64,000 nucleotides of DNA, from contig PDPP01000018.1 in NCBI GenBank assembly GCA_002747515.1, positions 21,751 through 85,750 of the forward strand, read 5' to 3'. The translations under genes and the position numbers were made by a program. Origin of the DNA: Candidatus Moraniibacteriota bacterium (lineage in GTDB: Bacteria; Patescibacteriota; Minisyncoccia; Moranbacterales; GCA-2747515). Positions within the stretch are counted from its first letter, which is position 1. Each line of letters begins with the position of its first letter. The notes beneath the pieces are model-generated. The model worked only from the letters and a program-made list of their open reading frames with translations. It was not told the origin of the DNA and searched no databases. Shown here piece after piece: positions 1 through 64,000 of this stretch.

Positions 1-815
1 GATGCAATATCTTTCATTTTTTCTTCATCACTTACCCAGCCCTTTAAAGTAATTGTACTTCCAGCAATCTTTTGTAAATATGCAAATTCTTCTCCTTCTC
101 CAATCACTATAAGTGGTAATTGCAGTTTATTACACACTTCCACTGCAAGTGATACATTTTTATATCGAGATAATCGAGAAACAATTACAAAATGATCTTT
201 TTTTTCTTTTTTTATTTTATTTATTTCAACTGATGGATATAAAACATGAGCATCTCGCCGATAATATTTTTTAATACGTTTTTGTGTATATTGTGAATTT
301 GCAATAAGCACATCTGGACGCTGTGCTGCTTGATGATCCCAAAGGCGCAAATAGGAAAGTAAATATCGTGTACAAAATCTATTTTTTATATTAGTGTTCT
401 TTTTTAAATAATGTTCATTTTCATCCCAAACATATCGCATCGGTGAATGCACATAAGCAATATGTTTTGTATCTAAACGTGTTACAATTCCTTTGCTCCA
501 CGCACCAGAACTTGAGATAATTATATCAAAATCCCTCAAATCAAAACTCTCAATTGCCGTACCAAAAAATGGCAATAGATAACGGTATTTTTTCCGAAAA
601 AATTTTGGCCATTTTTGCAAAAAACTCGTTCGAATGTCCCGATCAGAAAGAAAATTCCCTATCTTCTCCTTATCATGCAAAAGAGTGTATACTGGCGCAT
701 CTGGAAAAACTCGCGTCAAATCATAAAGTACCTTCTCTGCTCCGCCAATATACAATAAAAAATCATGCACAATTGCTACTTTTTTCTTTTTTTTCTTTAT
801 TTGACTTTTTTCCAT
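1..815 (-). CDS. Glycosyltransferase family 4 (GT4), 5' partial at window edge (N-terminus inside window, C-terminus cut off)
   Basis: Manual reverse translation from ATG at 813-815 gives MEKSQIKKKKKKVAIVHDFLLYIGGAEKVLYDL..., with the GT4 N-terminal GGAEKV motif. No stops to window edge. The ORF track missed it because it runs off the edge; the plus ORF 554..937 is its antisense shadow. Confidence 0.7.
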   Translation of the reverse strand, partial: MEKSQIKKKKKKVAIVHDFLLYIGGAEKVLYDLTRVFPDAPVYTLLHDKEKIGNFLSDRDIRTSFLQKWPKFFRKKYRYLLPFFGTAIESFDLRDFDIIISSSGAWSKGIVTRLDTKHIAYVHSPMRYVWDENEHYLKKNTNIKNRFCTRYLLSYLRLWDHQAAQRPDVLIANSQYTQKRIKKYYRRDAHVLYPSVEINKIKKEKKDHFVIVSRLSRYKNVSLAVEVCNKLQLPLIVIGEGEEFAYLQKIAGSTITLKGWVSDEEKMKDIA

Positions 816-1209
816 TTTTATGTTATTATTTTCATAAATTCATTGTACACAAATCATATGGTATTTTACCATATGATTTAATAATTTCCATAATGCAAAG
901 GAGAGAAAAATGGAAGGCAATTCAAAAAAAACACTAACCACATTTGGCAAGCTGTTTTTTTGCAGCATAGCTGCGATAATTGTTTCATCTGCTTTTTTTG
1001 TATGGGCCTACATGGTACATACGGAATATAAGAAGATGCAAGAAGGGCCTATTTATCGTATCACTGATAATTGTAATGACCAAAAAAAAGGTTTTACTAA
1101 TTATTACATTGCAGACGATAAACGTCTGCTTCCTTGTAAATAGTAGTACAGCCGCAGAAAAATATCATTTTCTGCGGCTTTTTCTTTTTTTCTGTCACAA
1201 AATCATACC

Positions 1210-2313
1210 CTACCTACGCATCATCAATTTTACTACAAGTCGTGCACACCGTTCCCATGTAAATCGTTCAATATTTTTAAACCCGCGTGCAATAATGTTT
1301 TGTCGTACCTGCACATTAACAATTAAATCATTAATTTTTTGTGCAATATCAGATACATTCATTGGATCAACAAGAAAAGCGCTATCTTTAGCAACTTCCT
1401 TAAGAGAAGAATTATTTGATGTAACCACTGGCACACCAAGTTGTTGTGCTTCAAGTACCGGTAAACCAAATCCTTCATAAAGCGAAGGAAATACAAATAC
1501 TGCTGCATGCCTCAAAAGTGACCATTTCTCTTCCTCTCCCACAAAACCTGTTACAACAATATCTTTTGCAAATGCATGGTTTTCAATTTCTTTAGAAATA
1601 CGCTCCCATCCATACCCACCTTTCCCGACAAGTACAAGTTTATGTCCGAGTGCAAAATGTTTTTTCAGAATCTCAAATGATTTAAGAATATTAGAAATAT
1701 TTTTTCGTTCTTCTATCCGACCAATAAATACAATATATCCTTGTTTCTCAATTTGATATTTTGCCATTGTCTCAGAAGTGATTCTCTTATTTTCTTGCAT
1801 TGCAGGATTTACACCTTCATACACTACGCGAATTTTATCCTTTGGCACATCATACAATCTCATCAAATCTTTTTTTGTATTATTTGAAACGCACACAATA
1901 TTACGTGACCACTTACATGAGTTTTGAATCCCTCTGCGCATTGATGAAATTTCATAATTAGAATACGCCTCTGGATGAATCTCAAACTCCAATCCATGAA
2001 TCACAACTGTTGTGCTCTTTGGATGAATTGGCGGTACAATATGACCTGGCACAAGAAGCTTTTTTGGTTGTCGAAATAAAAGTGACCATGAAAAACGTAC
2101 ATAAGTCCATAACCGTGGCGACCATAACTCTTTTACTTGCCAGTTTTTTGGTAATTCAAAATCAATATTCTCTTTTGTTCCATAACGTAAAAAAAGTATC
2201 ACATGATCTTTTTCAAGTGGACTACGTAAATGTTTAATTAATTGATAGGAGTATTCTTCTATCCCTGTTCTTTCATGGAGAAATGCACGTGATGCATCAA
2301 TTGCAATTTTCAT
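1210..2313 (-). CDS. Glycosyltransferase family 4 (group 1 glycosyltransferase)
   Basis: 367-aa ORF with the EX7E-type C-terminal GT4 signature (EGFGLPVLEAQQLGVPVVTS). Tandem with the preceding GT4. Confidence 0.8.
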   Translation of the reverse strand: MKIAIDASRAFLHERTGIEEYSYQLIKHLRSPLEKDHVILFLRYGTKENIDFELPKNWQVKELWSPRLWTYVRFSWSLLFRQPKKLLVPGHIVPPIHPKSTTVVIHGLEFEIHPEAYSNYEISSMRRGIQNSCKWSRNIVCVSNNTKKDLMRLYDVPKDKIRVVYEGVNPAMQENKRITSETMAKYQIEKQGYIVFIGRIEERKNISNILKSFEILKKHFALGHKLVLVGKGGYGWERISKEIENHAFAKDIVVTGFVGEEEKWSLLRHAAVFVFPSLYEGFGLPVLEAQQLGVPVVTSNNSSLKEVAKDSAFLVDPMNVSDIAQKINDLIVNVQVRQNIIARGFKNIERFTWERCARLVVKLMMRR

Positions 2314-2336
2314 GTATTTATTTTTCTAAAATAGAT

Positions 2337-3353
2337 TTACTTTTTTGTTGCAAGAATTGTTTTTTTGTAAATATCCAAATTATCAAGAACCTTCCCTGTT
2401 CCTCGCACCACACACCGTAGTGGATCATCTGCTACATAACATGGCACACCAATTGTTTTTGTAATTAGTTGATCGAGATTTCGAAGAAGTGCTCCTCCAC
2501 CAGAAAGTACCGTACCCTTATCCATGATGTCTGCAGAAAGTTCTGGTGGTGTTTCTTGTAAAACCTTTTTCACTGCATTAATCACTTCTCGAAGCTCGTC
2601 TTGTAATGCTTCTGTCACTTCATTTGACGAAATCGTAATCGTTTTTGGCAATCCACCCATAAGGTCACGTCCACGAATGTCCATATTTTCCTCTTTTACT
2701 TGTACAATTGCACTGCCGATAGTCTTTTTAATATCCTCCGCCATCTGTTCTCCAATTGCTAGTGAATATTTTCTCTTGATATAATCCGCAATTGCCTGAT
2801 CAAATTTATTTCCGCCTACACGTGCACTCGTCGATGCTACTACACCACCAAGTGATATTACAGCAATCTCACTTGTACCACCACCAATATTAATAATCAT
2901 ATTTCCTTGTGCAGAATGAATCTTAATCCCAGCACCGATCATTGCAAGTATTGGCTCTTTAACAACATATGCTCGTTTTGCACCAGCTTTTTCTGCTGCA
3001 TCTACCACAGCACGACGCTCCGTTGATGTGATGCCGGCAGGAATCGAAATCATCACTTCTGGACGCACGAGAAAAAATCGTCCTGTTACTTTTTTGATAA
3101 AATATTTAAGCATTGCCTCCGTCACACGATAATCTGCAATCACACCATCCCGAAGTGGTCGATATGCTGTAATTGTATCAGGCGTTCGCCCAAGCATTTC
3201 TTTTGCTTCATTTCCCACAGCCAGTACTTTATTTTCAATCATCGACACAGCAACTACTGATGGTTCATCTACTACCACGCCTTTTTTTGGAACAAACACT
3301 AGAGTATTTGCGGTTCCAAGGTCTATTCCAATTTTTCGCACAATCATTGCCAT
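2337..3353 (-). CDS. mreB: Rod shape-determining protein MreB (actin-like ATPase)
   Basis: IGIDLGTANTLVF phosphate-1 motif and MreB-like length (338 aa). Confidence 0.9.
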   Translation of the reverse strand: MAMIVRKIGIDLGTANTLVFVPKKGVVVDEPSVVAVSMIENKVLAVGNEAKEMLGRTPDTITAYRPLRDGVIADYRVTEAMLKYFIKKVTGRFFLVRPEVMISIPAGITSTERRAVVDAAEKAGAKRAYVVKEPILAMIGAGIKIHSAQGNMIINIGGGTSEIAVISLGGVVASTSARVGGNKFDQAIADYIKRKYSLAIGEQMAEDIKKTIGSAIVQVKEENMDIRGRDLMGGLPKTITISSNEVTEALQDELREVINAVKKVLQETPPELSADIMDKGTVLSGGGALLRNLDQLITKTIGVPCYVADDPLRCVVRGTGKVLDNLDIYKKTILATKK

Positions 3354-3370
3354 TTAGGGTTTTGCAAAAA

Positions 3371-3694
3371 TTACTTAAATTCTGATACTCTATAATGTCC
3401 ATTATTCAACTTTTTTTTCTTTCTGTCCATAATTTTTTGATATTTTTGCCAAAATGCTGTATCTACTTCATCTACAGAAACACCCATACTAATAAAATTT
3501 CCCAGAACCAAATTTAAAAGATCAATATTTTCTTCGATAATATTTTTACGATCTTTTCCTTTTGTAATTGCCTGTGATAATTCACCCAACTCTTCAATCA
3601 TCAAATTTAACCGAAACATCATATCTTCATTATTTGTGCCTTTCATCTGATTTTTATTATGAAATTCTTGAATTGCCTGATAATATTTTTCCAT
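3371..3694 (-). CDS. MazG-like nucleotide pyrophosphohydrolase (small all-alpha NTP-PPase)
   Basis: 107 aa with the EELGEL motif typical of MazG/dimeric NTP pyrophosphatases. Confidence 0.55.
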   Translation of the reverse strand: MEKYYQAIQEFHNKNQMKGTNNEDMMFRLNLMIEELGELSQAITKGKDRKNIIEENIDLLNLVLGNFISMGVSVDEVDTAFWQKYQKIMDRKKKKLNNGHYRVSEFK

Positions 3695-3702
3695 AAAAAA
3701 AG

Positions 3703-4146
3703 TTATAATTTTATAAAATTCCCTGCACGATAAAAGTCCACTGGACCTTGTGTCGTTTGTGTAATTTTCTCTGGCAATGCATTAATTGGAAACCATTCAA
3801 CAGCATCACATTTATCCGGCTCCATATTTTTGATATAACCACCGACAATTTTTGCAATCACATTAAATGCCACCCAGTGCTGTCCCTCCTCCTCTAAAAT
3901 ATGATCAACATGTGGTAAATATCCGATAATTTCAATATCAATATTTAATTCTTCTTTTATTTCTCGCACAGTAGCATCTATAATTTTTTCACCATATTCA
4001 ACTGTACCTCCAGGCTTTGACCAATAACCAACTTCATTACGAGCTTTTCCTGATCGTCGTGTTAATAAAACTTCATTTTTTTCATTTACAATCAAAGCAC
4101 CACATCCTACACCAATATAATCTTTTCCTACTTGTTTGACACTCAT
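3703..4146 (-). CDS. NUDIX hydrolase
   Basis: Nudix box GGTVEYGEKIIDATVREIKEELNI (GX5EX7REUXEEXGU). Confidence 0.8.
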   Translation of the reverse strand: MSVKQVGKDYIGVGCGALIVNEKNEVLLTRRSGKARNEVGYWSKPGGTVEYGEKIIDATVREIKEELNIDIEIIGYLPHVDHILEEEGQHWVAFNVIAKIVGGYIKNMEPDKCDAVEWFPINALPEKITQTTQGPVDFYRAGNFIKL

Positions 4147-4152
4147 ATTATT

Positions 4153-5457
4153 TTATTCTTTAACAAGTTCTATATCAGCTCCAATACTTCTGAGTCTATT
4201 TTCTAAATTTTCATATCCACGATTAATTGAATATACATCACGCAAAATTGATTCACCTTTTGCACCAAGCATACCCACAAGCATAATTGCTGCTGGCCTA
4301 AGTGCTGGCGGTGATGTAAGATCAGCGTTTTTTAACTGTGATGGACCTGTTACCTCAATACGATGTGAATCAATCAACGCAACATTTCCACCAAGTCGAT
4401 TTAACTCTGTAAAATACACCGCACGATTTTCAAAAACCCAATCGTGAATTAATGTTGTTCCTTTTGCCATCATAGCAATTGGCACAAAAAATGGTAAATT
4501 ATCCATATTTAATCCTGGAAATGGCAGTGCATGGATTTTATCTTCTAATGCCATAAGTTTTGATGGTATCATTTTGATATCTACTAATCGTGTTTTTTTG
4601 TTTTGTGATTTATATGAACGCAGAATTTCATATTTTTGTCCCATCTTCTCAAGTTTAAGAAGCTCTAATTCCAAAAAATCAATCGGACATCTTTTTATTA
4701 TTAATTCACTTTTTGTTGTAATTGCAAGAGAGACAAAAAACATCGCCTCAATTGGATCTTCGCTAATCGTATGTTCAATATTTTTTTTGAGTTTTTTCTT
4801 TCCATACACTTCTAGTGTTGTTGTACCAATACCTTTAATTTTTACACCAAGACCTTCAAGATAAAAACAAAGATCCTGAACCATATAATTTGCTGTAGCC
4901 ATCTTTATCGTTGTTTTACCAGGAATCTGCGCTGCTGCCATAATTGCTGTTTCTGTAACAGTATCCCCAGACTCATAAAGCACGTTATTTTTTACAGGTT
5001 GTAAATTATCAATCTCAATTTCAAAACCATCTTTTTTTGGTGTAATATCGATCCCATATTTTTCCAATGCAAAAAGATGTGGTTTGATTGTACGCGCACC
5101 CAATTTACACCCACCTGCCTGTGGGATAAAATACTTTTTATGTCTTCCTGCAAGTGCACTAATAAGCATAATTGCACTCCGTGTTTTTTTTGCTGCTTTT
5201 TTATTAATTTTTTCAAGAGTGAATTTCTTTGGTGCAATTAATATCAACGTGTCTTCCTCTCTCGTAATATCCATACCAATACTCTCCAGCACTTCGATCC
5301 ATCGATTTACTTCTTCAATCTGTGGAACATTTTTCACAATAGTTTTTCCTTGATTCATCACAGATGCCGCAAGAACAGCTACTGTTGCATTTTTTGACCC
5401 ATTAACCACAATTGATCCAGTAAGTTTTTTACCACCACGTATCTTAAAATATTCCAT
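4153..5457 (-). CDS. murA: UDP-N-acetylglucosamine 1-carboxyvinyltransferase MurA
   Basis: 434 aa, N-terminal KIRGGKKLTGSIVVNGSKNA typical of MurA/EPSP-synthase fold. Confidence 0.85.
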   Translation of the reverse strand: MEYFKIRGGKKLTGSIVVNGSKNATVAVLAASVMNQGKTIVKNVPQIEEVNRWIEVLESIGMDITREEDTLILIAPKKFTLEKINKKAAKKTRSAIMLISALAGRHKKYFIPQAGGCKLGARTIKPHLFALEKYGIDITPKKDGFEIEIDNLQPVKNNVLYESGDTVTETAIMAAAQIPGKTTIKMATANYMVQDLCFYLEGLGVKIKGIGTTTLEVYGKKKLKKNIEHTISEDPIEAMFFVSLAITTKSELIIKRCPIDFLELELLKLEKMGQKYEILRSYKSQNKKTRLVDIKMIPSKLMALEDKIHALPFPGLNMDNLPFFVPIAMMAKGTTLIHDWVFENRAVYFTELNRLGGNVALIDSHRIEVTGPSQLKNADLTSPPALRPAAIMLVGMLGAKGESILRDVYSINRGYENLENRLRSIGADIELVKE

Positions 5458-6384
5458 AAATTATATGATATTTAACCTCCATTAGCCTTTGTTAGTATAT
5501 GGTAAAAAACCATTTTTTTCAAGAAAAAACATTTTTTTATAAACATGCTATATGTATATTTATGTATGCTATCAAAATTAAAAGCCATGTTCATAAAAGT
5601 TTTTATGCTCATGGCTTAGAAAAATTTTTACGCCGAAAAATATACTTTGCATTTTTTATCGACGATTAGATACGAAGATCTTCGCATCTCATATGAAATC
5701 ATCAGATTTTTCTGATTAATTTTCTTTTTTTATATACAATTGTCAAAAGAACGAGAACTTACACATTTGAAAGAACTTAGATACAAGTGTAAATAAAAAA
5801 ACACTTTATAAAAAAATTCACCAAACGTGTAAGTCCTATAAAAACAAAAAATCGATTTGAGTCCTAAAACTCACCCGATTTTGTCTGTAGTCAACAATTC
5901 AACTACATTATAAGTATAGCACAAAAAAATGAAAAAGTCAATTTTTTCAAAAATAAAAAAATGAAATTACAAAAAACCGTACTAATCACTTTTATAATTG
6001 ATGAGTTTTTTTACTTTATATATCCCTAAGTGTACAATCTCCAGATTTCTGATGACAACTATAGCCCCACAAAACAAATCTCCTTAAATATCATATGCAC
6101 ATATTTGTTTATTCATAATCTTTTTAAATATGTGTTTAAATCATTAAAACTTTCAAAATATGTATTTGCAATTTTTTCTTTTCCCTATTTCCATATATGT
6201 TCTTGTGAGTTTTTGTCTTGTGTATATAGTGAAAAATTGATAAAATGAATATATTTAAAATCTTTTCCTTTATGTAATAATTCTCGTAATACTTTTGATT
6301 TGTGTCATTTGTTTTATATTATCCGCTATAATCAACTGGACAAAACACAAAAAAATGTTATTCTTATTTCTGTTGATACATATT

Positions 6385-6468
6385 GCTGGAGTGGCGGAAT
6401 TGGTAGACGCGCTAGGTTTAGGCCCTAGTGGGAGTAATCCTGTGGAGGTTCAAGTCCTCTCTCCAGCA
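6385..6468 (+). tRNA. tRNA-Leu (anticodon UAG), class II tRNA with long variable arm; CCA not encoded
   Basis: GCTGGAGTGGCGGAATTGGTAGACGCGCTAGGTTTAGGCCCTAG...GGTTCAAGTCC...CTCCAGCA. Acceptor stem GCTGGAG/CTCCAGC. Anticodon loop TTTAGGC with TAG at positions 34-36. Near-identical D-arm to E. coli tRNA-Leu. Confidence 0.85.
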
Positions 6469-6603
6469 CAATTTCAAAAAACCACCCTATTATTCTACCA
6501 AAATGAAGATCATCAACATTACTATGGTAAGGCTTCTATTCTGCGGATAAAGCCTGTTTTTGAAGTGAAAGTATAATCAGGTATGGAGATAGCGAACAAG
6601 TTC

Positions 6604-7644
6604 TTAGAAATCCCAATTACCTTTCATGCTACTTGACTGTGTATAATTTACTACAGTTGATTCAAAGAAATTACCCTTATCACTATTTGTATCTTGTAAT
6701 CTTTCTAGATGTTTATATGGATTTTCTACCACACCTTCGTAAATTGGCGCCATGCCAAGAAGCTCAAGTCGCTGATTTGCTAACCACTGCGTATATGTCA
6801 CAGTAGTACCAGCATTCATTCCTGGAATTTTATTACCTAGAATATGCTTACCCCATTCAATTTCCTGATTCACCGCTTCCTTAACCATCTCAATAATCAC
6901 CTTTTCATCATAAATATCTGGAAATTCTTCTCGCACTTCTTTGATAATGTGTGCGAACATCGTCACATGTGTTAATTCATCACGGCGAATATATGAAATC
7001 ATTCGCCCAGTTGCAAGCATCTTTGTCTGATCCACAAGTGTATCAAAAAATGCAAATCCATTATAAAAATAGATTGATTCCAAAATATAATTTGCCACAA
7101 TGCCACGAAAGAAATTTTTATCTGACGGATCATCAATAAAATCTTGATAAAATGCTCCAATATATTTATTGCGTTCTAAAAGAATCTTATCATCACGCCA
7201 AAAATAATAAATCTCATCACGTTCTTTACTATCCACAACCGTTTCAAGAATTGTTGCATATGATTGTGAGTGAATTGCTTCTTGATATGCTTGAATTGAT
7301 AAAATAAGATTAACCTCTGGTGATGTAATGTATTCAGAAAAATTTGGTAAATTTACTGTTTGCACAGAATCAAGAAAAATCAAAAAAGATAATATGCCTT
7401 TGTATGCACGTTGTTCTTCTTTCGTAAGTTGTGTAGAAAACATCCGTGCATCATCTTTAAGTCCAGATACTTTTTCTGGCACCCAAAAATTTCCAATCAT
7501 CACTTGATACAACGATGTTGCCCATTGATATTTTGTCGCATTCAATTGAAAAAGCCCTGTTGTTGCTCCCTTAATAATTTTACGCTTTGCAACATCATCA
7601 TTGCCTTTTGGATTAAAAATCACATTTTTTTGCATTTTTGACAT
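6604..7644 (-). CDS. nrdB: Ribonucleotide reductase class I beta subunit (R2, NrdB)
   Basis: 346 aa ferritin-like diiron protein with R2 motifs. Immediately downstream of nrdA. Confidence 0.85.
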   Translation of the reverse strand: MSKMQKNVIFNPKGNDDVAKRKIIKGATTGLFQLNATKYQWATSLYQVMIGNFWVPEKVSGLKDDARMFSTQLTKEEQRAYKGILSFLIFLDSVQTVNLPNFSEYITSPEVNLILSIQAYQEAIHSQSYATILETVVDSKERDEIYYFWRDDKILLERNKYIGAFYQDFIDDPSDKNFFRGIVANYILESIYFYNGFAFFDTLVDQTKMLATGRMISYIRRDELTHVTMFAHIIKEVREEFPDIYDEKVIIEMVKEAVNQEIEWGKHILGNKIPGMNAGTTVTYTQWLANQRLELLGMAPIYEGVVENPYKHLERLQDTNSDKGNFFESTVVNYTQSSSMKGNWDF

Positions 7645-7670
7645 ATATTTTTATAAAATAATTTATAACA

Positions 7671-10292
7671 TCACCCACTACAACTAACACAAACATTTTT
7701 GCTTTGTTGCACTTCCCCGGAGAGACTGCGTACATAATACACTGTTTTTATCTTTTTCTCCCACGCACTCATATAATATCCATACAGTTGCTGTGGACTG
7801 ACACGTGCTGGATCAATCATCCATTCGAAACTAATTGATTGATCAACCCATTTATAGATAACACTCATCATCGCAATCACATCATTCATATCCATTGAAA
7901 CATATTCTTTGTAAAACCAATAATTTTCCTTATTTAATCCTGGTGCAACACGCACTGTCGGAGCAGAAAGATTTGTCTCCACAAAATACCGCTTATATAT
8001 TGGCAAAAGTGCCGCAGTAGTTCCCACAACGCCAGCAGTTGATGTGTTTGGTGCAGGTGCTGTATGATACCCAAATCGCACACCTGTTTTTTTTATATCA
8101 GCAAACAATTTTTTCCATGCGTCTCCACGATGAGAGTTTTTTGTAAACCATGCTTGTTTGCGACCAAGTAAAATACCTTTACTGTATTCGCTTCCTTCCC
8201 ACAGTTGATATGGTTCCCTTTCTATCGCCAAATCAGCAGATGCGCGATAAGTATGATATGTATACATCTCAAAAAGTCGATCCACTTCATTTCTTGCAGC
8301 CTCTGATTCATATGCAATTTTGCGTGTTGCGAGATATTCTGCTAGCCCTAGATATCCCAATCCCACGCTCCTATAACGCATTGCTGTACGTTCTGCTTCT
8401 TTAATCGGATAATAATTAAGTGTAATCACATTGTCCAAAATACGCATCACTGTCGGTATAACTTTTGCAATCACATCTTCTTCCCACACCTTTGCCACAT
8501 TAATTGACGCAAGATTACACACCACGACATCACCTGCATCATACGTAATCGTAATTTTTCCATCTTCTAATTTTTCTTCTACAAATGTTGTGGGTGATGT
8601 GTTTTGACAAATTTCTGTACATAATTGCGTACTATACACATTTCCAACATGTTTGTTTGGATTAAGTGCATTAACTGTATCACGAAAAAAAACATACGGC
8701 ATACCTGTTTCAACAGCTGTTCTCATAAACTTCTTGAACAAATCACGTGCTGATATTACACGTTTCAATCTCAAATCATCATCCTTTTCCAATTTTTCAT
8801 AAAAAGCATCAAATTCTTCACCAAAAAAATTTTGTAATTTTTTTCCATACTTCTCATTAATTTCATGCGGATCAAAAATAGACCACTCACCATTTTCTTG
8901 TACACGTCGCATAAAAATATCTGGCACAGAAATCGCTGGAAAAACATCAAACGCCTTTGCACGAATGTCTCCAGTTTCTGTCTGCAAATCCAAAAAATCA
9001 TAAATATCATAATGCCACACATCAAGCGTCACAGAAATTGCACCAAGACGAGATCCAAGCTGATTAACCGCAACAGCTGTATCATTCACAATTTTAATCC
9101 AGGGATTTACACCACCTGATGCTCCATGCACGCCACGAATTGATCCTCCACGTGCACGAATATTTCCCCAATACACACCAACACCACCACCAAATTTCGA
9201 TATTTGTGCCATGTTTTCAAAGCTATGATAAATCGCACGTAAATCATCATCTACATTCATTTTAAAACAACTAGACAGCTGATTATAATTTGTACGTGCA
9301 TTAAGCAATGTCGGCGTTGGTAATGATATCCGTTGTTCACTGCAATGTTTATAAATTTCACATGCAAATTTCAAACGATTTTCATCAGTTTCTGGAATCG
9401 CAAGAAAAAGTGCAACAGACATATACATTTCCTGTGGCAACTCACGCACAATACCATTTGGATTGAGCAAATATCGTTTTTCCAATGAAAGCACTGTTGT
9501 GTATTCATATGATTTATCTGTTGTCTCAGAAAGTAATTTTCCGGCTTTGAGAATATCATCTTCAGAATAATATTTATAAAAATCTTTATAATACAGACCT
9601 TCTTTGATATATGTATCAAAAAGATTTTTATATGCTTGTGGCGTATATAGTTCATCCATTTTCATCTCACGATTACGTGTTGCTTGTTTGTACAAATTAC
9701 TTACAAACACACGTGCTGCCACATGTTGCCAGTATGTATTTTCTACACTCACAAGATCAACACATGTTTTCACAATCAACTTGTTGATATCAGATGTCTT
9801 CACATCTTCAACAATATTTTTTTTGAATACATTAAGAAATTCTTTAAATTTACACTGACGTTTATAGCCTATGGTTGCACGATCTAAAACTTTTTGAATT
9901 TTACGAATATCAAAATTTTCACGCTTTCCATCATCTTTAATCACTTTCAGCGTTTTTTGTTCAAATTGTTCTTTTAAATCTTCTTCTTTTTTTGCACGTT
10001 CTTCATTGTGTTCTGCTCTATAAAGTATATATGCTTTTACTACTTCATATTTGTTTGCCCATACAAGATGACGTTCTACAACATCTTGCACATCTTCCAC
10101 TGTTACTATTTCATTACACTCATCATCATATACATGCTCTAACTCTTGAATAATATCATCCGTAAGAGTTACAATAAAATCTTTTTCGCGCTCTTTCACC
10201 TCATCACACGCTCTTTTGATTGCAATTTCAATTCTTTTTCGATCAAAATCGACAATATCATTATTTCTTTTTTTGATTTTTTTTAATGTCAT
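7671..10292 (-). CDS. nrdA: Ribonucleoside-diphosphate reductase class I alpha subunit (NrdA) with N-terminal ATP-cone
   Basis: 873 aa. ATP-cone-like N-terminus (KRNNDIVDFDRKRIEIAIKRA), catalytic core, C-terminal CxxC tail (CVSCSG). Confidence 0.85.
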   Translation of the reverse strand: MTLKKIKKRNNDIVDFDRKRIEIAIKRACDEVKEREKDFIVTLTDDIIQELEHVYDDECNEIVTVEDVQDVVERHLVWANKYEVVKAYILYRAEHNEERAKKEEDLKEQFEQKTLKVIKDDGKRENFDIRKIQKVLDRATIGYKRQCKFKEFLNVFKKNIVEDVKTSDINKLIVKTCVDLVSVENTYWQHVAARVFVSNLYKQATRNREMKMDELYTPQAYKNLFDTYIKEGLYYKDFYKYYSEDDILKAGKLLSETTDKSYEYTTVLSLEKRYLLNPNGIVRELPQEMYMSVALFLAIPETDENRLKFACEIYKHCSEQRISLPTPTLLNARTNYNQLSSCFKMNVDDDLRAIYHSFENMAQISKFGGGVGVYWGNIRARGGSIRGVHGASGGVNPWIKIVNDTAVAVNQLGSRLGAISVTLDVWHYDIYDFLDLQTETGDIRAKAFDVFPAISVPDIFMRRVQENGEWSIFDPHEINEKYGKKLQNFFGEEFDAFYEKLEKDDDLRLKRVISARDLFKKFMRTAVETGMPYVFFRDTVNALNPNKHVGNVYSTQLCTEICQNTSPTTFVEEKLEDGKITITYDAGDVVVCNLASINVAKVWEEDVIAKVIPTVMRILDNVITLNYYPIKEAERTAMRYRSVGLGYLGLAEYLATRKIAYESEAARNEVDRLFEMYTYHTYRASADLAIEREPYQLWEGSEYSKGILLGRKQAWFTKNSHRGDAWKKLFADIKKTGVRFGYHTAPAPNTSTAGVVGTTAALLPIYKRYFVETNLSAPTVRVAPGLNKENYWFYKEYVSMDMNDVIAMMSVIYKWVDQSISFEWMIDPARVSPQQLYGYYMSAWEKKIKTVYYVRSLSGEVQQSKNVCVSCSG

Positions 10293-10380
10293 AATTTTAT
10301 ATATTTAGTTAGTTCAAAAGAAGAGACAACTGTGATAATTTCTCAACAGATGTCCCCTATTTATACACTAAAAAATAAAA

Positions 10381-10998
10381 CTATATTTTACCCACAAGTT
10401 TAATGCCTGGTTTTAATGTTTTATTACCTGGCTTCCATTTTGCAGGACATACCTGACCTTTATTAGTCTCCACAAATTGCGCTGCCTGAATTTTGCGGAT
10501 CAATTCATCAGCATCACGTCCTATGTTATTATCATGTACTTCCATTGCTTTCAACTCACCTTTAGAATTGATGATAAATGTACCACGAAGTGCAAGACCT
10601 TCTTCTTGAATATACACACCAAAATCACGACATAATTGCCCCGTAGGATCTGCTGCCATTGGAAATTTCACTTTTGCAATTGTTTCAGAAGCATCTTGCC
10701 ATGCTTTGTGTGTAAAAACTGTATCAGTAGACACACTCACCACCTCTACACCCATCTTTTTGAGTTTTGCATATGCTTCTGCTAAATCTTCCAACTCCGT
10801 TGGACAAACAAATGTAAAATCAGCTGGATAGAAAAATAACACAACCCACTTGTCCTTATATAATTTTGAAAGCTTCGTCTTTGTAAACTTGTTTTTGTGA
10901 TACACTTCAAATTCACGATCAATTACTTTCTCGCCAATTACTGGCTGATTATTGAAACATGCATCAAGACACATTACATCATCCTCATATTTTTTCAT
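10381..10998 (-). CDS. ahpC: 2-Cys peroxiredoxin (AhpC/Prx1 family)
   Basis: FTFVCPTEL peroxidatic Cys motif and C-terminal resolving Cys (VCPAKW). Confidence 0.85.
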   Translation of the reverse strand: MKKYEDDVMCLDACFNNQPVIGEKVIDREFEVYHKNKFTKTKLSKLYKDKWVVLFFYPADFTFVCPTELEDLAEAYAKLKKMGVEVVSVSTDTVFTHKAWQDASETIAKVKFPMAADPTGQLCRDFGVYIQEEGLALRGTFIINSKGELKAMEVHDNNIGRDADELIRKIQAAQFVETNKGQVCPAKWKPGNKTLKPGIKLVGKI

Positions 10999-11132
10999 AA
11001 TAATTTATTTAATAATTATAATTCAGATAGTTAATTGTAGCACTGTCTCACATTGAGTCAATGCCACTACTTGTATTTAAAAAATATAAAAATATACTAT
11101 ATATAGTATGTTTTTTATTTATGTATATTTTT

Positions 11133-11936
11133 TCATATTCCAAAAAGTTTTTTTGTATTTTCTGCAGTACTTTCAATTACTTGTTCCACAGCAATTTCTT
11201 TTATTTGTGCAATTTTATCTGCTACAAACCACACATCTCGCGGCTCACACCGATTCTCACGTGGTAAAGGACGTGGTGGTAGGTATGGTGCATCTGTTTC
11301 AATCAACACATCTCCCAAATTAATATTACGTATCAACTTTTCATATGATTCTCCATACGTCACAATTCCATTAAGACCAATTTTATATCCTAATGCTATA
11401 AATTTTTGTGCATTTTTCCAACTTCCAATATAACTATGAATTACACCTTTTTGATTTACAGGAAATTCCGTCAATATTTCTAAAATTTCCGCATATCCAT
11501 CCCAACAATGAATCACAATTGGTTTATCCACTTCATTACACACATGAATAAACTGTTTCAATATTTCCACTTGTTTTGCTTTAATCGCCTCAATATCATC
11601 CTCGTCAGAAAAATGATGATAATCCAAACCCACTTCACCAATTGCTACAACACATTTACTTTTTGCTAGTGTTACATATGTATCATAATCAAATTCTTCT
11701 ACATATTCCTCTTCTTTGGCACAATCTGTCGTTTCAAATAAATGCAGTGGATGTAATCCCACTGTTGCATAAATCATGTCATATTCCTGTGCAAGTGCAA
11801 TTGCCTCCTGTGATGTATGATAATTTGTCCCAATCGTAATAATATGAGACACACCATTTTCTTTTGCACGTTTCACTACATCCTCCCTATCATCATCAAA
11901 TTTTGTATCGTGTATATGTGCATGTGAATCAATCAT
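11133..11936 (-). CDS. tatD: TatD-family metal-dependent deoxyribonuclease/hydrolase
   Basis: N-terminal MIDSHAHI His-His motif and TIM-barrel TatD length (267 aa). Confidence 0.8.
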   Translation of the reverse strand: MIDSHAHIHDTKFDDDREDVVKRAKENGVSHIITIGTNYHTSQEAIALAQEYDMIYATVGLHPLHLFETTDCAKEEEYVEEFDYDTYVTLAKSKCVVAIGEVGLDYHHFSDEDDIEAIKAKQVEILKQFIHVCNEVDKPIVIHCWDGYAEILEILTEFPVNQKGVIHSYIGSWKNAQKFIALGYKIGLNGIVTYGESYEKLIRNINLGDVLIETDAPYLPPRPLPRENRCEPRDVWFVADKIAQIKEIAVEQVIESTAENTKKLFGI

Positions 11937-12075
11937 AGTTTTTATAATATATTTTTAATTAATATTCTATAACATTATAACTGTATATTACATATTATAT
12001 AAAATAAATATTGACTTTTATATATTATTTGATAAACTTAATTTCGGCTTAAAAATCAACTATGGAGACTATAAA

Positions 12076-12537
12076 ATGAGAGATGTGCCAAATGTTCTTA
12101 TTAAAGGTTCTGATGATGTTACTGAACAAAAAGAGTTTCGTGAATTTGTCATAAAAAAAGCAAAAACAAATTATGTCGTAGTAATCTGCGACAGTAAAAA
12201 AAAAATTAACTTTACACTCGAAGCAGCTGGCTTTGAAATACAATTTGACGAACTTGGTCGCAGAATAAATACAACATTAAATGAACGCATGATTATACGC
12301 AATATTTTAGAGCATGAAGAAAAAATTCTTCAAGATGCTTTTGTCGGAAAAGGTATTGTTGTAAAAGCGCCCATTCTCTATGCAGGATCAGTTCTATGTC
12401 CCATTGATGGAAATGATTTAGTAAAATCTTATGAAGTAGGATTTGAAGAAGTGTTTGTATTTACCACAAAAGAACAAGCAACACAACAAAGCTACATATT
12501 CAGAAAATACCCAAAAATACAAGTTTTTGGGATTTGA
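12076..12537 (+). CDS. Hypothetical protein (153 aa), no recognisable domain
   Basis: Clean ORF with plausible codon usage, ends at a bidirectional terminator. Confidence 0.5.
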   Translation: MRDVPNVLIKGSDDVTEQKEFREFVIKKAKTNYVVVICDSKKKINFTLEAAGFEIQFDELGRRINTTLNERMIIRNILEHEEKILQDAFVGKGIVVKAPILYAGSVLCPIDGNDLVKSYEVGFEEVFVFTTKEQATQQSYIFRKYPKIQVFGI

Positions 12538-12560
12538 CATAATCATTTTCCATAAAAATA

Positions 12561-12593
12561 AAAAGGGCTAGTAAAAAATTTATCAGCCCTTTT
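12561..12593. terminator. Bidirectional intrinsic terminator (9-bp stem AAAAGGGCT/AGCCCTTTT flanked by A-run and T-run)
   Basis: Perfect inverted repeat with poly-T on both strands, between convergent genes 12076..12537(+) and 12632..13033(-). Confidence 0.6.
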
Positions 12594-12601
12594 ACATTTC
12601 C

Positions 12602-12633
12602 AACACTATCATACTACGTAGTATGATAGTGTT
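12602..12633. repeat. Perfect 32-nt palindrome AACACTATCATACTACGTAGTATGATAGTGTT (copy 1, overlaps stop of yerC-like gene)
   Basis: Exact reverse-complement symmetry. Identical copy at 25790..25821. Variant with same ATACTACGTAGTAT core at 13057..13088. Confidence 0.9.
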
Positions 12634-13033
12634 ACATGTCAAATAGATCTTTTATTGCCTGTAATTGTCCATATCTATCAAAAATATTTCTGTAGTACTT
12701 TTTAGAATATTGTTTATTTTTCTTTTTGGTATTATCTTTAAAATATTTTTTTAAACATGCATCATCATCAAATACACGTCGAGCAACTGCAGAAATTGTC
12801 GTTTCGCTAACATGCAACTTTTGACTAATTTCTCTATAACTTTTTTCTTTTAAAAGCATTTTTGCAATTTGTACACGTCGTGATACCATGAGCAATTCAC
12901 TTGAAGAAAGCAAATCAACTAAAAAGGTTGTGACATCGTCTTTTCTTTTTAAATCAGAAATTGCATCAAAAAATTCTCCTACCATCTGTTTCCGTTCTTT
13001 TTCAGTTAAATCTTTTAATTGTAATCTTGCCAT
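12632..13033 (-). CDS. YerC/YecD-like TrpR-family DNA-binding protein
   Basis: 133 aa. The segment LLSSSELLMVSRRVQIAKMLLKEKSYREISQKLHVSETTISAVARRV matches the Trp-repressor-like helix-turn-helix fold of YerC/YecD proteins. Confidence 0.65.
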   Translation of the reverse strand: MARLQLKDLTEKERKQMVGEFFDAISDLKRKDDVTTFLVDLLSSSELLMVSRRVQIAKMLLKEKSYREISQKLHVSETTISAVARRVFDDDACLKKYFKDNTKKKNKQYSKKYYRNIFDRYGQLQAIKDLFDM

Positions 13034-13056
13034 AATTTTTAAAATATAAAAAAATT

Positions 13057-13088
13057 ATCACTACTATACTACGTAGTATAGTAGTGAT
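13057..13088. promoter_or_regulatory. Perfect 32-nt palindrome ATCACTACTATACTACGTAGTATAGTAGTGAT in the promoter region of the yerC-like gene (candidate operator)
   Basis: Lies 24 nt upstream of start codon at 13033. Shares the 14-nt core ATACTACGTAGTAT with the other two palindromes. Confidence 0.5.
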
Positions 13089-13278
13089 TAAATTTATAAT
13101 CAATAGAAATGTTCTAGTAATTAAAAATAGTTTTTTTGCATTCAAACGTATGAATCAGAAAAATGTCCCTCTTACAATGGTAATAAGCGTATAAAAAAAG
13201 ATACCAATGAATTTATCTATTTTTTATTTCTTTACTTATATTAAAATTAATATACCAAATTATCAAAAAGTAAAAAAT

Positions 13279-14550
13279 TTACAACCGAGCTTTATAATTT
13301 TCTGCCCAATACAGAACTTTTTTTCCATAATCAACGCATACACGACGTCCAATATTTCCACCACAATAATATCGTCGCGCAGCATCAAATTCACCACTCT
13401 TTTTACCTGCACCATCATTTTTTAATTTAATTGCCATCGCCATTACACCATCTGTAAGACTCCATGGATCAGCTGGTGAATGTCCCGTATATTTTTCAAT
13501 CTTTGATTCATATCCAGTCCATGTTGTTGGCATGAACTGCGCAACACCCATTGCACCACCAATTCCATAACTCAACGGACATGACACCTTTTTCTTTTTA
13601 TAATTATAATCAAGATCCTTGCAAATTCGCTTAAAAATCTTTTTATTTGCATCCCCCATCTTACTCTCTTTATATGTGCAACCTCCTGTATAGCGACCTA
13701 AATTGGTTTCCACTACAAGCATACCTAGTATAAAACTTTTTCGTACTCCTGTTTTTTTACTTGCAAATTTTGCTGCATCCACTATATCATCTGTATCAAA
13801 ACTCTCGCCCAACAAAGCAGAAAGCTTTCCCTCTACTGCCGACAATTTTGCATTAAGTTCAGCTACTGACATATCAACTTTGATAATTTCTGTTTGAACA
13901 GCAACTGATTGTGCTAGTAAATCTGATTCTGTTTTTTTATGCTCTGCAAGAAGTTTTTCTTTTTCTTTTTTCAAATTCTCTAACTCTAACTTTTTTTGTT
14001 CCTGCAGTTCCTTTGCATTTAACACTTGATTTACCGTAACTATAATCTGTTTACGTAAATGATCTAAGCTATCCGTTGTATCAAGAAAACGTACAGATCC
14101 CTCATCCTCTAAAACTGAGGAGATTGAGCGATTATTTTGCGCAAAATAAAATTTTCTCATTGCCTCTGAAAGAGATTTTTTATAAAGCAAAGTTTGATCT
14201 TCTAGCGATGAAATCTGTGCATTATGCCTTTCGATGTCCTTTTCTTTTTCTTCGATATCTTTGATTACATCATCAATTGTGCGCTTTGTTGCGCCAAGAT
14301 TCTTTTTTACTACATTTAAATTTCCTTGAAGAGCCGCCTTTTCTTTTTCTTTTTTCTCAATCTTTTTCTCATATTTTTCTTTTTTTTCTTCGTATTTTTC
14401 TTCTTTTTCTTCACATTTCTTTTTTTCTTCTTCGGTCAAATCATCGTTACAATTAGCAAAAGCAAAATTTTGATATACAAAACTCATGCTCACAAATATC
14501 ATTATGAGAAAAGCAGGAAAAATTGCTTGTAAAACTTTTTTCATTTTCAT
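13279..14550 (-). CDS. Secreted lytic transglycosylase-like protein (signal peptide, K/E-rich coiled-coil, C-terminal SLT/lysozyme-like domain)
   Basis: C-terminal GVAQFMPTTW motif characteristic of the SLT domain. Start set at MKMKKVLQAIFPAFLIM (signal peptide), not the longer ORF start at 14625. Confidence 0.6.
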   Translation of the reverse strand: MKMKKVLQAIFPAFLIMIFVSMSFVYQNFAFANCNDDLTEEEKKKCEEKEEKYEEKKEKYEKKIEKKEKEKAALQGNLNVVKKNLGATKRTIDDVIKDIEEKEKDIERHNAQISSLEDQTLLYKKSLSEAMRKFYFAQNNRSISSVLEDEGSVRFLDTTDSLDHLRKQIIVTVNQVLNAKELQEQKKLELENLKKEKEKLLAEHKKTESDLLAQSVAVQTEIIKVDMSVAELNAKLSAVEGKLSALLGESFDTDDIVDAAKFASKKTGVRKSFILGMLVVETNLGRYTGGCTYKESKMGDANKKIFKRICKDLDYNYKKKKVSCPLSYGIGGAMGVAQFMPTTWTGYESKIEKYTGHSPADPWSLTDGVMAMAIKLKNDGAGKKSGEFDAARRYYCGGNIGRRVCVDYGKKVLYWAENYKARL

Positions 14551-14634
14551 AACATAACAATTGTACCATAAAAGCACATCAAAAAAAACCGACATAAAAT
14601 CGGCTTTTTTAAAGTACATATTCACATTTTCAAA

Positions 14635-15312
14635 CTATTCTTTCTTTTCTTCATTTTCTTCTTCTTCATCCTCTTTATCAGCTACACCCTCAATTTTTGA
14701 CACGTCTGCATCCACATCATCATCAAGTGCTGCAATTTCCTCTTCTGATCGCGGCTCTATCACAGAAGCAATAACTGCATCCATCTCAACCATCAATTCT
14801 ACTTCATCTCCTACAGAAATATCTGCAACAGTGATATTATCTTCAAATGTCGCTAATTTTGTGAGATCCACTTCAATCTCCTGTGGAAGATCCCCAGGAA
14901 GAGACTTTACCAAAACAGCATCATAACTTTTCACAAGCGTACCACCAAGCTCCTTTACAGCAGCAGAAACACCCACAAAATTTAATGGAATTTCTGCTTC
15001 CACTTCTTGTTTCATATCAACAAGATATAAATCGACATGTGTAAAATCATTAGTAATTGCATCAACCTGATACTCATAAATCAATACATTCAATTCTTTT
15101 TTTTCACCTTCTATAGAAAGAGATATAACCGTATTTGTTCCAGCTTGTGCAAAAACTTTTGCAAACGCAACGGAATCAATCCATAAGTTCTGCGAATCAA
15201 AATCTCTTCCATAAATAACAGCTGGAATATTTTTTTGTGTTGCTGCGCGCATTTTTTTACCAGTTTCTTCACGTTTTTTCGCACTTAGTACGATTTTTTC
15301 CAGATTCATCAT
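14635..15312 (-). CDS. rplY: 50S ribosomal protein L25 / general stress protein Ctc, with acidic C-terminal tail
   Basis: 225 aa. N-terminal L25 beta-barrel motif (KKREETGKKMRAATQKNIPAVIYG), C-terminal EEEENEEKKE tail. Confidence 0.8.
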   Translation of the reverse strand: MMNLEKIVLSAKKREETGKKMRAATQKNIPAVIYGRDFDSQNLWIDSVAFAKVFAQAGTNTVISLSIEGEKKELNVLIYEYQVDAITNDFTHVDLYLVDMKQEVEAEIPLNFVGVSAAVKELGGTLVKSYDAVLVKSLPGDLPQEIEVDLTKLATFEDNITVADISVGDEVELMVEMDAVIASVIEPRSEEEIAALDDDVDADVSKIEGVADKEDEEEENEEKKE

Positions 15313-15428
15313 AAAAATATTATTAAAATCAATTATAGAATATAAACATGTACATTTTGATGCATTTCATGACAAAGTCCAACTTAAAAAAGAAGAAAAA
15401 TACAAACTAAATGTAAACATGTACATGT

Positions 15429-15752
15429 TTAGAACATTTCACTTGCATAGCCATCATAATTACTCAGATAGTCATGTACAGCAATCACATCATTATCAGA
15501 AATGATATTTAAATCAAAAAATTGTTTTGCTTCAATCGGTGTTGTGTCCGTTAAAACACCCACAGTCATAAGACCTGCATCATTTTGTGATACAAAGATC
15601 ATCGCTGCTCCTGCACATTTTTTGCAAGATATATGCACAATCGTTCGTTCCTCATCATATCCAAGTGGCACATACGACAAATTCTCACGCTGTGCACCAC
15701 ACACCGGACATTTTTGAGGGATTACACGGTCATGTTCTCGTGAAAAGTCCAT
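15429..15752 (-). CDS. Small zinc-ribbon protein (two CxxC pairs)
   Basis: MDFSREHDRVIPQKCPVCG...CKKCAG. The long ORF extends further upstream, but that N-terminal part is low-complexity. Start chosen at MDFS (ATG 15750-15752). Confidence 0.45.
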   Translation of the reverse strand: MDFSREHDRVIPQKCPVCGAQRENLSYVPLGYDEERTIVHISCKKCAGAAMIFVSQNDAGLMTVGVLTDTTPIEAKQFFDLNIISDNDVIAVHDYLSNYDGYASEMF

Positions 15753-15836
15753 AAAATGTATACTAGTATAAAAAGTGAAAAAAATCAAGCGAAAATTCAA
15801 AATACTACAATGTCTACACAATCTCCCTACCTTCTC

Positions 15837-15865
15837 TGGACAAAAAACACAACCAATGCTACAAT
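15837..15865 (+). promoter_or_regulatory. Candidate sigma70-type promoter (TGGACA -17 nt- TACAAT) for the 15946..16631 two-gene cassette
   Basis: Near-consensus -35/-10 hexamers with 17-nt spacer, followed by a roughly 75-nt leader and a GGAGG SD. Confidence 0.35.
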
Positions 15866-15945
15866 CACCAGTCTATATATGCGTCATCAAAAACGCTACG
15901 TGACACGATAGTTTATGTTATTTTAACAATTCACATGGAGGAAAC

Positions 15946-16290
15946 ATGCCACTCATTCAACTGTATTACAATGAAGAGAAAATAGGTGAAAAAAATTTAA
16001 CATTTTTAGTAAAAGTTGTGCACAACATTGTGTGTACCACAATGAATGTAAAAAAAGATGCCGGAAAAATTTTCACATCAAAGGTCTCCGCACATGATTT
16101 AAATGTTCCTGATATCACTGTCAATGTCTTCATGCATCCATATGAAGATAGAATACGTAACAGAGAACAGATAGTAAACGCAGTTTCTACTAGCATCATA
16201 AACTACACACAAAGTTATGAGATGCAAGATATCTCACATTTAGTGCATATTGTATTTGCAGAGATAGAAACCGCATTTGTTAAACGATAG
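15946..16290 (+). CDS. Putative tautomerase-superfamily protein (Pro-1 after Met; MPLIQLYY...)
   Basis: N-terminal MP-[hydrophobic]-x-[hydrophobic] beta-strand then helix pattern like 4-oxalocrotonate tautomerase/MIF. 114 aa suggests a fused double beta-alpha-beta. Strong SD GGAGG. Confidence 0.4.
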   Translation: MPLIQLYYNEEKIGEKNLTFLVKVVHNIVCTTMNVKKDAGKIFTSKVSAHDLNVPDITVNVFMHPYEDRIRNREQIVNAVSTSIINYTQSYEMQDISHLVHIVFAEIETAFVKR

Positions 16291-16301
16291 GAGGTAGCTA
16301 T

Positions 16302-16631
16302 ATGCTTACCGTAAAAACATGGTGTTTACCAGCAGATCTCACAGAAGAACAGTTGCAAGAATTGCATAACGCAATCGTATGCGCCGTTACGAGTGTCCCA
16401 GAGACTAGAGTGTCTTCAGAAAATGACATGCTCAATCTCTTTCCTGAAGATAAAATGCGTTATGGATTGGGCACAGAGATACTTGTAGAAATTACTGGAT
16501 GCACTTGTTCACACCCAGCCCGCATGAAATTAATGCAAGCTGTGGGAAAAGTTGTGAAATCCCTTTTCCCACAAGCACATGTCACCTGTACTGCCACTTC
16601 GATAGAATTTTTCGGCAGTTGGTCATCATAA
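16302..16631 (+). CDS. Hypothetical protein, possible tautomerase-like beta-alpha-beta fold lacking Pro-1
   Basis: 109 aa, SD AGGAGG, 11-nt spacing after the upstream gene (operon). Two beta-alpha-beta-like segments. Confidence 0.4.
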   Translation: MLTVKTWCLPADLTEEQLQELHNAIVCAVTSVPETRVSSENDMLNLFPEDKMRYGLGTEILVEITGCTCSHPARMKLMQAVGKVVKSLFPQAHVTCTATSIEFFGSWSS

Positions 16632-16710
16632 ATCACTACAGAGCACTTATGAAATCTTCATAAGTGCTCTTTTTTCATATCATTTTTTCGTATTATCACA
16701 TAATACAATA

Positions 16711-17820
16711 TTAGTATGATTCAATATAGTTTTTCATCGTTACTTCACGTCTGAGGTAAACACTCATAACCAGTCCGCATCCAATGAGAAAACTTACCAG
16801 CGAGCTTCCGCCATAACTTACAAGTGGTAAAGGAATACCCGTTACTGGCATCACACCAATATTCATACCCACATTAATCAAAACATGAATAAGGAAAAAT
16901 GCCATCACACCAACAGAAAGAAAATATCCAAAAGCATCACGTGATTGACTTGCGATAAAATAAAATCGTGAAAAAAGAATACTAAACAACACAAGTAATA
17001 TTAAAGAACCAAAAAAACCTGTTGACTCTGCAATTGTCGCAAATATAAAATCTGTATGTTTTTCTGGTAAAAAATCTAATTGAGATTGTGAACCATGTCC
17101 AAATCCTTGACCAAACATGCCTCCATTACCTACAGCAATAATCGACTGAAGCACATTATATCCTGTGCCTTGTGGATCTAATTCTGGATGCAAAAAATTA
17201 ATAATACGTGCTCGTTGATACGGTGCAAAAAGACTCCACGCAATAACAGAAACAACCACACCAACAATAATAAAAGAAAGAAGATATCGTTTCCTAATTC
17301 CAGAGACAAAAATCATGCAAAACCATATACCATAAAGTACAATTGCTGATCCAAAATCTGGTTGTAAAAGAATAAGAAAACTAACAATACTCACCAATAT
17401 AAATGAAATGAAAATTGATGCAAGTTCTCCTAGCTCTCCACGCTTTTCTGAAATAAAATGTGCTAAAAAAATAATCATAAAAATTTTGACAATTTCAACT
17501 GGCTGAAAAGAAACCAGTCCCAAATCTAACCAACCAGATGTACCACGTAATGTCGTACCAAAAAAAAGCGTAACAATAAGAAGTGCTATCGAAAAGAAAT
17601 AAAGATATGTACTATATGAACGAAATATCGTGTAATTCATCAAAGAAAAAAATAAAAAAGCAATAACTCCCACTACAGTATACGTTACATGTCGCGTAAA
17701 CACCTCATTTCCCCCATCTCCATAAAGAAAAATACTTCCAATCGCAACAATACCAAACCCTAATAAAAGAACAATGGTAAAAAAAGTAATAAAATCAAAA
17801 CTAAAAAATTTCTGTATCAT
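16711..17820 (-). CDS. rodA: SEDS-family peptidoglycan glycosyltransferase (RodA/FtsW)
   Basis: 369 aa, 10 TM, conserved PVTGIPLPLVSYGGSSLV motif. Confidence 0.85.
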   Translation of the reverse strand: MIQKFFSFDFITFFTIVLLLGFGIVAIGSIFLYGDGGNEVFTRHVTYTVVGVIAFLFFSLMNYTIFRSYSTYLYFFSIALLIVTLFFGTTLRGTSGWLDLGLVSFQPVEIVKIFMIIFLAHFISEKRGELGELASIFISFILVSIVSFLILLQPDFGSAIVLYGIWFCMIFVSGIRKRYLLSFIIVGVVVSVIAWSLFAPYQRARIINFLHPELDPQGTGYNVLQSIIAVGNGGMFGQGFGHGSQSQLDFLPEKHTDFIFATIAESTGFFGSLILLVLFSILFSRFYFIASQSRDAFGYFLSVGVMAFFLIHVLINVGMNIGVMPVTGIPLPLVSYGGSSLVSFLIGCGLVMSVYLRREVTMKNYIESY

Positions 17821-17915
17821 AAAAAAATTTTACCAATAAATACCACAAAGTCAAAAAAGACCCTGAGAAATACAAGGGTCTATTATATAAAAAGAACATT
17901 TGTGTAAAATATTTC

Positions 17916-18746
17916 TCATTCATTTTCTGAACCAAGTTCCTGATAACGTCCTCCAGGTAAATATTTCTTCATAAAGTTCGATGAATCAAATACATTTGTT
18001 TCTGCTTGCATTTCAGAATTTTTGATAGTTCCTGGAAATTCATGCGGCCAATTAAGAACAAATTCTCTTTGTGTATCTGCATCAAGTGTTCGTTGTACAG
18101 TTTTATTTGCCGCAATCGGAACGCCACGCTCATCAAAAATGATTACATTAATCCCGACATTATGAAAGTCAAATGAACTCTCATTTGAAACAATGCCAAA
18201 TGCCTGTGCATAATCAGAGCCTCTCTCAACAAGTCCAACTTTTTGATTTTTTACAAGAATTTGAGGGCTTTCAAAATTTGTAAATTTCACCCAATCAACT
18301 CTCTCAATCGTTGTTTCCACCTTTACTGGTTGTGCTGCTGTTTCCAAACCTATTTCCACAAGATATTTATTTTCATTTGGCAAAATAAAAGTCTCACCAC
18401 TACGTGTATCCAACACATCACCGCCACTGCCAATAATCTCAATAGTATAAAATACTTTTTCACCACCAAAAAGTGCATTTGGATTATGTAAACTTGCTAC
18501 TACATCATATTTCATTTCACCCCCATAAATCACATGAGAATCTTTTACAATCAAATTCTTTCCTGTTAATTCTACCTCACATGTAGCACAAGGTCCCCCA
18601 CAATCAATCCCTTCTTCACCCTGATTTTGTTTTCCATCGCTACATGTTGGATCTGAAATAATTATGGAAAAAACAAGAGAAATAAAAACTAAAAACATTA
18701 TCGCAAAAACCGTAATAATTGTTATGCGTTTTTTTTGTCTATTCAT
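17916..18746 (-). CDS. Membrane-anchored extracytoplasmic hypothetical protein with Cys-rich N-proximal segment
   Basis: N-terminal TM helix, then CSDGKQNQGEEGIDCGGPCATCE. Upstream of rodA on the same strand. Confidence 0.5.
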   Translation of the reverse strand: MNRQKKRITIITVFAIMFLVFISLVFSIIISDPTCSDGKQNQGEEGIDCGGPCATCEVELTGKNLIVKDSHVIYGGEMKYDVVASLHNPNALFGGEKVFYTIEIIGSGGDVLDTRSGETFILPNENKYLVEIGLETAAQPVKVETTIERVDWVKFTNFESPQILVKNQKVGLVERGSDYAQAFGIVSNESSFDFHNVGINVIIFDERGVPIAANKTVQRTLDADTQREFVLNWPHEFPGTIKNSEMQAETNVFDSSNFMKKYLPGGRYQELGSENE

Positions 18747-18804
18747 AAAATTAGAAAAAAATTATCTATCACATCATTATTATATCGCATAAATCATAAA
18801 AAAT

Positions 18805-18836
18805 AAAAAAATCAACAATATTATTGTTGATTTTTA
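18805..18836. terminator. Bidirectional intrinsic terminator (ATCAACAAT/ATTGTTGAT stem, A/T-run flanks)
   Basis: Perfect 9-bp stem, 3-nt loop, poly-T on both strands. Downstream of korB. Confidence 0.55.
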
Positions 18837-18869
18837 AAAAATATCTTACAAAAATCGAAAAATCAAAAT

Positions 18870-19745
18870 TTATTTTTGTGAAGCTAAAAGTGCACTGCGA
18901 ATTGAACAATTGATTCCACGCCTATGTAATGGTCGTTTATCCACCCCATAAACTCCAACTGATTCTTCAAATACTTTTCTCTTATCATTTTTATAAAACA
19001 CACCAAGTCCAAAAAATTCTTCTTCGATTGATCGTGTGAATGCCGAAATTTTATCTGTCGGATCATGATTTTCCAAATAATATGTTTTTTCTTTAAACCA
19101 TTGATATGTATTCACCTTATTAAAAACAACACAAGGTTGAAAAATATCCACGAGAGAAAACCCCTTATGATCAATAGCTTGTGCAATAATATCTTGCATC
19201 TCATGCACATCACCTGCATTTGCACGTGCAACAAACGGCGCATCAAGCGATATTGCTAATGCAAGAGGATTAATCGGTTCATCATACACTCCTTGTGGTT
19301 GTACAGGCGTAATAAGACCGATTTCTGACGTCGGTGATGCTTGTCCTTTTGTTAAACCATAAATCATGTTGTTGTGCACGATTACTGTGATATCTGGATT
19401 GCGCCGAATGGTATGAATTAAATGATTGCCCCCTTCTCCATACACATCACCATCACCACTCGTCACAATTACTGTTTGCTGTGGATTTGCCGCTTTGATC
19501 CCTGTCGCTACTGGCAATGCTCGACCATGAAGACCATTAAAATAATTACATCGAATATATTGTGGTAATTTTGCTGCCTGACCAATTCCTGATACAAAAG
19601 TAATGTCTTTTGGTGCAATATCTTTTTCTTGCAAAACTTTTTTTACTGTCTGTAATATAGGGAAATTTCCACACCCTGGACACCATTGATTATCAATTGA
19701 CTTTGGCATATCAAAATTTTGTTTTTGTCTAGCTGCTGTAATCAT
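18870..19745 (-). CDS. korB: 2-oxoacid:ferredoxin oxidoreductase beta subunit (TPP-binding; KorB/OforB)
   Basis: [11 protein letters not shown]-terminal Cys motif and GDG TPP-binding region. Confidence 0.8.
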
Positions 19746-19749
19746 AGTT

Positions 19750-21459
19750 TTATTTTGCTATTTTTTTAATTTCATTTGTGAGTTCCTCAACACTAAATGG
19801 TTCACCATTCCATTTAAGAATTCTCCTATTAACTGTGACCCCACATTCTTTTTCTAATAAATTTGCAAATTGTCCTATTGCATTATTTTCTACAACAATC
19901 ACCTTCTCTGCCTTGCCTAAGGTCTTTTTTACTGACTTATTGAACGGAAAAAGTTGTGCAAAATGTATAACACTGATTTCAGAGTTATTGAGATTTTCTA
20001 TAGATTCTACCAAAACATTACGATTTGATCCCCAACACACAACCATTGTTTTTGCTGATTTTTTTCCAATGATTTCTGGCTCAATTGCAGTCTCTTCCAA
20101 TAATTCCCGTCTCTTGAATAAACGTTTATCTGTCATCTGTTTGCGCAGTCCATCCATATCTTCTGTAATATGACCATTCTCATCATGCTCATCGCTATCT
20201 ACACATACTAAACCATCACCATATCCAGGCACACTTCGTGGACTAATGCCATTTTCCGTAAGTGCATATCGTTTGTATTGCCGATCTGATTCTATAATAC
20301 TTTTATTTATATCATGCGCCAAAAATTCTTCTTTATCTGCAGTAAAAAGCGCATCAACAAAATATTGATCTGTGAGTACAAAAGTTGGAATTTGATATTT
20401 ATCCGCTACATACATCGCATGTGCTGTGATATCATATGCTTCAATCGCCGTACCTGGTGCAAAAACTGCTCGCATAAACTCACCATGACCTGCATGAAGC
20501 ACGAGATCCAAATCCTCCTGCCCTGTACGTGTCGGTAATCCCGTCGCTGGACCAGGACGCTGTGCGATGTGTACTGTCACCGGCGTCTCCGTCATTCCAG
20601 AGAGCGAAATCGCCTCACACATGAGTGCAAATCCTCCACCCGATGTCGTAATAATCGGACGTGCACCAGCATATGATGCACCAAGTGACATATTAATCGC
20701 ACCAATCTCATCTGTTGCTTGCTCCACAATCACGCCACAATCTTTGCCATGTTGCGCCATAAATGTCAGCACGCCAGTTGAAGGTGACATCGGATAAGAA
20801 GAACAAAAATCACACCCAGCAGCCAATGCACCAAGTCCCACAGCATCTGTCCCTGAAATGAACAAATCATCCTTTACATCTTCTTCGGATGTAATATCAA
20901 TAGAAATATCCTCGGTAAACGCAAAATGTTCACCCATCTTATACCCTTTTACAAATGCTTGTTGATTTTTTATGATTATATCTTCACCTTTTTTTATGAA
21001 AAATTCACGAAGATATGCATCACCCTCCGTCTGATCAATACCCATAAGCCCTAAAATCGCGCCAGCAGCAACAGTATTTGCAAAAATTCGATTACCAATT
21101 GCTTGTGCAATATTCACAAAATCTATCTCCATAATACAATCTGCACAAAATTCCTCATCACGAAAACCGAGAAATAATGTTTCTTCATTGAATCGTTTTT
21201 TTACATGTTCATACCCGCCAACATCAAGTGCTACAAAAAGATCAACACGTGACACATACGCATCACGCTTTGTACTCGAGACTCGAATTGTCGTGGAGTT
21301 CATCCCACCACGCACGCGCGACATATATTCCTTTGTTGCAAAAACATGATATCCCTGTCTTTTTAAAATATGTGTTAGTATATGTGCTACACTCTGCACA
21401 CCTTGCCCTGCTTGACCAGCAATGACGATTGAAAAGTCTTCTATAATATTTTTCGCCAT
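19750..21459 (-). CDS. korA: 2-oxoacid:ferredoxin oxidoreductase alpha subunit (fused gamma-alpha; KorA/OforA)
   Basis: 569 aa. N-terminal gamma-like domain ([17 protein letters not shown]) plus alpha pyrimidine-binding domain. 4-nt gap to korB. Confidence 0.8.
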
Positions 21460-21774
21460 ATATTTTTATATTTATTCTCTTTAAAGTTTTATTGTCATGA
21501 AACTATTATATCATCTTCTCTTTTTGACGACAAAAACCAAATTCTAAATGATATAATACATCTCATATTATCTTTTTCATATAAGCAGTCAGCTAAAAAT
21601 ATTTTATAAAATAAAAAACGCAACAATCGTCATTCTAAAATAAACTCATCAAAATAACATTTTTCTTTTTTTCTTACTTACTACAAAATTTACCTCAATA
21701 GTAAGATGAATTTTCTGCATATTAAAAAGCACGATAAAACATCATGCTTTTTTAATTCACGTGAATAAACATCA

Positions 21775-21975
21775 TTAAGCTAAATCTTTTTTTACTTCTT
21801 CAAATTCATTTTCAATTGATGCAAGACGCTTCTTTGCTTCTTTTATTAACTTTGCACCTGATTTAACTTTTTCTATACCTTTTTCAACGTCAACTTCATC
21901 CTGATCTTCAAACCATCTTACAATCTCCTCGATTTCTTTAAGATTTTTTGATAAATTAATTTTTGACTGTGCCAT
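21775..21975 (-). CDS. xseB: Exodeoxyribonuclease VII small subunit
   Basis: 66-aa coiled-coil protein with the XseB signature (LEEIVRWFEDQD..GIEKVKSGAKLIKEAKKRL). Confidence 0.8.
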   Translation of the reverse strand: MAQSKINLSKNLKEIEEIVRWFEDQDEVDVEKGIEKVKSGAKLIKEAKKRLASIENEFEEVKKDLA

Positions 21976-22063
21976 AAATATCTGAATTATTCTACAAATT
22001 TATTACAATATAATTATACCAATTTTTCAAAACTACACAAAAAATATTATACTGTATTAATTA

Positions 22064-23710
22064 TTATTTTGATACCTTTGTTAAAATTTCTCCATCAGAA
22101 ACTTGTACAAAAAGCACATCATCTTTTATAATATCATCTTTTTTACGAATAACATTTCCTTTTACATTTCTTGCAATACTGTATCCTAGTGCAAGTTGCC
22201 TTTGTGGATCGTTGTGTGTAAGTGTTTTTTCATAAGTATATAATTTCTCTTTGATATATGTGATACGCGTAGCAACTGATTTAATGAAGTATGTAATATC
22301 AAAAGCTCTCTTCACATTATCCAGAGAATATTGAAAATGTTGATGTATTTTTTCTTGTGATTGCTGTATATGCACTTTTTGTGATTGAATATGTGTATCA
22401 ATTTTTTGCACAGAAAGAAAAAAACGATGAAACACTTGACTGAAATGCTCTGTAAGTGTAGTAAATTGTGCAAAAATATTGCGCTCTATATGTGCAATTA
22501 CATGTTTTTGTTGTTGAAGCACTTTGTCAAAAGTGTTTATAATTATACTTTCATAATTTTGTACACGTTTATCACATGCATCCCAGCTTTCTCGCACAGA
22601 TCGTGCTGCTCCAGTTGGCGTACTTGCACCAACGTCTGCGACAAGTGTCGCAAGTGTTTCATCTTCGTCATGCCCCACACCCACAATTACCGGCACGGGA
22701 AAATCTGTAATCATCCGGATAATCGTTTCGTTATTAAACGCTTGTAAACTCTCCAAACTTCCACCACCGCGCACCAAAACCAACACATCAATATCTTTTT
22801 TTGCCATTTCTTCTAGCGCACTTTTTATATCACGCAGTGCATATGCACCTTCTACGCTCGTATGATGAAAAATAATTTTATATCCATATTGTCCAACATT
22901 ACTCGTAAAATCTCCAATTGCTGCACCTGTACGTGATGTAATAAGTCCAATTTTCTCTGGCAATTGTAGCAATACTCTTTTTTTCTCACTACTAAACAAT
23001 CCTTCTTCACTGAGTTTTTTCTTGAGATCATCATATGCTTTTTTGAGCGCACCTTCACCATAAAGTTCTAGAGTATTACCCATAAAACCAAATCCGTATT
23101 GCTTGTGATAACTAGGCTGTCCTGTGATAATAATCTCCATACCATCTTCCAATTGTATACCAGAAAGTTCATAATTTGAACGAAAAACTGTACACCGTAA
23201 AACACTATCTTTATCTTTAATCTGAAAATATGCATGTCCATTTGCATTTTGTTTAAATCCCACCACTTCTCCCTGTACACGCACACGACGAAAATTTGTC
23301 CGAAGCATTGTATCAAGCATCGTCACAAATTCTGTCACAGTTATAGAATCATCTTTTTTGTCTTCAATTACTTCACCCGTTTCAGGATTAAACTGCACTT
23401 CTGCTCCTTTGGGATTTTGACTAGAAAGCGCAATATCATTGACTACTTCTGCCTCAGAAAAAAGATCCATACTACTTTGTGCCTCACCACCAACTACACC
23501 ATTTCCTCGCACGATATGCAAAATATCATCACCATATTTACGCACTTTCGCTGGACCAATACCTTTGATACGAAGAAGTTCGTCATGCGTCTTCGGCTCG
23601 ATACGTACAATTTCTTTTATTGTATTAAATTGTAAAACCATGTACGGCTCTAAATGTTCCTTTCGTGCTTGATCTTGTTGCCAACTGATTAATTTTTGCA
23701 TCAATGTCAT
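22064..23710 (-). CDS. xseA: Exodeoxyribonuclease VII large subunit with additional N-terminal HRDC-like domain
   Basis: Residues about 120-548 match XseA (OB-fold RVRVQGEVVGFKQNANGHAYFQIKD, catalytic and coiled-coil regions). Residues about 10-75 resemble an HRDC fold (EHLEPYMVLQFNTIKEIVRIEPKTHDELLRIKGIGPAKVRKYGDDIL). Confidence 0.75.
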   Translation of the reverse strand: MTLMQKLISWQQDQARKEHLEPYMVLQFNTIKEIVRIEPKTHDELLRIKGIGPAKVRKYGDDILHIVRGNGVVGGEAQSSMDLFSEAEVVNDIALSSQNPKGAEVQFNPETGEVIEDKKDDSITVTEFVTMLDTMLRTNFRRVRVQGEVVGFKQNANGHAYFQIKDKDSVLRCTVFRSNYELSGIQLEDGMEIIITGQPSYHKQYGFGFMGNTLELYGEGALKKAYDDLKKKLSEEGLFSSEKKRVLLQLPEKIGLITSRTGAAIGDFTSNVGQYGYKIIFHHTSVEGAYALRDIKSALEEMAKKDIDVLVLVRGGGSLESLQAFNNETIIRMITDFPVPVIVGVGHDEDETLATLVADVGASTPTGAARSVRESWDACDKRVQNYESIIINTFDKVLQQQKHVIAHIERNIFAQFTTLTEHFSQVFHRFFLSVQKIDTHIQSQKVHIQQSQEKIHQHFQYSLDNVKRAFDITYFIKSVATRITYIKEKLYTYEKTLTHNDPQRQLALGYSIARNVKGNVIRKKDDIIKDDVLFVQVSDGEILTKVSK

Positions 23711-23992
23711 AGATTTGAAGAATGTTTTAAAATATTGAAACTATTCATATTGTTTCATATAATTTCATATTTGATAAGAGGTTTTACAACTTACTAAAAG
23801 ACATATTGCCGTAGATACACACGAATTACCGCATGTTATTGATGTAAATAGAATAAATATCGGAGGTCGACAAAGATCAGTTGATCTTTTAAAACTTGTG
23901 TTGGAGAAGACTACTATTTGACTAAATAATGAAAATCTTATATACTGCCCAGTCAAATAAAAAACAGTACTTTTAAAATAGGAGAAAGAAAA

Positions 23993-24739
23993 ATGGCAGA
24001 AAAAAAAGTTTTTTTCAAAGTAGTTCGAGCAAAAAATGAGCAAATCAGATGGAATGATATTTACAATGACATAAAAATGTGCTTTCCAAAAGATGCAGAA
24101 GAATTTATCAAGATTATACAATTCTTCAAAGAAACAAAAAATAAACCAGTACTTCATAGTAGACTTGACACAAAAAAAAGCATTGCAGAAGTAAATAAAG
24201 TTCTTGCAGAAGCACAGTCACCATACCAATTACAAACATCTGACACAAAAAAAGGTGTTTCTGATGAAAAAAGAACATGGTCTCTCTGGAGAAAAAAACC
24301 AAAATATGTCATTAAAAACATCCCAGATCATACATCTATCAAATGGGATAAGCTTCAAAAATCTTTTGAAGCAATGGCAAAATCAGCGGTATTGATTCAC
24401 ATCATATCAATTTTTAAAAAAGCAAACAATACACCAACGCCATATGCAGATTTAGGAATTCCTAATTATCTAAGTGTGCAAGATATCAATAGCACTCTCA
24501 GAAATGCTGGATTTTCATATCGACTGTATTCTCCAGAAAAATCTGAAAAAGGGAATGATTTTAATCGAAATTGGCAGCTTGGTGTAAGTATTGAAATTGA
24601 TGTGACAGATTTCTCAAAACTCAACCCACAAATTTTATTGTCAAAATACACCGAATTGTGTAAAGAACATCCAAAATGCTCACAAGCACGGATGATGCGC
24701 AAAGAAATGTTACGGCGCATGCGGACAATAAAACAATAA
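23993..24739 (+). CDS. Hypothetical protein (248 aa)
   Basis: Clean ORF with AGGAG SD, terminator downstream. No recognisable domain. Confidence 0.5.
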   Translation: MAEKKVFFKVVRAKNEQIRWNDIYNDIKMCFPKDAEEFIKIIQFFKETKNKPVLHSRLDTKKSIAEVNKVLAEAQSPYQLQTSDTKKGVSDEKRTWSLWRKKPKYVIKNIPDHTSIKWDKLQKSFEAMAKSAVLIHIISIFKKANNTPTPYADLGIPNYLSVQDINSTLRNAGFSYRLYSPEKSEKGNDFNRNWQLGVSIEIDVTDFSKLNPQILLSKYTELCKEHPKCSQARMMRKEMLRRMRTIKQ

Positions 24740-24746
24740 GATTTGT

Positions 24747-24790
24747 AAAAAGACTCCTACATAAAAATGTGTAAGAGTCTTTTTCTTTTT
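24747..24790. terminator. Bidirectional intrinsic terminator (AAAAGACTC/GAGTCTTTT)
   Basis: Stem-loop with T-run between convergent genes 23993..24739(+) and 24814..25554(-). Confidence 0.55.
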
Positions 24791-24813
24791 CACTATTCTT
24801 TTGATTATATAAA

Positions 24814-25554
24814 TTATTGTCCTCGATAATATTTATTGACAAACCGTTTAAAGATTTTTTGAGGTATTATAATATTTTCCTGTTCAGCATCTTTAATTAA
24901 TTTCCCTGCATCTTCTGGCGGAAAATATCCTGCGTGTTTATACACATTAATTCGATTGATAATTTCTTCTGTATCCATCTCTGGATGAAACTGCGTTGCA
25001 TAAATATTATTTTTCACACGATACATTTGTACAGGACATGTATCTGAACTTGCAAGAAGAATTGCATCTTTTGGCACACTCTGACATGCTTCCTTGTGCC
25101 CAACAAATGCACGAAATTCTGTTGGTAACCCTTTTAGCAATTCATCTTTCATTCCCACTTTATTAACCTTAATTGTCACAGCGGTCACATCCTCACTATA
25201 TTTTTCTTTTGACACACATGCACCACGATGTTTTGAAAGAATACCAAAACCATAACATGCACCAAAATAAGGAACATCATTTTCTACCACTTCATCAAGA
25301 ATACGAAACAAATCAGATTCAAACTTTTTTTGAATATCGCTTTTTTTCTCTTCATCATCTGACACATTACTTGGCCCTCCTCCTACGACAACAGCCGCAT
25401 AATCTGTTGCATGTACATCAACTGGAATACCATTCTCTTCCATGCGAATACGATGTATATTATTTTTATTTAACTCCCCCCACTTAAGAAAAGCGGAAAA
25501 TTCTGTCTCTGCAATCTCATCTGGTCGTAATTGCAAAATTACTATTTTTTTCAT
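24814..25554 (-). CDS. Class I glutamine amidotransferase-like protein (GuaA-N-like, stand-alone)
   Basis: Nucleophile elbow GACYGFG plus His/Glu (FHPE) triad residues. Confidence 0.7.
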   Translation of the reverse strand: MKKIVILQLRPDEIAETEFSAFLKWGELNKNNIHRIRMEENGIPVDVHATDYAAVVVGGGPSNVSDDEEKKSDIQKKFESDLFRILDEVVENDVPYFGACYGFGILSKHRGACVSKEKYSEDVTAVTIKVNKVGMKDELLKGLPTEFRAFVGHKEACQSVPKDAILLASSDTCPVQMYRVKNNIYATQFHPEMDTEEIINRINVYKHAGYFPPEDAGKLIKDAEQENIIIPQKIFKRFVNKYYRGQ

Positions 25555-25789
25555 AAAAACAAATCTAATAAATAAACAAATTTATCATAACATAATTTCA
25601 TTGACATGCGAGTATTTTATTGATATCATTACTCGCTCTTTTATTTAAAAAGAGGATAATTCACATTCTTTCAGAAAACTTAAATATAAAGAACAATTCT
25701 AAATATCATTCTCTTTCATATCAAATGTAATATAAAATACTCTTTATAATGTTTTCTTTTCACTATTATTTTATATACATTTAAAAAAT

Positions 25790-25821
25790 AACACTATCAT
25801 ACTACGTAGTATGATAGTGTT
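25790..25821. repeat. Perfect 32-nt palindrome AACACTATCATACTACGTAGTATGATAGTGTT (copy 2, identical to 12602..12633)
   Basis: Exact identity to copy 1. Located 45 nt after the stop of the HAD gene and about 240 nt upstream of the GATase gene start. Confidence 0.9.
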
Positions 25822-25865
25822 TATTGATAATAATCGGAAAAGTTTTTATTTGATAATATTTTTTA

Positions 25866-26519
25866 TTATTTTTTTTCTATTTTTTCAATGAGAGTTTGAT
25901 TAATTTGTGAAAATTTATCAACAATAACATCTGCATTATAAAGATCTTTCTTGCTATGTGTTGTCGTAATAGCGATACAATAACATCCTGCATCTTTTGC
26001 GGATTGCACACCACTTGCTGAATCTTCTATTGCAACACAATTTTCTGGATTTATACCCAATATTTGTGCCGTCTTCAAATATGGCTCTGGATTAGGTTTG
26101 CCATTTTTGACATCATCTGCAGAAATTGTTGTTGCAAAATTATTAATAATTCCTAATTCTTTTGTAATTAAATCAATTTCAGAACGAGAAGAGCTAGATG
26201 TAAGTGCAATAGTATATATTTTTGCTAAATCTTTAATAAGTTCAATAACACCATCATATGATTTTTTATTTTCTGGAAAAAGCTCTAAATACATTTGTGA
26301 TTTTTCTTTCAATAATTCATCAATGTTTAAATCAATATTAAAAAATGTTGATATATCTTCATATCCTTTACGATCCGTTTTTCCTGCACAACATGATAAA
26401 TAATCATTATGTGATACATTAATTCCGTATTTTTTTACTGTTTTTTGAAATGCTTTTTCATGAATATGTTCATCATCAATAATAACGCCATTCATATCAA
26501 ATAAAACTGCTTTTATCAT
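25866..26519 (-). CDS. HAD-superfamily hydrolase, subfamily IA (beta-phosphoglucomutase-like)
   Basis: Motif I LFDMNGVIID, motif II/III and IV (EDSASGVQSAKDAG). 4-nt overlap with metG. Confidence 0.75.
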   Translation of the reverse strand: MIKAVLFDMNGVIIDDEHIHEKAFQKTVKKYGINVSHNDYLSCCAGKTDRKGYEDISTFFNIDLNIDELLKEKSQMYLELFPENKKSYDGVIELIKDLAKIYTIALTSSSSRSEIDLITKELGIINNFATTISADDVKNGKPNPEPYLKTAQILGINPENCVAIEDSASGVQSAKDAGCYCIAITTTHSKKDLYNADVIVDKFSQINQTLIEKIEKK

Positions 26520-27943
26520 AGTTCTACACGTTGAAAAAGAATTATTCTCTCACGATTTTTTAGTGCTTCCAAAATTTCTTCAGATGTTTGTGGCATGAAT
26601 GGTGTGAGTGACTGTGCAATTGTGTGTAATTTTAAAAGCAGTTCTTTCATCACATTTTCAAATGCTTCTGTGTCTGTTTTTTTGAGTTCCCATGGTTTTT
26701 TTTCTTCGATGCGCTTATTTGCTTTTTCTACTTCTGTCCAAATTTTTACTAGCGCTTTATTCATTTGCATTTTTTGCATTTCTTCTGTGATATTAATTTC
26801 TTCAATATCTTCTGTATCATATGCAACATCACCCGCAAGTGTAATAATACGTGATGTCAGATTTCCTAATCCATTTGCAAGATCAGCGTTATATTTTGTA
26901 TTCAATTTTTCCCATGAAATATCGTTATCCTCACCAAAATTCCCTTTTGTGAGAAGAAGATACCGTGAACCATCAATGCCATATTTTTCTACCATTTCTG
27001 TTGGTGCGATGACATTACCAATTGATTTACTCATCTTTTGTCCATCCACACTGATAAATCCATTGATAAATACCTGTTTACTATGTGGTAAATCTGCTGC
27101 CATAAGCATTGCTTGCCACACAGCACTTTGTTGCCTGAGATTATCTTTTCCTGCAATTTGTATTGCATTTACTTCATCGACTGTACCCCAAAATTTTGCA
27201 AAATTTTCTTCATCTTCTGGCCATCCAAGCGTAGAAACGTAATTTGTCAGCGCATCAAACCATACATACATCACATGTTCTTCATCATCTGGTACTGACA
27301 CGCCCCAAGGCATTTTTTCTTTAAGTCGTGAAATAGAAAAATCCTGTAAACCTCTCTCTACAAAGCTTTTTATTTCATTAAAACGCTTCTGTGGCACGAC
27401 AAATTCTGGATTGTTTTGATATAATTTAAGAAGCTTATCACCAAAATCTGAAAATTTAAAAAAGTAATTTTCTTCATCAATTTTCTCCAATTTTTTACCA
27501 GGGTGTAGTGGACAAAATCCATCTTCTAATTCACTATCAGTTTTTTCCAATTCACATCCTACACAATATTTTGCACTATATTTTTTCTTATAAATAAATC
27601 CATTTGCATCCACACGTCGCCACATTTCTTGTGTTGCTTTTTTATGATGTTCGTCAGTTGTACGAATAAAGTGTGTATAATTAAGATTAAGAAGTTTTTT
27701 CAAATCATCAAATTTTGCAGCATACTCATCAACATACTCTTGTGCACTAATGCCCTGTTGAGTTGCTGACTGATAAATTTTCATCCCATGTTCATCTGTG
27801 CCAGTATTAAACACAACATCTTTTCCGAGGGATTGTTCATAACGTGCACGTACATCTGCATACACAATTTCACTTGCAAATCCAATATGTGGTTTTGCAT
27901 TTACATAAGGCAGTGTTGTTGTGATATAAAAATTTTTATTCAT
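26516..27943 (-). CDS. metG: Methionine--tRNA ligase (short form)
   Basis: HIGH-like PHIGFA and KMSKSIGNVI motifs. Confidence 0.85.
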   Translation of the reverse strand: MNKNFYITTTLPYVNAKPHIGFASEIVYADVRARYEQSLGKDVVFNTGTDEHGMKIYQSATQQGISAQEYVDEYAAKFDDLKKLLNLNYTHFIRTTDEHHKKATQEMWRRVDANGFIYKKKYSAKYCVGCELEKTDSELEDGFCPLHPGKKLEKIDEENYFFKFSDFGDKLLKLYQNNPEFVVPQKRFNEIKSFVERGLQDFSISRLKEKMPWGVSVPDDEEHVMYVWFDALTNYVSTLGWPEDEENFAKFWGTVDEVNAIQIAGKDNLRQQSAVWQAMLMAADLPHSKQVFINGFISVDGQKMSKSIGNVIAPTEMVEKYGIDGSRYLLLTKGNFGEDNDISWEKLNTKYNADLANGLGNLTSRIITLAGDVAYDTEDIEEINITEEMQKMQMNKALVKIWTEVEKANKRIEEKKPWELKKTDTEAFENVMKELLLKLHTIAQSLTPFMPQTSEEILEALKNRERIILFQRVEL

Positions 27944-28055
27944 AATAATTTATAGACATACGGTCAAAATCTATTGTTAGCATAGATGAAATAAAGTCTT
28001 TTTGCAAATATAAAAGCCAAATAATTTTATGAAATTATATGGCTTTCTCATTTTT

Positions 28056-28787
28056 TCATTTTCGACGATCATCAAAAAACCCACTTCTTTCACCCACTTT
28101 TCGACGATCATGAAAACAAATACAATTACGGCCAGCAGACTTTGCTCTATACAGTGCTTCATCTGCATATTTAATGACTAGATCAAGCTCCATTGAGCTA
28201 TCACTCGGCACAAAACATACACCAAAGCTTACTGTTACAGACAACTTGCAATCTGCCTGATCCGTTTGTACAGCAGATATAGAATTTTTATATCTTTGAG
28301 CAAGTGGCTTCACATCTTCTTCACCTAAATTAAGCATGAAAATAAGAAACTCATCACCACCATGTCGCACGATATAATCACTTTGACGTGCAACCTCTCT
28401 AAACATCTGCGTAACATTCACAAGAACCTGATCACCACAAGGATGTCCATATGCATCATTAATTGCTTTAAAGTGATCAATGTCAAATATGATTAAGCCC
28501 CATGATTCTTTGTTTCGCTTTTTCTCAAAGACGCGCTGTTTCATGATACGTTCAACAAACAAATGATTATAACAACCCGTTAAATGATCAATCATTGCAT
28601 GTTTTGCAGTTTGTTCCAACTCATTCTGCAATTTTTCATTTTGCTTTTCTAATTCTGCAACTTTTTTTTGCAGATTAGTTATAATCATTTGAGTAGCATT
28701 TTTGACTTCACTCAATCCTCTCGATACTCTACTAGAATTTCCTGTAATAGAAACTACATCCTGAACACCTTTTTTTTCTGACATCAT
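28056..28787 (-). CDS. Diguanylate cyclase (stand-alone GGDEF domain with N-terminal coiled-coil)
   Basis: Active-site RHGGDEF and the usual Mg/GTP-binding Asp region (IIFDIDHFKAINDAYGH). Confidence 0.75.
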   Translation of the reverse strand: MMSEKKGVQDVVSITGNSSRVSRGLSEVKNATQMIITNLQKKVAELEKQNEKLQNELEQTAKHAMIDHLTGCYNHLFVERIMKQRVFEKKRNKESWGLIIFDIDHFKAINDAYGHPCGDQVLVNVTQMFREVARQSDYIVRHGGDEFLIFMLNLGEEDVKPLAQRYKNSISAVQTDQADCKLSVTVSFGVCFVPSDSSMELDLVIKYADEALYRAKSAGRNCICFHDRRKVGERSGFFDDRRK

Positions 28788-28945
28788 GCAGCCTCCTTTG
28801 TGATATTCATGAATTTTTCATGTAATAAAAAGAACTTTTATCCTCTTTGCCACAACATCATACAATCAAATCAAAAAAAATACAAATGAATCATATGTCC
28901 TCATATTTCCACTTGTATATATTTCTTTTAAATAATCATAAAAAC

Positions 28946-28976
28946 AAAAAAGGCAAATCACTGTTGCCGTTTTTTG
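28946..28976. terminator. Bidirectional intrinsic terminator (GGCAA-ATCACTG-TTGCC with flanking A6/T6)
   Basis: Hairpin plus T-run on both strands. Downstream of pgeF on the minus strand. Confidence 0.5.
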
Positions 28977-29152
28977 TGTCTATTTTTGTTTTTGTTTTTG
29001 CGAGTGTTTGATTTTTAAATAAAAAAATAAGTAGAAGGCTCAAACACGCCTCTACTCACCCATTACTACAAGTATAACACACAAAAATGAAAAAGTCAAA
29101 TTCGCTTCCCTACATCTCACCCCCAACCGTAATTTCTAGAAAAAAAGAGGGT

Positions 29153-29872
29153 TTACAAAGATAACATTCCAATAAAAGACATCATCACACAATACTCCTC
29201 CCCATCACGACGTGCTGAAAAAAGTTTATGTTGATTTGCATATGTACAATCTGCACAATCATATATATTTTCTTCAAAAATATCATGATGCCTCAGTTGA
29301 TCTAATATAATTTTATGCAAATCCACTTTTACCTTATTTATTGTACTTCCTTCAACGATATATTTATCTTGATTGTAAAAACCAAAATATTTAATTACAT
29401 CACAAAAATCAAAATCACAAAAACGCAAAGAAACTCCAGGTCCAATTGCAACACAAATTTTGTGTGGATCTGCTCCTTCACGTATCATCACATTAATTGT
29501 TCGCGGCACAATTTCTCCGACCACGCCACGCCATCCTGCATGCGCAATTCCCACAATCTTTTTCTCTTGTTCGTAAAAAAATACTGGAAAACAATCAGCG
29601 ATTGTTAAAGAAAGAAACACATTCTTCATTCGTGTAACAAGTGCATCTGCACCTTCAATAATCTTTTGTTCAGAACTCTCAACGATTTCTACATTCGTAC
29701 CATGTACAAGTCCTGCGCTCACGACATGTTTCACATCTATATGATTTTTTGCAAAAAATCGACATCTGTTTTGTAATGTAGATTTAGAACTATTTCGTAA
29801 TCGCATATTTCCATCATTTTGCGTTGACATCCTTGCAATCACATCATCTTTTTGAGGAAAGAAGTTGTACAT
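29153..29872 (-). CDS. pgeF: Purine nucleoside phosphorylase / peptidoglycan editing factor PgeF (YfiH, DUF152 laccase-domain family)
   Basis: Conserved ADCFPV and HAGWRG motifs. Confidence 0.75.
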   Translation of the reverse strand: MYNFFPQKDDVIARMSTQNDGNMRLRNSSKSTLQNRCRFFAKNHIDVKHVVSAGLVHGTNVEIVESSEQKIIEGADALVTRMKNVFLSLTIADCFPVFFYEQEKKIVGIAHAGWRGVVGEIVPRTINVMIREGADPHKICVAIGPGVSLRFCDFDFCDVIKYFGFYNQDKYIVEGSTINKVKVDLHKIILDQLRHHDIFEENIYDCADCTYANQHKLFSARRDGEEYCVMMSFIGMLSL

Positions 29873-29882
29873 TTTTTTATTT

Positions 29883-31046
<1,164 letters not shown>

Positions 31047-31272
31047 TCATTATCAAAAAATCTACACACTTCTTTATAAGAAAATAGCATTTTTCACCCC
31101 AAAACATGAATTAAAAAAATATTTTTTCCAATTTACTGATATGTTATAAATCATATATGCAGAAAATATACAAAATTATATATGTATAGTATCATGATTT
31201 ATCTTTTTGTAATATTTAGACTATTTAAAAACGATATATAAAATTTTTATATATCGTTTTAAAAACAACTTC

Positions 31273-31653
31273 TTATTGATGGATATGCAACTGTTTTTCT
31301 ATGAGCGTAAATACTTCAGAATATAGATTCGTAAAATGTACCAAATATTCCGAAATTTCCTCTCGTCTTTCACAGCTTGTTACTTGCATAAACATCTTAA
31401 TTTCGCTGAATTTTTCTACAGCACAGTCTATCTTATGCGGATCAATACCGCTATCATGTAATTCTGCAACGATCACCTCAAACTGAATGAGCAATGCTAA
31501 AGCAATTTTGCCTTTTTTTAATAAATACTCAATACCAGCTGGAATAATATTGTCCTCATAACCAATTTTTTCTGCGTGATTAAAAAACAACTCGATTGCA
31601 TCTGCCAATAATGTATTGTCAATTTCATTTTCAAATCCATTCCAATTATCCAT
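31273..31653 (-). CDS. Hypothetical protein, paralog B of a tandem pair (126 aa)
   Basis: Alignable with the upstream 127-aa ORF (DW..F, AIE.F, EGL.YL, A.A.LI..EV.V). Confidence 0.5.
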   Translation of the reverse strand: MDNWNGFENEIDNTLLADAIELFFNHAEKIGYEDNIIPAGIEYLLKKGKIALALLIQFEVIVAELHDSGIDPHKIDCAVEKFSEIKMFMQVTSCERREEISEYLVHFTNLYSEVFTLIEKQLHIHQ

Positions 31654-31677
31654 TATTACTTTCTCCTCTTATGATTA

Positions 31678-32061
31678 TTATGACCACATAATATGAGATT
31701 TTTGTGGAAGACAGATAAACGTATTTGGATATTCGTTACGCAAACCTTCGAGATATTGCAAAACTTCGTTTCGCTCTTGTATGTCAAGTAACTCTGCATA
31801 ATCCTGAATTTTCAAAAAAGATTCAATGATTACATTTTTAAATATATCCTCACATTCTTTTTTTTCACTCATCGAAACGAATACTTCAAGACTAATGAGA
31901 GATGCCATAGCAACTCTTTCTTGTTCTTTGAGATACTTAAGACCCTCTACAAAAGACTGTTCTGTTAAATTTTTTTCCATTATAAAAATATAAAATTTCT
32001 CAATGGACTCTTGCAAATTACATTCTACAATAGAATAGCCAAATTCTGCCCAATCAATCAT
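31678..32061 (-). CDS. Hypothetical protein, paralog A of a tandem pair (127 aa)
   Basis: See paralog B. 24-nt intergenic spacer, same strand. Confidence 0.5.
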   Translation of the reverse strand: MIDWAEFGYSIVECNLQESIEKFYIFIMEKNLTEQSFVEGLKYLKEQERVAMASLISLEVFVSMSEKKECEDIFKNVIIESFLKIQDYAELLDIQERNEVLQYLEGLRNEYPNTFICLPQKSHIMWS

Positions 32062-32151
32062 TTTGCATCCTCTTTTTTTGTTAAATTACTACTTCTTGTA
32101 AATCTAACAAAGAAATATACCATATTCTATTAAATTTATCAATAAAAAATA

Positions 32152-33567
32152 TTATTTTGCGTTTTTTATTTTTGCAAGACGTACAAGTCGAATATTTTCA
32201 TAAGAATATTTTTCAGAACATTTTTCATATATTGGTCGCAAAAATTCATCTCCACATACTTGAAATGCTTCTATGATTTCTTCTTGCACTTTTTTGTTTG
32301 GTAATAAATGTGTGATATCCACAGAATAATCGCTATTTTTTATTTCTTCTATATACTTTATAATTGTTTCCTTAGATATTCCTAACTCTTTTACAATTTC
32401 TTCTAGTGTTTTTTGTTTTTCTAATAATTCTTTTGTTTTGTTTAGTCGTGATTGTTTTGAATCGGATGTCATTCTATTACACACACGTTTTTTCTTTCTT
32501 ACTTTTTCTACGCTCTTCAATCCTTTTTGTAATTTTATTTCATTAATACACTCTATAAATACATCTGCATATTTAGCTAATTTTTGACGTCCTACACCAG
32601 AAATTTCTGCAAAAGCCTCTCGCGTTACTGGCAAATAATGCGCCATTTCACGAAGAGACACATCACCAAAAATGACAAAAGCTGGTACATTTTGTTCACT
32701 TGCAATGTGTGTACGCAACTCTCTCAAAGATGCAAACACATTTTCATCGAAATTCAATTCTTCTCTGCGCTTTTTTTCTGGGACAAATAATATACGTTTC
32801 TTTGTGATGCGTGGCAATTCTATATTTTCACGATTTTGGAGAAAATCTGCGCCTTTTTGTGATATGCGATAGGTATCATATTCCCCTGCATTACGCACGA
32901 CAAAACCTCTCGCAATAATATGTGTCATTATTTCTGCAATCTCTGCTGTAGAATATTCTTTTGCAATCCCCCACACAGATAATTTTTCATGTCCTCGAGA
33001 AATAATATTTTTATCTTTTGAGCCACGCAACACTTTTATCACATGCGCTTTGCCAAACATATTGCCCGTTTTATACACCGCAGATAATATCTTTTGCACA
33101 ATTTCTGTGGCATCCTCTGTATCATGTTCAGCAATACATACATCACACGTACCACACGGCTTCAATCCAACATCCCCAAAATATGATGTAATCCATTGCC
33201 ATCTGCAAATCCGAGCTTCTGCATAATCCATCACTTCTCGCATCTTTTTTTCTTCACTCATTCGCCTATTCTCATCCATCTCTTTCAAAAAATAATCCAA
33301 CTTCATTTTGTCTCCCGATGAATAAAAAAGCACACACTCACTCGTCAACCCATCACGTCCTGCACGTCCGATTTCTTGATAATATCCTTCTACTGTTTTT
33401 GGAAATGTCCGATGCACGACTAGTCGCACATCCGGCTTATCAATCCCCATACCAAATGCAATCGTCGCCACCACAACGCGCACTTTATCCATCACAAAAT
33501 CATCTTGGACACTGTCACGCTCTTCTGGTGTAAGTCCTGCATGATATGCTGCCGCTGGCACACCTTT
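32152..33567 (-). CDS. recQ: ATP-dependent DNA helicase RecQ, C-terminal portion (helicase C, RQC, HRDC, C-terminal extension); frame-disrupted relative to N-terminal portion
   Basis: AAAYHAGL...VVATIAFGMGIDKPDVRLVVH...YYQEIGRAGRDG; HRDC LRELRTHIASEQNVPAFVIFGDVSLREMA. Reading frame differs by 1 nt from the upstream fragment. Confidence 0.6.
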   Translation of the reverse strand, partial: KGVPAAAYHAGLTPEERDSVQDDFVMDKVRVVVATIAFGMGIDKPDVRLVVHRTFPKTVEGYYQEIGRAGRDGLTSECVLFYSSGDKMKLDYFLKEMDENRRMSEEKKMREVMDYAEARICRWQWITSYFGDVGLKPCGTCDVCIAEHDTEDATEIVQKILSAVYKTGNMFGKAHVIKVLRGSKDKNIISRGHEKLSVWGIAKEYSTAEIAEIMTHIIARGFVVRNAGEYDTYRISQKGADFLQNRENIELPRITKKRILFVPEKKRREELNFDENVFASLRELRTHIASEQNVPAFVIFGDVSLREMAHYLPVTREAFAEISGVGRQKLAKYADVFIECINEIKLQKGLKSVEKVRKKKRVCNRMTSDSKQSRLNKTKELLEKQKTLEEIVKELGISKETIIKYIEEIKNSDYSVDITHLLPNKKVQEEIIEAFQVCGDEFLRPIYEKCSEKYSYENIRLVRLAKIKNAK

Positions 33568-34333
33568 CTTGCACGAGAAATTGTGCAACTTCTTCTGTTT
33601 CTTTGCGGCTAAAACAATAAATAATTGCAGACTCTCCATCATGTTTTTGTAGCAAATGTACGATATGTCTATCCACACCACTTTTTGGCATCACACTAAT
33701 ATGCAAATTTTCACGATAAAAACCTGATACAAATACCTTGTAATCATGTAACCCTAATTCCTTGATAATATCTGTGCGCACATGCTCTGTAGCAGATGCT
33801 GTTAATGCAATAATAGGAATATGTGGAAAACGTGCACGAATTTTTTTTAAATTCCGATAATCTGGACGAAAATCATGTCCCCACTGCGAAATACAATGTG
33901 CCTCATCCACCGCAAGCGCAGTAACCGGCACACGTGCAAGCCAATTCTGCACATACGCATTTGCCAAACGCTCTGGCGCAATATAGATCAACTTATACCC
34001 TCCCGCCTCAGCAATCTGCATCCGTTCATCCAATTCACGGTTCGACACAGAAGAATTCAACATCGTCGCTGCAACACCATTGGCATTGAGTGCATCAACC
34101 TGATCTTTCATCAAAGAAATCAATGGAGAAATCACGATCGTCACACCATCACGCATAATAGCTGGCAACTGAAAACATAGGGATTTCCCTCCACCAGTCG
34201 GCATCACCACAACAGTATCTCCCCCAGCAGAAAAATGATCTATCACATCTTTTTGCACACTCCGAAATGCATCATGACCAAAATATTTTTTTAATAATTT
34301 TTCCATAAAAATAAATTCATATCTGTATAACAA
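33515..34333 (-). CDS. recQ: ATP-dependent DNA helicase RecQ, N-terminal portion (DEAH helicase domain 1), terminates prematurely after frame change near 33565
   Basis: MPTGGGKSLCFQLPA (Walker A), AVDEAHCISQWGHDFRP (DEAH box). Confidence 0.6.
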   Translation of the reverse strand: MLYRYEFIFMEKLLKKYFGHDAFRSVQKDVIDHFSAGGDTVVVMPTGGGKSLCFQLPAIMRDGVTIVISPLISLMKDQVDALNANGVAATMLNSSVSNRELDERMQIAEAGGYKLIYIAPERLANAYVQNWLARVPVTALAVDEAHCISQWGHDFRPDYRNLKKIRARFPHIPIIALTASATEHVRTDIIKELGLHDYKVFVSGFYRENLHISVMPKSGVDRHIVHLLQKHDGESAIIYCFSRKETEEVAQFLVQERCASGSISCRTYTRRA

Positions 34334-34484
34334 TAATATCTCTGATAATTATACACTAAAAATATAATAATAACTTATAGATTATATCCCTATTTTCACT
34401 TCTTCTACGAGTATTCTATACTACACAATAATAAAATCCCTCAAAACTATTCAGCCTTGAGGGACATGCCAAAAATTTATATTT

Positions 34485-35360
34485 TTAATTCAGGTTCTCA
34501 TAAGAAAACCGTATATTCTCAATTTCTTCTGATGTTGTTGGTCTTACCATCAAACCATTATCAAAATCTTTGTCAGTTAAGGCAGAGGTGCAATGTACAG
34601 CAACGTTTGGCATAACTTCCTCATCTATTCTATAACCAATAGCTGAAGTATTAGAAAAACTTGACACAGAACCTCGATGTAATTTGGCATAATGCCACGT
34701 TTTTCCACCATCCTTGGTATATTTAACAACTTTGCCCCTAAAATTTTCCAAATCCTCAAGGCACAAAATATCATTTTTTGTACGAAAAGGTTCTTTTTTT
34801 CCTCTTGCCTCCAAGATCAACTGATCCATAGCACTTCTTTTTTTGTAAGAAGCCGGTGCTTGTTCTTCTCGTAATGCATAATATTTATTTGTCAGATCCT
34901 CCCATATTTCACAAGATTTTCCAAAAGAAATATACTCTTTGCTAGAAGTTTTTATAATTGGTTCCGGTAAAACTTGATCGTCAATTTTATGAATTGAATA
35001 TACCGGCCCAAACACTCCCATTTCATTAGTAATCTTTTCTTTAAAAACCGTTACACCAAGCCTCTCAAATATCTCAGGAAGTTTTTCGTTCCAACTTCCA
35101 CTACCACTTCCCCAACAATTCCAGCAACCCCAAGGAGTCCAAATTTTACCAGGTTGACTATAATACATTTCCAAAAAAACACCTTGTTTTATTTGATTAT
35201 AAAACGGATTTACGCTTTCATCACGCCTATCATCAAGCCAAGGAACACCCTGATCACGCTCCACTTCCGCTGAAGCATACTCAAACATAAGATTAGCAAT
35301 GCTACGAATAGCAAGATAAAGTTGAAATTGAGTGAAATCGTTTTCTTTAGTTACTATCAT
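34485..35360 (-). CDS. Hypothetical protein (291 aa) with Trp/Cys-rich segment and a single BNR-like motif (TKDGGKTW)
   Basis: Clean ORF, no family assignable. Same strand and immediately downstream of the DenV-like gene. Confidence 0.45.
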   Translation of the reverse strand: MIVTKENDFTQFQLYLAIRSIANLMFEYASAEVERDQGVPWLDDRRDESVNPFYNQIKQGVFLEMYYSQPGKIWTPWGCWNCWGSGSGSWNEKLPEIFERLGVTVFKEKITNEMGVFGPVYSIHKIDDQVLPEPIIKTSSKEYISFGKSCEIWEDLTNKYYALREEQAPASYKKRSAMDQLILEARGKKEPFRTKNDILCLEDLENFRGKVVKYTKDGGKTWHYAKLHRGSVSSFSNTSAIGYRIDEEVMPNVAVHCTSALTDKDFDNGLMVRPTTSEEIENIRFSYENLN

Positions 35361-35510
35361 TATTCATTGTCTCCTGTTTTGATTTTGAAATTTATAAGAA
35401 CTTTAATGTATTACAACATATTTTAAAAAATAAGTCAAATGTTGTGAGGCTGGATTCAAGAAATTATTGCATGTAATATTATAATGTTAGTTTGTATAAA
35501 TGTTCCAATT

Positions 35511-35846
35511 TCACACACGACAATCACATTTTTTCTTTTTGAGAAGTTCTTTTTGTTCTGCAATTGTATTAATAAAAACATCTTGTACTACATCATTTTT
35601 AACCAAATCAAAGTCTAATGGAGAATTGTGATTGTATCCACGCTTTTTCATTTCTTTTACAAGCAGTTCATGTCTTTTATACAACGCACCCTCTTTTCCA
35701 ATCCACCTTTTTGTCTCTGGATGATGTGCATAGCCACCAACGCATCCATGTTTCGTGATAATATTCCACAATCCGTGCAATTCACGATGCTCTCCTAGTA
35801 AATGTTTTCTGCATAAATATCGCGGATGAATATCCCAAATTCTCAT
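35511..35846 (-). CDS. Pyrimidine dimer DNA glycosylase / T4 endonuclease V (DenV) family protein
   Basis: MRIWDIHPRYLCRKHLLGEHRELHGLW aligns with T4 EndoV [27 protein letters not shown] (catalytic N-terminus and Glu of EYREL). Upstream part of the 219-aa ORF is low-complexity and rejected. Start ATG 35844-35846. Confidence 0.55.
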   Translation of the reverse strand: MRIWDIHPRYLCRKHLLGEHRELHGLWNIITKHGCVGGYAHHPETKRWIGKEGALYKRHELLVKEMKKRGYNHNSPLDFDLVKNDVVQDVFINTIAEQKELLKKKKCDCRV

Positions 35847-36108
35847 AATATTCCTAGAATAAATACTATAAAAAAGTGTACCAAAATTTCTCAAAAAATA
35901 AAATAATTTGCAGAAATAATTATACAATGTACCACGAATGAAGACTAAAACTTTACAAATTATGTATAATGTGTTAGAATTTTCGGAACTATACATCCGT
36001 GTATAGATTACATAAATTTCAGGAGGACTATGAGGAGCATTGTTATTTAACATCACTAAAAGAAATATCAGAAGAAGTAAATTCCCTTTTTGGGAGGAGG
36101 TACCTTTT

Positions 36109-36660
36109 ATGGGAAAAGTATCGATACTCATTGACTTTTCAAATATTAATTCTGCGTTTGGTAAACTCAAAATTCAAAAGAGCTTACCATATGATATGAA
36201 GATTGATTACAATAAACTTGTTGCCCTTTTAACACGAAAGGGCAAGGAAATTGTGAGTAAAACTGTGTATTTACCCACTTACCCAAAACAACTGCACCAA
36301 TATCGTTTTTTTAATTCTTTGGAGCGAAACAACTTCTCAATCGTGACCAAAGAAGTCAAAGAAATTCACACGGGCCATGGCACTGTCCGAAAAGCAAATT
36401 TTGATGTTGAAATTGCTTTTGATGCATGTGCTCAAATTTACAGACGTGACTGTAATGAAATCATGCTGTTTTCCGGAGATTCGGATTTTGCATATTTGAT
36501 TGAAAATGCAAAAAACTTTGATTTCAAAATTACTATTGTCGCAACACGCGATAGCATATCTACCGAACTAGACGCTCTCGCAGACAATGTAATTCTCCTT
36601 GATGACCTAAATCTTGGGAGCTTTACTTTTTTGGAAAACAATGTTTGGAAAGTTGCATAA
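36109..36660 (+). CDS. NYN-domain (LabA-like, PIN-fold) putative ribonuclease
   Basis: MGKVSILIDFSNIN... with conserved acidic residues, typical NYN topology. SD GGGAGGAGG 8 nt upstream. Confidence 0.6.
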   Translation: MGKVSILIDFSNINSAFGKLKIQKSLPYDMKIDYNKLVALLTRKGKEIVSKTVYLPTYPKQLHQYRFFNSLERNNFSIVTKEVKEIHTGHGTVRKANFDVEIAFDACAQIYRRDCNEIMLFSGDSDFAYLIENAKNFDFKITIVATRDSISTELDALADNVILLDDLNLGSFTFLENNVWKVA

Positions 36661-36685
36661 TTTTCCTTGTTCCTTTGATATTTTT

Positions 36686-36724
36686 AAACCCTACATCTTA
36701 TTAATTGAGATGTAGGGCTTTTTC
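36686..36724 (+). terminator. Intrinsic terminator (CCCTACATCT/AGATGTAGGG stem plus T-run)
   Basis: 10-bp perfect stem followed by TTTTT, 25 nt after the NYN gene stop. Confidence 0.55.
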
Positions 36725-36822
36725 ATGTATTATATGTTGATATAATATATTATAAACCAAAAAGTGACATACATCGGGTTTTTGGTATAATAAAAGCATA
36801 TTAACCATTGATTATAAAAAAT

Positions 36823-37179
36823 ATGAAAATGAAAAGACTAATCATCGCCAGTATTTTGGGTCTGGTGTGTGGATTTATTTGCCTGGCATTCGCATCTAGT
36901 GCTGGGAGTGTGGCATTGCCAATTGCGGCGAGTATTGTGTCAGGCCGGTTTTTGATTGGTGTAGCGATTGGAGTGAGTCGCTTTGTGATGAAACACTGGA
37001 GTATTCACGGACTCGTGATGGGATTTTTATTCAGTCTTCCCAATGCTTTTGGTGCGATGAGTGTAGTTAATCCCGACTTTACGCCGATAATGATGTTTTC
37101 CTCAACCGTGATTATGGGGGTGATTTATGGATTTTTGATTGAACTTGTTACCAGTGTTTTGTTCAAAGCACAGCAATAA
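36823..37179 (+). CDS. Small polytopic membrane protein (about 118 aa, 3-4 TM), GC-richer than surroundings
   Basis: Hydrophobic segments throughout. The ORF-track start at 36808 is a TTG, so the ATG at 36823 was chosen. Confidence 0.45.
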   Translation: MKMKRLIIASILGLVCGFICLAFASSAGSVALPIAASIVSGRFLIGVAIGVSRFVMKHWSIHGLVMGFLFSLPNAFGAMSVVNPDFTPIMMFSSTVIMGVIYGFLIELVTSVLFKAQQ

Positions 37180-37450
37180 GATTTAATAATAAGCCCATGC
37201 CACGACTGCAAACGAAAAGAGATTTAATCAGCGTGTCACACAAGAACTACGAAAAGTTACTGACAATGATTGCTAAGATAAGCGAAGAAGCAACGCTTCA
37301 TCCAGAGAAAAAAGATGCACTGAAAAAATTGTTTTTTGGGGAATAAAGGTAAAATTTTGTAAATAAAAAGGTGATTCAAATAGCAATTCAAATCACCTAA
37401 TAGCTCATGTTTAACTCTATTAAAGTAGTGAGTTGATAAATTTTAATTTT

Positions 37451-38002
37451 TCACAAGCATTTAGTCGCTTCCTTAAAATCACCAATGTCTTTGATTGTCA
37501 CTATGCCGTTGCCACCACTTTGCAGATTGTGCAAACACATTTCCAAAGGCGTTGCTACACGGAACACTTTACCTGGCGGATGCCAAAAACCTGCTCTGTC
37601 CGCACCTGTTTCAGCACAATCCCAACGAAGACATCCTACATAAGAACTATGTTCCTCATTATAAAGTACAGCATAATCAGGCATTTTTAAGCCTTCACCC
37701 CTTGGGGAATAAAGGGTAATTGGATCACCAATAAAAATAACTTTTCCACACCAGGCACACCTTATCGCCATTTTTTCAAGACAACGATGGCAATATGCAG
37801 TTTTGCCGTTACTAATCGGAATTGCAATTTCACAACTTTCCCCAAAAGCTGTTACATTGTCTTTTTTCAGTGTTTTATGTCCGCAGTCAGCTACAATTTT
37901 TTTCTTGAAAATATTAAAGAACTTCATCTGCACCCTCCTATATTTTGAATTCACGAGTTTCACATTTAAATCAACCCTAGATAAAAATAGTTGTTTTGTC
38001 AA
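37451..38002 (-). CDS. Cys-rich hypothetical protein (putative Zn-binding; CHRC...CAWCG)
   Basis: 183-aa ORF. The true start may be the internal MKFFNIF. No family assignable. Confidence 0.4.
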   Translation of the reverse strand: MTKQLFLSRVDLNVKLVNSKYRRVQMKFFNIFKKKIVADCGHKTLKKDNVTAFGESCEIAIPISNGKTAYCHRCLEKMAIRCAWCGKVIFIGDPITLYSPRGEGLKMPDYAVLYNEEHSSYVGCLRWDCAETGADRAGFWHPPGKVFRVATPLEMCLHNLQSGGNGIVTIKDIGDFKEATKCL

Positions 38003-38204
38003 AAAAAGAGAATCAGTTTTTGCTATCTACGCCCAAAAAAATTACATCTTCTATGTCTTCTAATAACTAAAGTACAGTGATATAATTGAAGTAATTTAAC
38101 AACCTAAGTTTAATATAAAAATAACCTTGTAAATTATTAAAATTATTTCATTTTAGAATCCGAAAAATAGAATTTGGAAAAAATATTTATATTGGAATGA
38201 GAAA

Positions 38205-38717
38205 ATGAATAAAAACCACGTCCATATCTCCTATCACACAACCGCGATTGGTGAACTGCTCATCGGTAGTTTTGAAGGGAAAATTTGCATTGTGGATTTT
38301 CGGCATCGCGCAAAGAGAGAAATAGTGGACAGAAGAATCAGAAAAGGTTTGCGCGCTGATTTTGTAGAGCAAGAAGATTATGTAATCCAAGAAACGAAAA
38401 AACACATTGACGCATATCTTGCAGGCACACAACAGGATTTTACCGTGCCAATTCTGCCGATTGGAAGTGATTTTCAAAAACGCGTTTGGTGTGCACTTCA
38501 AGATGTGCCATATGGACACACCGCATCCTATACCGACATTGCACGAAACATCGGCAAACCACAAGCCGTCCGCGCAGTCTCGTCCGCTACCGCTGGCAAT
38601 GCCATCGCCCTCATTATCCCCTGCCATCGCATCATCTATACAAACGGCGCCATCGGCAACTACGCCGGTGGCAGTGTAGTAAAGAAAAAATTGCTGGAAA
38701 TTGAAAACCATAGGTAG
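38205..38717 (+). CDS. ogt: Methylated-DNA--protein-cysteine methyltransferase (O6-alkylguanine-DNA alkyltransferase)
   Basis: Active-site IPCHRII motif and helix-turn-helix. Gene is markedly GC-richer than the genome background. Confidence 0.8.
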   Translation: MNKNHVHISYHTTAIGELLIGSFEGKICIVDFRHRAKREIVDRRIRKGLRADFVEQEDYVIQETKKHIDAYLAGTQQDFTVPILPIGSDFQKRVWCALQDVPYGHTASYTDIARNIGKPQAVRAVSSATAGNAIALIIPCHRIIYTNGAIGNYAGGSVVKKKLLEIENHR

Positions 38718-38750
38718 TAACTTGCGATATAATTAAATTGAATAATATTT

Positions 38751-39416
38751 ATGCATAAACTTATGAAACTATTTCTTACCTCCAATGGATTGTCAAATCC
38801 GACACTAAAAAGTGAGTTTATTCGTTTTGTTGAAAAAAGTACTGAAGAAATTAGTATTGCATTTATTCCCACTGCTGCCAACATTGAAAAAGGTGGTAAA
38901 AAATGGCTAATTGACCATCTAAACAATATCAAAGATGTTGCGGGCTATATTGACATTGTTGATATTTCAGCGCTTCCCAGAAAAAATTGGCTGCCAAGAC
39001 TGGAAAAAGCTGATGTTTTGTTTTTTGGTGGTGGTAATTCTGGTTACTTGCTTGAGTGGATGAAAAAATCGGGATTAGAAAAGGACTTACCGAAATTATT
39101 AAAGACGCGAATTTATGCAGGGATTAGTGCCGGTAGTATGATCACCAATCCAACACTCTATCTTTCTTCTCGGGATTATCATTTGTATTACACAGATAAT
39201 ATGCAAAATGATCAAACACTTGCCTATACTAATTTTTATGTTAGGCCACACTTTGACTCCACCGACTTCCCTTATGTCAATCAAGAAAATATAAATGCAA
39301 TCAAAGGCAAAATACCTTATCCGATTTATGCACTAGATGATGATAGTGCTGTAGTTGTGGATGGTGAAGAGGTGACAGTTGTTTCTGAGGGAGATAAGTG
39401 GAGAAAATTTGAATAA
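38751..39416 (+). CDS. Peptidase S51 family protein (dipeptidase E-like)
   Basis: FFGGGNSGYLLEWMKKSG...AGISAGSMIT matches the S51 nucleophile-Ser region. Confidence 0.65.
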   Translation: MHKLMKLFLTSNGLSNPTLKSEFIRFVEKSTEEISIAFIPTAANIEKGGKKWLIDHLNNIKDVAGYIDIVDISALPRKNWLPRLEKADVLFFGGGNSGYLLEWMKKSGLEKDLPKLLKTRIYAGISAGSMITNPTLYLSSRDYHLYYTDNMQNDQTLAYTNFYVRPHFDSTDFPYVNQENINAIKGKIPYPIYALDDDSAVVVDGEEVTVVSEGDKWRKFE

Positions 39417-39452
39417 CTTTTTTAAATATTTCCTAATCATTAACGTATCCTT

Positions 39453-40253
39453 ATGTCAAAAATTAAACCACAACTGGGTAATGTGCCGGAAACATTACTC
39501 ATTCCGCTGCGGGCGCGGAGCAATGAAACAAAGTTGGAAAACGGGATTATCAGTGATCCCAAATCGGTGGAAATCGTTCAGAAAATTGAATCTAACACCA
39601 AAGAAAAAGGTGAAGTATCGATGAGTTCACAAAAAGGCGTAGCTGTGCGCACTGAAATTTTGGATGAATTGACGCAAAAGTTTTTGAAGAAAAACCCCGA
39701 TGGCACAGTGGTCAATTTGGGTTGTGGATTAGACACACGCTATTATCGTTTACATAATAATCAAGTGCGTTGGTTTGATTTGGATGTACCAGAAGCAATT
39801 GCACTGCGCAAAAACTTTTTTACACCAACTGAAAAGTATCAGTTTATCAGTAAATCAGTGCTGGATTTTTCGTGGAACGATGTAATCCCACAAGATAAGC
39901 CGATTTTATTTATCGCCGAAGGGTTGCTCATGTATTTTACTGAAGCGGAAGTGCAATCAATTTTCACAAATATTGCAAAACAATTCCCCGGATCGGAAAT
40001 GATTTTTGAAGCGATGTCACCGTTTGTTGCCAAAAATTCTAGCAAACATGCTGATGTAAAGAAATACGACGCAGAATTTAAATGGGGCATCAAAAGCGGC
40101 ACGGAAATAGAAAATTGGAATATTGGCGTGCGATTTATCACTGAATATTTTTACAATCGCCATTTGGATAAAATGCCTTTTGTGATGCGATTTATGTTTA
40201 CATTGCCTTTTTTCAAAAAAGCAATGAAAATTGTGCATGTGAAGTTTAAGTAA
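39453..40253 (+). CDS. Class I SAM-dependent methyltransferase, TcmP/LCMT-like (putative O-methyltransferase)
   Basis: VVNLGCGLDTRYYRL motif typical of the leucine carboxyl methyltransferase/TcmP family. Confidence 0.6.
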   Translation: MSKIKPQLGNVPETLLIPLRARSNETKLENGIISDPKSVEIVQKIESNTKEKGEVSMSSQKGVAVRTEILDELTQKFLKKNPDGTVVNLGCGLDTRYYRLHNNQVRWFDLDVPEAIALRKNFFTPTEKYQFISKSVLDFSWNDVIPQDKPILFIAEGLLMYFTEAEVQSIFTNIAKQFPGSEMIFEAMSPFVAKNSSKHADVKKYDAEFKWGIKSGTEIENWNIGVRFITEYFYNRHLDKMPFVMRFMFTLPFFKKAMKIVHVKFK

Positions 40254-40320
40254 AGGCCTGCTTCATGGTTAAAATAGTACATTGATAAATGACAAAACCA
40301 TCAGCACCAAAACTATTATT

Positions 40321-40622
40321 CCCCTTTTGTATCAATCCACAACTGTTGATTTTCTGGACACCCTATTTCTCCGTCTGAGAGATCTTTTTCGCACCAGTTA
40401 TAGATTTCACCGTTGAGATAGACTGTTACAGTGTCCACTGTGTCAAATTAAAATGCCGCGCGGTCAATGAGCGCACGCAATTCCGACAAAACATAGTGAT
40501 CTAGTCCATGCATATCACCACTGAGGTAGACACGTGCATTACCGTCAGACAGCATCACAGTGTCATAATTCAAAAATGTATACAATTGCACAGTATTACG
40601 ATATCCTGATAATGTCTTTAAA
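40321..40622 (-). pseudogene. Decayed coding remnant (about 100 codons open in one frame with a single internal stop), GC-rich
   Basis: Minus-strand frame reads GLKTLSGYRNTVQLYTFLNYDTVMLSDGNARVYLSGDMHGLDHYVLSELRALIDRAAF*FDTVDTVTVYLNGEIYNWCEKDLSDGEIGCPENQQLWIDTKG. No start codon. Composition unlike the surrounding AT-rich DNA. Confidence 0.3.
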
Positions 40623-40827
40623 CCACACTATCAAAAAGTTTTTTATATGTAATATTCAAAACACTTTGTGTATGCTCTACTTCATATGACACAAAAAATA
40701 ACCTACCGTAATTATACCGTGATTTAGAACATGGCACTACTTATTTTTTTATTACATTACTATTTATAACAAAAAATACCGTGTATACAACAGTATTTTT
40801 TGTGCCAATATAATTAGAATAAGATAT

Positions 40828-42027
40828 TTATCCAAACATGAGAACATCCGGCTTGAAAATCATGAGTACACCAATGATAAGCATCACGATACCACCAATA
40901 ATTTGTGCGATGCGTGTGTATTTGCTACTAAGACCCGTAATTTTAAATGTAATCATCGCTGCAGCAAAAACGATAAGGTCATCCAACATGAAAATAAAAA
41001 TGTAAAATAAGATATATCCATAATACCCTGCCCGTGATAAATCACTCAGCGTCAAAAGTTGGATAAAAACCGCTGGCAATCCCGCACTACACACCAATTC
41101 CACCAAATTAACGACAAACGCCAAAATAGTAATGCCGATAAGTGCTAAAAATAATTGCTTCTTCTGAATAATACTTTTGAGTTTTTCAAAAACTTTTTGT
41201 TGTTTTGTACCTGATGATACTTTGCATGTCCCAGCGGGATTGGTGACATATTCATGGATACTCCGAATTCCCAGTCCTACTGCCAATACACCAATCACCA
41301 GACGAATCCACGGGATAAATTGGATAAATGTCAACACATTGAGCCACGCCACCATAAAGAGAAAATACACAAATGCAGACACTGCGATAAATGTCGTCCC
41401 TAAAATCCACATCTTCCGACGATCTTTGAGCCCCAAAAGAAGTGTAATAAGAAAAATCAGCACCCACATCGCACACGGATTAAATCCATCTGCCGCGGCA
41501 ATCAGTAGTGTAATCGCACCGAGTGAGTATGTACCTGCATCAACTGTACCGAGAAATGGGAGTGTTACTGGTTGTGCATCAGCATCGTGCTGGACATTCG
41601 CAACATTACTACAATCACTGCAAATAGTACCAACAACATTTTTTCCACCATTCGTATGCATATCTTCTACTTTTTGTACAATTGCCTGACCAGTGGATTC
41701 TGCACTCTGCCATCCGACAAAATATTCGTCACCCACAACAGTAAACGGCACACCAGATACATTCACCATTAGCTCTTTACCCACTTTTTTGAGCAAATCA
41801 ACATTTTGTGCATTTTGCGTCACTTCAAAATCATGTACTGTCACATAGTCTTTTTCACGCGCGAGCGCTTCGAGAAATGGTTTTTCACTCTCACAATGCG
41901 GACAACCAATTGCCCAAAAAAAATATATATCTACCCCATTATCATTTACGATAACCTCCTCTTGTGCATTTACATATACAAGAGGAAATAAAATCAAAAA
42001 ACTGAAAAATATAATTTTTTTCAACAT
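40828..42027 (-). CDS. Thiol:disulfide interchange protein: N-terminal exported thioredoxin-fold domain (CPHC) fused to DsbD/CcdA-type transmembrane domain
   Basis: Signal peptide, WAIGCPHCE CxxC motif, then multi-TM region with conserved Cys (NPCAMWVL...CSAGLP) as in CcdA/DsbD. Confidence 0.65.
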   Translation of the reverse strand: MLKKIIFFSFLILFPLVYVNAQEEVIVNDNGVDIYFFWAIGCPHCESEKPFLEALAREKDYVTVHDFEVTQNAQNVDLLKKVGKELMVNVSGVPFTVVGDEYFVGWQSAESTGQAIVQKVEDMHTNGGKNVVGTICSDCSNVANVQHDADAQPVTLPFLGTVDAGTYSLGAITLLIAAADGFNPCAMWVLIFLITLLLGLKDRRKMWILGTTFIAVSAFVYFLFMVAWLNVLTFIQFIPWIRLVIGVLAVGLGIRSIHEYVTNPAGTCKVSSGTKQQKVFEKLKSIIQKKQLFLALIGITILAFVVNLVELVCSAGLPAVFIQLLTLSDLSRAGYYGYILFYIFIFMLDDLIVFAAAMITFKITGLSSKYTRIAQIIGGIVMLIIGVLMIFKPDVLMFG

Positions 42028-42066
42028 AAAATTTTGAATTATCTAGTGCCTTTTTGAGACAAATTA

Positions 42067-42930
42067 TTATAAATTAGCAAATAATTTAATTTTCTTATAC
42101 ACGACATCATAAACATTCTTTCGCACCTTGTCCATATATTTATACGGCGTAACTGAATCATTTTCTTTCAATGATTCTTCTAAACCATCACGAAACGCTT
42201 TGCGAATTTCTGTATTTACATGCACTATGCGAATACCTGCTTTAATCCCTTGAGAAATTTCCAAATCACTAATTCCTGATCCTCCGTGCAATACTAAATG
42301 ACAATCCAACACTTCTGATAAAGATTTGATTAAATCAATATCAAGATATGGATTTCCACCTTTTACAATTCCATGAATATTTCCAACTGATGGCGCAAAG
42401 AGATCTATTCCCGTTTCTTCAGCAAACTTTTTTGCCACATCTGGATGTGTTTTGTCATCATTTGCACCTTCTGGTACTTCATTGAGTAAAGTGCTCGAAG
42501 AACCAATGTATCCATGCTCTGCTTCTACCAAAATATTTCGTCCTTCCTCACTCTCAACTTTTTTCACATAATCAACACATTTCTTTGTCAATTCAACATT
42601 TTGATCAAATGGCAGTTTTGATCCATCAATCATTACACTATCAAACCCTGCATTTACAGCCTTTTCAATTCCTGTAAAATCATGTGTATGATCCGCATTG
42701 ATAAAAATTGGGTAATCATATTCATTTGCAATACTTTGTACGAGTGATACTGCTTGACGCACACCTATAAAATTTCTCTCACCCTCTGAAACACCAATAA
42801 TAACTGGTTGTTTGAGCTCGCGTGCCGCATCAAATATCGCCCACAAAGCTTCCACATTTGAAATATTAAAGTGTCCAATAGCTATTTTTTCATATTTTGC
42901 CCGATCAAGGCAGTTTTTTAATGATTTCAT
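42067..42930 (-). CDS. fba: Class II fructose-bisphosphate aldolase (FBA/tagatose-bisphosphate aldolase family)
   Basis: 287 aa. His-rich Zn-binding motifs (NADHTHDF, LVLHGGSG). Confidence 0.8.
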   Translation of the reverse strand: MKSLKNCLDRAKYEKIAIGHFNISNVEALWAIFDAARELKQPVIIGVSEGERNFIGVRQAVSLVQSIANEYDYPIFINADHTHDFTGIEKAVNAGFDSVMIDGSKLPFDQNVELTKKCVDYVKKVESEEGRNILVEAEHGYIGSSSTLLNEVPEGANDDKTHPDVAKKFAEETGIDLFAPSVGNIHGIVKGGNPYLDIDLIKSLSEVLDCHLVLHGGSGISDLEISQGIKAGIRIVHVNTEIRKAFRDGLEESLKENDSVTPYKYMDKVRKNVYDVVYKKIKLFANL

Positions 42931-43532
42931 TTCTTTTTTTTCTTACGTTTTAATTTTTTTTCACGCTTTTTCTCTGCGCGAATAAATTGTTTAAATTTCC
43001 AATTCCGCAGATATTTCTGCCAAATATATAACTGACCCGTTGCAATCACAATAAACCCAATAAAGAAAAACCACAAATTTGTGTTAATCGAAAATCGTAA
43101 TTGCTGGTTGATTGCAATAAGAATTGCATATTGTACAAGAAGCATCAAAACGCCTGTATACCATGCATAAATTTTATATTTTCGTTGCTCTTGGTATTGT
43201 GCAAAACATTGAAAAATGAAAAAACCCAAAACCGTCACGCCAGTCACTACAATTGCATAAGAATTCATCTTAGTAAATGTCTCAATATCAGAATTAAATG
43301 CTACAATTGGAAACCAGTTCCACATCTTTTGTACGTGCCACTGCTGAAAAAAAATAAATGCAAAGAGAAAAGTAAAAAATAATCGAAAGACTAAAAGATA
43401 TAAAGATACAAAAAATGTGTGATAAAACAGCATATCCCACAAAAAAAACATCGAACATGTTTTATGTGCGTTTTGTGTATATATATTTTGTACCTCCCTC
43501 GCAATAAGAGGGTTTTGCACATTCTCATCCAT
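42927..43532 (-). CDS. Polytopic membrane protein, hypothetical (201 aa) with K-rich C-terminus
   Basis: 4-5 predicted TM. Stop overlaps the fba start (ATGA), implying operon with fba. Confidence 0.45.
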   Translation of the reverse strand: MDENVQNPLIAREVQNIYTQNAHKTCSMFFLWDMLFYHTFFVSLYLLVFRLFFTFLFAFIFFQQWHVQKMWNWFPIVAFNSDIETFTKMNSYAIVVTGVTVLGFFIFQCFAQYQEQRKYKIYAWYTGVLMLLVQYAILIAINQQLRFSINTNLWFFFIGFIVIATGQLYIWQKYLRNWKFKQFIRAEKKREKKLKRKKKKK

Positions 43533-43615
43533 GTCATATATTATACATGATCTTGAAAATAAAAACCACCGATCTACCCCAAGATACAGTGATTTTTTTG
43601 AATTATTCTTTTTTA

Positions 43616-46600
43616 TTATAATCCTCCCACCTCTAATTGGAAATCGCGTGAGATTTGTGGACCTCCTGCCCCAGAGATATCCACATCAAATGAATAATCC
43701 AACGTCTCAATTCCACCAGTTGTTCGCTCGTGATCAAAATAAACTGCTATACCATTATTTAGATCAAATGGTGACGTTGTTGTTGCACTTACTGGCACCG
43801 TTCCTGGAAATGGTGGAAATGTAAACTGTGAATTTACTGTTTGTGTTGACATCTCAAAAAGCTCCGTATCTGCTTGTGTGAACACGCCACTATTCGACAC
43901 ATCTCTAAATGTTATAAATGCTTCAGAATTGTTGAGACCTATATCATTTGTAGCTGCTTTTATTACACGATATCTTTCTGAATTTCCACTTGTTGCACCT
44001 ACAACTGATATTGTTGGACTGTTTAGTTGATCCTCGAGAAGTGTCGGCACATAATAACCCATATTTGCATTGTAAATGCGTGGCGCATACGCCTGATCTG
44101 CTGTACGAAGATATATACGCACACGCACACAACTGTGATCACTGACAATATCATCCAAAAACGCCTGTTGCGTATTTGTCGTATATGTTACATCCGGATT
44201 TGATGTATCTACTGACGACGCGATAACTGTCGGTGTAATTGATGTATACGTGTATGATGCTGTGTTACATGTTGGTGATGGATCGGCATACCCCACTTCA
44301 TAACTCACTTGTTCCACACCATTTTGCCCACTACGCGAATTCACAAGCTCTTCCCACGTAATGTCACGCCAATAAGTGTGCTCACCATATGTCAGTGTAC
44401 TTGTATCAAGCGTGTATTCCGCATATGCTTCAAAATCATTGCCTGTTGTCGTGCTGTCGCGTCCTGATTCATAAAATAATCCCTCTTCATAATCCGGCTG
44501 ATCATGCACCGGCTCTACATACGCACGTTTACGCACCTGTGGCCATGTCAACCATGATGTTTCATCTGTAACGGCTGCATTTAAATGATGTTCATAATAT
44601 GCATATACCGGCTCTGTACATTGTAAGCTGTATCCCGCATCAAAATAGGCACCATCAGTTGTGTCCGCACCACCAATATGAATACGATTTATGTATGGAT
44701 CTGTGCGTGTACCACCTGTTTGTGGCGGAATATTATTCATTGTGCCCGTACTATCCGTGGTCACTTCTGCACCGGTGTCATCATACACGCGACATGTCAC
44801 GTTTGCATCGCGTGCCACAATACTAAAGTATTGCGCAGGCTGAGATAATACATATTCATCACTAAACTCTTTCTGTGAAAGAAACGTCACTGTTTCAATA
44901 CCATCATAATCTGCAAGACTATTTGCACCAATTGGCGCATCAGACACAATGTGATATCCCATAGCAGTTCCCTGTGCGCCACTACCGGACTCTTCATACA
45001 CAAAGTTATTTGAACTGTTGAGCACAATAGTGGAGGATGTGCCATTGCTTCTATAAATCGTCACATTTGCATCAGAACTTGCCGCAAGAAGCATGTTGCT
45101 ACTTCCAATACCATATAATTCATAGCTACCGGAGTCCTCCTCAAGAGCAAGGTGTGTTGGATAGAGAATCTGCGAATCTCCAACGCCAGCCCGATGAAAC
45201 GCAAGAATCGGTTCATCAGAAAGAATTCTAAACGCACGATTATTTGTAATATCCTGTGCGACATTCATCGCACCATCTTCTCCCACAAAAACTGTTTGTA
45301 GATCAACCCACCCACTAGGACCACTTTCTTGGATATGAACTTCTGTATCAGCAAATGGTGCATAAAAACTAAATGCATCTGTATCACGATTAACGTGATA
45401 CACAAATTCCGTACCGGCATATGCGATCGGCAGTGCTGCTTCTGTTGTATCACTGGTAAATGCTGCATGGATTGGACCGTTAACACTATACACTTCCGCT
45501 TGCACATTATCGGTAGGAGACGAAAATGGCAAAGTAACAATTTCACCTTCATCGACAGTCTCAGAATTCGCACTATCATTTACACTATTGTTATCCGCAA
45601 AAGAAATAAGTGATGGCGTATTTCCTACCCATAGATTATCTACAATATAATAATTCGTTTTTTCGTCTTGTGTGCGAAAAATGGCATCATGATCGCCGGT
45701 TGTTGTGAGAGCTGATGATGTGCCGGAAATCCATTTTTCCGTGAGATATGTCTCAATTTCTGATACCTCTGCTGCTGTCAGTTGTTTATCAAAAACAATA
45801 AATTCTCCAAGTGTAATATCTTGTTCATAAGTACCACTCGGATACCCAGATAACATGAAGTCACTATTACTTCCTGTAAAACTGATACCATTGTTGTCAC
45901 TGGCAATATTTGTTCCATCACGTGCAATAGACCGCGGTCCACTACTGTGCGCTTCATAGCGCATGACATGAAAATCAGTTGTGTCGCCCCCATATGCTGC
46001 TGTAAGATAACCGGAGTTTCCTTGTTGATAATACACCGTCATATTCCACGGTGACCATGCCGCATAACGACCACCACTGAGATTTTCATAAAACAACGCA
46101 CCATTTTCCGGTAAAACATCATTACGAAATACCGCAAAAACATAGGAGTCGTTATGTGTGCTTGTTCCCCAAATACCGTTATCTATAGCCATGTGGTCAG
46201 ATGCAAATTGAAGATATTGATTGTCGCCAACCGTTATCACTGTTGGCTGATTATTGCCAGACGCCTCCGCATCAAAATTATTTCCCGACTTATCATCCCA
46301 CTGCGATACATTCCCGCCAGAAGTTGATAATGTCGCTGTATCAAGTGCATCCAACCACACATGCGGACCATACGTGGATAGATCAATTGTTGGCTGATAG
46401 TAGATATATGCTGTTACAGAAGAACTTGCTCCAATATTTGCAAACTTTATCCACATGTCACCAGCATTTGTGGTATCATCATAATTCTCAAGTGAATAGG
46501 TGATATTATCTGTCCCATCTCCCGCACTACCGGCAACACGAATATCACCACCATCGGATTGTGCACGACCAAAAACCGTGCTCACATCCGCACCCAAATC

Positions 46601-49600
46601 AATACGCATTTGATATTCTGTGAGATTCGTCGAAGATGGATTATTAACAGTAATCGGTACACGTCGCATCCACACGTGCGTTCCATCAATACTCCACGCA
46701 CCGGTTTCTTCTGCACCGGCGGTGTAGTTTGGCGTTGGATAAATAAACTGTTTGTTTTGCACTTCATTCCACGCATTATGCTCATCATTGACGTTCCCTT
46801 CTTCATAATATGCAGAAATCGGATTGTCTGCCACAATACATGCGCCTTTTGCAATGTGTACACCACTTGATGTAGATCCAAAATACGCTTTACCTGGATA
46901 TGTCGCAGCGGCTGTCACAGTGACTGTATCATCCGGCGTGCCAGTACCACATGCCGTACCATCATTATAGAGGTCAACGGTTGTCGTACGCCCTTCTTTT
47001 GTCGCAATCGCAATGTATTGCATGTCTTCTGGAAAATAATAACGATACCCCATCTCATGTGTTGGTAAAAATGTTGTTGCTTCACCACCATCACCATCTG
47101 CAAGTGAATTGACACCAATTGGCCCATCTGCTACGACACGGTGTGCCGGTTCCGATCCTTGTGATCCCGCATCGTTAATCACGTGATTATCACCACGGTT
47201 TAACGTGTAATTCGCCGTTGTGCCATCACTGCGATACACCGTGACATCTGTGGCATCATATAATGCAGCAATTTCAAGTCTACCAGATCCCACACCATAC
47301 CACTCTTCAGATGCCGGTGCCATCACAAAACTATCACTCCCATTTGTTGCATGATGCGTGACGAGAATTGGACAACTGTTTGTCGACTCAATCATCACAG
47401 CAGAATCATTACTTAGTCCCGTCGTTGCATTATTGTCTGTTGTGAGATTGTAAAAATCACCTGTTGTAACAGTAAATGATCCATTTGTCACAATGTTGTT
47501 ATTTTCATTGCGCACCTCCACATTTGCATCACACCACGGCGAAATAAAAGAAAATGCATTTGTCCCACGATCCATGCGATACACAAACGCCGTACCAGCA
47601 AAACTCGCCGGCACAAAGTTATCCGCTCCATCTACACCATACCCGCCACTAATCGGGTCAGTTGTAGAAATACCTGTTGTTTGCTCAATTGTTGCAACAT
47701 TTGACACTGGAAATGCGTGTGTATCTGCCTCATATTGGTTCAATGTATCATTATATGTTTCAACAGAAATCTCATTGTTATCAATATAACTGGCAAATTC
47801 AGTCGTAGACCCATTTGCCGTGTCTTGCACAACGTAGTAAATATCTTCTCGGTTTTGATACGTAAATACTTCCTCACGTGACGCAATATCCGCTGCACCG
47901 GTATTGCCATAATACATGCATACTTCTTCCGTTTCGCCTGCATCAATATTGTCCATTTCAAGCCACACACGTGTTGACGCCGTATTCATGTCGTCCGCGA
48001 CATAATGATGCAGGACATTTTCATCACTGTCGATAAATCGTATATCACTACCATCGGATTGCATTTTACCGTCAGTAACCAATGTTTCTGTATCAAAATC
48101 AAGATAAATTTGGTATTCTGTGAGGTCTGCAGCACTTGCTTGTGTGTGATCCACAGTAAAACACTGACGATACTTCCACACACTGTATTCATTGCTATTC
48201 AACGTCACACACAAAAGCTCCGGACTCATTGTGTTGTTGTCCGTCTCAAAAAATGCGCGCCACTGCACGTAACGATTATCCGAGATACCCGTCAAAGGCA
48301 ATGCCGGCAAATTCACTGTGTCATTCATGAGTTCCGTATAATATGTGCTACCTGTACCATCCGGACCAATAAATGATTCCCCAGAACACGCTGCATCATC
48401 ACAACTACGCACTTGAAATTTCAAACGATTTGCACCACGTCGATACTGATCATATACTTCTTCATCAGTTAACACATCACTCCAAAATGATACTTCATCA
48501 AGATTGCCCTGGTAATAATGATGTGCTCCACCGGAATCATGCATGCGACCAATGCTATCAAAATATTCTGTCTTATTACCGGTATCGGATATCGCTGTGT
48601 CTTCTAAAAACCCATCAACATACACTGCGACTTCGCCACTCGTTGCATTACGCGTCAGTACCACATGATGCCACTGACCATCATTGATTACCGTTGTACT
48701 TTCAGCACCAGCTATATTCCCTGCTTGCACGGCAATGTGGCCACTGCCCGTAATATAGCCCCAAAAAATATCATTACCACCACCAGCTTGCTCTGATCCT
48801 GTAATTCCTGGAGCATTCCATGGTATATTAGAACCATTTTGTGTCGTATTCATCCAAAAAGCCATGCTTGCCGTGCCACCAATGATATTACTAAGATCTT
48901 GGTTAAAATTAACAATATCATCCGAACCATCAAATCCCAATGCATTGCCTAATTTACCACCCTGATTCCACTGCGATCCATTATATGATCCATTTCCCGT
49001 TACGCCAGAAGTATCTGCGATTGGATTTGCAGATTCGTTGAGATGCACAAGTAAAATATTGTCACTCATATCCACATTACCATCACTATACACCGATTCA
49101 ACGCCAAGCGCGTCCGGCAATTCTTTCTCTGTTGGTCGCGTTGATGTCCATGTAATATCTGACCATGCAATCACAGAACCCGCATCAATAATATCTGATT
49201 CATACGTCCCAGCACCTGCTGCCAAACCACTAGATGTTAAATCCACCCACGCATTTGTATTATCCCACTCCGTATCGATAAAATTCCCCTGCAAAAATGC
49301 ATTGGCCGAGCATGTTTGAATATACTCGCCATCCCACCAATCTGTACGCACAGTGTCCGCTGGATGGTCACCATACGAACCGATTGTAAGATAATCATCC
49401 ACTCCTGCAATCGCCACGAGGTCGTCTTCACCAGTCTCAAAATTCCCATTTGAGTAACTCCCACTATCAAATTCTGCTTTTGAATCAGCTGTAGCAACTG
49501 TACGTGTTTCATATTTCAAAATATCAAGTCCTGCACCCACCACATTCTCACTTTCTGTAAAATTTTGCACACGAATTTCTGCCTCAATAAATTGTGGTCC

Positions 49601-49924
49601 ATAATATTGTGACGTAAGAATTGTAAGAATGAGAAAAGTTATTGCAAACATTGCCGCAATACCGCGATAAGCTCGCGGCACGAAAGCAAATTGGACCTGA
49701 GGTCTTAATGGTACAAGAATTTGACTTTTTGGTTTTAAGTCAACTTTTTTTGTCTTTATAAAATTATTTTTGAGCATCTTTTGCACATTTCTCTGTGCAC
49801 TTCTTCGCATAATATGAACACGAACCTTAGCAAAAGCCCTCTTTGGAAAAACAATCAATCTTCCAAGTAACGCTTGAATAATCAGAATCACATATTTAAT
49901 TATGAGGCTTTTTTTGCGGGGCAT
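43616..49924 (-). CDS. Giant (2102 aa) membrane-anchored cell-surface protein with two LamG/concanavalin A-like lectin domains and large internal repeats
   Basis: N-terminal TM anchor (GIAAMFAITFLILTIL). LamG-like segments (GNALGFDGSDDIVNF...QWHHVVLTRNATSGEVAVYVDG; YLQFASDHMAIDNG...FHVMRYEAHSSGPRS). About 500-aa modules repeated (PIGVNSLADGDGGEATTFL vs PIGANSLADYDGIETVTFL; AFSFISPWCDANVEV vs AFSFYAPFADTEVHI). Gly/Thr/Asn-rich. Confidence 0.75.
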   Translation of the reverse strand: MPRKKSLIIKYVILIIQALLGRLIVFPKRAFAKVRVHIMRRSAQRNVQKMLKNNFIKTKKVDLKPKSQILVPLRPQVQFAFVPRAYRGIAAMFAITFLILTILTSQYYGPQFIEAEIRVQNFTESENVVGAGLDILKYETRTVATADSKAEFDSGSYSNGNFETGEDDLVAIAGVDDYLTIGSYGDHPADTVRTDWWDGEYIQTCSANAFLQGNFIDTEWDNTNAWVDLTSSGLAAGAGTYESDIIDAGSVIAWSDITWTSTRPTEKELPDALGVESVYSDGNVDMSDNILLVHLNESANPIADTSGVTGNGSYNGSQWNQGGKLGNALGFDGSDDIVNFNQDLSNIIGGTASMAFWMNTTQNGSNIPWNAPGITGSEQAGGGNDIFWGYITGSGHIAVQAGNIAGAESTTVINDGQWHHVVLTRNATSGEVAVYVDGFLEDTAISDTGNKTEYFDSIGRMHDSGGAHHYYQGNLDEVSFWSDVLTDEEVYDQYRRGANRLKFQVRSCDDAACSGESFIGPDGTGSTYYTELMNDTVNLPALPLTGISDNRYVQWRAFFETDNNTMSPELLCVTLNSNEYSVWKYRQCFTVDHTQASAADLTEYQIYLDFDTETLVTDGKMQSDGSDIRFIDSDENVLHHYVADDMNTASTRVWLEMDNIDAGETEEVCMYYGNTGAADIASREEVFTYQNREDIYYVVQDTANGSTTEFASYIDNNEISVETYNDTLNQYEADTHAFPVSNVATIEQTTGISTTDPISGGYGVDGADNFVPASFAGTAFVYRMDRGTNAFSFISPWCDANVEVRNENNNIVTNGSFTVTTGDFYNLTTDNNATTGLSNDSAVMIESTNSCPILVTHHATNGSDSFVMAPASEEWYGVGSGRLEIAALYDATDVTVYRSDGTTANYTLNRGDNHVINDAGSQGSEPAHRVVADGPIGVNSLADGDGGEATTFLPTHEMGYRYYFPEDMQYIAIATKEGRTTTVDLYNDGTACGTGTPDDTVTVTAAATYPGKAYFGSTSSGVHIAKGACIVADNPISAYYEEGNVNDEHNAWNEVQNKQFIYPTPNYTAGAEETGAWSIDGTHVWMRRVPITVNNPSSTNLTEYQMRIDLGADVSTVFGRAQSDGGDIRVAGSAGDGTDNITYSLENYDDTTNAGDMWIKFANIGASSSVTAYIYYQPTIDLSTYGPHVWLDALDTATLSTSGGNVSQWDDKSGNNFDAEASGNNQPTVITVGDNQYLQFASDHMAIDNGIWGTSTHNDSYVFAVFRNDVLPENGALFYENLSGGRYAAWSPWNMTVYYQQGNSGYLTAAYGGDTTDFHVMRYEAHSSGPRSIARDGTNIASDNNGISFTGSNSDFMLSGYPSGTYEQDITLGEFIVFDKQLTAAEVSEIETYLTEKWISGTSSALTTTGDHDAIFRTQDEKTNYYIVDNLWVGNTPSLISFADNNSVNDSANSETVDEGEIVTLPFSSPTDNVQAEVYSVNGPIHAAFTSDTTEAALPIAYAGTEFVYHVNRDTDAFSFYAPFADTEVHIQESGPSGWVDLQTVFVGEDGAMNVAQDITNNRAFRILSDEPILAFHRAGVGDSQILYPTHLALEEDSGSYELYGIGSSNMLLAASSDANVTIYRSNGTSSTIVLNSSNNFVYEESGSGAQGTAMGYHIVSDAPIGANSLADYDGIETVTFLSQKEFSDEYVLSQPAQYFSIVARDANVTCRVYDDTGAEVTTDSTGTMNNIPPQTGGTRTDPYINRIHIGGADTTDGAYFDAGYSLQCTEPVYAYYEHHLNAAVTDETSWLTWPQVRKRAYVEPVHDQPDYEEGLFYESGRDSTTTGNDFEAYAEYTLDTSTLTYGEHTYWRDITWEELVNSRSGQNGVEQVSYEVGYADPSPTCNTASYTYTSITPTVIASSVDTSNPDVTYTTNTQQAFLDDIVSDHSCVRVRIYLRTADQAYAPRIYNANMGYYVPTLLEDQLNSPTISVVGATSGNSERYRVIKAATNDIGLNNSEAFITFRDVSNSGVFTQADTELFEMSTQTVNSQFTFPPFPGTVPVSATTTSPFDLNNGIAVYFDHERTTGGIETLDYSFDVDISGAGGPQISRDFQLEVGGL

Positions 49925-49955
49925 TGCAATTTTATTTTAGAGGCAAACTTTTGTT

Positions 49956-50555
49956 TTATAATTTATTTTTATCTACAACTTCTGTATCTGGCACATCAAC
50001 ATAATGAGAATTATCTGGATCATCACCAGAATCAATAAATGTCTTTTGTTTTTTCGTTTCTTTTTTTATTTCTTCAAAACATTCTTTATCGTCTAATGTT
50101 CCACTACTCGAAAGCACTGTATAATCATTAAGATCAATCACTGTTGTGTAAACTGCATTATTTTTTCCTGTAATTAATTCAACAATCAATTGATCTTGAT
50201 ATCCCTCATTTTGCACAAAAATTTTATTGATTTCATAATCTTCAATGCAGTCTAATATATCATCATCACAATCATCACACACCTTTGGTAATGTATTATT
50301 GAGAATATCCTTAAGAACATCATCACTTGGTAATTTTGAGAGATCTGGTGAAATAACAATATCATTAACAGGTTTTTCCTTCTTTTTTTCTGGCGTAGAA
50401 AGTGAAACAAAAACCTCTCTTTTTTGATAACCATATGTTATATATGCAGCAATACTCATAATAATTACTGACACAACGGAAAGAAAAATATAGAAACGCG
50501 CAATATTTTGCGTTTTTTCCATATTTTTTTTATTGTTTGAATTTTGATGGGCCAT
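49956..50555 (-). CDS. Membrane-anchored acidic hypothetical protein (199 aa), first gene of the giant-protein operon
   Basis: Single N-terminal TM (FYIFLSVVSVIIMSIAAYITY), D/E-rich Cys-containing ectodomain. 31 nt upstream of the giant ORF. Confidence 0.45.
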   Translation of the reverse strand: MAHQNSNNKKNMEKTQNIARFYIFLSVVSVIIMSIAAYITYGYQKREVFVSLSTPEKKKEKPVNDIVISPDLSKLPSDDVLKDILNNTLPKVCDDCDDDILDCIEDYEINKIFVQNEGYQDQLIVELITGKNNAVYTTVIDLNDYTVLSSSGTLDDKECFEEIKKETKKQKTFIDSGDDPDNSHYVDVPDTEVVDKNKL

Positions 50556-50585
50556 CTATGATAAATTATAAGTAGCTAAAAAAAA

Positions 50586-50645
50586 GAAAAAACGGGTGAA
50601 AAGATATCGTGCATGCCAAAAAGCACCACTTCTTTTCACCCGTAT
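50586..50645 (-). terminator. Intrinsic terminator, copy 1 of a tandem about 60-nt hairpin element (12-bp stem ACGGGTGAAAAG/CTTTTCACCCGT, T-run on minus strand)
   Basis: On the minus strand the stem is followed by CACCCGTTTTTTCTTTTTTTT. Nested inner hairpin in loop. Confidence 0.55.
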
Positions 50646-50685
50646 TTAACTCAAAAGAACTAAGATAACGTAATTAATAAACTAA

Positions 50686-50743
50686 AGAAAAACGGGTGAA
50701 AAGAATCGCACGCCAAAAAAGACTTGCTTCTTTTCACCCGTAT
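50686..50743 (-). terminator. Intrinsic terminator, copy 2 of the tandem hairpin element (same 12-bp stem, different loop)
   Basis: Same stem arms as copy 1, followed by T5 on the minus strand. About 40 nt downstream of gene 50780..51523. Confidence 0.55.
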
Positions 50744-50779
50744 TAACTTTTAGAGAACTTTCTAAATCTTAAAAGAGAC

Positions 50780-51523
50780 TTAGTTTGGCGTAGAACCGAC
50801 AGTCATACGAAATGTTCCTGTCTCACCATCTACCATGTTTTCTCCACAATCTACTACAAGACCGAGTTGACGTGAATCTCCTGCTGGAATCAAAAATGGA
50901 CCAGTTTGATTTTGTGCGATACTAAGTGTACCATCTACAACCTCAAGCTGAATTGCACCATTTACACCAGCACCATGCATCCACTCTGTGAGTGATCCAT
51001 AATTTGCTGGATTTGGTAATTCTGAAACAGTACCTCCATTAATAGTTGAGGTAAAGAGCCAAATATCAGCATCTCCAACATTTGCTGATGCAGCATCATC
51101 AAAAGTATCTTCCACTGCAGGATTTCCATTAAGGTCATCTTCTACAGTTAATGTTACGTTCCAATCTTCTGTTACAGTTGTATTATTCAACCGAAGCACA
51201 TCAGTGTAATATGTACGGTCACCTGCAAAACAAGTAAATGAAATTTCCTCATGAGAGAGGTTTGTATCATTTGTACCTGGAGTTGCATCTCCTGAGTCGT
51301 TGTTTGTGATCGTGCCACCAACATTTACCGTAAGGTAAGTTGTAGCAGCATCATCAGCACCAGCAACTTTTTCAATTGGAGGAGTGTCGACCACCACATT
51401 CCACTGTGTGAAGTTCTGTACCAAAATGGCACCAAGAACTGGAGCACCTACAAAAAGTGTAAGCGCTAGAACTATATATAGTCCCTTCTTTTTTGCTACG
51501 CTTGTATATTTTTGTTTTTGCAT
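50780..51523 (-). CDS. Secreted/cell-surface protein (247 aa) with N-terminal signal-anchor, Asn/Thr/Asp/Gly-rich; function unknown
   Basis: KKKGLYIVLALTLFVGAPVLGAIL hydrophobic N-terminus, many N-x-T motifs. Followed by two tandem terminators, suggesting strong, insulated expression. Confidence 0.5.
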   Translation of the reverse strand: MQKQKYTSVAKKKGLYIVLALTLFVGAPVLGAILVQNFTQWNVVVDTPPIEKVAGADDAATTYLTVNVGGTITNNDSGDATPGTNDTNLSHEEISFTCFAGDRTYYTDVLRLNNTTVTEDWNVTLTVEDDLNGNPAVEDTFDDAASANVGDADIWLFTSTINGGTVSELPNPANYGSLTEWMHGAGVNGAIQLEVVDGTLSIAQNQTGPFLIPAGDSRQLGLVVDCGENMVDGETGTFRMTVGSTPN

Positions 51524-51864
51524 ACGCTTGTAAGCATATTTATTAATTACGTAAGAAAAAAAATAAAAAAACGGTATGAACTTTTAATCTTCGTTAAAAA
51601 CCCGCTCATACAAAAAAATTGTATGATTTGATTTTCTCCGAAGAAAAAGACACCCGCATTTCAATTTCTTCTTAAGTTCATTTTATAAAACTTTTTTAAA
51701 AGTGTCAACACTAAGTTATCCACAGGTTATACCGACTGTATAAATCCTCTGTCCATAGACAAAAACCGCATAAAATGCTAGGATTCTAAGTGAAATAACC
51801 ATTATTCATGCGCTTTTCTCTGAGAGGTGCCTCTTTATATTATAAGATTAACATATATAATATT

Positions 51865-52527
51865 ATGCATATTACATATCACGGACTTTCTTGTTTTAAA
51901 ATTGTAGCAAAAACTGCGGGACGTGGGAGTGACGATGTAACCATTATCACAGCACCTTATGACAAAAAGTGCGGTTTACGACCGCCACAAGGCAATGCGG
52001 ACGTTGTGCTTGTTCCACATGTTGACCCAATGTTCAATAATCCTGACGTTTTACGCGGTGAACCTCTCGTAATTAACCGTCCTGGCGAATTTGCAGTAAA
52101 AGGTATTAACATTATCGGTCGTGATGTGCCAGCTGATATGCGTGGTGGTAAAACACGTGGAAACACTGTTATATTTGCACTTGATATAGAAGATATGAAA
52201 ATTGCATATCTTGCTGGAATTGGTCAAGACCTCGCTCCAGATGTACTTGACGCCGTAATTGGTGCAGACATCCTCTTCCTTCCTATTGGAGACACTGATG
52301 GAATCGATGGAAAGACTGCAGAAATACTTGCACGCAAAATTGAAGCAAAAATTATTATACCAATGCAATACAAAACAAAAGGCTTAAAAATCAAATCAAT
52401 CAAAGATGAAAGCGACTTCTGCTCAGAAATTGGTAATTGCCCAAAATCAAAGATTGATAAGATCATGATTAAACCAACAGACCTCGAAAACAAAGTTATG
52501 GAAATTGTCCTACTCGATGTTGTCTAA
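51865..52527 (+). CDS. MBL-fold metal-dependent hydrolase (UPF0173/YtkL-like)
   Basis: MHITYHGLSCFKI... beta-lactamase-fold pattern with conserved His/Asp (VLVPHVDP, DTDGIDGKTAEIL). Start moved to the ATG at 51865. Confidence 0.6.
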   Translation: MHITYHGLSCFKIVAKTAGRGSDDVTIITAPYDKKCGLRPPQGNADVVLVPHVDPMFNNPDVLRGEPLVINRPGEFAVKGINIIGRDVPADMRGGKTRGNTVIFALDIEDMKIAYLAGIGQDLAPDVLDAVIGADILFLPIGDTDGIDGKTAEILARKIEAKIIIPMQYKTKGLKIKSIKDESDFCSEIGNCPKSKIDKIMIKPTDLENKVMEIVLLDVV

Positions 52528-52558
52528 AAAGTAAAATATAAATCATAAAAACAAAAAG

Positions 52559-52840
52559 ATGTTCAAAAAAATAGAAAAAACTGTACAAAATGTCCGTCAA
52601 CAACCTGAACATATTCGCATGCGATGGGTTTGGATATCTGTAATAATAGGAATGATTTTTGTTACATTTATCTGGATGATGTCTCTACGTATTAGTTTTT
52701 TCACGATTCAGGCCGACAAACAAACACAAGAAACTCTTAATGATTTTCAAAAACAATTCAGCGATGTAACTGAAACGCTCCCATCCGAAAATTCCGTGTC
52801 AATTGATGAATTGCTCAAAAACAGCGAAATCACACAATAA
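52559..52840 (+). CDS. Small membrane protein (93 aa), hypothetical
   Basis: Single TM (WVWISVIIGMIFVTFIWMM). Followed by an 11-bp perfect-stem hairpin (TGTGGTTAATC/GATTAACCACA) at 52846..52898. Confidence 0.45.
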   Translation: MFKKIEKTVQNVRQQPEHIRMRWVWISVIIGMIFVTFIWMMSLRISFFTIQADKQTQETLNDFQKQFSDVTETLPSENSVSIDELLKNSEITQ

Positions 52841-52990
52841 AATATGTGTGGTTAATCCATCTTCTTGTGTATACACGAGAAAATAGATTAACCACAGAAT
52901 ATAAAAACACAACAAAAACCTTTTTACATAAGCTTTTTGTCGTTTTTTTTGTGATTAGATAAAATTTTATATTAAATAAAGCAGAAATAT

Positions 52991-55450
52991 ATGCCAAAGA
53001 AGAATACAACAGGACTTTCAGCACATCAGAACATCTCTCCACAACCAATTGTCGAAGAGATGCAAAAATCATATCTCGAGTATGCAATGAGTGTCATCAT
53101 ATCACGTGCATTACCAGATGTGCGTGACGGTCTCAAACCAGTACATCGTCGCATCCTCTACTCTATGTGGAAAACTGGACTACGTCCAAATGCAAAATTT
53201 CGCAAAAGTGCTACAGTAGTCGGTGAGGTACTTGGAAAATATCATCCACATGGAGATACAGCAGTATATGACACGATGGTGCGTATGGCACAAGACTTTT
53301 CTCTTCGTTATCCACTCGTATGGGGTCAAGGAAACTTTGGTTCTATGGATGGAGATAGCCCTGCAGCGTACCGTTATACTGAGGCAAAACTCAAACCAAT
53401 TGCCGAAGAAATGCTTTTTGACATTGAAAAAAACACTGTTGATTTCCGTCCAAACTTTGATGGTATGCACCAAGAACCATCCGTGCTCCCAGCAAAACTT
53501 CCACAATTACTCCTAAACGGCACAATGGGTATTGCAGTTGGTATGGCAACCAATATTCCACCACATAACCTCAATGAACTCACAAGTGCAATCACATATC
53601 TTATTGATAAACCAAAAGCGGATATCGACGAACTCGTCGAACACGTAACCGGACCAGACTTCCCTACTGGTGGGATGATTTACAACAAAAATGACATTCG
53701 TGAAGCGTATGCAACAGGACGTGGAAAAATTGTGACACGTGCGAAAGCAGATATTATAGAAGGACGTGCAGGACAATTTTCTATTGTTGTCACAGAAATG
53801 ACATACCTTACAAACAAATCTACACTGATTGAAAAAATTGCAACACTTGTAAAAGATAAAAAACTCGCTGGCATCAAAGCTCTTCGTGATGAATCCAGTA
53901 AAGATGGTATACGCATTGTGATAGATCTCAAAAAAGAAGCATACCCACAAAAAGTACTAAATCGCCTCTATACTCTCACAGATCTTCAAAAAAACTTTAA
54001 TGTAAACATGCTCGCACTCGTCGACGGAATCGAGCCACGCATCCTTAACCTCAAAGAAATTTTGGAGCATTATATTGCTCACAGGCGTGAGGTCGTCATC
54101 CGACGCACACAATTTGATCTTGATAAAGCACGCGAACGTGCACATATTTTAGAAGGACTCAAAAAAGCACTTGATCACATCGACGAGGTTATCGAAACAA
54201 TCAAAAAATCACGCACACGTGAAACAGCACATGAAAATCTCCGAAAAAAGTTTACGTTTACAGATATGCAAGCAACAGCTATTTTGGAGATGCGTCTCCA
54301 AACACTTGCTGGCTTGGAACGCAAAAAAATTGAAGATGAGCTCAAAGAAAAGCTCCGCCTCATCAAAAAACTCGAAACAATTCTTAAAAGCGAAGCAAAA
54401 CAAAAACAAATTATCAAAGATGAGCTCACAGAATTAACAGAAAAATTTGGCGATACTCGCAAAACAAAAGTCTTTAAATCAGCGGTTGGCGAATTTAAAC
54501 AAGAAGATCTCGTGCCAAACGAAGAGGCGATCATCACAATGACGACAGATGGCTATATTAAACGTATGAATCCAAACGTCTACCGCGTACAAAAACGTGG
54601 TGGTAAAGGTGTGATTGGAGCAAATACAAAAGAAGATACCTCTGTACGCTCCATGCTCAGTGTGATGACACATGATAACCTTTTCTTTTTTACAAACTCG
54701 GGAAAAGTTTACCAAACAAAAGCATACGAAATCCCAGAATCCACACGCACAGCAAAAGGTAATGCCATTATGAACTTTTTACAGTTAGAACAAAATGAAG
54801 AAATTACAGAAATTATCCCTTTCAATAAAGATGATAATTTTAAATTTCTCTTTATGGCAACAAAAACAGGTGTTGTCAAAAAAGTAAAAATTAAAGACTT
54901 TGATAATGTCCGTCGTAGTGGACTCATCGCAATAAAACTTCACGCAAATGACAAACTTAAATGGGTAAAACCTACAACAGGCACAGACGAAATTATGCTT
55001 ATCACTGCACAAGGCCAAGCAATTCGCTTTAAAGAAATAAATGTGCGTGCGATGGGACGTGCTGCTGCTGGTGTACGAGGTATCAAACTCAAAAAAGAAG
55101 ATGTTGTTGTCGGTATGGATGTGATGTTTGCAAAACAACGTGGCGCGGAGCTCTTTATCCTCACAGAAAACGGCTATGGCAAAAAAACCAAAATGACACA
55201 GTACAAGGCACAACGACGTGGCGGATCCGGCATCAAAACCGCCAAAGTTACCGCAAAAACCGGCATGATCGTCGCAGCGTATATCGTGAGTGCCGATGAT
55301 ACAGATAGCGATGTCATCATCACAAGCGCAAACGGTCAAATCATTCGTACGCCACTCAAAAATATCTCAACACTCTCTCGCGCAACACAAGGTGTCCGCA
55401 TCATGAAACCAAAAACTGGCGACACTCTCAGTGCCGCGACAATTCTCTAG
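52991..55450 (+). CDS. gyrA: DNA gyrase subunit A
   Basis: 819 aa. Catalytic Tyr region ([10 protein letters not shown]), GyrA-box QKRGGKG in the C-terminal beta-pinwheel, so gyrase rather than ParC. Confidence 0.9.
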
Positions 55451-55475
55451 TAAAAAATTGCACAAAAACCTGTAG

Positions 55476-55498
55476 AGACGCAATTTATCGCGTCTTTT
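55476..55498 (+). terminator. Intrinsic terminator of gyrA (AGACGC/GCGTCT stem plus TTTT)
   Basis: Hairpin 25 nt after gyrA stop followed by T-run. Confidence 0.5.
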
Positions 55499-55611
55499 GA
55501 TGAATGGAGATAGAAAGTGGAAGATGGAATATGGCAGATAGGGAACGGCGTATAACTTGGATGAAATGAGAGAGGTATTATTACCTACTACTCTCTACTG
55601 ACTACACACTA

Positions 55612-55653
55612 AAAACAAAAATACTGTGCGCATGCACAGTATTTTTGTTTTTT
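55612..55653. terminator. Bidirectional intrinsic terminator (ATACTGTGC-GCAT-GCACAGTAT, A-run/T-run flanks)
   Basis: Perfect 9-bp stem, 4-nt loop, poly-A upstream and poly-T downstream. 28 nt beyond the 3' end of minus gene 55681..55932. Confidence 0.6.
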
Positions 55654-55680
55654 AAAACCTATAATTTTTTATTATATGAA

Positions 55681-55932
55681 TTATAGGAGCCCCATCAAAT
55701 TGAATAGCGTCATAGTCATTGCCGGTACAAGTGCGAGTAAAACAGCAAATTCCGTATCATTTGAACGCTTATGTAGTCGGAAGCTTTTAACTTCTTCTGT
55801 AGCTGAACCCTCTTCCACTGGAGTTTCAACTGACTCTACTACTTCTTCTTCTGGAGTTGGTGCATCTGCTACTGCATCTGCATCTCCGCCACATGAACAT
55901 CCACATGTAGCACATTTTTTAATCTTCGCCAT
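55681..55932 (-). CDS. Small Cys-cluster protein (83 aa): N-terminal CATCGCSCGG, acidic linker, C-terminal hydrophobic helix
   Basis: ORF with its own downstream terminator. GC-richer codons. The opposite-strand ORF 55676..55966 is low-complexity and rejected. No clear SD, so uncertain. Confidence 0.35.
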   Translation of the reverse strand: MAKIKKCATCGCSCGGDADAVADAPTPEEEVVESVETPVEEGSATEEVKSFRLHKRSNDTEFAVLLALVPAMTMTLFNLMGLL

Positions 55933-56427
55933 ATATTTGTTTTATATGAATTACGTATTACAGTGAGAATTATTCGTAACATGTATGTGTTATAAAAATG
56001 CGTATTGCGTAAATCGTATATGACATACGATACACGAGAAGCACAATTTTTGAACACAACACCAGTGTTACGCAACCATTCTCGGTGCAATGAAACATTG
56101 CATGTCACCCCCTTATAACCGTTTTTCATATAAAAAAGAAAAACCGAGTGACATTGATATGATGACGTCACCCGATTTAATTCATCATGTATCCATTATA
56201 GCAGATGAAAACACTTTTGTCAATTTTTTTACGCACTTTTTATATAAAATCTTGCACTCAAATACACATATCACATAGAAAAATGCCTTTGAAAAAAATA
56301 GAAAAGTATACTTATTTAAAAATACACTGCTATCACACACAATATCATAAATTTATATTAAATGTATTTTTAGATAAATAAAACATCCTTATTGAATATT
56401 TTGTATTTCCCTGTAGTATAAAGGTAT

Positions 56428-57594
56428 ATGAATAGAAATATTTTTCAAAAAAAACGATTGTATGTGATTGCCACCGTTCTTGTTGTTATAAGTGGCATAG
56501 GGTTTTTTGCACCGCGATTTGTTGCTAAAAATGAAAAAATTCCGACATTTGCCATTCCACCACAAATCACACTGAGCAAAAAAGAAGTTGTGAAAAAACC
56601 TAAAATTGTATGGCCTGTCCCTGATATAGTAAAAATGAAATCTCATGGCTGTGTCGCTGATGGGCTACTTAGTGGCTACAATCGCACAAGTAAAGATGTA
56701 AAAGTTGCACGTGAAAGTAATTGTTATTTTTTCTCTCGCGCGATTGAGACATGGCGTGATGCTCCAGATTTCAAAAAAGCACAAGAAATTATGGACAAAA
56801 TTGGACGTAATGATGTGATTTACAGCATGTTTATTGCAGAAGCAATTAATAAAAAAGAGAATTACATCTATTATGATGGTAATCGACGATTTGATTTTTC
56901 GAAAATGTGTAAAAAAAACAGTAAAAATTTTTGGGGTGAACACACTTGTAAACCATCTTTTGCAAAAGAAGAATATCGTGCGTATCTTAAACAAATTACA
57001 CGCGAGGCAATGGACCTTGGTATACGTTCATTTCTCTTTGGACAAATTTATCATCAAGAAGAAGATCTCGATGAACCATATGCACCAATTATCGTTGAAG
57101 AAATGCGCGCTTACGCAAAAGAAAAAGGTATCCATATTGTGATTGGTGCACAAACCAATGACATCAATAATGAAAAATATCTTCAACTTTTTGATTTTAT
57201 CGAAGGTGGCGTTGGTCTCCATGTAGATGGCACAGTCGAAGATGGACCATGTTTTTCACGGTGGCATGATGGTGAAAGTGGTTGGTGCTGGGCACTAATG
57301 TGGCACGAGAAATTCAAAACAAAAGCAAAAAATGTATTTGTACATTTTGACTGGAGCGGTATAAAAGGTGATGATATGAGCACATTTGCACGCATGAGTA
57401 CAGAACTCCGTCACCAAACACTCAAAAATCTCCATACAAAATTTGTAGCAGAAGATGTTGGATTTCTCATGCCAATTATTTCTCCTCTCCCAAAAGATAA
57501 TGGCGGTTGCCATGGACCAAAAAAGAAATTTTACTCACCACATATGAAATATGGTTGTCCTGATTTAGATACTATAAACCACATTTTAAAATAA
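56428..57594 (+). CDS. Membrane-anchored/secreted hypothetical protein (388 aa), Cys/Trp-rich; possible glycoside-hydrolase-like TIM barrel
   Basis: N-terminal TM (LYVIATVLVVISGIGFFA). No family assignable from sequence alone. Confidence 0.45.
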   Translation: MNRNIFQKKRLYVIATVLVVISGIGFFAPRFVAKNEKIPTFAIPPQITLSKKEVVKKPKIVWPVPDIVKMKSHGCVADGLLSGYNRTSKDVKVARESNCYFFSRAIETWRDAPDFKKAQEIMDKIGRNDVIYSMFIAEAINKKENYIYYDGNRRFDFSKMCKKNSKNFWGEHTCKPSFAKEEYRAYLKQITREAMDLGIRSFLFGQIYHQEEDLDEPYAPIIVEEMRAYAKEKGIHIVIGAQTNDINNEKYLQLFDFIEGGVGLHVDGTVEDGPCFSRWHDGESGWCWALMWHEKFKTKAKNVFVHFDWSGIKGDDMSTFARMSTELRHQTLKNLHTKFVAEDVGFLMPIISPLPKDNGGCHGPKKKFYSPHMKYGCPDLDTINHILK

Positions 57595-57633
57595 AAAACT
57601 TTTTTCTGCATTCTATCTGCTATATTCCATATT

Positions 57634-58860
57634 CTAATAAATATATCCACGAATCACGCGTGCATTTTGACTAAGTGTTCGTGTGTTTACGACGCCCCAT
57701 CCTTTGTAGTTCATTTCTGAGACAGTGATAGTATCTTTACCCACTGATTCGACATATGCGACATGTCCATAGCGCGCATCTTCTGTTGTGACCACAATTG
57801 ATCCAGCTTTTGGTTTCTTACCTGTCTTATACCCTTGCGATTTTGCATTATAAAGCCATGCACCAGCATTTCCTCGCCATGTTACCTTACGCTTATTTGC
57901 AACATAATATGTACAATATCCATATGGAAAATGATTACCTGAAACACGTTTTTTCGCAGTGTTTTTTACTACGGAACTACCAAGATTTGTGCTTCCACTT
58001 CCTGTCGCCACATAATCACGTGGCGCAAGAATTGGATCTGGTTCTGGTTCTGGAATAGCCTTCTGCGCACCTGGTACAATGATTTCTTCACCCTTTTTCA
58101 ATTCACCATTTGCTAATAAATTGTTGTATGCAATAATTTCCTTTTTATTTACTTTATATTCTTTTGCAATATCATCAATCGTCTCTCCAGATTTTACCTT
58201 ATGTTTCAATCCAGAAGTCGGAAGAATAAAAATAGTATCTCCCGGCTTAATATCATCCACATCATCAATTTCATTTGCCCAATAAAGCGTACTCATCGTA
58301 ATACCATGCGCTTGTGCAATTGTACTAAATGTATCTCCTGGACGCACTGTATATAACACAACATCACCTTCATTTTGAGGATCACTTGCTCCCTCTCTAC
58401 GTGGTGGTATGATTGATGTCTCACTAAGCAAAGCTTCACTATCATCAAAAAGCACAAGCATGTCCGATTGCTTACTTGCTGTCTCAATTTTCTCAGAAGT
58501 CGCAACCTCCATTATTTGTGTATCACTTACAATCCCACTATCCAACACAATTCCACCCTCTTCAACTTCATTTTTCTCTACTAATTTTTTTGACTGGCTT
58601 TCCTGCTGACTCCAATGTCCCACTAAAAATGATTCATCATTATTATTCTTTGCTGAAATATTTCCAAAAACAATTAGTGTTGCGATTATTACAAGCATAA
58701 ACAGACTTCCATTCTGCCGAAAAAATCGCCCCAAACCAAAAAACGATCGTCTACGAAACAACGTTACTATGTAGTTTTCCCATTTATAGAAAAATTTTCG
58801 AATCTCTCTGAAAAAGATTTTCAATTTTTCTTGTATTTTTTTCTGGCGTTTTATACGCAA
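57634..58860 (-). CDS. Peptidoglycan hydrolase: N-terminal TM, two LysM domains, C-terminal CHAP (Cys/His amidohydrolase/peptidase) domain
   Basis: LysM repeats (YTVRPGDTFSTIAQAHGIT...; HKVKSGETIDDIAKEYKVN...). CHAP motif GYCTYYVA...GHVAYVESV. Confidence 0.75.
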   Translation of the reverse strand: MRIKRQKKIQEKLKIFFREIRKFFYKWENYIVTLFRRRSFFGLGRFFRQNGSLFMLVIIATLIVFGNISAKNNNDESFLVGHWSQQESQSKKLVEKNEVEEGGIVLDSGIVSDTQIMEVATSEKIETASKQSDMLVLFDDSEALLSETSIIPPRREGASDPQNEGDVVLYTVRPGDTFSTIAQAHGITMSTLYWANEIDDVDDIKPGDTIFILPTSGLKHKVKSGETIDDIAKEYKVNKKEIIAYNNLLANGELKKGEEIIVPGAQKAIPEPEPDPILAPRDYVATGSGSTNLGSSVVKNTAKKRVSGNHFPYGYCTYYVANKRKVTWRGNAGAWLYNAKSQGYKTGKKPKAGSIVVTTEDARYGHVAYVESVGKDTITVSEMNYKGWGVVNTRTLSQNARVIRGYIY

Positions 58861-59064
58861 AGGTCCTTTATATACAACTTTTCATGTAAGATCAATGAAT
58901 TTTCATACACGATCATCGACGAAAGTCTTATTTTTTAGACTTATTACATTATAGAGATTTTTATCTTTTTGTCAAAGACAAAATCTCAATAATATATATA
59001 TTATACCACTATAATTTACATGATATAATACAAAGATAATAAATACGCAATTTACTATATTTCT

Positions 59065-60000
59065 ATGAAAAACGACCTTTACGATCTTTTAATTGATTAT
59101 CTCGAACATCTCGAAGTAGAACTTAATCGAAGTCAAAAAACTATAGAAAATTATGAACATTATCTTTCACGATTTATCGAATTTTGTGATGAAAACTACA
59201 ATTTAACCAATCCAAAAAAAATCACTCTTGATATTGTACGTAAGTACCGTATTCACCTCAATCGCCTTGAAACAAATGAAGGGAGATACTTTAAAGCTTC
59301 TACACAAAACTATCATGTGATTGCTCTAAGAAATTTCCTCAAATATTTGGCAAAACGCGACATCTCCACACTCGCTGCAGAAAAAATCGATGTGGGGAAA
59401 AATCCAGAACGCGAAGTAGACTTTCTCGAACCAGAAGAAATAAATCGACTACTACAATCTGCAAATGGACATGATCTTGGCTCTCTACGTGATCGTGCTC
59501 TCCTTGAACTTCTTTTTTCTGCTGGACTTCGCGTCTCAGAAATTGTTTCAATTAACCGTGAAGATATCAATCTCAAAAGACAAGAATTCAGCGTTCGCGG
59601 AAAAGGCAATAAGATTCGTGTCGTGTTCATCTCAGATACCGCAAAAAAAACTCTACACAATTACCTTAAAAAGAGAATAGACATAGACCCAGCTCTCTTC
59701 ATCCGCGTACGTACTGGCTCACATAAAGAAGCTGACGTAGAAGGATTGCGACTCACAACAAGAAGCGTGCAACGCATTGTAAAAAAATATGCAACAAAAG
59801 CTGGTATTGTTAAAGATGTACATCCACACACACTACGTCATTCATTTGCTACAGATCTTTTACAAAATGGTGCAGATATTCGCTCCGTACAAGCCATGCT
59901 CGGACATGCAAATATCACCACAACACAAATCTACACACACATTACAAATCAAAACTTAAAAGGTATTCACAATAAATTTCATGGAAAAAGAAAAAAATGA
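59065..60000 (+). CDS. xerD: Tyrosine site-specific recombinase XerC/XerD family
   Basis: Catalytic RxxR...HTLRHSFAT...LGHANITTTQIYTH (R-H-R-Y tetrad) and N-terminal SAM-like core-binding domain. Confidence 0.8.
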   Translation: MKNDLYDLLIDYLEHLEVELNRSQKTIENYEHYLSRFIEFCDENYNLTNPKKITLDIVRKYRIHLNRLETNEGRYFKASTQNYHVIALRNFLKYLAKRDISTLAAEKIDVGKNPEREVDFLEPEEINRLLQSANGHDLGSLRDRALLELLFSAGLRVSEIVSINREDINLKRQEFSVRGKGNKIRVVFISDTAKKTLHNYLKKRIDIDPALFIRVRTGSHKEADVEGLRLTTRSVQRIVKKYATKAGIVKDVHPHTLRHSFATDLLQNGADIRSVQAMLGHANITTTQIYTHITNQNLKGIHNKFHGKRKK

Positions 60001-60133
60001 TGAAAGCATTATAGCATCGCTTCACAAAAAACTAATAAAAACATAAGAAAGAAGGATATACCTCTTTTTAAAAAGAATATCATGTGCAATATCACAAAAT
60101 AAAACAGCTATATAAAGCTGTTTTATTGGTTAA

Positions 60134-60547
60134 TTATAGATTTTTTTTAGCAATAAATGTGGCGTATTTTTTATCTTCTTCTTGAATATGATCTCTGAGC
60201 CAATTGCCCATAAAATTCTCCATCTCCATGACCATTTTTGTCTTATCATCGGATGCATCAAGACGCTCCTTGAATTCTTTATATCTTTTCACAAACTCTG
60301 CATGTTGTGCTGCATGCTCTGCCGTTTCTGGATACCCAATATCTGCCAAAAAATTCTCTTCATATCGCAAATGCCCTTCTACATACTGTTTAAAAAAATG
60401 AACCATATCTTCCACCACATCTTCTGCATTATCATTAATTATAACATCTAACAACTCATTGATTTTTTTAAAAAGTTCTTTATGTTGTGTATCAATTACA
60501 TTATTGTGTACTGACATATCTTCTGTCCATGTAAATTTAATATCCAT
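60134..60547 (-). CDS. Hemerythrin-like (bacteriohemerythrin) metal-binding protein
   Basis: 137 aa. H-HxxxE-H-HxxxD spacing (IDTQHKELF...HFFKQYVEGHLRYEE...HAAQHAEF...WLRDHIQEED). Confidence 0.7.
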   Translation of the reverse strand: MDIKFTWTEDMSVHNNVIDTQHKELFKKINELLDVIINDNAEDVVEDMVHFFKQYVEGHLRYEENFLADIGYPETAEHAAQHAEFVKRYKEFKERLDASDDKTKMVMEMENFMGNWLRDHIQEEDKKYATFIAKKNL

Positions 60548-60588
60548 ATATTATTATAAAAAAATTATGTTCACATTATATCACAGCA

Positions 60589-62736
60589 TCATATGATTTT
60601 TTCCAATGGTGCAATGCTTTTTACGATCTTTTTAAGTCCAACATTTTTGAATACAATATAAACAACTGTATCCGTCTGACCAACTACAATTCCCTCCCCA
60701 AAAATCGCATGTCGCACCTTATCTCCGCCAACAAATTTTTCTTCAGTTGGAACCAATACACTTTCTGGTTTTTCTTCTATAGCATCCCCATATTGTTTAC
60801 GTGGAATTGTTGTTTCTTTTTTTTCTATGAGAAAATCTGGAATATCTTCAAAAAATCGTGATGGCATATTTGCTTGTAATGACCCAAAAAGTAATCTTTG
60901 TCTTGCATGTGTCAAAAACACTTTATCTTTTGCGCGTGTAATACCAACATATGCCAATCGTCGCTCTTCTTCCATCTCCACATCATTAACCATTGCTCTG
61001 TTATGTGGAATCAAACCCTCCTCAAGACCAACAATAAAAACTACTGGAAATTCCAATCCTTTTGCGCTATGCAAAGTCATAAGATGTACCATATTTGTAT
61101 TTTGATTAATATGATCTGTATCACTAGCAAGAGACACTTCCTCAATGAACATATTCAATGCATTATCAATATCCTTATATTTTGTTGCTACAGAAAGTAA
61201 TTCTTGCACATTTTCATCTCGTGCCTCCCCCTCTGTCGTGCCATCTAAAAGCTCACTCTTATAACCACTTTTTTCATAAACATCTGTGATTAATTCATCA
61301 AGTGTGTGTTTTTTTGCATATGTGCGCGCATTTTCAATTAATACACAAAAATCATGAATTGTCTTTTGTTTACTTTTTGCAAGAGTTGAATTCTTTATTT
61401 TTGCGCTTGCGCCAAATGCAATCGGATCCATGCCGACTGCACGTGCTGCATCAAACCATGCAGCAAATGTCTTACTGCCAATTCCTCTACGCGGACTTGC
61501 AACTGCTCTCTCAAGCGAAAGCACATCTGCACCGTTAGCAACTAAACGTAAATATGCAATTACATCTTTTATTTCTTTTCTCTCATAAAATTTTATTCCA
61601 CCTACAATGCGATAACTAATATTGTTTTTGAGAAAATATTCTTCTACAATACGCGACTGTGCATTTGTGCGATACAACACAACAAAATCATTTTCTATAT
61701 ATCCCTTCTCAAATAATTTTTGGATTGTTTGTACGACAAACATCGCCTCTTCTCGTTCATCATATGCTTCATACACTGTTAGAACATTTCCCGCGCCTGC
61801 ATCTGTCCAGATTTCTTTTTTACTACGACTTTCATTATGTTTAATCACATTATATGCCGCATCTAAAATATTTTGTGTTGAACGATAATTTTGTTCTAAT
61901 TTAATTACTTTTGCATTTGGAAAATCTTTCTCAAAATTAAGAATGTTATTTACATCCGCACCGCGCCAACGATAAATTGACTGCCAATCATCACCAACAA
62001 CAAAAAGATTGTGCTGCATGTCTGTAAGCATTTTTATAAATGTATACTGTGCATGGTTTGTGTCTTGATATTCATCTACAAGTACATACTGAAATCGTTC
62101 TTGATATTTTTTGAGTACATTTGGATATTCTTTAAAGAGATTAATTGATAAACGAATAATATCATCAAAATCCACACTATGATTTTCTCGAAGTGTTCGC
62201 TGATACACATCATAAACACGTGCAACTTGTTCTTCAAAATAACTGCCTACCTGCCCAGAAAACATTTCTGGTGACATAAGATTGTTCTTTGCACGAGAAA
62301 TTGCTTCAAGTATCGCTCGTGGTGCAAATTGTTGTTTTGGCAACTCTAATTCCTTTGTAACTCTTTTAACTAAAACGAGTTGATCATGTTGATCAAGAAT
62401 CGTAAAATTTTGCTCATATCCAAAATGCTGAATCTCCTCACGCAAAATACGTACACACACACTATGAAACGTGCCAATAAGCGGATTTGCATAATCTGCA
62501 CAAATCAAATCAGAGACACGCGTGCGCATCTCTCCTGCTGCTTTATTAGTAAACGTCATTGCTAAAATATTATATGGTGAAACGCTATGTTCACGAATTA
62601 AATATGCAATACGTCGCGTCAGAGCTGTTGTCTTGCCTGAGCCTGCACCAGCAATCACTAAATAAGGCCCTCGAAATGCCTTTACTGCATCAATTTGTGG
62701 AGTATTAAGCCCCTGTAATAAATCTTTCATAACCAA
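60589..62736 (-). CDS. pcrA: ATP-dependent DNA helicase PcrA/UvrD (SF1)
   Basis: Walker A AGAGSGKT, motifs II (VLVDEYQDTN) to VI. 715 aa. Confidence 0.85.
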   Translation of the reverse strand: MVMKDLLQGLNTPQIDAVKAFRGPYLVIAGAGSGKTTALTRRIAYLIREHSVSPYNILAMTFTNKAAGEMRTRVSDLICADYANPLIGTFHSVCVRILREEIQHFGYEQNFTILDQHDQLVLVKRVTKELELPKQQFAPRAILEAISRAKNNLMSPEMFSGQVGSYFEEQVARVYDVYQRTLRENHSVDFDDIIRLSINLFKEYPNVLKKYQERFQYVLVDEYQDTNHAQYTFIKMLTDMQHNLFVVGDDWQSIYRWRGADVNNILNFEKDFPNAKVIKLEQNYRSTQNILDAAYNVIKHNESRSKKEIWTDAGAGNVLTVYEAYDEREEAMFVVQTIQKLFEKGYIENDFVVLYRTNAQSRIVEEYFLKNNISYRIVGGIKFYERKEIKDVIAYLRLVANGADVLSLERAVASPRRGIGSKTFAAWFDAARAVGMDPIAFGASAKIKNSTLAKSKQKTIHDFCVLIENARTYAKKHTLDELITDVYEKSGYKSELLDGTTEGEARDENVQELLSVATKYKDIDNALNMFIEEVSLASDTDHINQNTNMVHLMTLHSAKGLEFPVVFIVGLEEGLIPHNRAMVNDVEMEEERRLAYVGITRAKDKVFLTHARQRLLFGSLQANMPSRFFEDIPDFLIEKKETTIPRKQYGDAIEEKPESVLVPTEEKFVGGDKVRHAIFGEGIVVGQTDTVVYIVFKNVGLKKIVKSIAPLEKII

Positions 62737-62801
62737 TCTATTGTAGCATATTGTTTTCTAGCGTACACTATTCGATATACATTAAAAGTACAAGAAAGTC
62801 T

Positions 62802-64000
62802 ATGAAAAAATTTTCAGAACACAAACTTATAAAAAATTTAAAAACATATACATTTTCTATATATTCCGCAGGAGCAACTTTTTTTTCTCTTATTATTGTG
62901 CGATTAATTATTGAGAACTGGATTGCTAATTTTGGACCTCGCCCTTTTACCTTTTATTTCTTTGAATTTCTACACACCTCACTTTTTTTTCTTTTGGTAT
63001 TTATTATTTTTACAGCACTTCTCATTAAAATTTCAAAAATACCATTTTCACAAAGTATTTTATTATTGCTTTTTGGGTTTACTTTTATCATCTTTCCACC
63101 AATATTCGATTGGCTTATCTCTATCACATTTTTTAATGGCGCAAATTTTATGAGTTATTATCTCTTTGATAGCATAAATGGCCTTGAAAAAAGCTTTTTT
63201 ACCTTTTTTGGCGATCGACCACACGATGGAATCACCTATGGTACACGAATTATGATTGCGTGTGCATTATTTTCACTTACACTGATCACATGGTTTAAAA
63301 CAAAAAGTCTTTTTCGCACAATTTCAATAATTTTTATTGCCTATGTGATATTTTTCATCTTAAGTGCATTTCCTTCCATTATTACAATACTCTTCACCAA
63401 TGAACACTTCACAATTACACGATCAAGTGTTGCTGGCTTTATTGCTTCGCCCACAAAAATACTAGGAAATCAAATTATAAATCCCATAAATGCAATCAAT
63501 ATAAAAATGTCATTTATCTACATGGGACTAGTAATCATCACTGCATTATCCATCATTTATAAAACACGAAAGTCACAAATGCTTAGTCTTCTAAAAAATA
63601 TCCGTCCGATCCAAACACTCTACCATATTGGACTTCTTTTTATCGGTATGGGAATTGCTATTATGTTTAATCACGCAATAATCCTCCCTTCTATTTTTAC
63701 TATTACAGCACTATTTATACTTTGTTTTGCAATTATTATCGCATGGTATGCAACAGTAATCTTTAACGATATTGTTGATCAAGACATTGATAAAATTAGC
63801 AATTCACATCGACCACTTATACAAAAAACGATTGATGAAGATTCTTATAAAAACATTGGTATATTTCTTACGATTTTATCAATTACACTTATTGCCATGA
63901 TTAATCCACACGCTTCTACACTTTTGATTGCATATCATGCAATATCTTACCTTTATAACACTCCACCACTCAGATTAAAACGATTTCCTCTTATTGCTAC
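62802..64000 (+). CDS. Polytopic membrane protein (3' partial, runs off window): about 300-aa N-terminal multi-TM region followed by UbiA-type prenyltransferase motif (NDIVDQDID)
   Basis: Manual translation from ATG 62802 (MKKFSEHKLIKNL...) is stop-free to the window end. The Asp-rich NDxxDxxxD motif appears only at about residue 320. Not in the ORF track because there is no stop in the window. Confidence 0.55.
   Translation, partial: MKKFSEHKLIKNLKTYTFSIYSAGATFFSLIIVRLIIENWIANFGPRPFTFYFFEFLHTSLFFLLVFIIFTALLIKISKIPFSQSILLLLFGFTFIIFPPIFDWLISITFFNGANFMSYYLFDSINGLEKSFFTFFGDRPHDGITYGTRIMIACALFSLTLITWFKTKSLFRTISIIFIAYVIFFILSAFPSIITILFTNEHFTITRSSVAGFIASPTKILGNQIINPINAINIKMSFIYMGLVIITALSIIYKTRKSQMLSLLKNIRPIQTLYHIGLLFIGMGIAIMFNHAIILPSIFTITALFILCFAIIIAWYATVIFNDIVDQDIDKISNSHRPLIQKTIDEDSYKNIGIFLTILSITLIAMINPHASTLLIAYHAISYLYNTPPLRLKRFPLIA

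What the first reader, a model, noticed from the sequence alone, without database searches (positions are those of the whole stretch)
12602..13088. Exact 32-nt perfect palindrome present at two loci 13 kb apart, plus a variant; two of the three bracket a TrpR/YerC-like regulator gene
AACACTATCATACTACGTAGTATGATAGTGTT occurs identically at 12602..12633 (abutting the stop of the yerC-like gene) and at 25790..25821 (between the HAD hydrolase and class I GATase genes). A second perfect 32-nt palindrome sharing the 14-nt core ATACTACGTAGTAT sits at 13057..13088, 24 nt upstream of the yerC-like start. Perfect 16+16 symmetry and exact identity between distant copies is far beyond chance in AT-rich DNA. 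One reading is a set of dimeric-repressor operators: autoregulation of the yerC-like gene plus a distal target. The alternative is a conserved palindromic hairpin/REP-like element.
Basis: seen in the sequence. Interest (0 to 1): 0.7.

Follow-up and report, generated by a model that had tools for sequence, protein, structure and literature searches.

The report
Self-bracketing TrpR-like repressor with palindromic operators
The three long palindromes are most likely the DNA binding sites of the small TrpR/YerC-type regulator encoded between two of them, and the same "gene flanked on both sides by its own palindrome" layout turns out to be conserved across the poorly understood ultrasmall CPR/Patescibacteria bacteria.

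Summary
AACACTATCATACTACGTAGTATGATAGTGTT occurs exactly at 12602-12633 and 25790-25821. A second perfect 32-nt palindrome with the same 14-nt core sits at 13057-13088. None is expected by chance. The gene between two of them (12632-13033, minus strand, 133 aa) is a TrpR/YerC-family protein by sequence and predicted fold.

A scan of 185,579 species genomes with the 26-nt core found 34 loci, nearly all labelled CPR/Patescibacteria. Wherever a homologue of the regulator was captured, it is bracketed by two copies. Among 71 metagenomic homologue loci, 61 share a near-identical element upstream and downstream of the gene. The sequence of that element differs between lineages.

Sites are few per genome (at most 6 per MAG). 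As a class they lack U-tracts, and they often lie 0-45 nt upstream of start codons. This supports the operator reading and argues against REP elements or terminators.

Neighbouring genes lean towards nucleotide metabolism and DNA repair.

Three things remain unexplained:
- the reason for the downstream copy;
- the near-perfect dyad symmetry even at non-conserved positions;
- local arrays of the palindrome in some lineages.

I rate it a new variant of a known kind. No protein-DNA binding has been tested.

The parts
12632..13033 (-). Regulator gene, 133 aa, TrpR/YerC family with a roughly 45-aa C-terminal extension
   Evidence: Pfam PF01371 at 3.7e-16, 59.4 bits against a cut-off of 27. TIGR02531 yecD_yerC at 46.2 bits against 42.2. 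The closest solved chains are 3FRW, 3G1C and 3KOR. The AF2 model has pLDDT 82.6, and its top 39 Foldseek hits are all TrpR-type structures. An identical protein is annotated in a Candidatus Moraniibacteriota MAG.
13057..13088 (.). Upstream operator: perfect 32-nt palindrome ATCACTACTATACTACGTAGTATAGTAGTGAT, 23 nt before the regulator's ATG
   Evidence: It overlaps the predicted minus-strand promoter TTGATT-17-TATACT at 13103..13075. Equivalent upstream copies lie 11-30 nt from the ATG in L001, L003, L006, L010, L025, L030, L035 and L036.
12602..12633 (.). Downstream operator: perfect 32-nt palindrome that overlaps the regulator's stop codon by 2 nt
   Evidence: Equivalent copies lie 0-20 nt after the stop in L001, L003, L006, L025, L030 and L035. 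The family-wide median is 16 nt after the stop.
25790..25821 (.). Distal operator, identical to the 12602 copy. It lies 44 nt after the HAD gene's stop and 235 nt before the GATase ATG.
24814..25554 (-). Candidate regulated gene: stand-alone glutamine amidotransferase resembling GMP synthase subunit A
   Evidence: Pfam GATase at 5.3e-18. NCBIfam PRK07567 at 299.5 bits against a cut-off of 264. Its target status is inferred from position only.
13075..13103 (-). Predicted sigma-70-type promoter of the regulator; its -10 hexamer lies inside the palindrome
   Evidence: This is a consensus match only: 9 of 12 positions, and the number of such matches in the region is no higher than in shuffles.
12565..12595 (.). 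Conventional bidirectional intrinsic terminator (GGGCT...AGCCC with A/T runs on both sides), between the downstream palindrome and the convergent ORF 12076-12537
   Evidence: Read. It shows that transcription of the regulator is ended by a separate element, not by the palindrome.
11133..11936 (-). tatD-type DNase gene. In relatives it follows the regulator directly, with the downstream palindrome in front of it.
   Evidence: Pfam TatD_DNase at 8e-70. TatD follows the regulator in L025, L027, L035, L036, L037, L042, L043, L063 and L070.

Best explanation
The three palindromes are the cognate DNA operators of the TrpR/YerC-family protein encoded at 12632-13033.

Site anatomy. Each site is built from four ACTA(C/T)-type pentamers arranged as P1-N3-P2-N2-P3-N3-P4, with P1 and P2 pointing one way and P3 and P4 the other. 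Repeats on the same strand are 8 bp apart. A site therefore has room for two dimers side by side, in the manner of tandem TrpR binding.

Upstream copy. It covers the predicted promoter of the regulator gene, so the protein would repress its own synthesis.

Distal copy. It marks a second regulated transcription unit, with the GuaA-like amidotransferase as the candidate target.

Downstream copy. A copy at the stop codon is a conserved feature of the whole subfamily. In most genomes it lies about 40 nt ahead of the next gene on the same strand, which is often tatD in this organism's relatives. There it would be that gene's operator. In this window a convergent ORF and its terminator now separate it from tatD. 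Here it most likely serves as an auxiliary operator, either for cooperative binding with the upstream site or as a roadblock at the end of the gene.

Regulon. Taken across genomes, it leans towards nucleotide metabolism and DNA repair or processing. The effector is unknown.

Shown:
- the sequences and their conservation;
- the bracketing of the regulator;
- low copy number;
- absence of U-tracts as a class;
- the protein's family and fold.

Inferred:
- binding of the palindromes by this protein;
- repression;
- stoichiometry;
- the role of the downstream copy;
- the regulon theme.
For: (1) The sites are exact and non-random.

(2) The core ACTANNNTACTACGTAGTANNNTAGT has about one chance match expected in 596 Gb (my estimate). 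It hits 34 loci, almost all in Patescibacteria classes. Conservation of sequence across such distant lineages points to a sequence-specific reader, not just a hairpin.

(3) Every regulator homologue captured in those loci is flanked by two copies: L001, L003, L006, L010/L027, L025 and L030.

(4) In 80 metagenome loci chosen through the protein, 61 of 71 with both flanks share a 20-mer matching at 17 or more positions upstream and downstream, against 5% of cross-locus controls. The element differs between lineages and follows protein clades (Mantel r = 0.18-0.28, p <= 0.001).

(5) L036 carries the window's exact 32-mer upstream of a protein only 44% identical.

(6) Positions fit promoter occlusion. 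The upstream copies end a median of 39 nt before the ATG. Distal ACTAC-class sites end 0-45 nt before start codons of NUDIX, dprA, pyrF, purM-like, tatD, nadE and rluA-type genes.

(7) Copy number is low: at most 6 per MAG.

(8) U-tracts are not enriched after the hairpins. The T count is 2.4 of 8 against a background of 2.3, and 3.49 against 3.22 of 9 for the direction of incoming transcription versus the other.

(9) The protein is a TrpR-fold HTH. Published relatives TrpR and HisR/YerC bind palindromic operators and autoregulate (PMC9413887).
Against: - No binding data exist.
- Dyad symmetry is kept even at positions with no sequence preference. Pair 16-31 reads CG 11, GC 11, AU 7, UA 6, and 0 of 500 shuffles reach the observed score. 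Different self-complementary variants coexist in one genome (window; JALVPE; CAZHQB). A dimeric reader alone does not require this.
- Among about 21 non-regulator intergenic sites, 4 lie between convergent genes, and 3 further sites lie inside ORFs.
- In this window the downstream copy faces a terminator and a convergent gene, so it cannot control a promoter.
- Recognition-helix identity predicts the motif no better than the rest of the protein (partial r = 0.05). Co-variation is therefore shown only at clade level.
- The distance between the two flanking operators (456-607 bp) shows no helical phasing, so nothing supports a phase-constrained loop.
- The distal site is 235 nt from the GATase start, which is far for simple occlusion.
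Confidence: 0.68

Rival explanations
1. The palindromes are a small family of hairpin- or cruciform-forming repeats that spread by copying, in the manner of REPs or miniature transposable elements. The HTH protein they flank would be their partner, as REPs flank RAYT genes. On this view the protein handles, silences or exploits the repeats rather than acting as a metabolite-sensing repressor.
For: - Symmetry is near-perfect, with compensatory changes, and arms extend up to 19 nt beyond the conserved core.
- Copies 13 kb apart are identical, and the similarity stops exactly at the palindrome ends.
- Some lineages carry local arrays of 3-4 copies on each side of the gene, without ORFs between them.
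- Direct repeats of about 45 nt (L041) and 39 nt (L077) flank the whole block, suggesting insertion.
- In-frame copies occur inside argS and uvrA.
- The genes next to the module vary between lineages.
Against: - The flanked protein has no catalytic domain and is purely a TrpR-fold HTH.
- Copy number is low.
- The same 26-nt core is conserved across very distant CPR classes, which is unusual for selfish repeats.
- Synteny (regulator-tatD and other neighbour pairs) is kept among related loci, which argues for vertical inheritance.
- There are no hits in 2.9 million viral contigs.
- Symmetrisation could arise without selection, through template switching in quasi-palindromes during replication. 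This is a known mutational mechanism that I cite from my own knowledge.
Confidence: 0.14
2. The palindromes act in RNA. They would be transcription terminators or stabilising hairpins at the 3' ends of the upstream minus-strand genes and in the regulator's untranslated regions.
For: - All three window copies lie downstream of a minus-strand gene.
- Two of them (13088..13057 and 25821..25790) are followed on the minus strand by AATTTTTTTA and ATTTTTTAAA, and the terminator scan calls them.
- As RNA they fold at -18 to -21 kcal/mol, z about -6.
Against: - As a class the elements have no U-tract.
- The 12602 copy is followed by GGAAATG and then by a separate canonical terminator.
- A terminator hairpin does not need 20 invariant bases conserved across phyla.
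- Many copies sit immediately before start codons.
- There is no Rfam match.
Confidence: 0.07
3. The sites are bound by a different protein, such as another transcription factor or a nucleoid or partition protein. Their position around the TrpR-like gene would then only reflect that this gene is one of that protein's targets.
For: - No binding has been tested.
- The recognition helix does not predict the motif better than the rest of the protein.
- Proteins with quite different helices are associated with the same ACTAC motif: SETTISAVAR, GEGTVSSVAR and SFATVAKVSI.
Against: The only gene family recurrently adjacent to the sites is the regulator itself: one cluster of 7, against pairs at most for all others. 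The two-sided bracketing follows this gene through changing neighbourhoods and changing motif sequences.
Confidence: 0.06

Closest known systems
E. coli TrpR and its operators (trpEDCBA, aroH, trpR), including tandem binding (PDB 1TRO, 1TRR)
   Same: The fold is the same (Foldseek TM to target about 0.72-0.76). Both have a palindromic operator over the regulator's own promoter. Both have half-site repeats spaced 8 bp apart, allowing more than one dimer per operator. The half-site GNACT with an 8-bp spacer is quoted in PMC9413887. The shared ACT/TACTA core is my own reading.
   Different: The sites are 26-32 bp with four pentamers, against about 18-20 bp. The consensus differs: TACTACGTAGTA core against GTACTAGTTAACTAGTAC. 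The protein is 133 aa with a conserved C-terminal tail (LLDxYxQHRxLKxLL) that TrpR lacks. A second operator follows the gene. No trp genes lie next to any site.
HisR (YerC) of Firmicutes, the histidine repressor of the TrpR family (PMC9413887)
   Same: This is the closest sequence family: TIGR02531 is passed and the best PDB relatives are 3FRW and 3G1C. Motifs are lineage-specific palindromes. The gene is autoregulated in about half of genomes.
   Different: The HisR motif is a 20-bp cacTTTAnnnnnnTAAAgtg and lies in front of his and transporter genes. HisR proteins are under 100 aa. The paper reports candidate sites upstream of hisR only. The CPR sites lie next to nucleotide and DNA-repair genes, not his genes.
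REP sequences flanking RAYT genes
   Same: In both, a single-copy gene for a DNA-binding protein is flanked on both sides by short extragenic palindromes that also occur elsewhere in the genome. The repeat sequence changes with the lineage of the protein.
   Different: RAYTs are HUH/Y1 transposase-family enzymes, and REPs number tens to hundreds. Here the protein is a non-catalytic HTH and there are only a few copies per genome.
Dual-operator repression systems (lac O1/O2, gal OE/OI, lambda OL/OR around cI)
   Same: In both, operators lie on both sides of a transcription unit, which could allow cooperative occupancy. In lambda they bracket the repressor gene itself. This comparison is from my own knowledge.
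   Different: There is no evidence here for looping. The operator distance shows no helical periodicity, and the oligomeric state is unknown.

Membership tests
TrpR/YerC (HisR) family of repressors (Pfam PF01371; TIGR02531) | Sequence match above the curated thresholds | tested here: met
   PF01371 at 59.4 bits against 27. TIGR02531 at 46.2 bits against 42.2. TIGR01321 (true TrpR) at 36 bits against 67, which is not met.
TrpR/YerC (HisR) family of repressors (Pfam PF01371; TIGR02531) | All-helical TrpR fold with HTH | tested here: met
   The AF2 model has pLDDT 82.6, and above 90 over residues 11-80. The top 39 Foldseek PDB hits are exclusively 3FRW, 3G1C, 3KOR and E. coli TrpR.
TrpR/YerC (HisR) family of repressors (Pfam PF01371; TIGR02531) | Palindromic operator in its own promoter region (autoregulation) | tested here: met
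   At sequence level only. The palindrome lies 23 nt before the ATG and overlaps the predicted -10. The arrangement is conserved in homologue loci.
HisR (YerC) orthologues specifically | 20-bp motif cacTTTAnnnnnnTAAAgtg upstream of his biosynthesis or transport genes; protein under 100 aa | tested here: not met
   The motif is different and longer. The neighbours are not his genes. The protein is 133 aa with an extra C-terminal segment. The HisR definition is taken from PMC9413887.
TrpR/YerC (HisR) family of repressors (Pfam PF01371; TIGR02531) | Small-molecule co-repressor controls DNA binding | not testable with these tools
   No ligand can be inferred. The tryptophan and histidine pocket residues were not examined.
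REP/RAYT-type extragenic palindromes | Tens to hundreds of copies per genome | tested here: not met
   There are 3 copies in 64 kb and at most 6 per MAG with the core pattern. MAGs are incomplete and the pattern is strict, so this is a lower bound.
REP/RAYT-type extragenic palindromes | The flanked gene encodes an HUH/Y1 transposase-like enzyme | tested here: not met
   The flanked gene is a TrpR-fold HTH. A Y1_Tnp gene lies 511 nt from one site in L034; this is a single case.
Intrinsic (factor-independent) terminators | Stable hairpin directly followed by a U-tract at a gene's 3' end | tested here: not met
   Met for 2 of the 3 window copies. Not met for the class: the T content after the hairpins equals background.
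Looping dual-operator systems | Operator spacing constrained to whole helical turns | tested here: inconclusive
   For 58 distinct loci at a 10.5-bp period, Rayleigh R = 0.10 and p about 0.55. Phasing is expected to be weak at about 500 bp in any case.

The most novel reading that the evidence does not exclude
The unit [palindrome - small TrpR-like gene - palindrome] may be more than an autoregulated repressor. It could be a self-contained, occasionally mobile module found throughout CPR. Its hairpin-capable palindromes would be kept perfectly symmetric, multiply locally, and seed new sites even inside genes. The protein would recognise or manage an extruded hairpin or cruciform, or act as a roadblock or insulator at both ends of its own gene. 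That would be a non-enzymatic counterpart of the REP/RAYT relationship, and a route by which a regulon is wired through copying of its operator.
Probability: 0.15. Interest if true: 0.85.

Novelty: new variant of a known kind. Interest (0 to 1): 0.64.

Why it matters
CPR/Patescibacteria make up a large share of bacterial diversity, have tiny genomes, and I expect them to have few transcription factors. I found no description of this regulator or its motif in the held literature.

- If the reading is right, it gives a conserved, easily recognisable regulator-operator pair. A regulon could then be read directly from sequence in many uncultured lineages.
- The genes next to the sites are purL/purM, pyrF, thyX, tmk, a guaA-like amidotransferase, NUDIX, HD and CYTH hydrolases, tatD, dprA, dinB, uvrA/uvrC and glycosylases. 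They point to control of nucleotide supply and DNA maintenance. CPR genomes are generally reported to lack de novo nucleotide synthesis (my own knowledge), which would make this central to their host-dependent lifestyle.
- The two-sided bracketing of a repressor gene by its own long, perfectly symmetric operators is an unusual design whose logic can be tested. The candidates are cooperativity, roadblock, insulation and copying.

Tried and rejected
- **Exact-protein look-ups.** These were meant to extend the window's contig. The regulator and one other ORF are not on record, and a third gave only a 4-kb contig. The genome-wide count in this organism could not be made.
- **Word-based homologue search.** It found only the protein itself.
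- **First related-locus scan.** A closer 10-sequence alignment worked.
- **Intrinsic terminator reading.** Rejected for the class after counting T residues downstream of the hairpins.
- **Riboswitch or known RNA.** None was found. Rfam reports only a tRNA in the window.
- **Phage origin.** There are no matches in viral contigs.
- **DNA-loop phasing.** No periodicity was found.
- **Specificity-determining residues.** The Mantel and partial-correlation test did not single out the recognition helix.
- **NrdR box.** I considered this because the outer ACACTAT/ATAGTGT of the window's 32-mer resembles NrdR half-sites (from my own memory). I dropped it because the conserved part is the central TACTACGTAGTA and the outer bases vary between genomes.
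- **LexA/SOS box.** I considered this because of the DNA-repair neighbours. A LexA network in Patescibacteria has already been published (Sanchez-Osuna et al. 2017, cited in PMC8565304; the paper itself is not held). The bracketing follows the TrpR-like gene, not lexA.
- **Flanking direct repeats as insertion scars.** Those in L079 are two paralogous NUDIX genes. Those in L041 and L077 remain unexplained.

Full report
**1. The observation**

Reading 12400-13300 and 25500-26200 and searching the window confirm the finding. The 32-mer AACACTATCATACTACGTAGTATGATAGTGTT occurs exactly twice, at 12602-12633 and 25790-25821. No other match exists within three mismatches, and none appeared in 100 shuffles. 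The 14-nt core occurs three times against 0.09 expected.

The third site, ATCACTACTATACTACGTAGTATAGTAGTGAT at 13057-13088, is also a perfect 16+16 palindrome. Its three differences from the other two are mirrored in both arms.

The 12602 copy overlaps the TAA stop of ORF 12632-13033 (minus strand) by 2 nt. The 13057 copy ends 23 nt before that ORF's ATG. The distal copy lies between a HAD hydrolase gene (25866-26519) and a class-I amidotransferase gene (24814-25554), both on the minus strand. Looser searches for the core or for one arm gave nothing else convincing in the 64 kb.

**2. The gene in the middle**

The 133-aa product matches Pfam Trp_repressor (59.4 bits, cut-off 27) and NCBIfam yecD_yerC (46.2 bits, cut-off 42.2). 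It does not reach the cut-off of the true TrpR equivalog. Its nearest solved relatives are the YerC/HisR-type structures 3FRW, 3G1C and 3KOR.

An AlphaFold model built on 30 homologues has pLDDT 82.6. Foldseek matches it only to TrpR-type structures, including the E. coli operator complexes 1TRO and 1TRR.

Residues beyond about 90 are an extension absent from TrpR and HisR. The extension ends in a motif conserved among homologues, LLDxYxQHRxLKxLL. An identical protein is annotated in a Candidatus Moraniibacteriota MAG, so the window comes from a CPR/Patescibacteria bacterium.

**3. The palindrome elsewhere**

I scanned one genome for each of 185,579 species with ACTANNNTACTACGTAGTANNNTAGT. The pattern has 20 specified bases, so I estimate about one chance match. 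It gave 34 loci. Nearly all are labelled Patescibacteria: Saccharibacteria, Woese-, Shapiro-, Roizman-, Moran- and Berkelbacteria, and Microgenomates. A few MAGs carry other automatic labels.

The richest MAG has six sites, and most have one to three. Twenty-two of the 35 sites in these loci are perfect palindromes with arms of 13-19 nt.

A profile built from the regulator finds a homologue in six of these loci. After allowing up to three mismatches, each homologue is flanked by two copies. One copy lies 11-30 nt before the start and the other 0-20 nt after the stop. In an all-against-all comparison of the genes next to the sites, the regulator is the only family that recurs strongly, with a cluster of 7 against pairs at most for the others.

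**4. The protein elsewhere**

Exhaustive HMMER found 914 cluster representatives, many of 130-145 aa with the same C-terminal motif. A metagenome scan seeded with ten of them returned 80 loci.

Only a few carry the ACTAC-type motif. One is L036, whose upstream palindrome is the window's exact 32-mer although the protein is only 44% identical.

The layout, however, is general:
- In 61 of 71 loci with both flanks available, the 110 nt before the start and the 110 nt after the stop share a 20-mer matching at 17 or more positions. The cross-locus control gives 5%.
- The shared element is a long palindrome or near-palindrome whose sequence differs from lineage to lineage. Examples are TACAGTAATACAGTATACTGTA, TTTACCATTCAxCCATATATGGTAAA, ACTCCCATA...TATGGGAGT and CAATATACTAGTATATTG.
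- All share one plan: pentamers 8 bp apart on one strand, then the same inverted, written P1-N3-P2-N2-P3(-N3-P4).
- Motif types follow protein clades (Mantel r = 0.18-0.28, p <= 0.001). The recognition helix predicts the motif no better than the N-terminal half (partial r = 0.05), so co-variation is shown at clade level only.

**5. Operator or hairpin element?**

Evidence for operators:
- Twenty bases are conserved across very distant classes.
- The sites are tied to one HTH gene through changing neighbourhoods.
- Copy number is low.
- Positions fit promoters. The upstream copies end a median of 39 nt before the ATG. In the window the predicted -10 lies inside the palindrome. Distal ACTAC-type sites end 0-45 nt before the starts of NUDIX, dprA, pyrF, purM-like, tatD, nadE and rluA-type genes.

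Evidence against terminators:
- The T content after the hairpins equals background in the family (2.4 of 8).
- It does not depend on the direction of incoming transcription (3.49 against 3.22 of 9).
- In the window two copies do have T-runs on the minus strand and would fold at about -18 kcal/mol as RNA, so an incidental terminator role here is possible.
- The 12602 copy is followed by a separate canonical bidirectional terminator at 12565-12595.

Rfam has no match, and viral contigs have none.

**6. What does not fit a plain operator**

(a) Symmetry is kept at positions that carry no sequence preference. In 45 aligned sites, pair 16-31 reads CG 11, GC 11, AU 7, UA 6 and other 6. Pair 10-37 reads CG 25 and UA 13. 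No shuffle reaches the observed covariation. Different self-complementary variants coexist in one genome. Either pairing of the arms matters (hairpin or cruciform), or quasi-palindromes are perfected by template switching during replication. The second is a known mutational process that I cite from memory.

(b) Four of about 21 non-regulator intergenic sites lie between convergent genes, although my gene calls missed small ORFs such as the one in L011 and L012. Three sites lie inside ORFs. In argS (L026) and uvrA (L021) the palindrome is read in the same frame as TTILRS(I/N)VV.

(c) In L041, L055 and L038 the regulator has three or four copies on each side, 70-140 bp apart, with no ORFs between them. 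In L041 and L077, direct repeats of about 45 nt and 39 nt flank the whole block. In L079 a similar repeat is merely two paralogous NUDIX genes.

**7. The downstream copy**

The next gene downstream is on the same strand in about three quarters of loci. The palindrome then ends roughly 40 nt before that gene, the same distance as the upstream copy from the regulator. In these cases it can simply be the operator of the next gene.

In the window's relatives that gene is tatD: L025, L027, L035, L036, L037, L042, L043, L063 and L070. In the window, an unclassified 153-aa ORF on the other strand (12076-12537) and a terminator lie between the palindrome and tatD (11133-11936). The copy here cannot control a promoter, yet it is still perfect and identical to the distal one.

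The downstream copy is kept about equally often in loci called convergent (13 of 16) and co-directional (42 of 49). I therefore take it as also serving the regulator itself, through cooperative occupancy with the upstream site or as a roadblock at the gene's end. The distance between the two sites (456-607 bp) shows no helical phasing, so a loop is neither supported nor excluded.

**8. Regulon flavour (inference)**

Genes next to sites or directly downstream of the regulator include:
- Nucleotide metabolism: a GuaA-like amidotransferase in the window, purL and a purM-like gene, pyrF, thyX (twice), tmk, and nadE with an NAD kinase gene.
- Phosphohydrolases: NUDIX (several), HD and CYTH hydrolases.
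- DNA repair and processing: tatD (many), dprA, dinB, uvrC, uvrA, an HhH-GPD glycosylase, a methyladenine glycosylase and a PD-(D/E)XK nuclease.

By my rough count, about half of the distal sites touch such a gene. Glycosyltransferases, tRNA synthetases and unknown proteins also occur, so the theme is suggestive only. A LexA-based SOS network in Patescibacteria has been published separately (reference in PMC8565304).

**9. Comparison with what is known**

The system works like TrpR and HisR. It is a small TrpR-fold repressor with a palindromic operator on its own promoter and a handful of further sites (PMC9413887). Half-site repeats 8 bp apart recall tandem TrpR binding (1TRR).

It is a member of the TrpR/YerC family by sequence and fold. 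It is not a HisR orthologue, because the motif, the targets and the protein length all differ.

New here are:
- the four-pentamer sites of 26-36 bp;
- the near-universal bracketing of the gene;
- the perfect symmetry;
- the C-terminal extension;
- the spread through CPR.

Full-text searches found no description of any of these.

**10. Verdict**

The operator interpretation is supported by comparative evidence, and I put it at 0.68. I rate the finding a new variant of a known kind, with interest 0.64. A REP-like, hairpin-centred or partly mobile nature is not excluded (about 0.15) and would be considerably more interesting.

Noticed in passing
L041:2500-3750; L055:1-1000; L038:2700-4180: In some lineages the regulator is flanked by arrays of 3-4 copies of its palindrome on each side, not by one. 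The copies are 70-140 bp apart, with no ORFs between them. L041 also has a duplicated 258-bp unit.
   Followed up: partly
L041:2480-2530 and 3874-3925; L077:2917-2955 and 4163-4201: Direct repeats flank the whole palindrome-regulator block. One is about 45 nt and duplicates the 3' end of a glycosyltransferase ORF. The other is a perfect 39 nt that abuts the upstream palindrome. They look like insertion or duplication scars.
   Followed up: partly
L026:793-818 (argS); L021:2803-2828 (uvrA); L023:447-472: Exact copies of the 26-nt core lie inside long ORFs. In argS and uvrA the palindrome is read in the same frame, as TTILRS(I/N)VV. In argS the protein is little or no longer than E. coli ArgRS over this stretch, by my own comparison from memory.
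   Followed up: partly
L034:5489-6190: An IS200-like Y1 transposase gene (Pfam Y1_Tnp, the family that includes RAYTs) lies 511 nt from a palindrome in a Berkelbacteria MAG. This is a single case.
   Followed up: no
window 12076-12537 (+) and 12565-12595: A 153-aa ORF without any family match, plus a bidirectional terminator, sits between the regulator and tatD. In relatives the regulator and tatD are adjacent, so this is probably an insertion.
   Followed up: partly
window 25555-25789: The 235-nt gap between the distal palindrome and the GATase start contains a near-consensus plus-strand promoter-like site (TTGACA-17-TATCAT with TG, 25601-25629). It also contains a hairpin, GCGAGTA...TACTCGC, followed by TCTTTTATTT. 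There is no Rfam match and no convincing small ORF.
   Followed up: partly
L011:3160-3430; L012:895-1105: A conserved small ORF (MEEKILQK..., with a hydrophobic C-terminal half) lies between the palindrome and the GDPD gene. My gene calling missed it, and it is the gene nearest to that operator.
   Followed up: partly
window 50588-50744: A cluster of inverted repeats is built on AAAACGGGTGAAAAGAA / TTCTTTTCACCCGT, with two copies in each orientation (I5, I18, I22). It is unrelated to the ACTAC palindrome.
   Followed up: no
window 52847-52896: This is the longest palindrome in the window: 29-nt arms, 90% complementary, TGTGGTTAATC...GATTAACCACA (I1).
   Followed up: no
window 59065-60000 (+): This ORF is a tyrosine recombinase (Phage_integrase domains, according to the gene table).
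   Followed up: no
L079:2303-2725 and 3482-3940: Two paralogous NUDIX genes flank the regulator. The downstream palindrome lies about 20 nt before the second one.
   Followed up: yes

Follow-up and report, generated by a model that had tools for sequence, protein, structure and literature searches.

Conservation of an N-terminal HRDC domain on the exonuclease VII large subunit XseA in Patescibacteria

In Escherichia coli, exonuclease VII (ExoVII) assembles from large and small subunits as XseA4:XseB24 (8txr). Its DNA-binding element is the OB fold, deletion of which abolishes both binding and activity, and activity further requires residues D155, R205, H238 and D241 (PMC3439923); the helical domain of XseA is the XseB-binding element (PMC3439923, PMC10835039). 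The OB domains and catalytic domains from the four chains of XseA form a catenated, autoinhibited head, which dissociates into active halves with DNA but not with RNA (PMC10835039). HRDC domains are familiar from other enzymes, where they serve as auxiliary binders of nucleic acid. In E. coli RecQ, where the HRDC lies C-terminal to the helicase, the substitution Y555A abolishes ssDNA binding; RecQ and BLM HRDCs also contact the motor core and thereby suppress ATPase activity, an effect that does not depend on ssDNA binding, and DNA affinity differs widely among HRDC domains (PMC4464074). RNase D and Rrp6 (1yt3, 2hbj and 3saf) likewise pair an exonuclease with an accessory HRDC, and the domain is an add-on in UvrD2-type helicases, in PIF1-like helicases (as N-terminal HRDCs) and in a GIY-YIG nuclease with four HRDCs.

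We analysed a window of 64,000 nucleotides of DNA from Candidatus Moraniibacteriota, in which the HRDC and XseA occur in one polypeptide. Here xseA is a single ORF that opens with ATG (Table 1), and a database protein identical to it (P0001), from a Candidatus Moraniibacteriota MAG in NCBI, is annotated as exodeoxyribonuclease VII large subunit. The first-pass annotation of this DNA had placed the gene at the correct coordinates; its strand is corrected here to minus on the basis of the ORF list. Unlike E. coli XseA, which has ~14 residues before its aligned OB domain, this protein carries 121 extra residues, made up of an HRDC and a linker. Rfam and tRNA scans gave no match near the xseA locus, and a promoter and terminator scan, together with inspection for an upstream ribosome-binding site, was uninformative in this AT-rich DNA.

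Table 1 Features of the xseA-xseB locus, in window coordinates (res, residues of XseA).
Feature	Position	Strand	Basis
xseA CDS, 548 aa + stop: HRDC-linker-OB-catalytic-helical-CTD	22064..23710	-	ORF list, Pfam, NCBIfam
HRDC domain, res 3-69; helices 3-17, 22-25, 28-37, 42-46, 53-69	23504..23704	-	PF00570, PDB sequence matches, AF2, Foldseek; translation-checked
Disordered acidic linker, res 70-121	23348..23503	-	pLDDT <60 for 72-120; translation-checked
Linker motif DLFSEAEVVN, res 82-91	23438..23467	-	consensus [DS]LF.EA..VN
Linker motif NPETGEV, res 108-114, directly before OB fold	23369..23389	-	consensus D..TGE[IV]
OB-fold DNA-binding domain, res 122-216 (canonical XseA start)	23063..23347	-	PF13742, TIGR00237; translation-checked
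Catalytic domain, res 217-364, with D267, R314, H347, D350	22619..23062	-	alignment to E. coli XseA
Long alpha-helical stalk, res 365-499 (XseB-binding by homology)	22214..22618	-	AF2, 8txr alignment
C-terminal beta domain, res 500-548	22067..22213	-	AF2 strands 512-545; alignment with E. coli XseA reaches its residue 442
xseB, ExoVII small subunit, 66 aa	21775..21975	-	PF02609

Beyond its N-terminal extension, the protein appears to be an ordinary XseA and, judged by its sequence, an active one. The NCBIfam xseA equivalog TIGR00237 scores 314.5 bits (cutoff 180) over model positions 1-388 of 389, the OB-fold family PF13742 matches residues 123-207 (E=1e-20) directly before the catalytic domain, and PF02601 (Exonuc_VII_L) covers residues 238-543 (E=4e-63; 214 bits, cutoff 35.9). 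OB fold, catalytic residues, XseB-binding helix and C-terminal domain all have counterparts in E. coli XseA, to which the protein is 26-29% identical (8txr; E=1e-43). In the catalytic domain, the four residues D267, R314, H347 and D350 are by alignment the counterparts of E. coli D155, R205, H238 and D241, and are invariant in 101 aligned homologues. In the OB fold, E. coli F63/R64 are kept as F176/R177, whereas the E. coli pair R68/R69 is replaced by E181/L182 within a conserved YELSG motif. The E. coli residues R68 and R69 belong to a triple mutant that lost DNA binding.

A full-length AlphaFold2 (AF2) model of the single chain (mean pLDDT 85.9; pTM 0.53, from which docking of the HRDC on the head is not readable) has 8txr as its best PDB match (Foldseek E=2.5e-30), with OB strands at 143-216, an alpha/beta catalytic domain, helices at 365-470 and 472-499, and strands at 512-545. 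The gene for the partner subunit, xseB, sits on the same strand, 88 bp downstream (PF02609, E=2e-7; 31.2 bits, cutoff 24). Among 23 related loci, 17 have xseB after the fused xseA; of the remaining six contigs, several break off inside xseA or soon after it. The features of XseA and of the HRDC family that sequence and models can test were all found in the protein. It has no helicase core (DEAD/Helicase_C, Zn-binding and RQC domains are absent by Pfam) and is thus not a RecQ.

The extension itself is an HRDC domain, by sequence and by predicted fold. Its length follows from the alignments: TIGR00237 position 1 falls on residue 124, and residue 15 of the cryo-EM structure of E. coli XseA (8txr), where residues 15-104 cover the OB domain, falls on residue 128, so that ~113-121 residues precede the canonical XseA start, in line with the roughly 110 proposed in the first-pass annotation. 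PF00570 matches residues 3-67 with E=7.2e-17 (61.5 bits, cutoff 23.8; profile positions 4-68 of 68), and the isolated N-terminus reaches 65.0 bits against the same gathering cutoff. A PDB sequence search with residues 1-80 retrieved Deinococcus radiodurans HRDC1 (2ma1, E=1.2e-9), the E. coli RecQ HRDC (1wud, E=1e-4) and D. radiodurans HRDC3 (2rhf, E=0.014). The HRDC-like domain that the first-pass annotation had proposed was thereby upheld by Pfam and NCBIfam profiles and by PDB matches, with its boundaries moved from about residues 20-75 to residues 3-69.

The structure prediction that the same annotation had called for gave a confident five-helix bundle (AlphaFold2, residues 1-80, from 30 homologous N-termini; mean pLDDT 91.8). 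Its best Foldseek match is 1wud (TM 0.81-0.85, rmsd 0.6 A over 66 columns), and the top 31 PDB matches consist entirely of HRDC domains, from RecQ, WRN, BLM, RNase D and Rrp6; neither profile nor structure searches assigned the extension any fold other than HRDC. It shares with the RecQ HRDCs (1wud, 2ma1 and 2rhf) the five-helix fold, 27-32% identity and an aromatic residue equivalent to Y555. P39, G50 and Y59 are invariant among the aligned homologues and W10, K49, K55 and G60 nearly so, and the basic hairpin residues K49, K55 and K58 are 85-98% conserved. Y23 aligns with E. coli RecQ Y555, numbered here by counting back from the C-terminus of the E. coli sequence; among 225 fusions this position is aromatic in 220 (125 Y, 94 F and 1 W).

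To describe how far the architecture extends, as the first-pass annotation had suggested, we surveyed homologues at several scales. HRDC, OB and ExoVII_L domains occur together in 119 of the 120 best database homologues, drawn from NCBI, JGI, ENA and Logan assemblies and reaching down to 36% identity; the exception is a 325-aa fragment. An HRDC-linker-OB profile was run over 1.84 billion proteins, each representing a cluster at 50% identity, and matched 142 of them at E<=1e-30. When the top 150 were re-annotated with sub-profiles, 113 had the HRDC-OB-catalytic layout and 15 were HRDC-OB fragments, the rest being 19 unrelated multi-HRDC proteins and 3 without an HRDC; the fusion thus spans 113 or more of the 50%-identity clusters. 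A scan limited to a single genome for each species found 23 loci that match residues 1-216 in full, including one on the complete chromosome CP175956.1. These results confirm that the HRDC-XseA layout is real and conserved across the lineage, and identify it as a Patescibacteria architecture.

We give almost no credence to the notion that the extension is an annotation or assembly artefact, with a true start at Met81 or two genes fused by error. There is no Shine-Dalgarno-like sequence before the ATG at 23710, and the assembly carries at least one probable indel elsewhere, in recQ; against this, the same continuous frame recurs in more than 200 proteins from independent assemblies and in the 23 genome loci, the complete chromosome among them. 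A downstream start near residue 80, which the first-pass annotation had named as a way for its proposal to fail, was examined and rejected: the frame, conserved from residue 1-3 on, takes in the HRDC from residue 3, homologues begin alike (MTLMQKL...), and position 81 is not conserved, so it is the upstream start that has been kept.

All organism names that accompany a fusion belong to the Patescibacteria group, and the narrower names are all Parcubacteria: they comprise Moranbacteria/Moraniibacteriota, Kaiserbacteria, Pacebacteria/Paceibacterota, 'Parcubacteria group' and 'Patescibacteria group', with the lineage placement checked for Moraniibacteriota. Because the motifs used in the genome scan came from the closer clade, no stretch of the more diverse N-terminal alignment being conserved well enough to serve, which biases the survey to Moranbacteria-like sequences, and because most metagenomic proteins are nameless, we take this Patescibacteria-only range as the current evidence and not as proof. 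Six loci titled Micavibrio or Pseudobdellovibrionaceae were considered as cases from outside the group; they share the window's gene order GATase-xseA-xseB-porA-porB at 44-83% protein identity, and for this reason are almost certainly mislabelled.

Partial matches in the same scan separated into the two parent families. Those to the OB fold only were canonical XseAs of Clostridia, Gammaproteobacteria, Planctomycetes and others, and those to the HRDC only were mostly RecQ C-termini (35-45% identity) from Verrucomicrobia, Planctomycetes, Elusimicrobia and Acidobacteria; these RecQ HRDCs are the closest relatives outside XseA that the genomes yielded. One HRDC-only match was a Bacteroidales helicase with an HRDC at its end, Pif1/RecD-like on visual inspection. 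Close relatives without the domain also exist: P0259, an apparently complete XseA of 377 aa, lacks the HRDC and has a very similar OB fold, which indicates that the HRDC is not indispensable to the XseA core.

The window also encodes a recQ (32152..34333) with helicase core, Zn-binding and RQC domains. Its canonical HRDC, cited for comparison in the first-pass annotation, is indeed present (residues 313-379 of the ORF at 32152..33681, E=1.4e-20); the gene itself reads as two overlapping, out-of-frame ORFs, with a putative frameshift near 33,560. A recent duplication of this neighbouring HRDC as the source of the XseA domain was rejected, the two being 23% identical over 47 residues. With a profile of XseA-borne HRDCs, the window's RecQ HRDC reaches 32 bits, where the fusion HRDCs have a median of 92 bits. 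The XseA-borne domains have a mean column identity of 51%, and such tight conservation would fit one old acquisition. A database search with the 75-aa HRDC alone returned two short fragments, which say nothing about the origin of the domain. Profile-search matches also placed HRDCs on GIY-YIG, UvrD-like, PIF1-like and RecQ proteins. We considered a special Patescibacteria expansion of HRDC cassettes on repair enzymes and dismissed it: the multi-HRDC proteins come from Poribacteria, marine samples and an algal contig, and score high because their repeats add up.

The segment that joins the HRDC to the OB fold differs greatly among the fusions. Across 225 of them it is 8-178 aa long (median 37) and carries a negative net charge in 88%, and in the full-length model residues 70-121 are predicted to be disordered, with pLDDT mostly <60. 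Two insertions illustrate what the architecture tolerates: P0208 has a DUF559 (Vsr-like endonuclease) domain inside the linker, and P0246 has HEAT repeats ahead of the HRDC. Low pLDDT, variable length and tolerated insertions together point to a tethered, independently folding module as opposed to a rigid extension of the OB fold.

Both linker motifs of Table 1 are semi-conserved in the closer clade only and absent from the short-linker clade. The region of [DS]LF.EA..VN is weakly predicted to form an amphipathic helix at 83-95 (pLDDT ~55); relaxed to [LIMF]F.[ED][AFS], the motif occurs in 48 of the 225 fusions, and TGE[IVLM] in 68. Beta-clamp-binding motifs have the form QL[SD]LF, a pentapeptide that opens with Q followed by a hydrophobic residue and continues with [SD]LF. 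We compared the linker with this pattern and rejected a match, as only [DS]LF agrees and positions 1-2 hold variable small or polar residues (SM, GN, SN and GV); the three-residue resemblance is a lead only.

Set beside the other enzymes that carry an HRDC, the fusion differs in both its partner and its geometry. Its HRDC is N-terminal to a nuclease, and not C-terminal to a helicase as in RecQ. RNase D and Rrp6 are similar in joining an exonuclease to an HRDC (fold TM 0.74-0.84), but their DEDD nuclease fold is unrelated, their substrate is RNA, and their HRDC is C-terminal and packed on the enzyme, whereas that of XseA precedes the enzyme on a disordered tether. The UvrD2-type, PIF1-like and GIY-YIG enzymes have different cores and often tandem HRDCs, and are not restricted to Patescibacteria. 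Full-text searches of a literature library found no paper describing an HRDC-XseA fusion, and neither of the two ExoVII structure-function papers (PMC3439923, PMC10835039) mentions the HRDC. As the first-pass annotation maintained, this is not the textbook architecture, in which XseA starts at the OB fold. Since the combination is visible in precomputed Pfam annotations of public proteins, it is better called undescribed than undetected.

We lean towards reading the HRDC of XseA as an extra, tethered DNA-binding module that affects substrate capture. A functional ExoVII large subunit, paired with the adjacent XseB, would have gained a RecQ-type HRDC in Parcubacteria-type Patescibacteria, and the HRDC would act as an independent, flexibly tethered second nucleic-acid-binding module outside the ExoVII head. 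It could locally concentrate ssDNA or ss/ds-junction DNA, making it more available to the OB fold and to the sequestered active sites, and thereby influence which DNA ends or structures are captured, with a possible bias in substrate choice. The disordered linker of very variable length makes an independent tethered module the most likely arrangement, and because in E. coli ExoVII the tetramer head is made of OB domains and opens on DNA binding, an N-terminal appendage would sit where DNA is first engaged. The HRDC keeps the aromatic residue that E. coli RecQ requires for ssDNA binding; that the domain would bind DNA here and alter substrate capture is our inference, and it may also affect ExoVII autoinhibition. 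Redirection of ExoVII to structured DNA, as the first-pass annotation suggested, is a plausible hypothesis. The E/L pair at the R68/R69 positions of the OB fold gives a weak hint of a second DNA site; since these two positions vary among canonical XseAs too, a weakened OB basic patch is no more than suggested.

It is also possible, though we hold it unlikely, that the HRDC is mainly a regulatory or docking element, in which the HRDC or the amphipathic linker helix would bend back onto the OB/catalytic head and tune the autoinhibited tetramer-to-dimer switch, or would bring ExoVII to a partner protein such as RecQ, SSB or the replisome. Such a role would have precedents in the RecQ and BLM HRDCs, which act on the motor core independently of ssDNA binding (PMC4464074), and in E. 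coli ExoVII, which is autoinhibited through an OB-mediated tetramer (PMC10835039); clade-specific short motifs inside disorder are moreover typical of docking motifs. Yet these motifs occur in only ~20-30% of fusions and the linker shrinks to 8 aa, so a motif-based mechanism would not be general, and conservation of the Y555-equivalent aromatic suggests that DNA contact is retained. Further still from our preferred account is a combined role, which we regard as a long shot: HRDC and linker motifs would form a DNA-structure sensor or recruitment handle that gates the autoinhibited ExoVII tetramer, for example through opening at ss/ds junctions or stalled forks or through docking to a replisome or recombination partner. 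Even less probable, in our judgement, is that the HRDC is a lineage-specific neutral passenger with no effect on ExoVII. The promiscuity of the domain, which turns up on GIY-YIG, UvrD-like, PIF1-like and RecQ proteins, and the existence of XseA relatives that do without it would suit a passenger; however, HRDC residues are kept across proteins only 36% identical overall, the HRDC fold is predicted with confidence, and the reduced genomes of Patescibacteria would presumably have let a neutral appendage decay.

HRDC-XseA gives a known enzyme a new architecture, one that a large uncultivated lineage has conserved, and the consequence proposed for its function is plausible. Both domains are well known, the HRDC is promiscuous and Pfam flags the combination, so the fusion offers a useful hypothesis and no new principle. 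Its interest lies in an enzyme whose substrate choice is still being worked out, and for which the 2024 E. coli structure proposes steric autoinhibition relieved by DNA. Should the sensor reading hold, the genome-reduced Patescibacteria would have gained one multipurpose, targeted ssDNA nuclease, and the fusion would provide the first case from nature in which an accessory domain controls ExoVII. As a natural, widely conserved ExoVII with a second tethered domain, it amounts to a ready-made experiment on the control of substrate capture, and it adds to the picture of Patescibacteria elaborating the enzymes they retain despite minimal repair gene sets.

One complete XseA relative, P0259 (a 377-amino-acid protein encoded at positions 397-1530 of related locus L081), carries no HRDC, establishing that HRDC-less XseA relatives exist. 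Its OB fold is very similar and its stalk is shorter, and its gene is followed by an 85-amino-acid ORF. Additional domains also occur: XseA variant P0208, from Moranbacteria, has a DUF559/Vsr-like endonuclease domain within the HRDC-OB linker, and variant P0246 has HEAT repeats N-terminal to the HRDC.

Between the GATase gene and xseA, the window contains a 248-amino-acid ORF, divergent from xseA, that matches nothing in Pfam and is missing from all 23 related loci. GATase immediately adjoins xseA in 3 of these 23 (L003, L008 and L017), and the ORF is possibly a lineage-specific insertion. Six loci (L005, L006, L010, L011, L017 and L020) are MAG contigs labelled 'Micavibrio sp.' or 'Pseudobdellovibrionaceae'; all six show the Moranbacteria GATase-xseA-xseB-porA-porB synteny, with 44-83% protein identity to the window. 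These public taxonomic labels are probably wrong. Elsewhere in the window, we observed a 243-amino-acid GGDEF (diguanylate cyclase) protein, here in a small-genome lineage, and a 2,102-amino-acid ORF matching only Laminin_G_3 and DUF2341, which may encode a large surface or secreted protein.

Features of the window, with coordinates and strand
Feature	Position	Strand
GGDEF protein	28056..28787	-	
recQ ORF, Helicase_C, Zn-binding, RQC, HRDC, HTH_40	32152..33681	-
recQ ORF, DEAD domain	33515..34333	-
248-aa ORF	23993..24739	+
2,102-aa ORF	43616..49924	-	

The recQ of the window (32152..34333, minus strand), whose HRDC the first-pass annotation had used for comparison with that of XseA, appears in the sequence as two overlapping ORFs in different frames. 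The frame changes near 33,555-33,570 (minus strand), at about 'gtgcaagaaaggtgtgcc'. Either the assembly has an indel here or the gene is a pseudogene.

The profile search also recovered further HRDC-bearing enzymes from outside the window (P0125, P0195, P0263 and P0228). In one architecture a GIY-YIG domain is combined with a zinc knuckle and four HRDCs; UvrD-like helicases carry two or three copies of the HRDC, and a PIF1-like helicase has three at its N-terminus. Among sources with organism names, these other HRDC-bearing enzymes are of varied origins and are not specific to Patescibacteria.

Follow-up and report, generated by a model that had tools for sequence, protein, structure and literature searches.

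A variable accessory-gene module upstream of tgt in a Candidatus Moraniibacteriota bacterium, with at least one gene from an unrelated phylum

Chromosomal hotspots, or regions of genomic plasticity, hold variable gene content between conserved core genes. In Patescibacteria, up to 13% of genome length has been attributed to horizontal gene transfer, with exchange taking place mostly among members of the group itself and occasional donors from other phyla (PMC12455944, mSystems 2025). The locus described here lies in a window of 64,000 nucleotides from contig PDPP01000018.1 of an ultra-small Candidatus Moraniibacteriota bacterium and resembles the islands reported in that study in combining accessory genes, a non-syntenic site and a streamlined CPR genome. 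An initial annotation had interpreted positions 36800-40700 as a compositionally distinct, GC-richer block and a horizontally acquired island. The block is, however, best taken as an accessory module of an ordinary kind, located upstream of tgt at a site of variable content, and not as a discrete mobile island. Probably, the stretch 36786-40695 represents a copy, compact and in part eroded, of a variable module of accessory genes that has been remodelled gene by gene and is of mixed origins. Genes and signals at the site are as follows:

29153-29872, yfiH/Cu-oxidase_4, adjoining tgt
29883..31025, minus strand, tgt, conserved anchor on the left, with yfiH/Cu-oxidase_4 next in line
31026..40827, no strand, the whole variable segment of 9.8 kb, for which the relatives L002 and L095 have no counterpart between tgt and the DsbD-like gene
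32152-34333, RecQ, frameshifted
35511-35846, Pyr_excise
36106-36660, NYN
36764..36791, plus strand, promoter-like site GTGACA-16-TATAAT with TG (11/12 matches, a consensus match only), just 5' of the membrane protein gene
36808..37179, plus strand, small hydrophobic membrane protein of 123 aa, possible start at 36823, 92% aa identity to L089:839-1198
37197..37346, plus strand, DUF1706 (DinB-like) gene reduced to its 5' part, first 31 codons 81% identical to intact genes
37369..37398, minus strand, terminator-like hairpin of 13 pairs with a T run, 3' of the Cys-rich gene
37451..37927, minus strand, Cys-rich protein of 158 aa from an uncharacterised family, true start the ATG at 37927
38205..38717, plus strand, Ogt (O6-alkylguanine-DNA alkyltransferase) of 170 aa, Pfam DNA_binding_1, PCHR motif IIPCHRII
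38751..39416, plus strand, member of the Peptidase S51 family resembling PepE or cyanophycinase, GISAGS nucleophile motif (Pfam 85.6 bits)
39453..40253, plus strand, LCM/TcmP-like SAM-dependent O-methyltransferase, LCM domain at 62.7 bits versus a Pfam cut-off of 22.3
40321..40695, minus strand, GerMN-like lipoprotein pseudogene (intact form 226-228 aa), residues about 105-226 kept at 73% identity
40828..42027, minus strand, thioredoxin-like and DsbD-like membrane protein, right anchor of the conserved position
42067-42930, aldolase, which adjoins the DsbD-like gene together with the giant protein

In L002 and in the complete genome L095, both Moraniibacteriota, the order giant protein, small membrane protein, aldolase, DsbD-like gene, (HAD), tgt and yfiH is contiguous, with the DsbD-like gene directly adjoining tgt in the former and one HAD gene lying between the two in the latter. 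The window keeps this order with 9.8 kb separating the DsbD-like gene from tgt, comprising two small ORFs, RecQ, a 291-aa unknown protein, Pyr_excise, NYN and the block. Also in the closer relatives L092 and L093, gene content upstream of tgt differs from the block: L092 (tgt 80% identical) has only RecQ beside tgt in common with the window, and L093 shows RhuM, Zeta-toxin and Mrr at the same site, that is, a toxin-antitoxin and restriction-type set. Presence or absence in sister genomes had been proposed as a check; the block is missing at this site in L002, L095, L092 and L093, and gene order supports a non-core block that is not syntenically conserved. The extent first assigned to it was too narrow, as the variable region has its left limit at 31026 or 34334 and its right limit at 40827. 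The junction is informed by four relatives only, all of them distant (tgt 70-80% aa), so that insertion here is not formally separable from loss elsewhere. A metagenome scan with the DsbD-like protein was uninformative for the site, returning 80 loci that are all at most 53% identical and have no block genes nearby. The sequence L003 ends right after the DsbD-like gene and offers no information on the site either. With respect to function, Ogt, which stands for repair of alkylation damage, adjoins other non-syntenic repair genes in the window, namely RecQ and a DenV-like glycosylase.

The genes already named for the block, Ogt, Peptidase_S51, LCM/TcmP-like protein, 123-aa membrane ORF and Cys-rich ORF, could all be located, as could the decayed fragment, at 40325-40695 on the minus strand. 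For the membrane protein, no match was obtained in Pfam, NCBIfam, PADLOC or PHROG, and it falls into no curated family. The DNA_binding_1 domain (PF01035) of Ogt scores 102.9 bits against a Pfam gathering cut-off of 27, and the active-site Pro-Cys-His-Arg motif is present as read in translation (LIIPCHRIIYTNG). The Peptidase_S51 domain (85.6 bits versus a gathering cut-off of 23.9) covers profile positions 1-205 of 206, while the protein stays below the NCBIfam equivalog cut-offs for both PepE (NF003642, 35.3 versus 156) and cyanophycinase (TIGR02069, 20.6 versus 126.6) and is, judged from these profiles, a family member without assigned specificity. The LCM protein scores 76.1 bits with the curated TIGR00027 subfamily, under the cut-off of 93.55, and 'TcmP-like' therefore denotes a resemblance and not demonstrated membership. 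With 33 nt between ogt and S51, 36 nt between S51 and LCM and no terminator in between, these three genes are probably co-transcribed. The Cys-rich gene is divergently adjacent to ogt; 7 Cys and 1 His are conserved in its family, and an alignment-based AlphaFold model reached a pLDDT of 94.7 (a single-sequence model, at 31.6, was useless), but Foldseek searches with the predicted fold against PDB and BFVD gave no match. Two gene remnants in the block are confirmed. Intact DUF1706 genes (178 aa) are present in the metagenome contigs L089, L090 and L091, whereas the window copy is unrelated after codon 31 and runs into a stop. The GerMN-like pseudogene has a TAA replacing Gln (40447-40449), one frameshift and has lost its N-terminal signal/lipobox part, and the block does end in a decayed gene, as had been proposed.

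The supposed compositional contrast, a block reaching roughly 45-50% GC locally on a background of about 30%, was upheld only in part. Window GC is 35.1% (0.351), and the local value applies to ogt only (0.46 gene-wide, 0.55 at 38520-38690), not to the membrane ORF (0.43), the remnant (0.41) or the Cys-rich ORF (0.39). At 37.3% (0.373), the block is just 0.75 SD above the window and is matched or exceeded in GC by 19.6% of 3.9-kb windows, and its tetranucleotide correlation with the rest of the window (r = 0.944) is that of equal-sized windows (mean 0.95, sd 0.068). The block is thus not compositionally distinct in bulk GC or tetranucleotides. The strongest outlier in the window is instead the gene for a 2102-aa protein at 43.6-49.9 kb (GC 0.42-0.44, tetranucleotide r 0.64), which is syntenic in relatives. 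Hence, bulk GC is a poor guide here, with a conserved giant gene as top outlier and a variable module that is normal except at third codon positions.

At these positions the block does stand out. GC3 of ogt (0.456), the membrane gene (0.427) and LCM (0.390) are the top three values among 53 genes in the window, and the block-gene mean of 0.37 compares with 0.240 (sd 0.05) for genes outside 31026-40827 (Mann-Whitney p=8e-4; p=0.024 versus other plus-strand genes only). When amino-acid content is controlled, GC3 z is +7.1 for ogt, +5.5 for LCM and +3.8 for the membrane gene; Cys-rich (+1.7) and S51 (+1.0) are therefore unremarkable. By codon usage, ogt is the window's most atypical gene (z -7.9). 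Since z values of -4 to -5 also occur among plus-strand genes in other parts of the window, the codon atypicality of the block is partly a strand effect with only ogt clearly beyond it, and this strand-confounded measure was given weight for ogt only. The synonymous-site signal as such is real. Moreover, neighbouring block genes differ widely in GC3, and in L089 and L091 each of the five orthologues has a higher GC3 than its window copy.

L089, L090 and L091 are short metagenome contigs without core genes, whose hosts were assigned from a single NCBI label (P0002) and from similarity to the window. Their corresponding segments are 80-87% identical to the window in nucleotides; protein identities are 92% for the membrane protein, 80% for Cys-rich, 80-83% for Ogt, 84% for S51 and 87% for LCM. 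Homology with L089 begins at 36786 and extends over 36786-40695. Cys-rich lies next to ogt in L091 as in the window, and in L089 S51, LCM and the GerMN gene likewise follow the window's order, with EamA and a 5' stub of LCM placed after S51. Shared segments are, however, interleaved with DUF1706, NUDIX, APH, ORF6N, EamA, MazG, SSF and TauE genes in the sister contigs. In L089, duplicated stretches from the end of the adjacent gene (46 bp and 140 bp, 89% identical), by now diverged, enclose a two-gene insert and EamA. Altogether, at least four related sequences have copies of the module, and the cassettes of the sister copies range in GC3 from 0.26 to 0.53. Acquisition in one piece from one donor is not supported, as related contigs interleave the same genes with different single-gene insertions. 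A terminal hairpin repeat of L089 and L090 (CCTGAA..TTCAGG) is not found in the window. Circularity of L089 and L090 was considered and rejected, as terminal overlap is missing.

The clearest case of foreign origin is LCM. Its closest relatives outside the module are proteins from Bacteroidota and Ignavibacteriae MAGs (70-78% aa) in non-CPR gene contexts, pointing to transfer between phyla. The non-CPR copies are about 75% identical to the window in nucleotides. In a neighbour-joining tree without support values, in which most close homologues carry no taxon label, the four copies from the module group into a single clade within non-CPR diversity. Core tgt, by comparison, shows a smooth identity gradient that is down to 70-80% aa already within Moraniibacteriota, and its named matches are all CPR. 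Identity of Ogt drops from 80% to at most 63% beyond the module copies, where further matches are of mixed phyla and one, at 59%, sits in a gammaproteobacterial-type context; judging from this distribution, ogt probably also came from outside CPR. At least one block gene comes from an unrelated phylum, which is already-known behaviour for organisms of this kind.

Uptake of the block once and as a unit, as a discrete genomic island from a GC-richer foreign donor, would account for raised GC3 in ogt, the membrane gene and LCM, for the terminal pseudogene, for absence from the site in relatives and for limits (36786-40695) coinciding with the extent of homology to L089. We nevertheless consider it unlikely. 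None of the remnants looked for around the block was found: Pfam scans of ORFs of at least 50 aa at 24.8-42.9 kb gave no integrase or recombinase, and PADLOC and PHROG added none; no tRNA or tmRNA lies at the block, the sole tRNA being tRNA-Leu at 6385-6469, about 25 kb off, and Rfam scans showed nothing relevant; direct repeats in 30800-41100 are only short two-copy matches of chance size, none bracketing 31026/40827 or 36786/40695. BLAST of the block against phages and plasmids yielded two weak methyltransferase matches on plasmids and zero in phages, and no relatives came up in IMG/VR with LCM, Ogt or an alignment of the Cys-rich family as query. An integron array was likewise rejected: there is no IntI, attC sites would not fit into gaps of 33 and 36 nt, and a search for recurrent imperfect inverted repeats gave none. 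Normal bulk composition, host-like GC3 of S51 and Cys-rich, single-gene variation and the GC3 spread among sister copies also speak against a single uptake, as do nearest outgroups that are unlike from gene to gene (FCB-group for LCM, mixed phyla including Proteobacteria for Ogt). Of the island claim, the non-core site and the cross-phylum relatives of LCM hold, but not the island marks, nor descent as one piece from one donor.

Even less probable is an ancestral Moraniibacteriota region that was inherited vertically, was lost in relatives and owes its GC3 to local mutation or selection and not to transfer. The occurrence of the module in several related sequences, the adjacency of RecQ and tgt common to the window and L092, and the lack of mobility genes are all compatible with it. 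However, LCM is as similar to its Bacteroidota and Ignavibacteriae relatives as tgt is within Moraniibacteriota, the window's three top-GC3 genes cluster in the block, and site content is different in each of the four relatives. An artefact of assembly or binning, with a non-CPR fragment joined into a CPR contig, is very improbable. In its favour, the MAG represents a complex community, other phyla contribute close homologues of LCM and Ogt within the same project, and a second module variant (PID51886.1, accession near the window's PID52241.1) makes strain mixing in the bin possible. Against it, CPR-syntenic genes lie on both sides of the segment in one 100-kb contig, internal junctions are reproduced in the independent contigs L091 and L089, and nucleotide identity with the non-CPR copies reaches just about 75%.

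According to the gene-by-gene remodelling that we favour, the module would be shared by a set of related Ca. Moraniibacteriota (CPR/Patescibacteria) populations and would lie where genes turn over rapidly, bordered by the conserved aldolase/DsbD-like genes on one side and by tgt-yfiH on the other. There, it would change by insertion and deletion at gene borders and not by a self-mobile element. The LCM-type methyltransferase would have come into the CPR lineage from a donor of Bacteroidota/Ignavibacteriota type. The GC3 of ogt, LCM and the membrane gene, raised and yet lower than in sister copies, would fit gradual adjustment to an AT-rich host. Since mobility genes are not present, we suggest that DNA might enter by uptake, followed by homologous or illegitimate recombination. 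The block genes probably act independently of each other: Ogt is predicted from sequence to move O6-alkyl groups from guanine onto the PCHR cysteine, the S51 protein would be a peptidase of Ser-His-Glu type with dipeptides or cyanophycin-type substrates as targets, the LCM protein a putative SAM-dependent O-methyltransferase and the Cys-rich protein possibly of zinc type and, like the membrane protein, without known function. It is a speculative and improbable extension that the site upstream of tgt is a dedicated gene-shuffling locus, with single genes swapped at their borders through recombination of duplicated gene ends like those in L089, and that the Cys-rich protein could be a new Ogt partner; if true, streamlined CPR cells would be able to sample the genes of their community with no need for a mobile element.

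The region provides a worked example of accessory gene gain and loss in a streamlined CPR bacterium without recognisable mobile elements, including one clear case in which a gene was imported from bacteria of the Bacteroidota/Ignavibacteriota group that live in the same community. As horizontal transfer and islands in Patescibacteria are already documented, current understanding is unchanged. With its DNA_binding_1 domain, PCHR motif and typical length of 170 aa, the block Ogt is like the Ogt/MGMT suicide alkyltransferases; its N-terminal domain is just below the Pfam cut-off (20.6 versus 21 bits), and unlike many 238-aa homologues it lacks an Ada-type N-terminal fusion. The locus is reminiscent of integron cassette arrays in its short, mostly co-oriented and functionally unrelated genes gained or lost singly at borders, but IntI and attC-sized gaps are missing and the L089 inserts are bracketed by duplicated neighbour-gene ends. 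As in hotspots, the aldolase/DsbD-like and tgt-yfiH genes enclose content differing in every relative examined, a likeness based on four distant relatives and three short contigs. Compared with the islands of PMC12455944, the block, with normal bulk GC and tetranucleotides and no mobility genes, would likely be missed by composition-based callers; it was recognised by synteny and its mosaic sister copies, and not by IslandViewer-type signals.

The block at 36800-40700 is an ordinary accessory module, if a well-resolved one, and occupies a variable site of a CPR genome; one of its genes is a clear import from another phylum. The contig of origin (100,256 bp) belongs to a Candidatus Moraniibacteriota MAG (Parcubacteria, Patescibacteria/CPR), and its Ogt, Tgt and LCM proteins are identical to NCBI entries labelled as such. 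All genes listed in the initial annotation could be located:

36808-37179, hydrophobic 123-aa ORF (membrane gene)
minus strand, Cys-rich ORF
38205-38717, Ogt (Pfam DNA_binding_1, 102.9 bits)
38751-39416, Peptidase_S51 protein (S51)
39453-40253, LCM-family methyltransferase (LCM)
near 40.3-40.7 kb, decayed gene fragment

In translation, Ogt bears the PCHR motif and S51 the GGN, GISAGS and PH motifs. S51 scores below the equivalog cut-offs for PepE and cyanophycinase, and LCM below that of the TIGR00027 subfamily. These are functionally unrelated accessory genes, of which ogt, S51 and LCM probably share a single transcript. A strong promoter-like site is found upstream of the membrane gene, and hairpins lie downstream of the NYN gene and of the Cys-rich gene.

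The gene order around the block was compared with that of related genomes. Two other Moraniibacteriota MAGs encode aldolases with 66-69% identity to that of the window. The contiguous order in one relative (L002) is giant protein, small membrane protein, class II aldolase, thioredoxin/DsbD-like membrane protein, tgt and yfiH. The complete genome CP175956.1 has the same order, plus one HAD gene ahead of tgt. The flanks in the window follow this order, but an additional 9.8 kb separates the DsbD-like gene at 40828-42027 from tgt at 29883-31025. This segment holds two small ORFs, RecQ, a 291-aa unknown protein, a T4 DenV-like pyrimidine-dimer glycosylase, an NYN-domain protein and the block. The closest relative found (L092, tgt 80% identical) shares RecQ beside tgt and continues beyond it with unrelated RimK, GIY-YIG, DUF4178, metallophosphatase and radical-SAM proteins. 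In a 1.18-Mb relative (L093, tgt 75%), positions 1-9900 upstream of tgt carry two RhuM genes, MazE, a Zeta toxin, a DNA-methylase fragment and Mrr, a set resembling a defence and toxin-antitoxin cluster. Given these differing contents, the site upstream of tgt is variable in all genomes compared, and the lineage-specific part spans about 34334-40827.

Several further features were observed in and around this segment. A single frameshift within 33566-33612 divides RecQ (32152-34333, minus strand) into two ORFs that overlap, with residues 1-247 and 232-709 aligning in separate frames to the intact 709-aa RecQ of L092; this is either a genuine pseudogene or a MAG consensus error. The glycosylase (Pyr_excise, 35511-35846, minus strand, 95.7 bits) lies inside the segment. 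A near-perfect palindrome with 20-nt arms (TTTAAAAACGATATATAAAA / TTTTATATATCGTTTTAAAA) lies at the left edge of the segment (31224-31264), in the gap that separates tgt from the nearest small ORF. Just past yfiH, a stand-alone GGDEF diguanylate cyclase (28056-28787, minus strand) takes the place where relatives encode a class II (tRNA-synt_2b) tRNA synthetase. The thioredoxin/DsbD-like protein (minus strand) is conserved in position and shows 27-31% identity to the proteins at the same place in L002 and CP175956.1, against 50-53% to proteins on three metagenome contigs (L009, L010 and L037). Its gene likewise has a raised third-position GC (GC3) of 0.343 and may have been swapped in place for a distant homologue.

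Besides the exact match, searching with Ogt gave three proteins at 80-83% identity, one of the three labelled Moraniibacteriota, followed by matches at 63% or less. These three proteins lie on short contigs (L089, L090 and L091) that carry sister copies of block genes and belong to the metagenome assemblies GCA_002754885.1 and GCA_002754915.1. In run SRR6011893, the contig bearing the window's own aldolase (L001) occurs together with an exact copy of the Ogt of another GCA_002754915.1 contig (L098/L099), which ties the window to the sample set of the sister contigs. Common segments are 80-87% identical in nucleotides to the window and arranged in mosaic order:

L089: RhuM, membrane (92% aa), DUF1706, 127-aa ORF, NUDIX, APH, Ogt, ORF6N, S51 (84%), LCM 5' stub, EamA, LCM (87%), GerMN-like lipoprotein
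L091: NYN, DUF1706, MazG, Cys-rich (80%), Ogt
L090: DUF1706, SSF, TauE, 206-aa ORF, DUF218, Ogt, 236-aa ORF, AEP-helicase, 191-aa ORF, GerMN-like lipoprotein

Homology of the window to L089 covers 36786-40567, extending to 40604 with L090, so that the limits initially drawn from sequence inspection match this extent almost exactly. Breakpoints between window and sister contigs coincide with gene borders. None of the sister copies is as compact as that of the window, which is also eroded. The decayed gene proposed at the end of the block is indeed present, as 40325-40695 retains residues ~105-226 of a 226-228-aa lipoprotein, with TAA replacing Gln, one frameshift and the signal/lipobox part gone. 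A second remnant, not listed initially, is a 49-codon ORF at 37197-37346 (plus strand), in which no more than the N-terminal 31 residues of a DUF1706/DinB-like protein remain (37197-37289); the gene of this protein is intact in all three sister contigs.

In L089, two gene ends are duplicated as direct copies of 89% identity: the DUF1706 3' end (1921-1966 versus 3078-3122), bracketing the 127-aa ORF and NUDIX pair, and the LCM 5' end (6492-6631 versus 7659-7798), bracketing EamA. Both may be footprints of gene insertion. Short hairpin repeats (CCTGAAnTTnTTTCAGG) occur at 9271-9287 and 9427-9443 of L089 and at 9602-9618 of L090, and the last 60 nt of these contigs are identical, suggesting that the sister modules are bordered on the right by a dispersed repeat at which their assemblies break. 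This hairpin repeat was not found in the window.

Regarding composition, the initial annotation overstated the figures. Total GC of the block is 37.3% versus 35.1% in the window (+0.75 SD; a value matched or surpassed by 19.6% of equal-sized windows), and the proposed local values of roughly 45-50% hold for ogt only (46% gene-wide, 55% at 38520-38690). Tetranucleotide correlation with the rest of the window is 0.944 (equal-sized windows: mean 0.95, sd 0.068), a deviation equalled or exceeded in 15% of equal-sized windows. A signal at synonymous sites, however, is real. The top three GC3 values among 53 genes belong to ogt (0.456), the membrane gene (0.427) and LCM (0.390), and block genes average 0.372 versus 0.240 outside 31026-40827 (Mann-Whitney p = 8e-4; p = 0.024 against other plus-strand genes only). 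Conditioned on the amino acids of each protein, the excess amounts to z = +7.1 for ogt, +5.5 for LCM and +3.8 for the membrane gene, falling to +1.0 in S51 and +1.7 in the Cys-rich gene. In codon-usage likelihood, ogt is the most extreme gene of the window (z = -7.9); as plus-strand genes elsewhere reach -4 to -5, a strand effect accounts for part of this atypicality. The strongest compositional outlier is the gene of a 2102-aa LamG/DUF2341 giant protein (43616-49924, minus strand; GC 0.42-0.44, tetranucleotide r 0.64), yet three Moraniibacteriota relatives retain this gene in synteny, with 56-58% aa identity. Hence, bulk composition predicts foreignness poorly in this genome.

For LCM, there is good evidence that the gene reached the CPR lineage from another phylum. 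At least 14 clusters beyond the module copies show 70-78% identity, the three named ones all being Ignavibacteriae and Bacteroidetes MAGs, whereas the housekeeping tgt is already at 70-80% within Moraniibacteriota. Neither of the two homologue contexts inspected is of CPR type (MMPL transporter, DUF1302/DUF1329, BNR/sortilin, sulfotransferase and a conserved pair of UbiE-methyltransferase and LCM). The four module copies group as a single clade in a neighbour-joining tree computed without support values, sister to this Bacteroidota/Ignavibacteriae group and nested in non-CPR diversity. A foreign origin of Ogt is less strongly indicated, by the identity gap from 80 to 63% with matches of mixed phyla thereafter and by one 59% homologue in a gammaproteobacterial-type context (RnfH, RatA, SmpB, Tag and DNA_alkylation). 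For each of the five genes in common, GC3 in the sister contigs exceeds that of the window copy (ogt 0.47-0.53 vs 0.46, LCM 0.52 vs 0.39, membrane 0.49 vs 0.43, S51 0.41 vs 0.28, Cys-rich 0.39 vs 0.31). This fits a window copy drifting toward its AT-rich host; alternatively, the hosts of the sister copies could be GC-richer.

Overall, the initial observation is confirmed in part, and its reading as a horizontally acquired island is supported in part. Domain scans of the segment and its surroundings gave no integrase or transposase, the window's only tRNA is 25 kb off, no direct repeats bracket the segment, and no similarity of the block to phages, plasmids or viral contigs was found. Lacking these marks, the region behaves like a plasticity zone reshaped by recombination rather than like a self-mobile island; the uptake route of the DNA is inferred. 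An integron was rejected in view of gaps of 33-36 nt and the lack of IntI.

The most interesting by-product is the family of the Cys-rich protein, comprising 590 clusters at 50% identity with seven conserved Cys and one His. Its AlphaFold model, built from the alignment, is confident (pLDDT 94.7), and no match was obtained in Pfam, PDB sequences, PDB-Foldseek or BFVD. The block itself is of low novelty, as horizontal gene transfer and islands have previously been described in Patescibacteria (PMC12455944).
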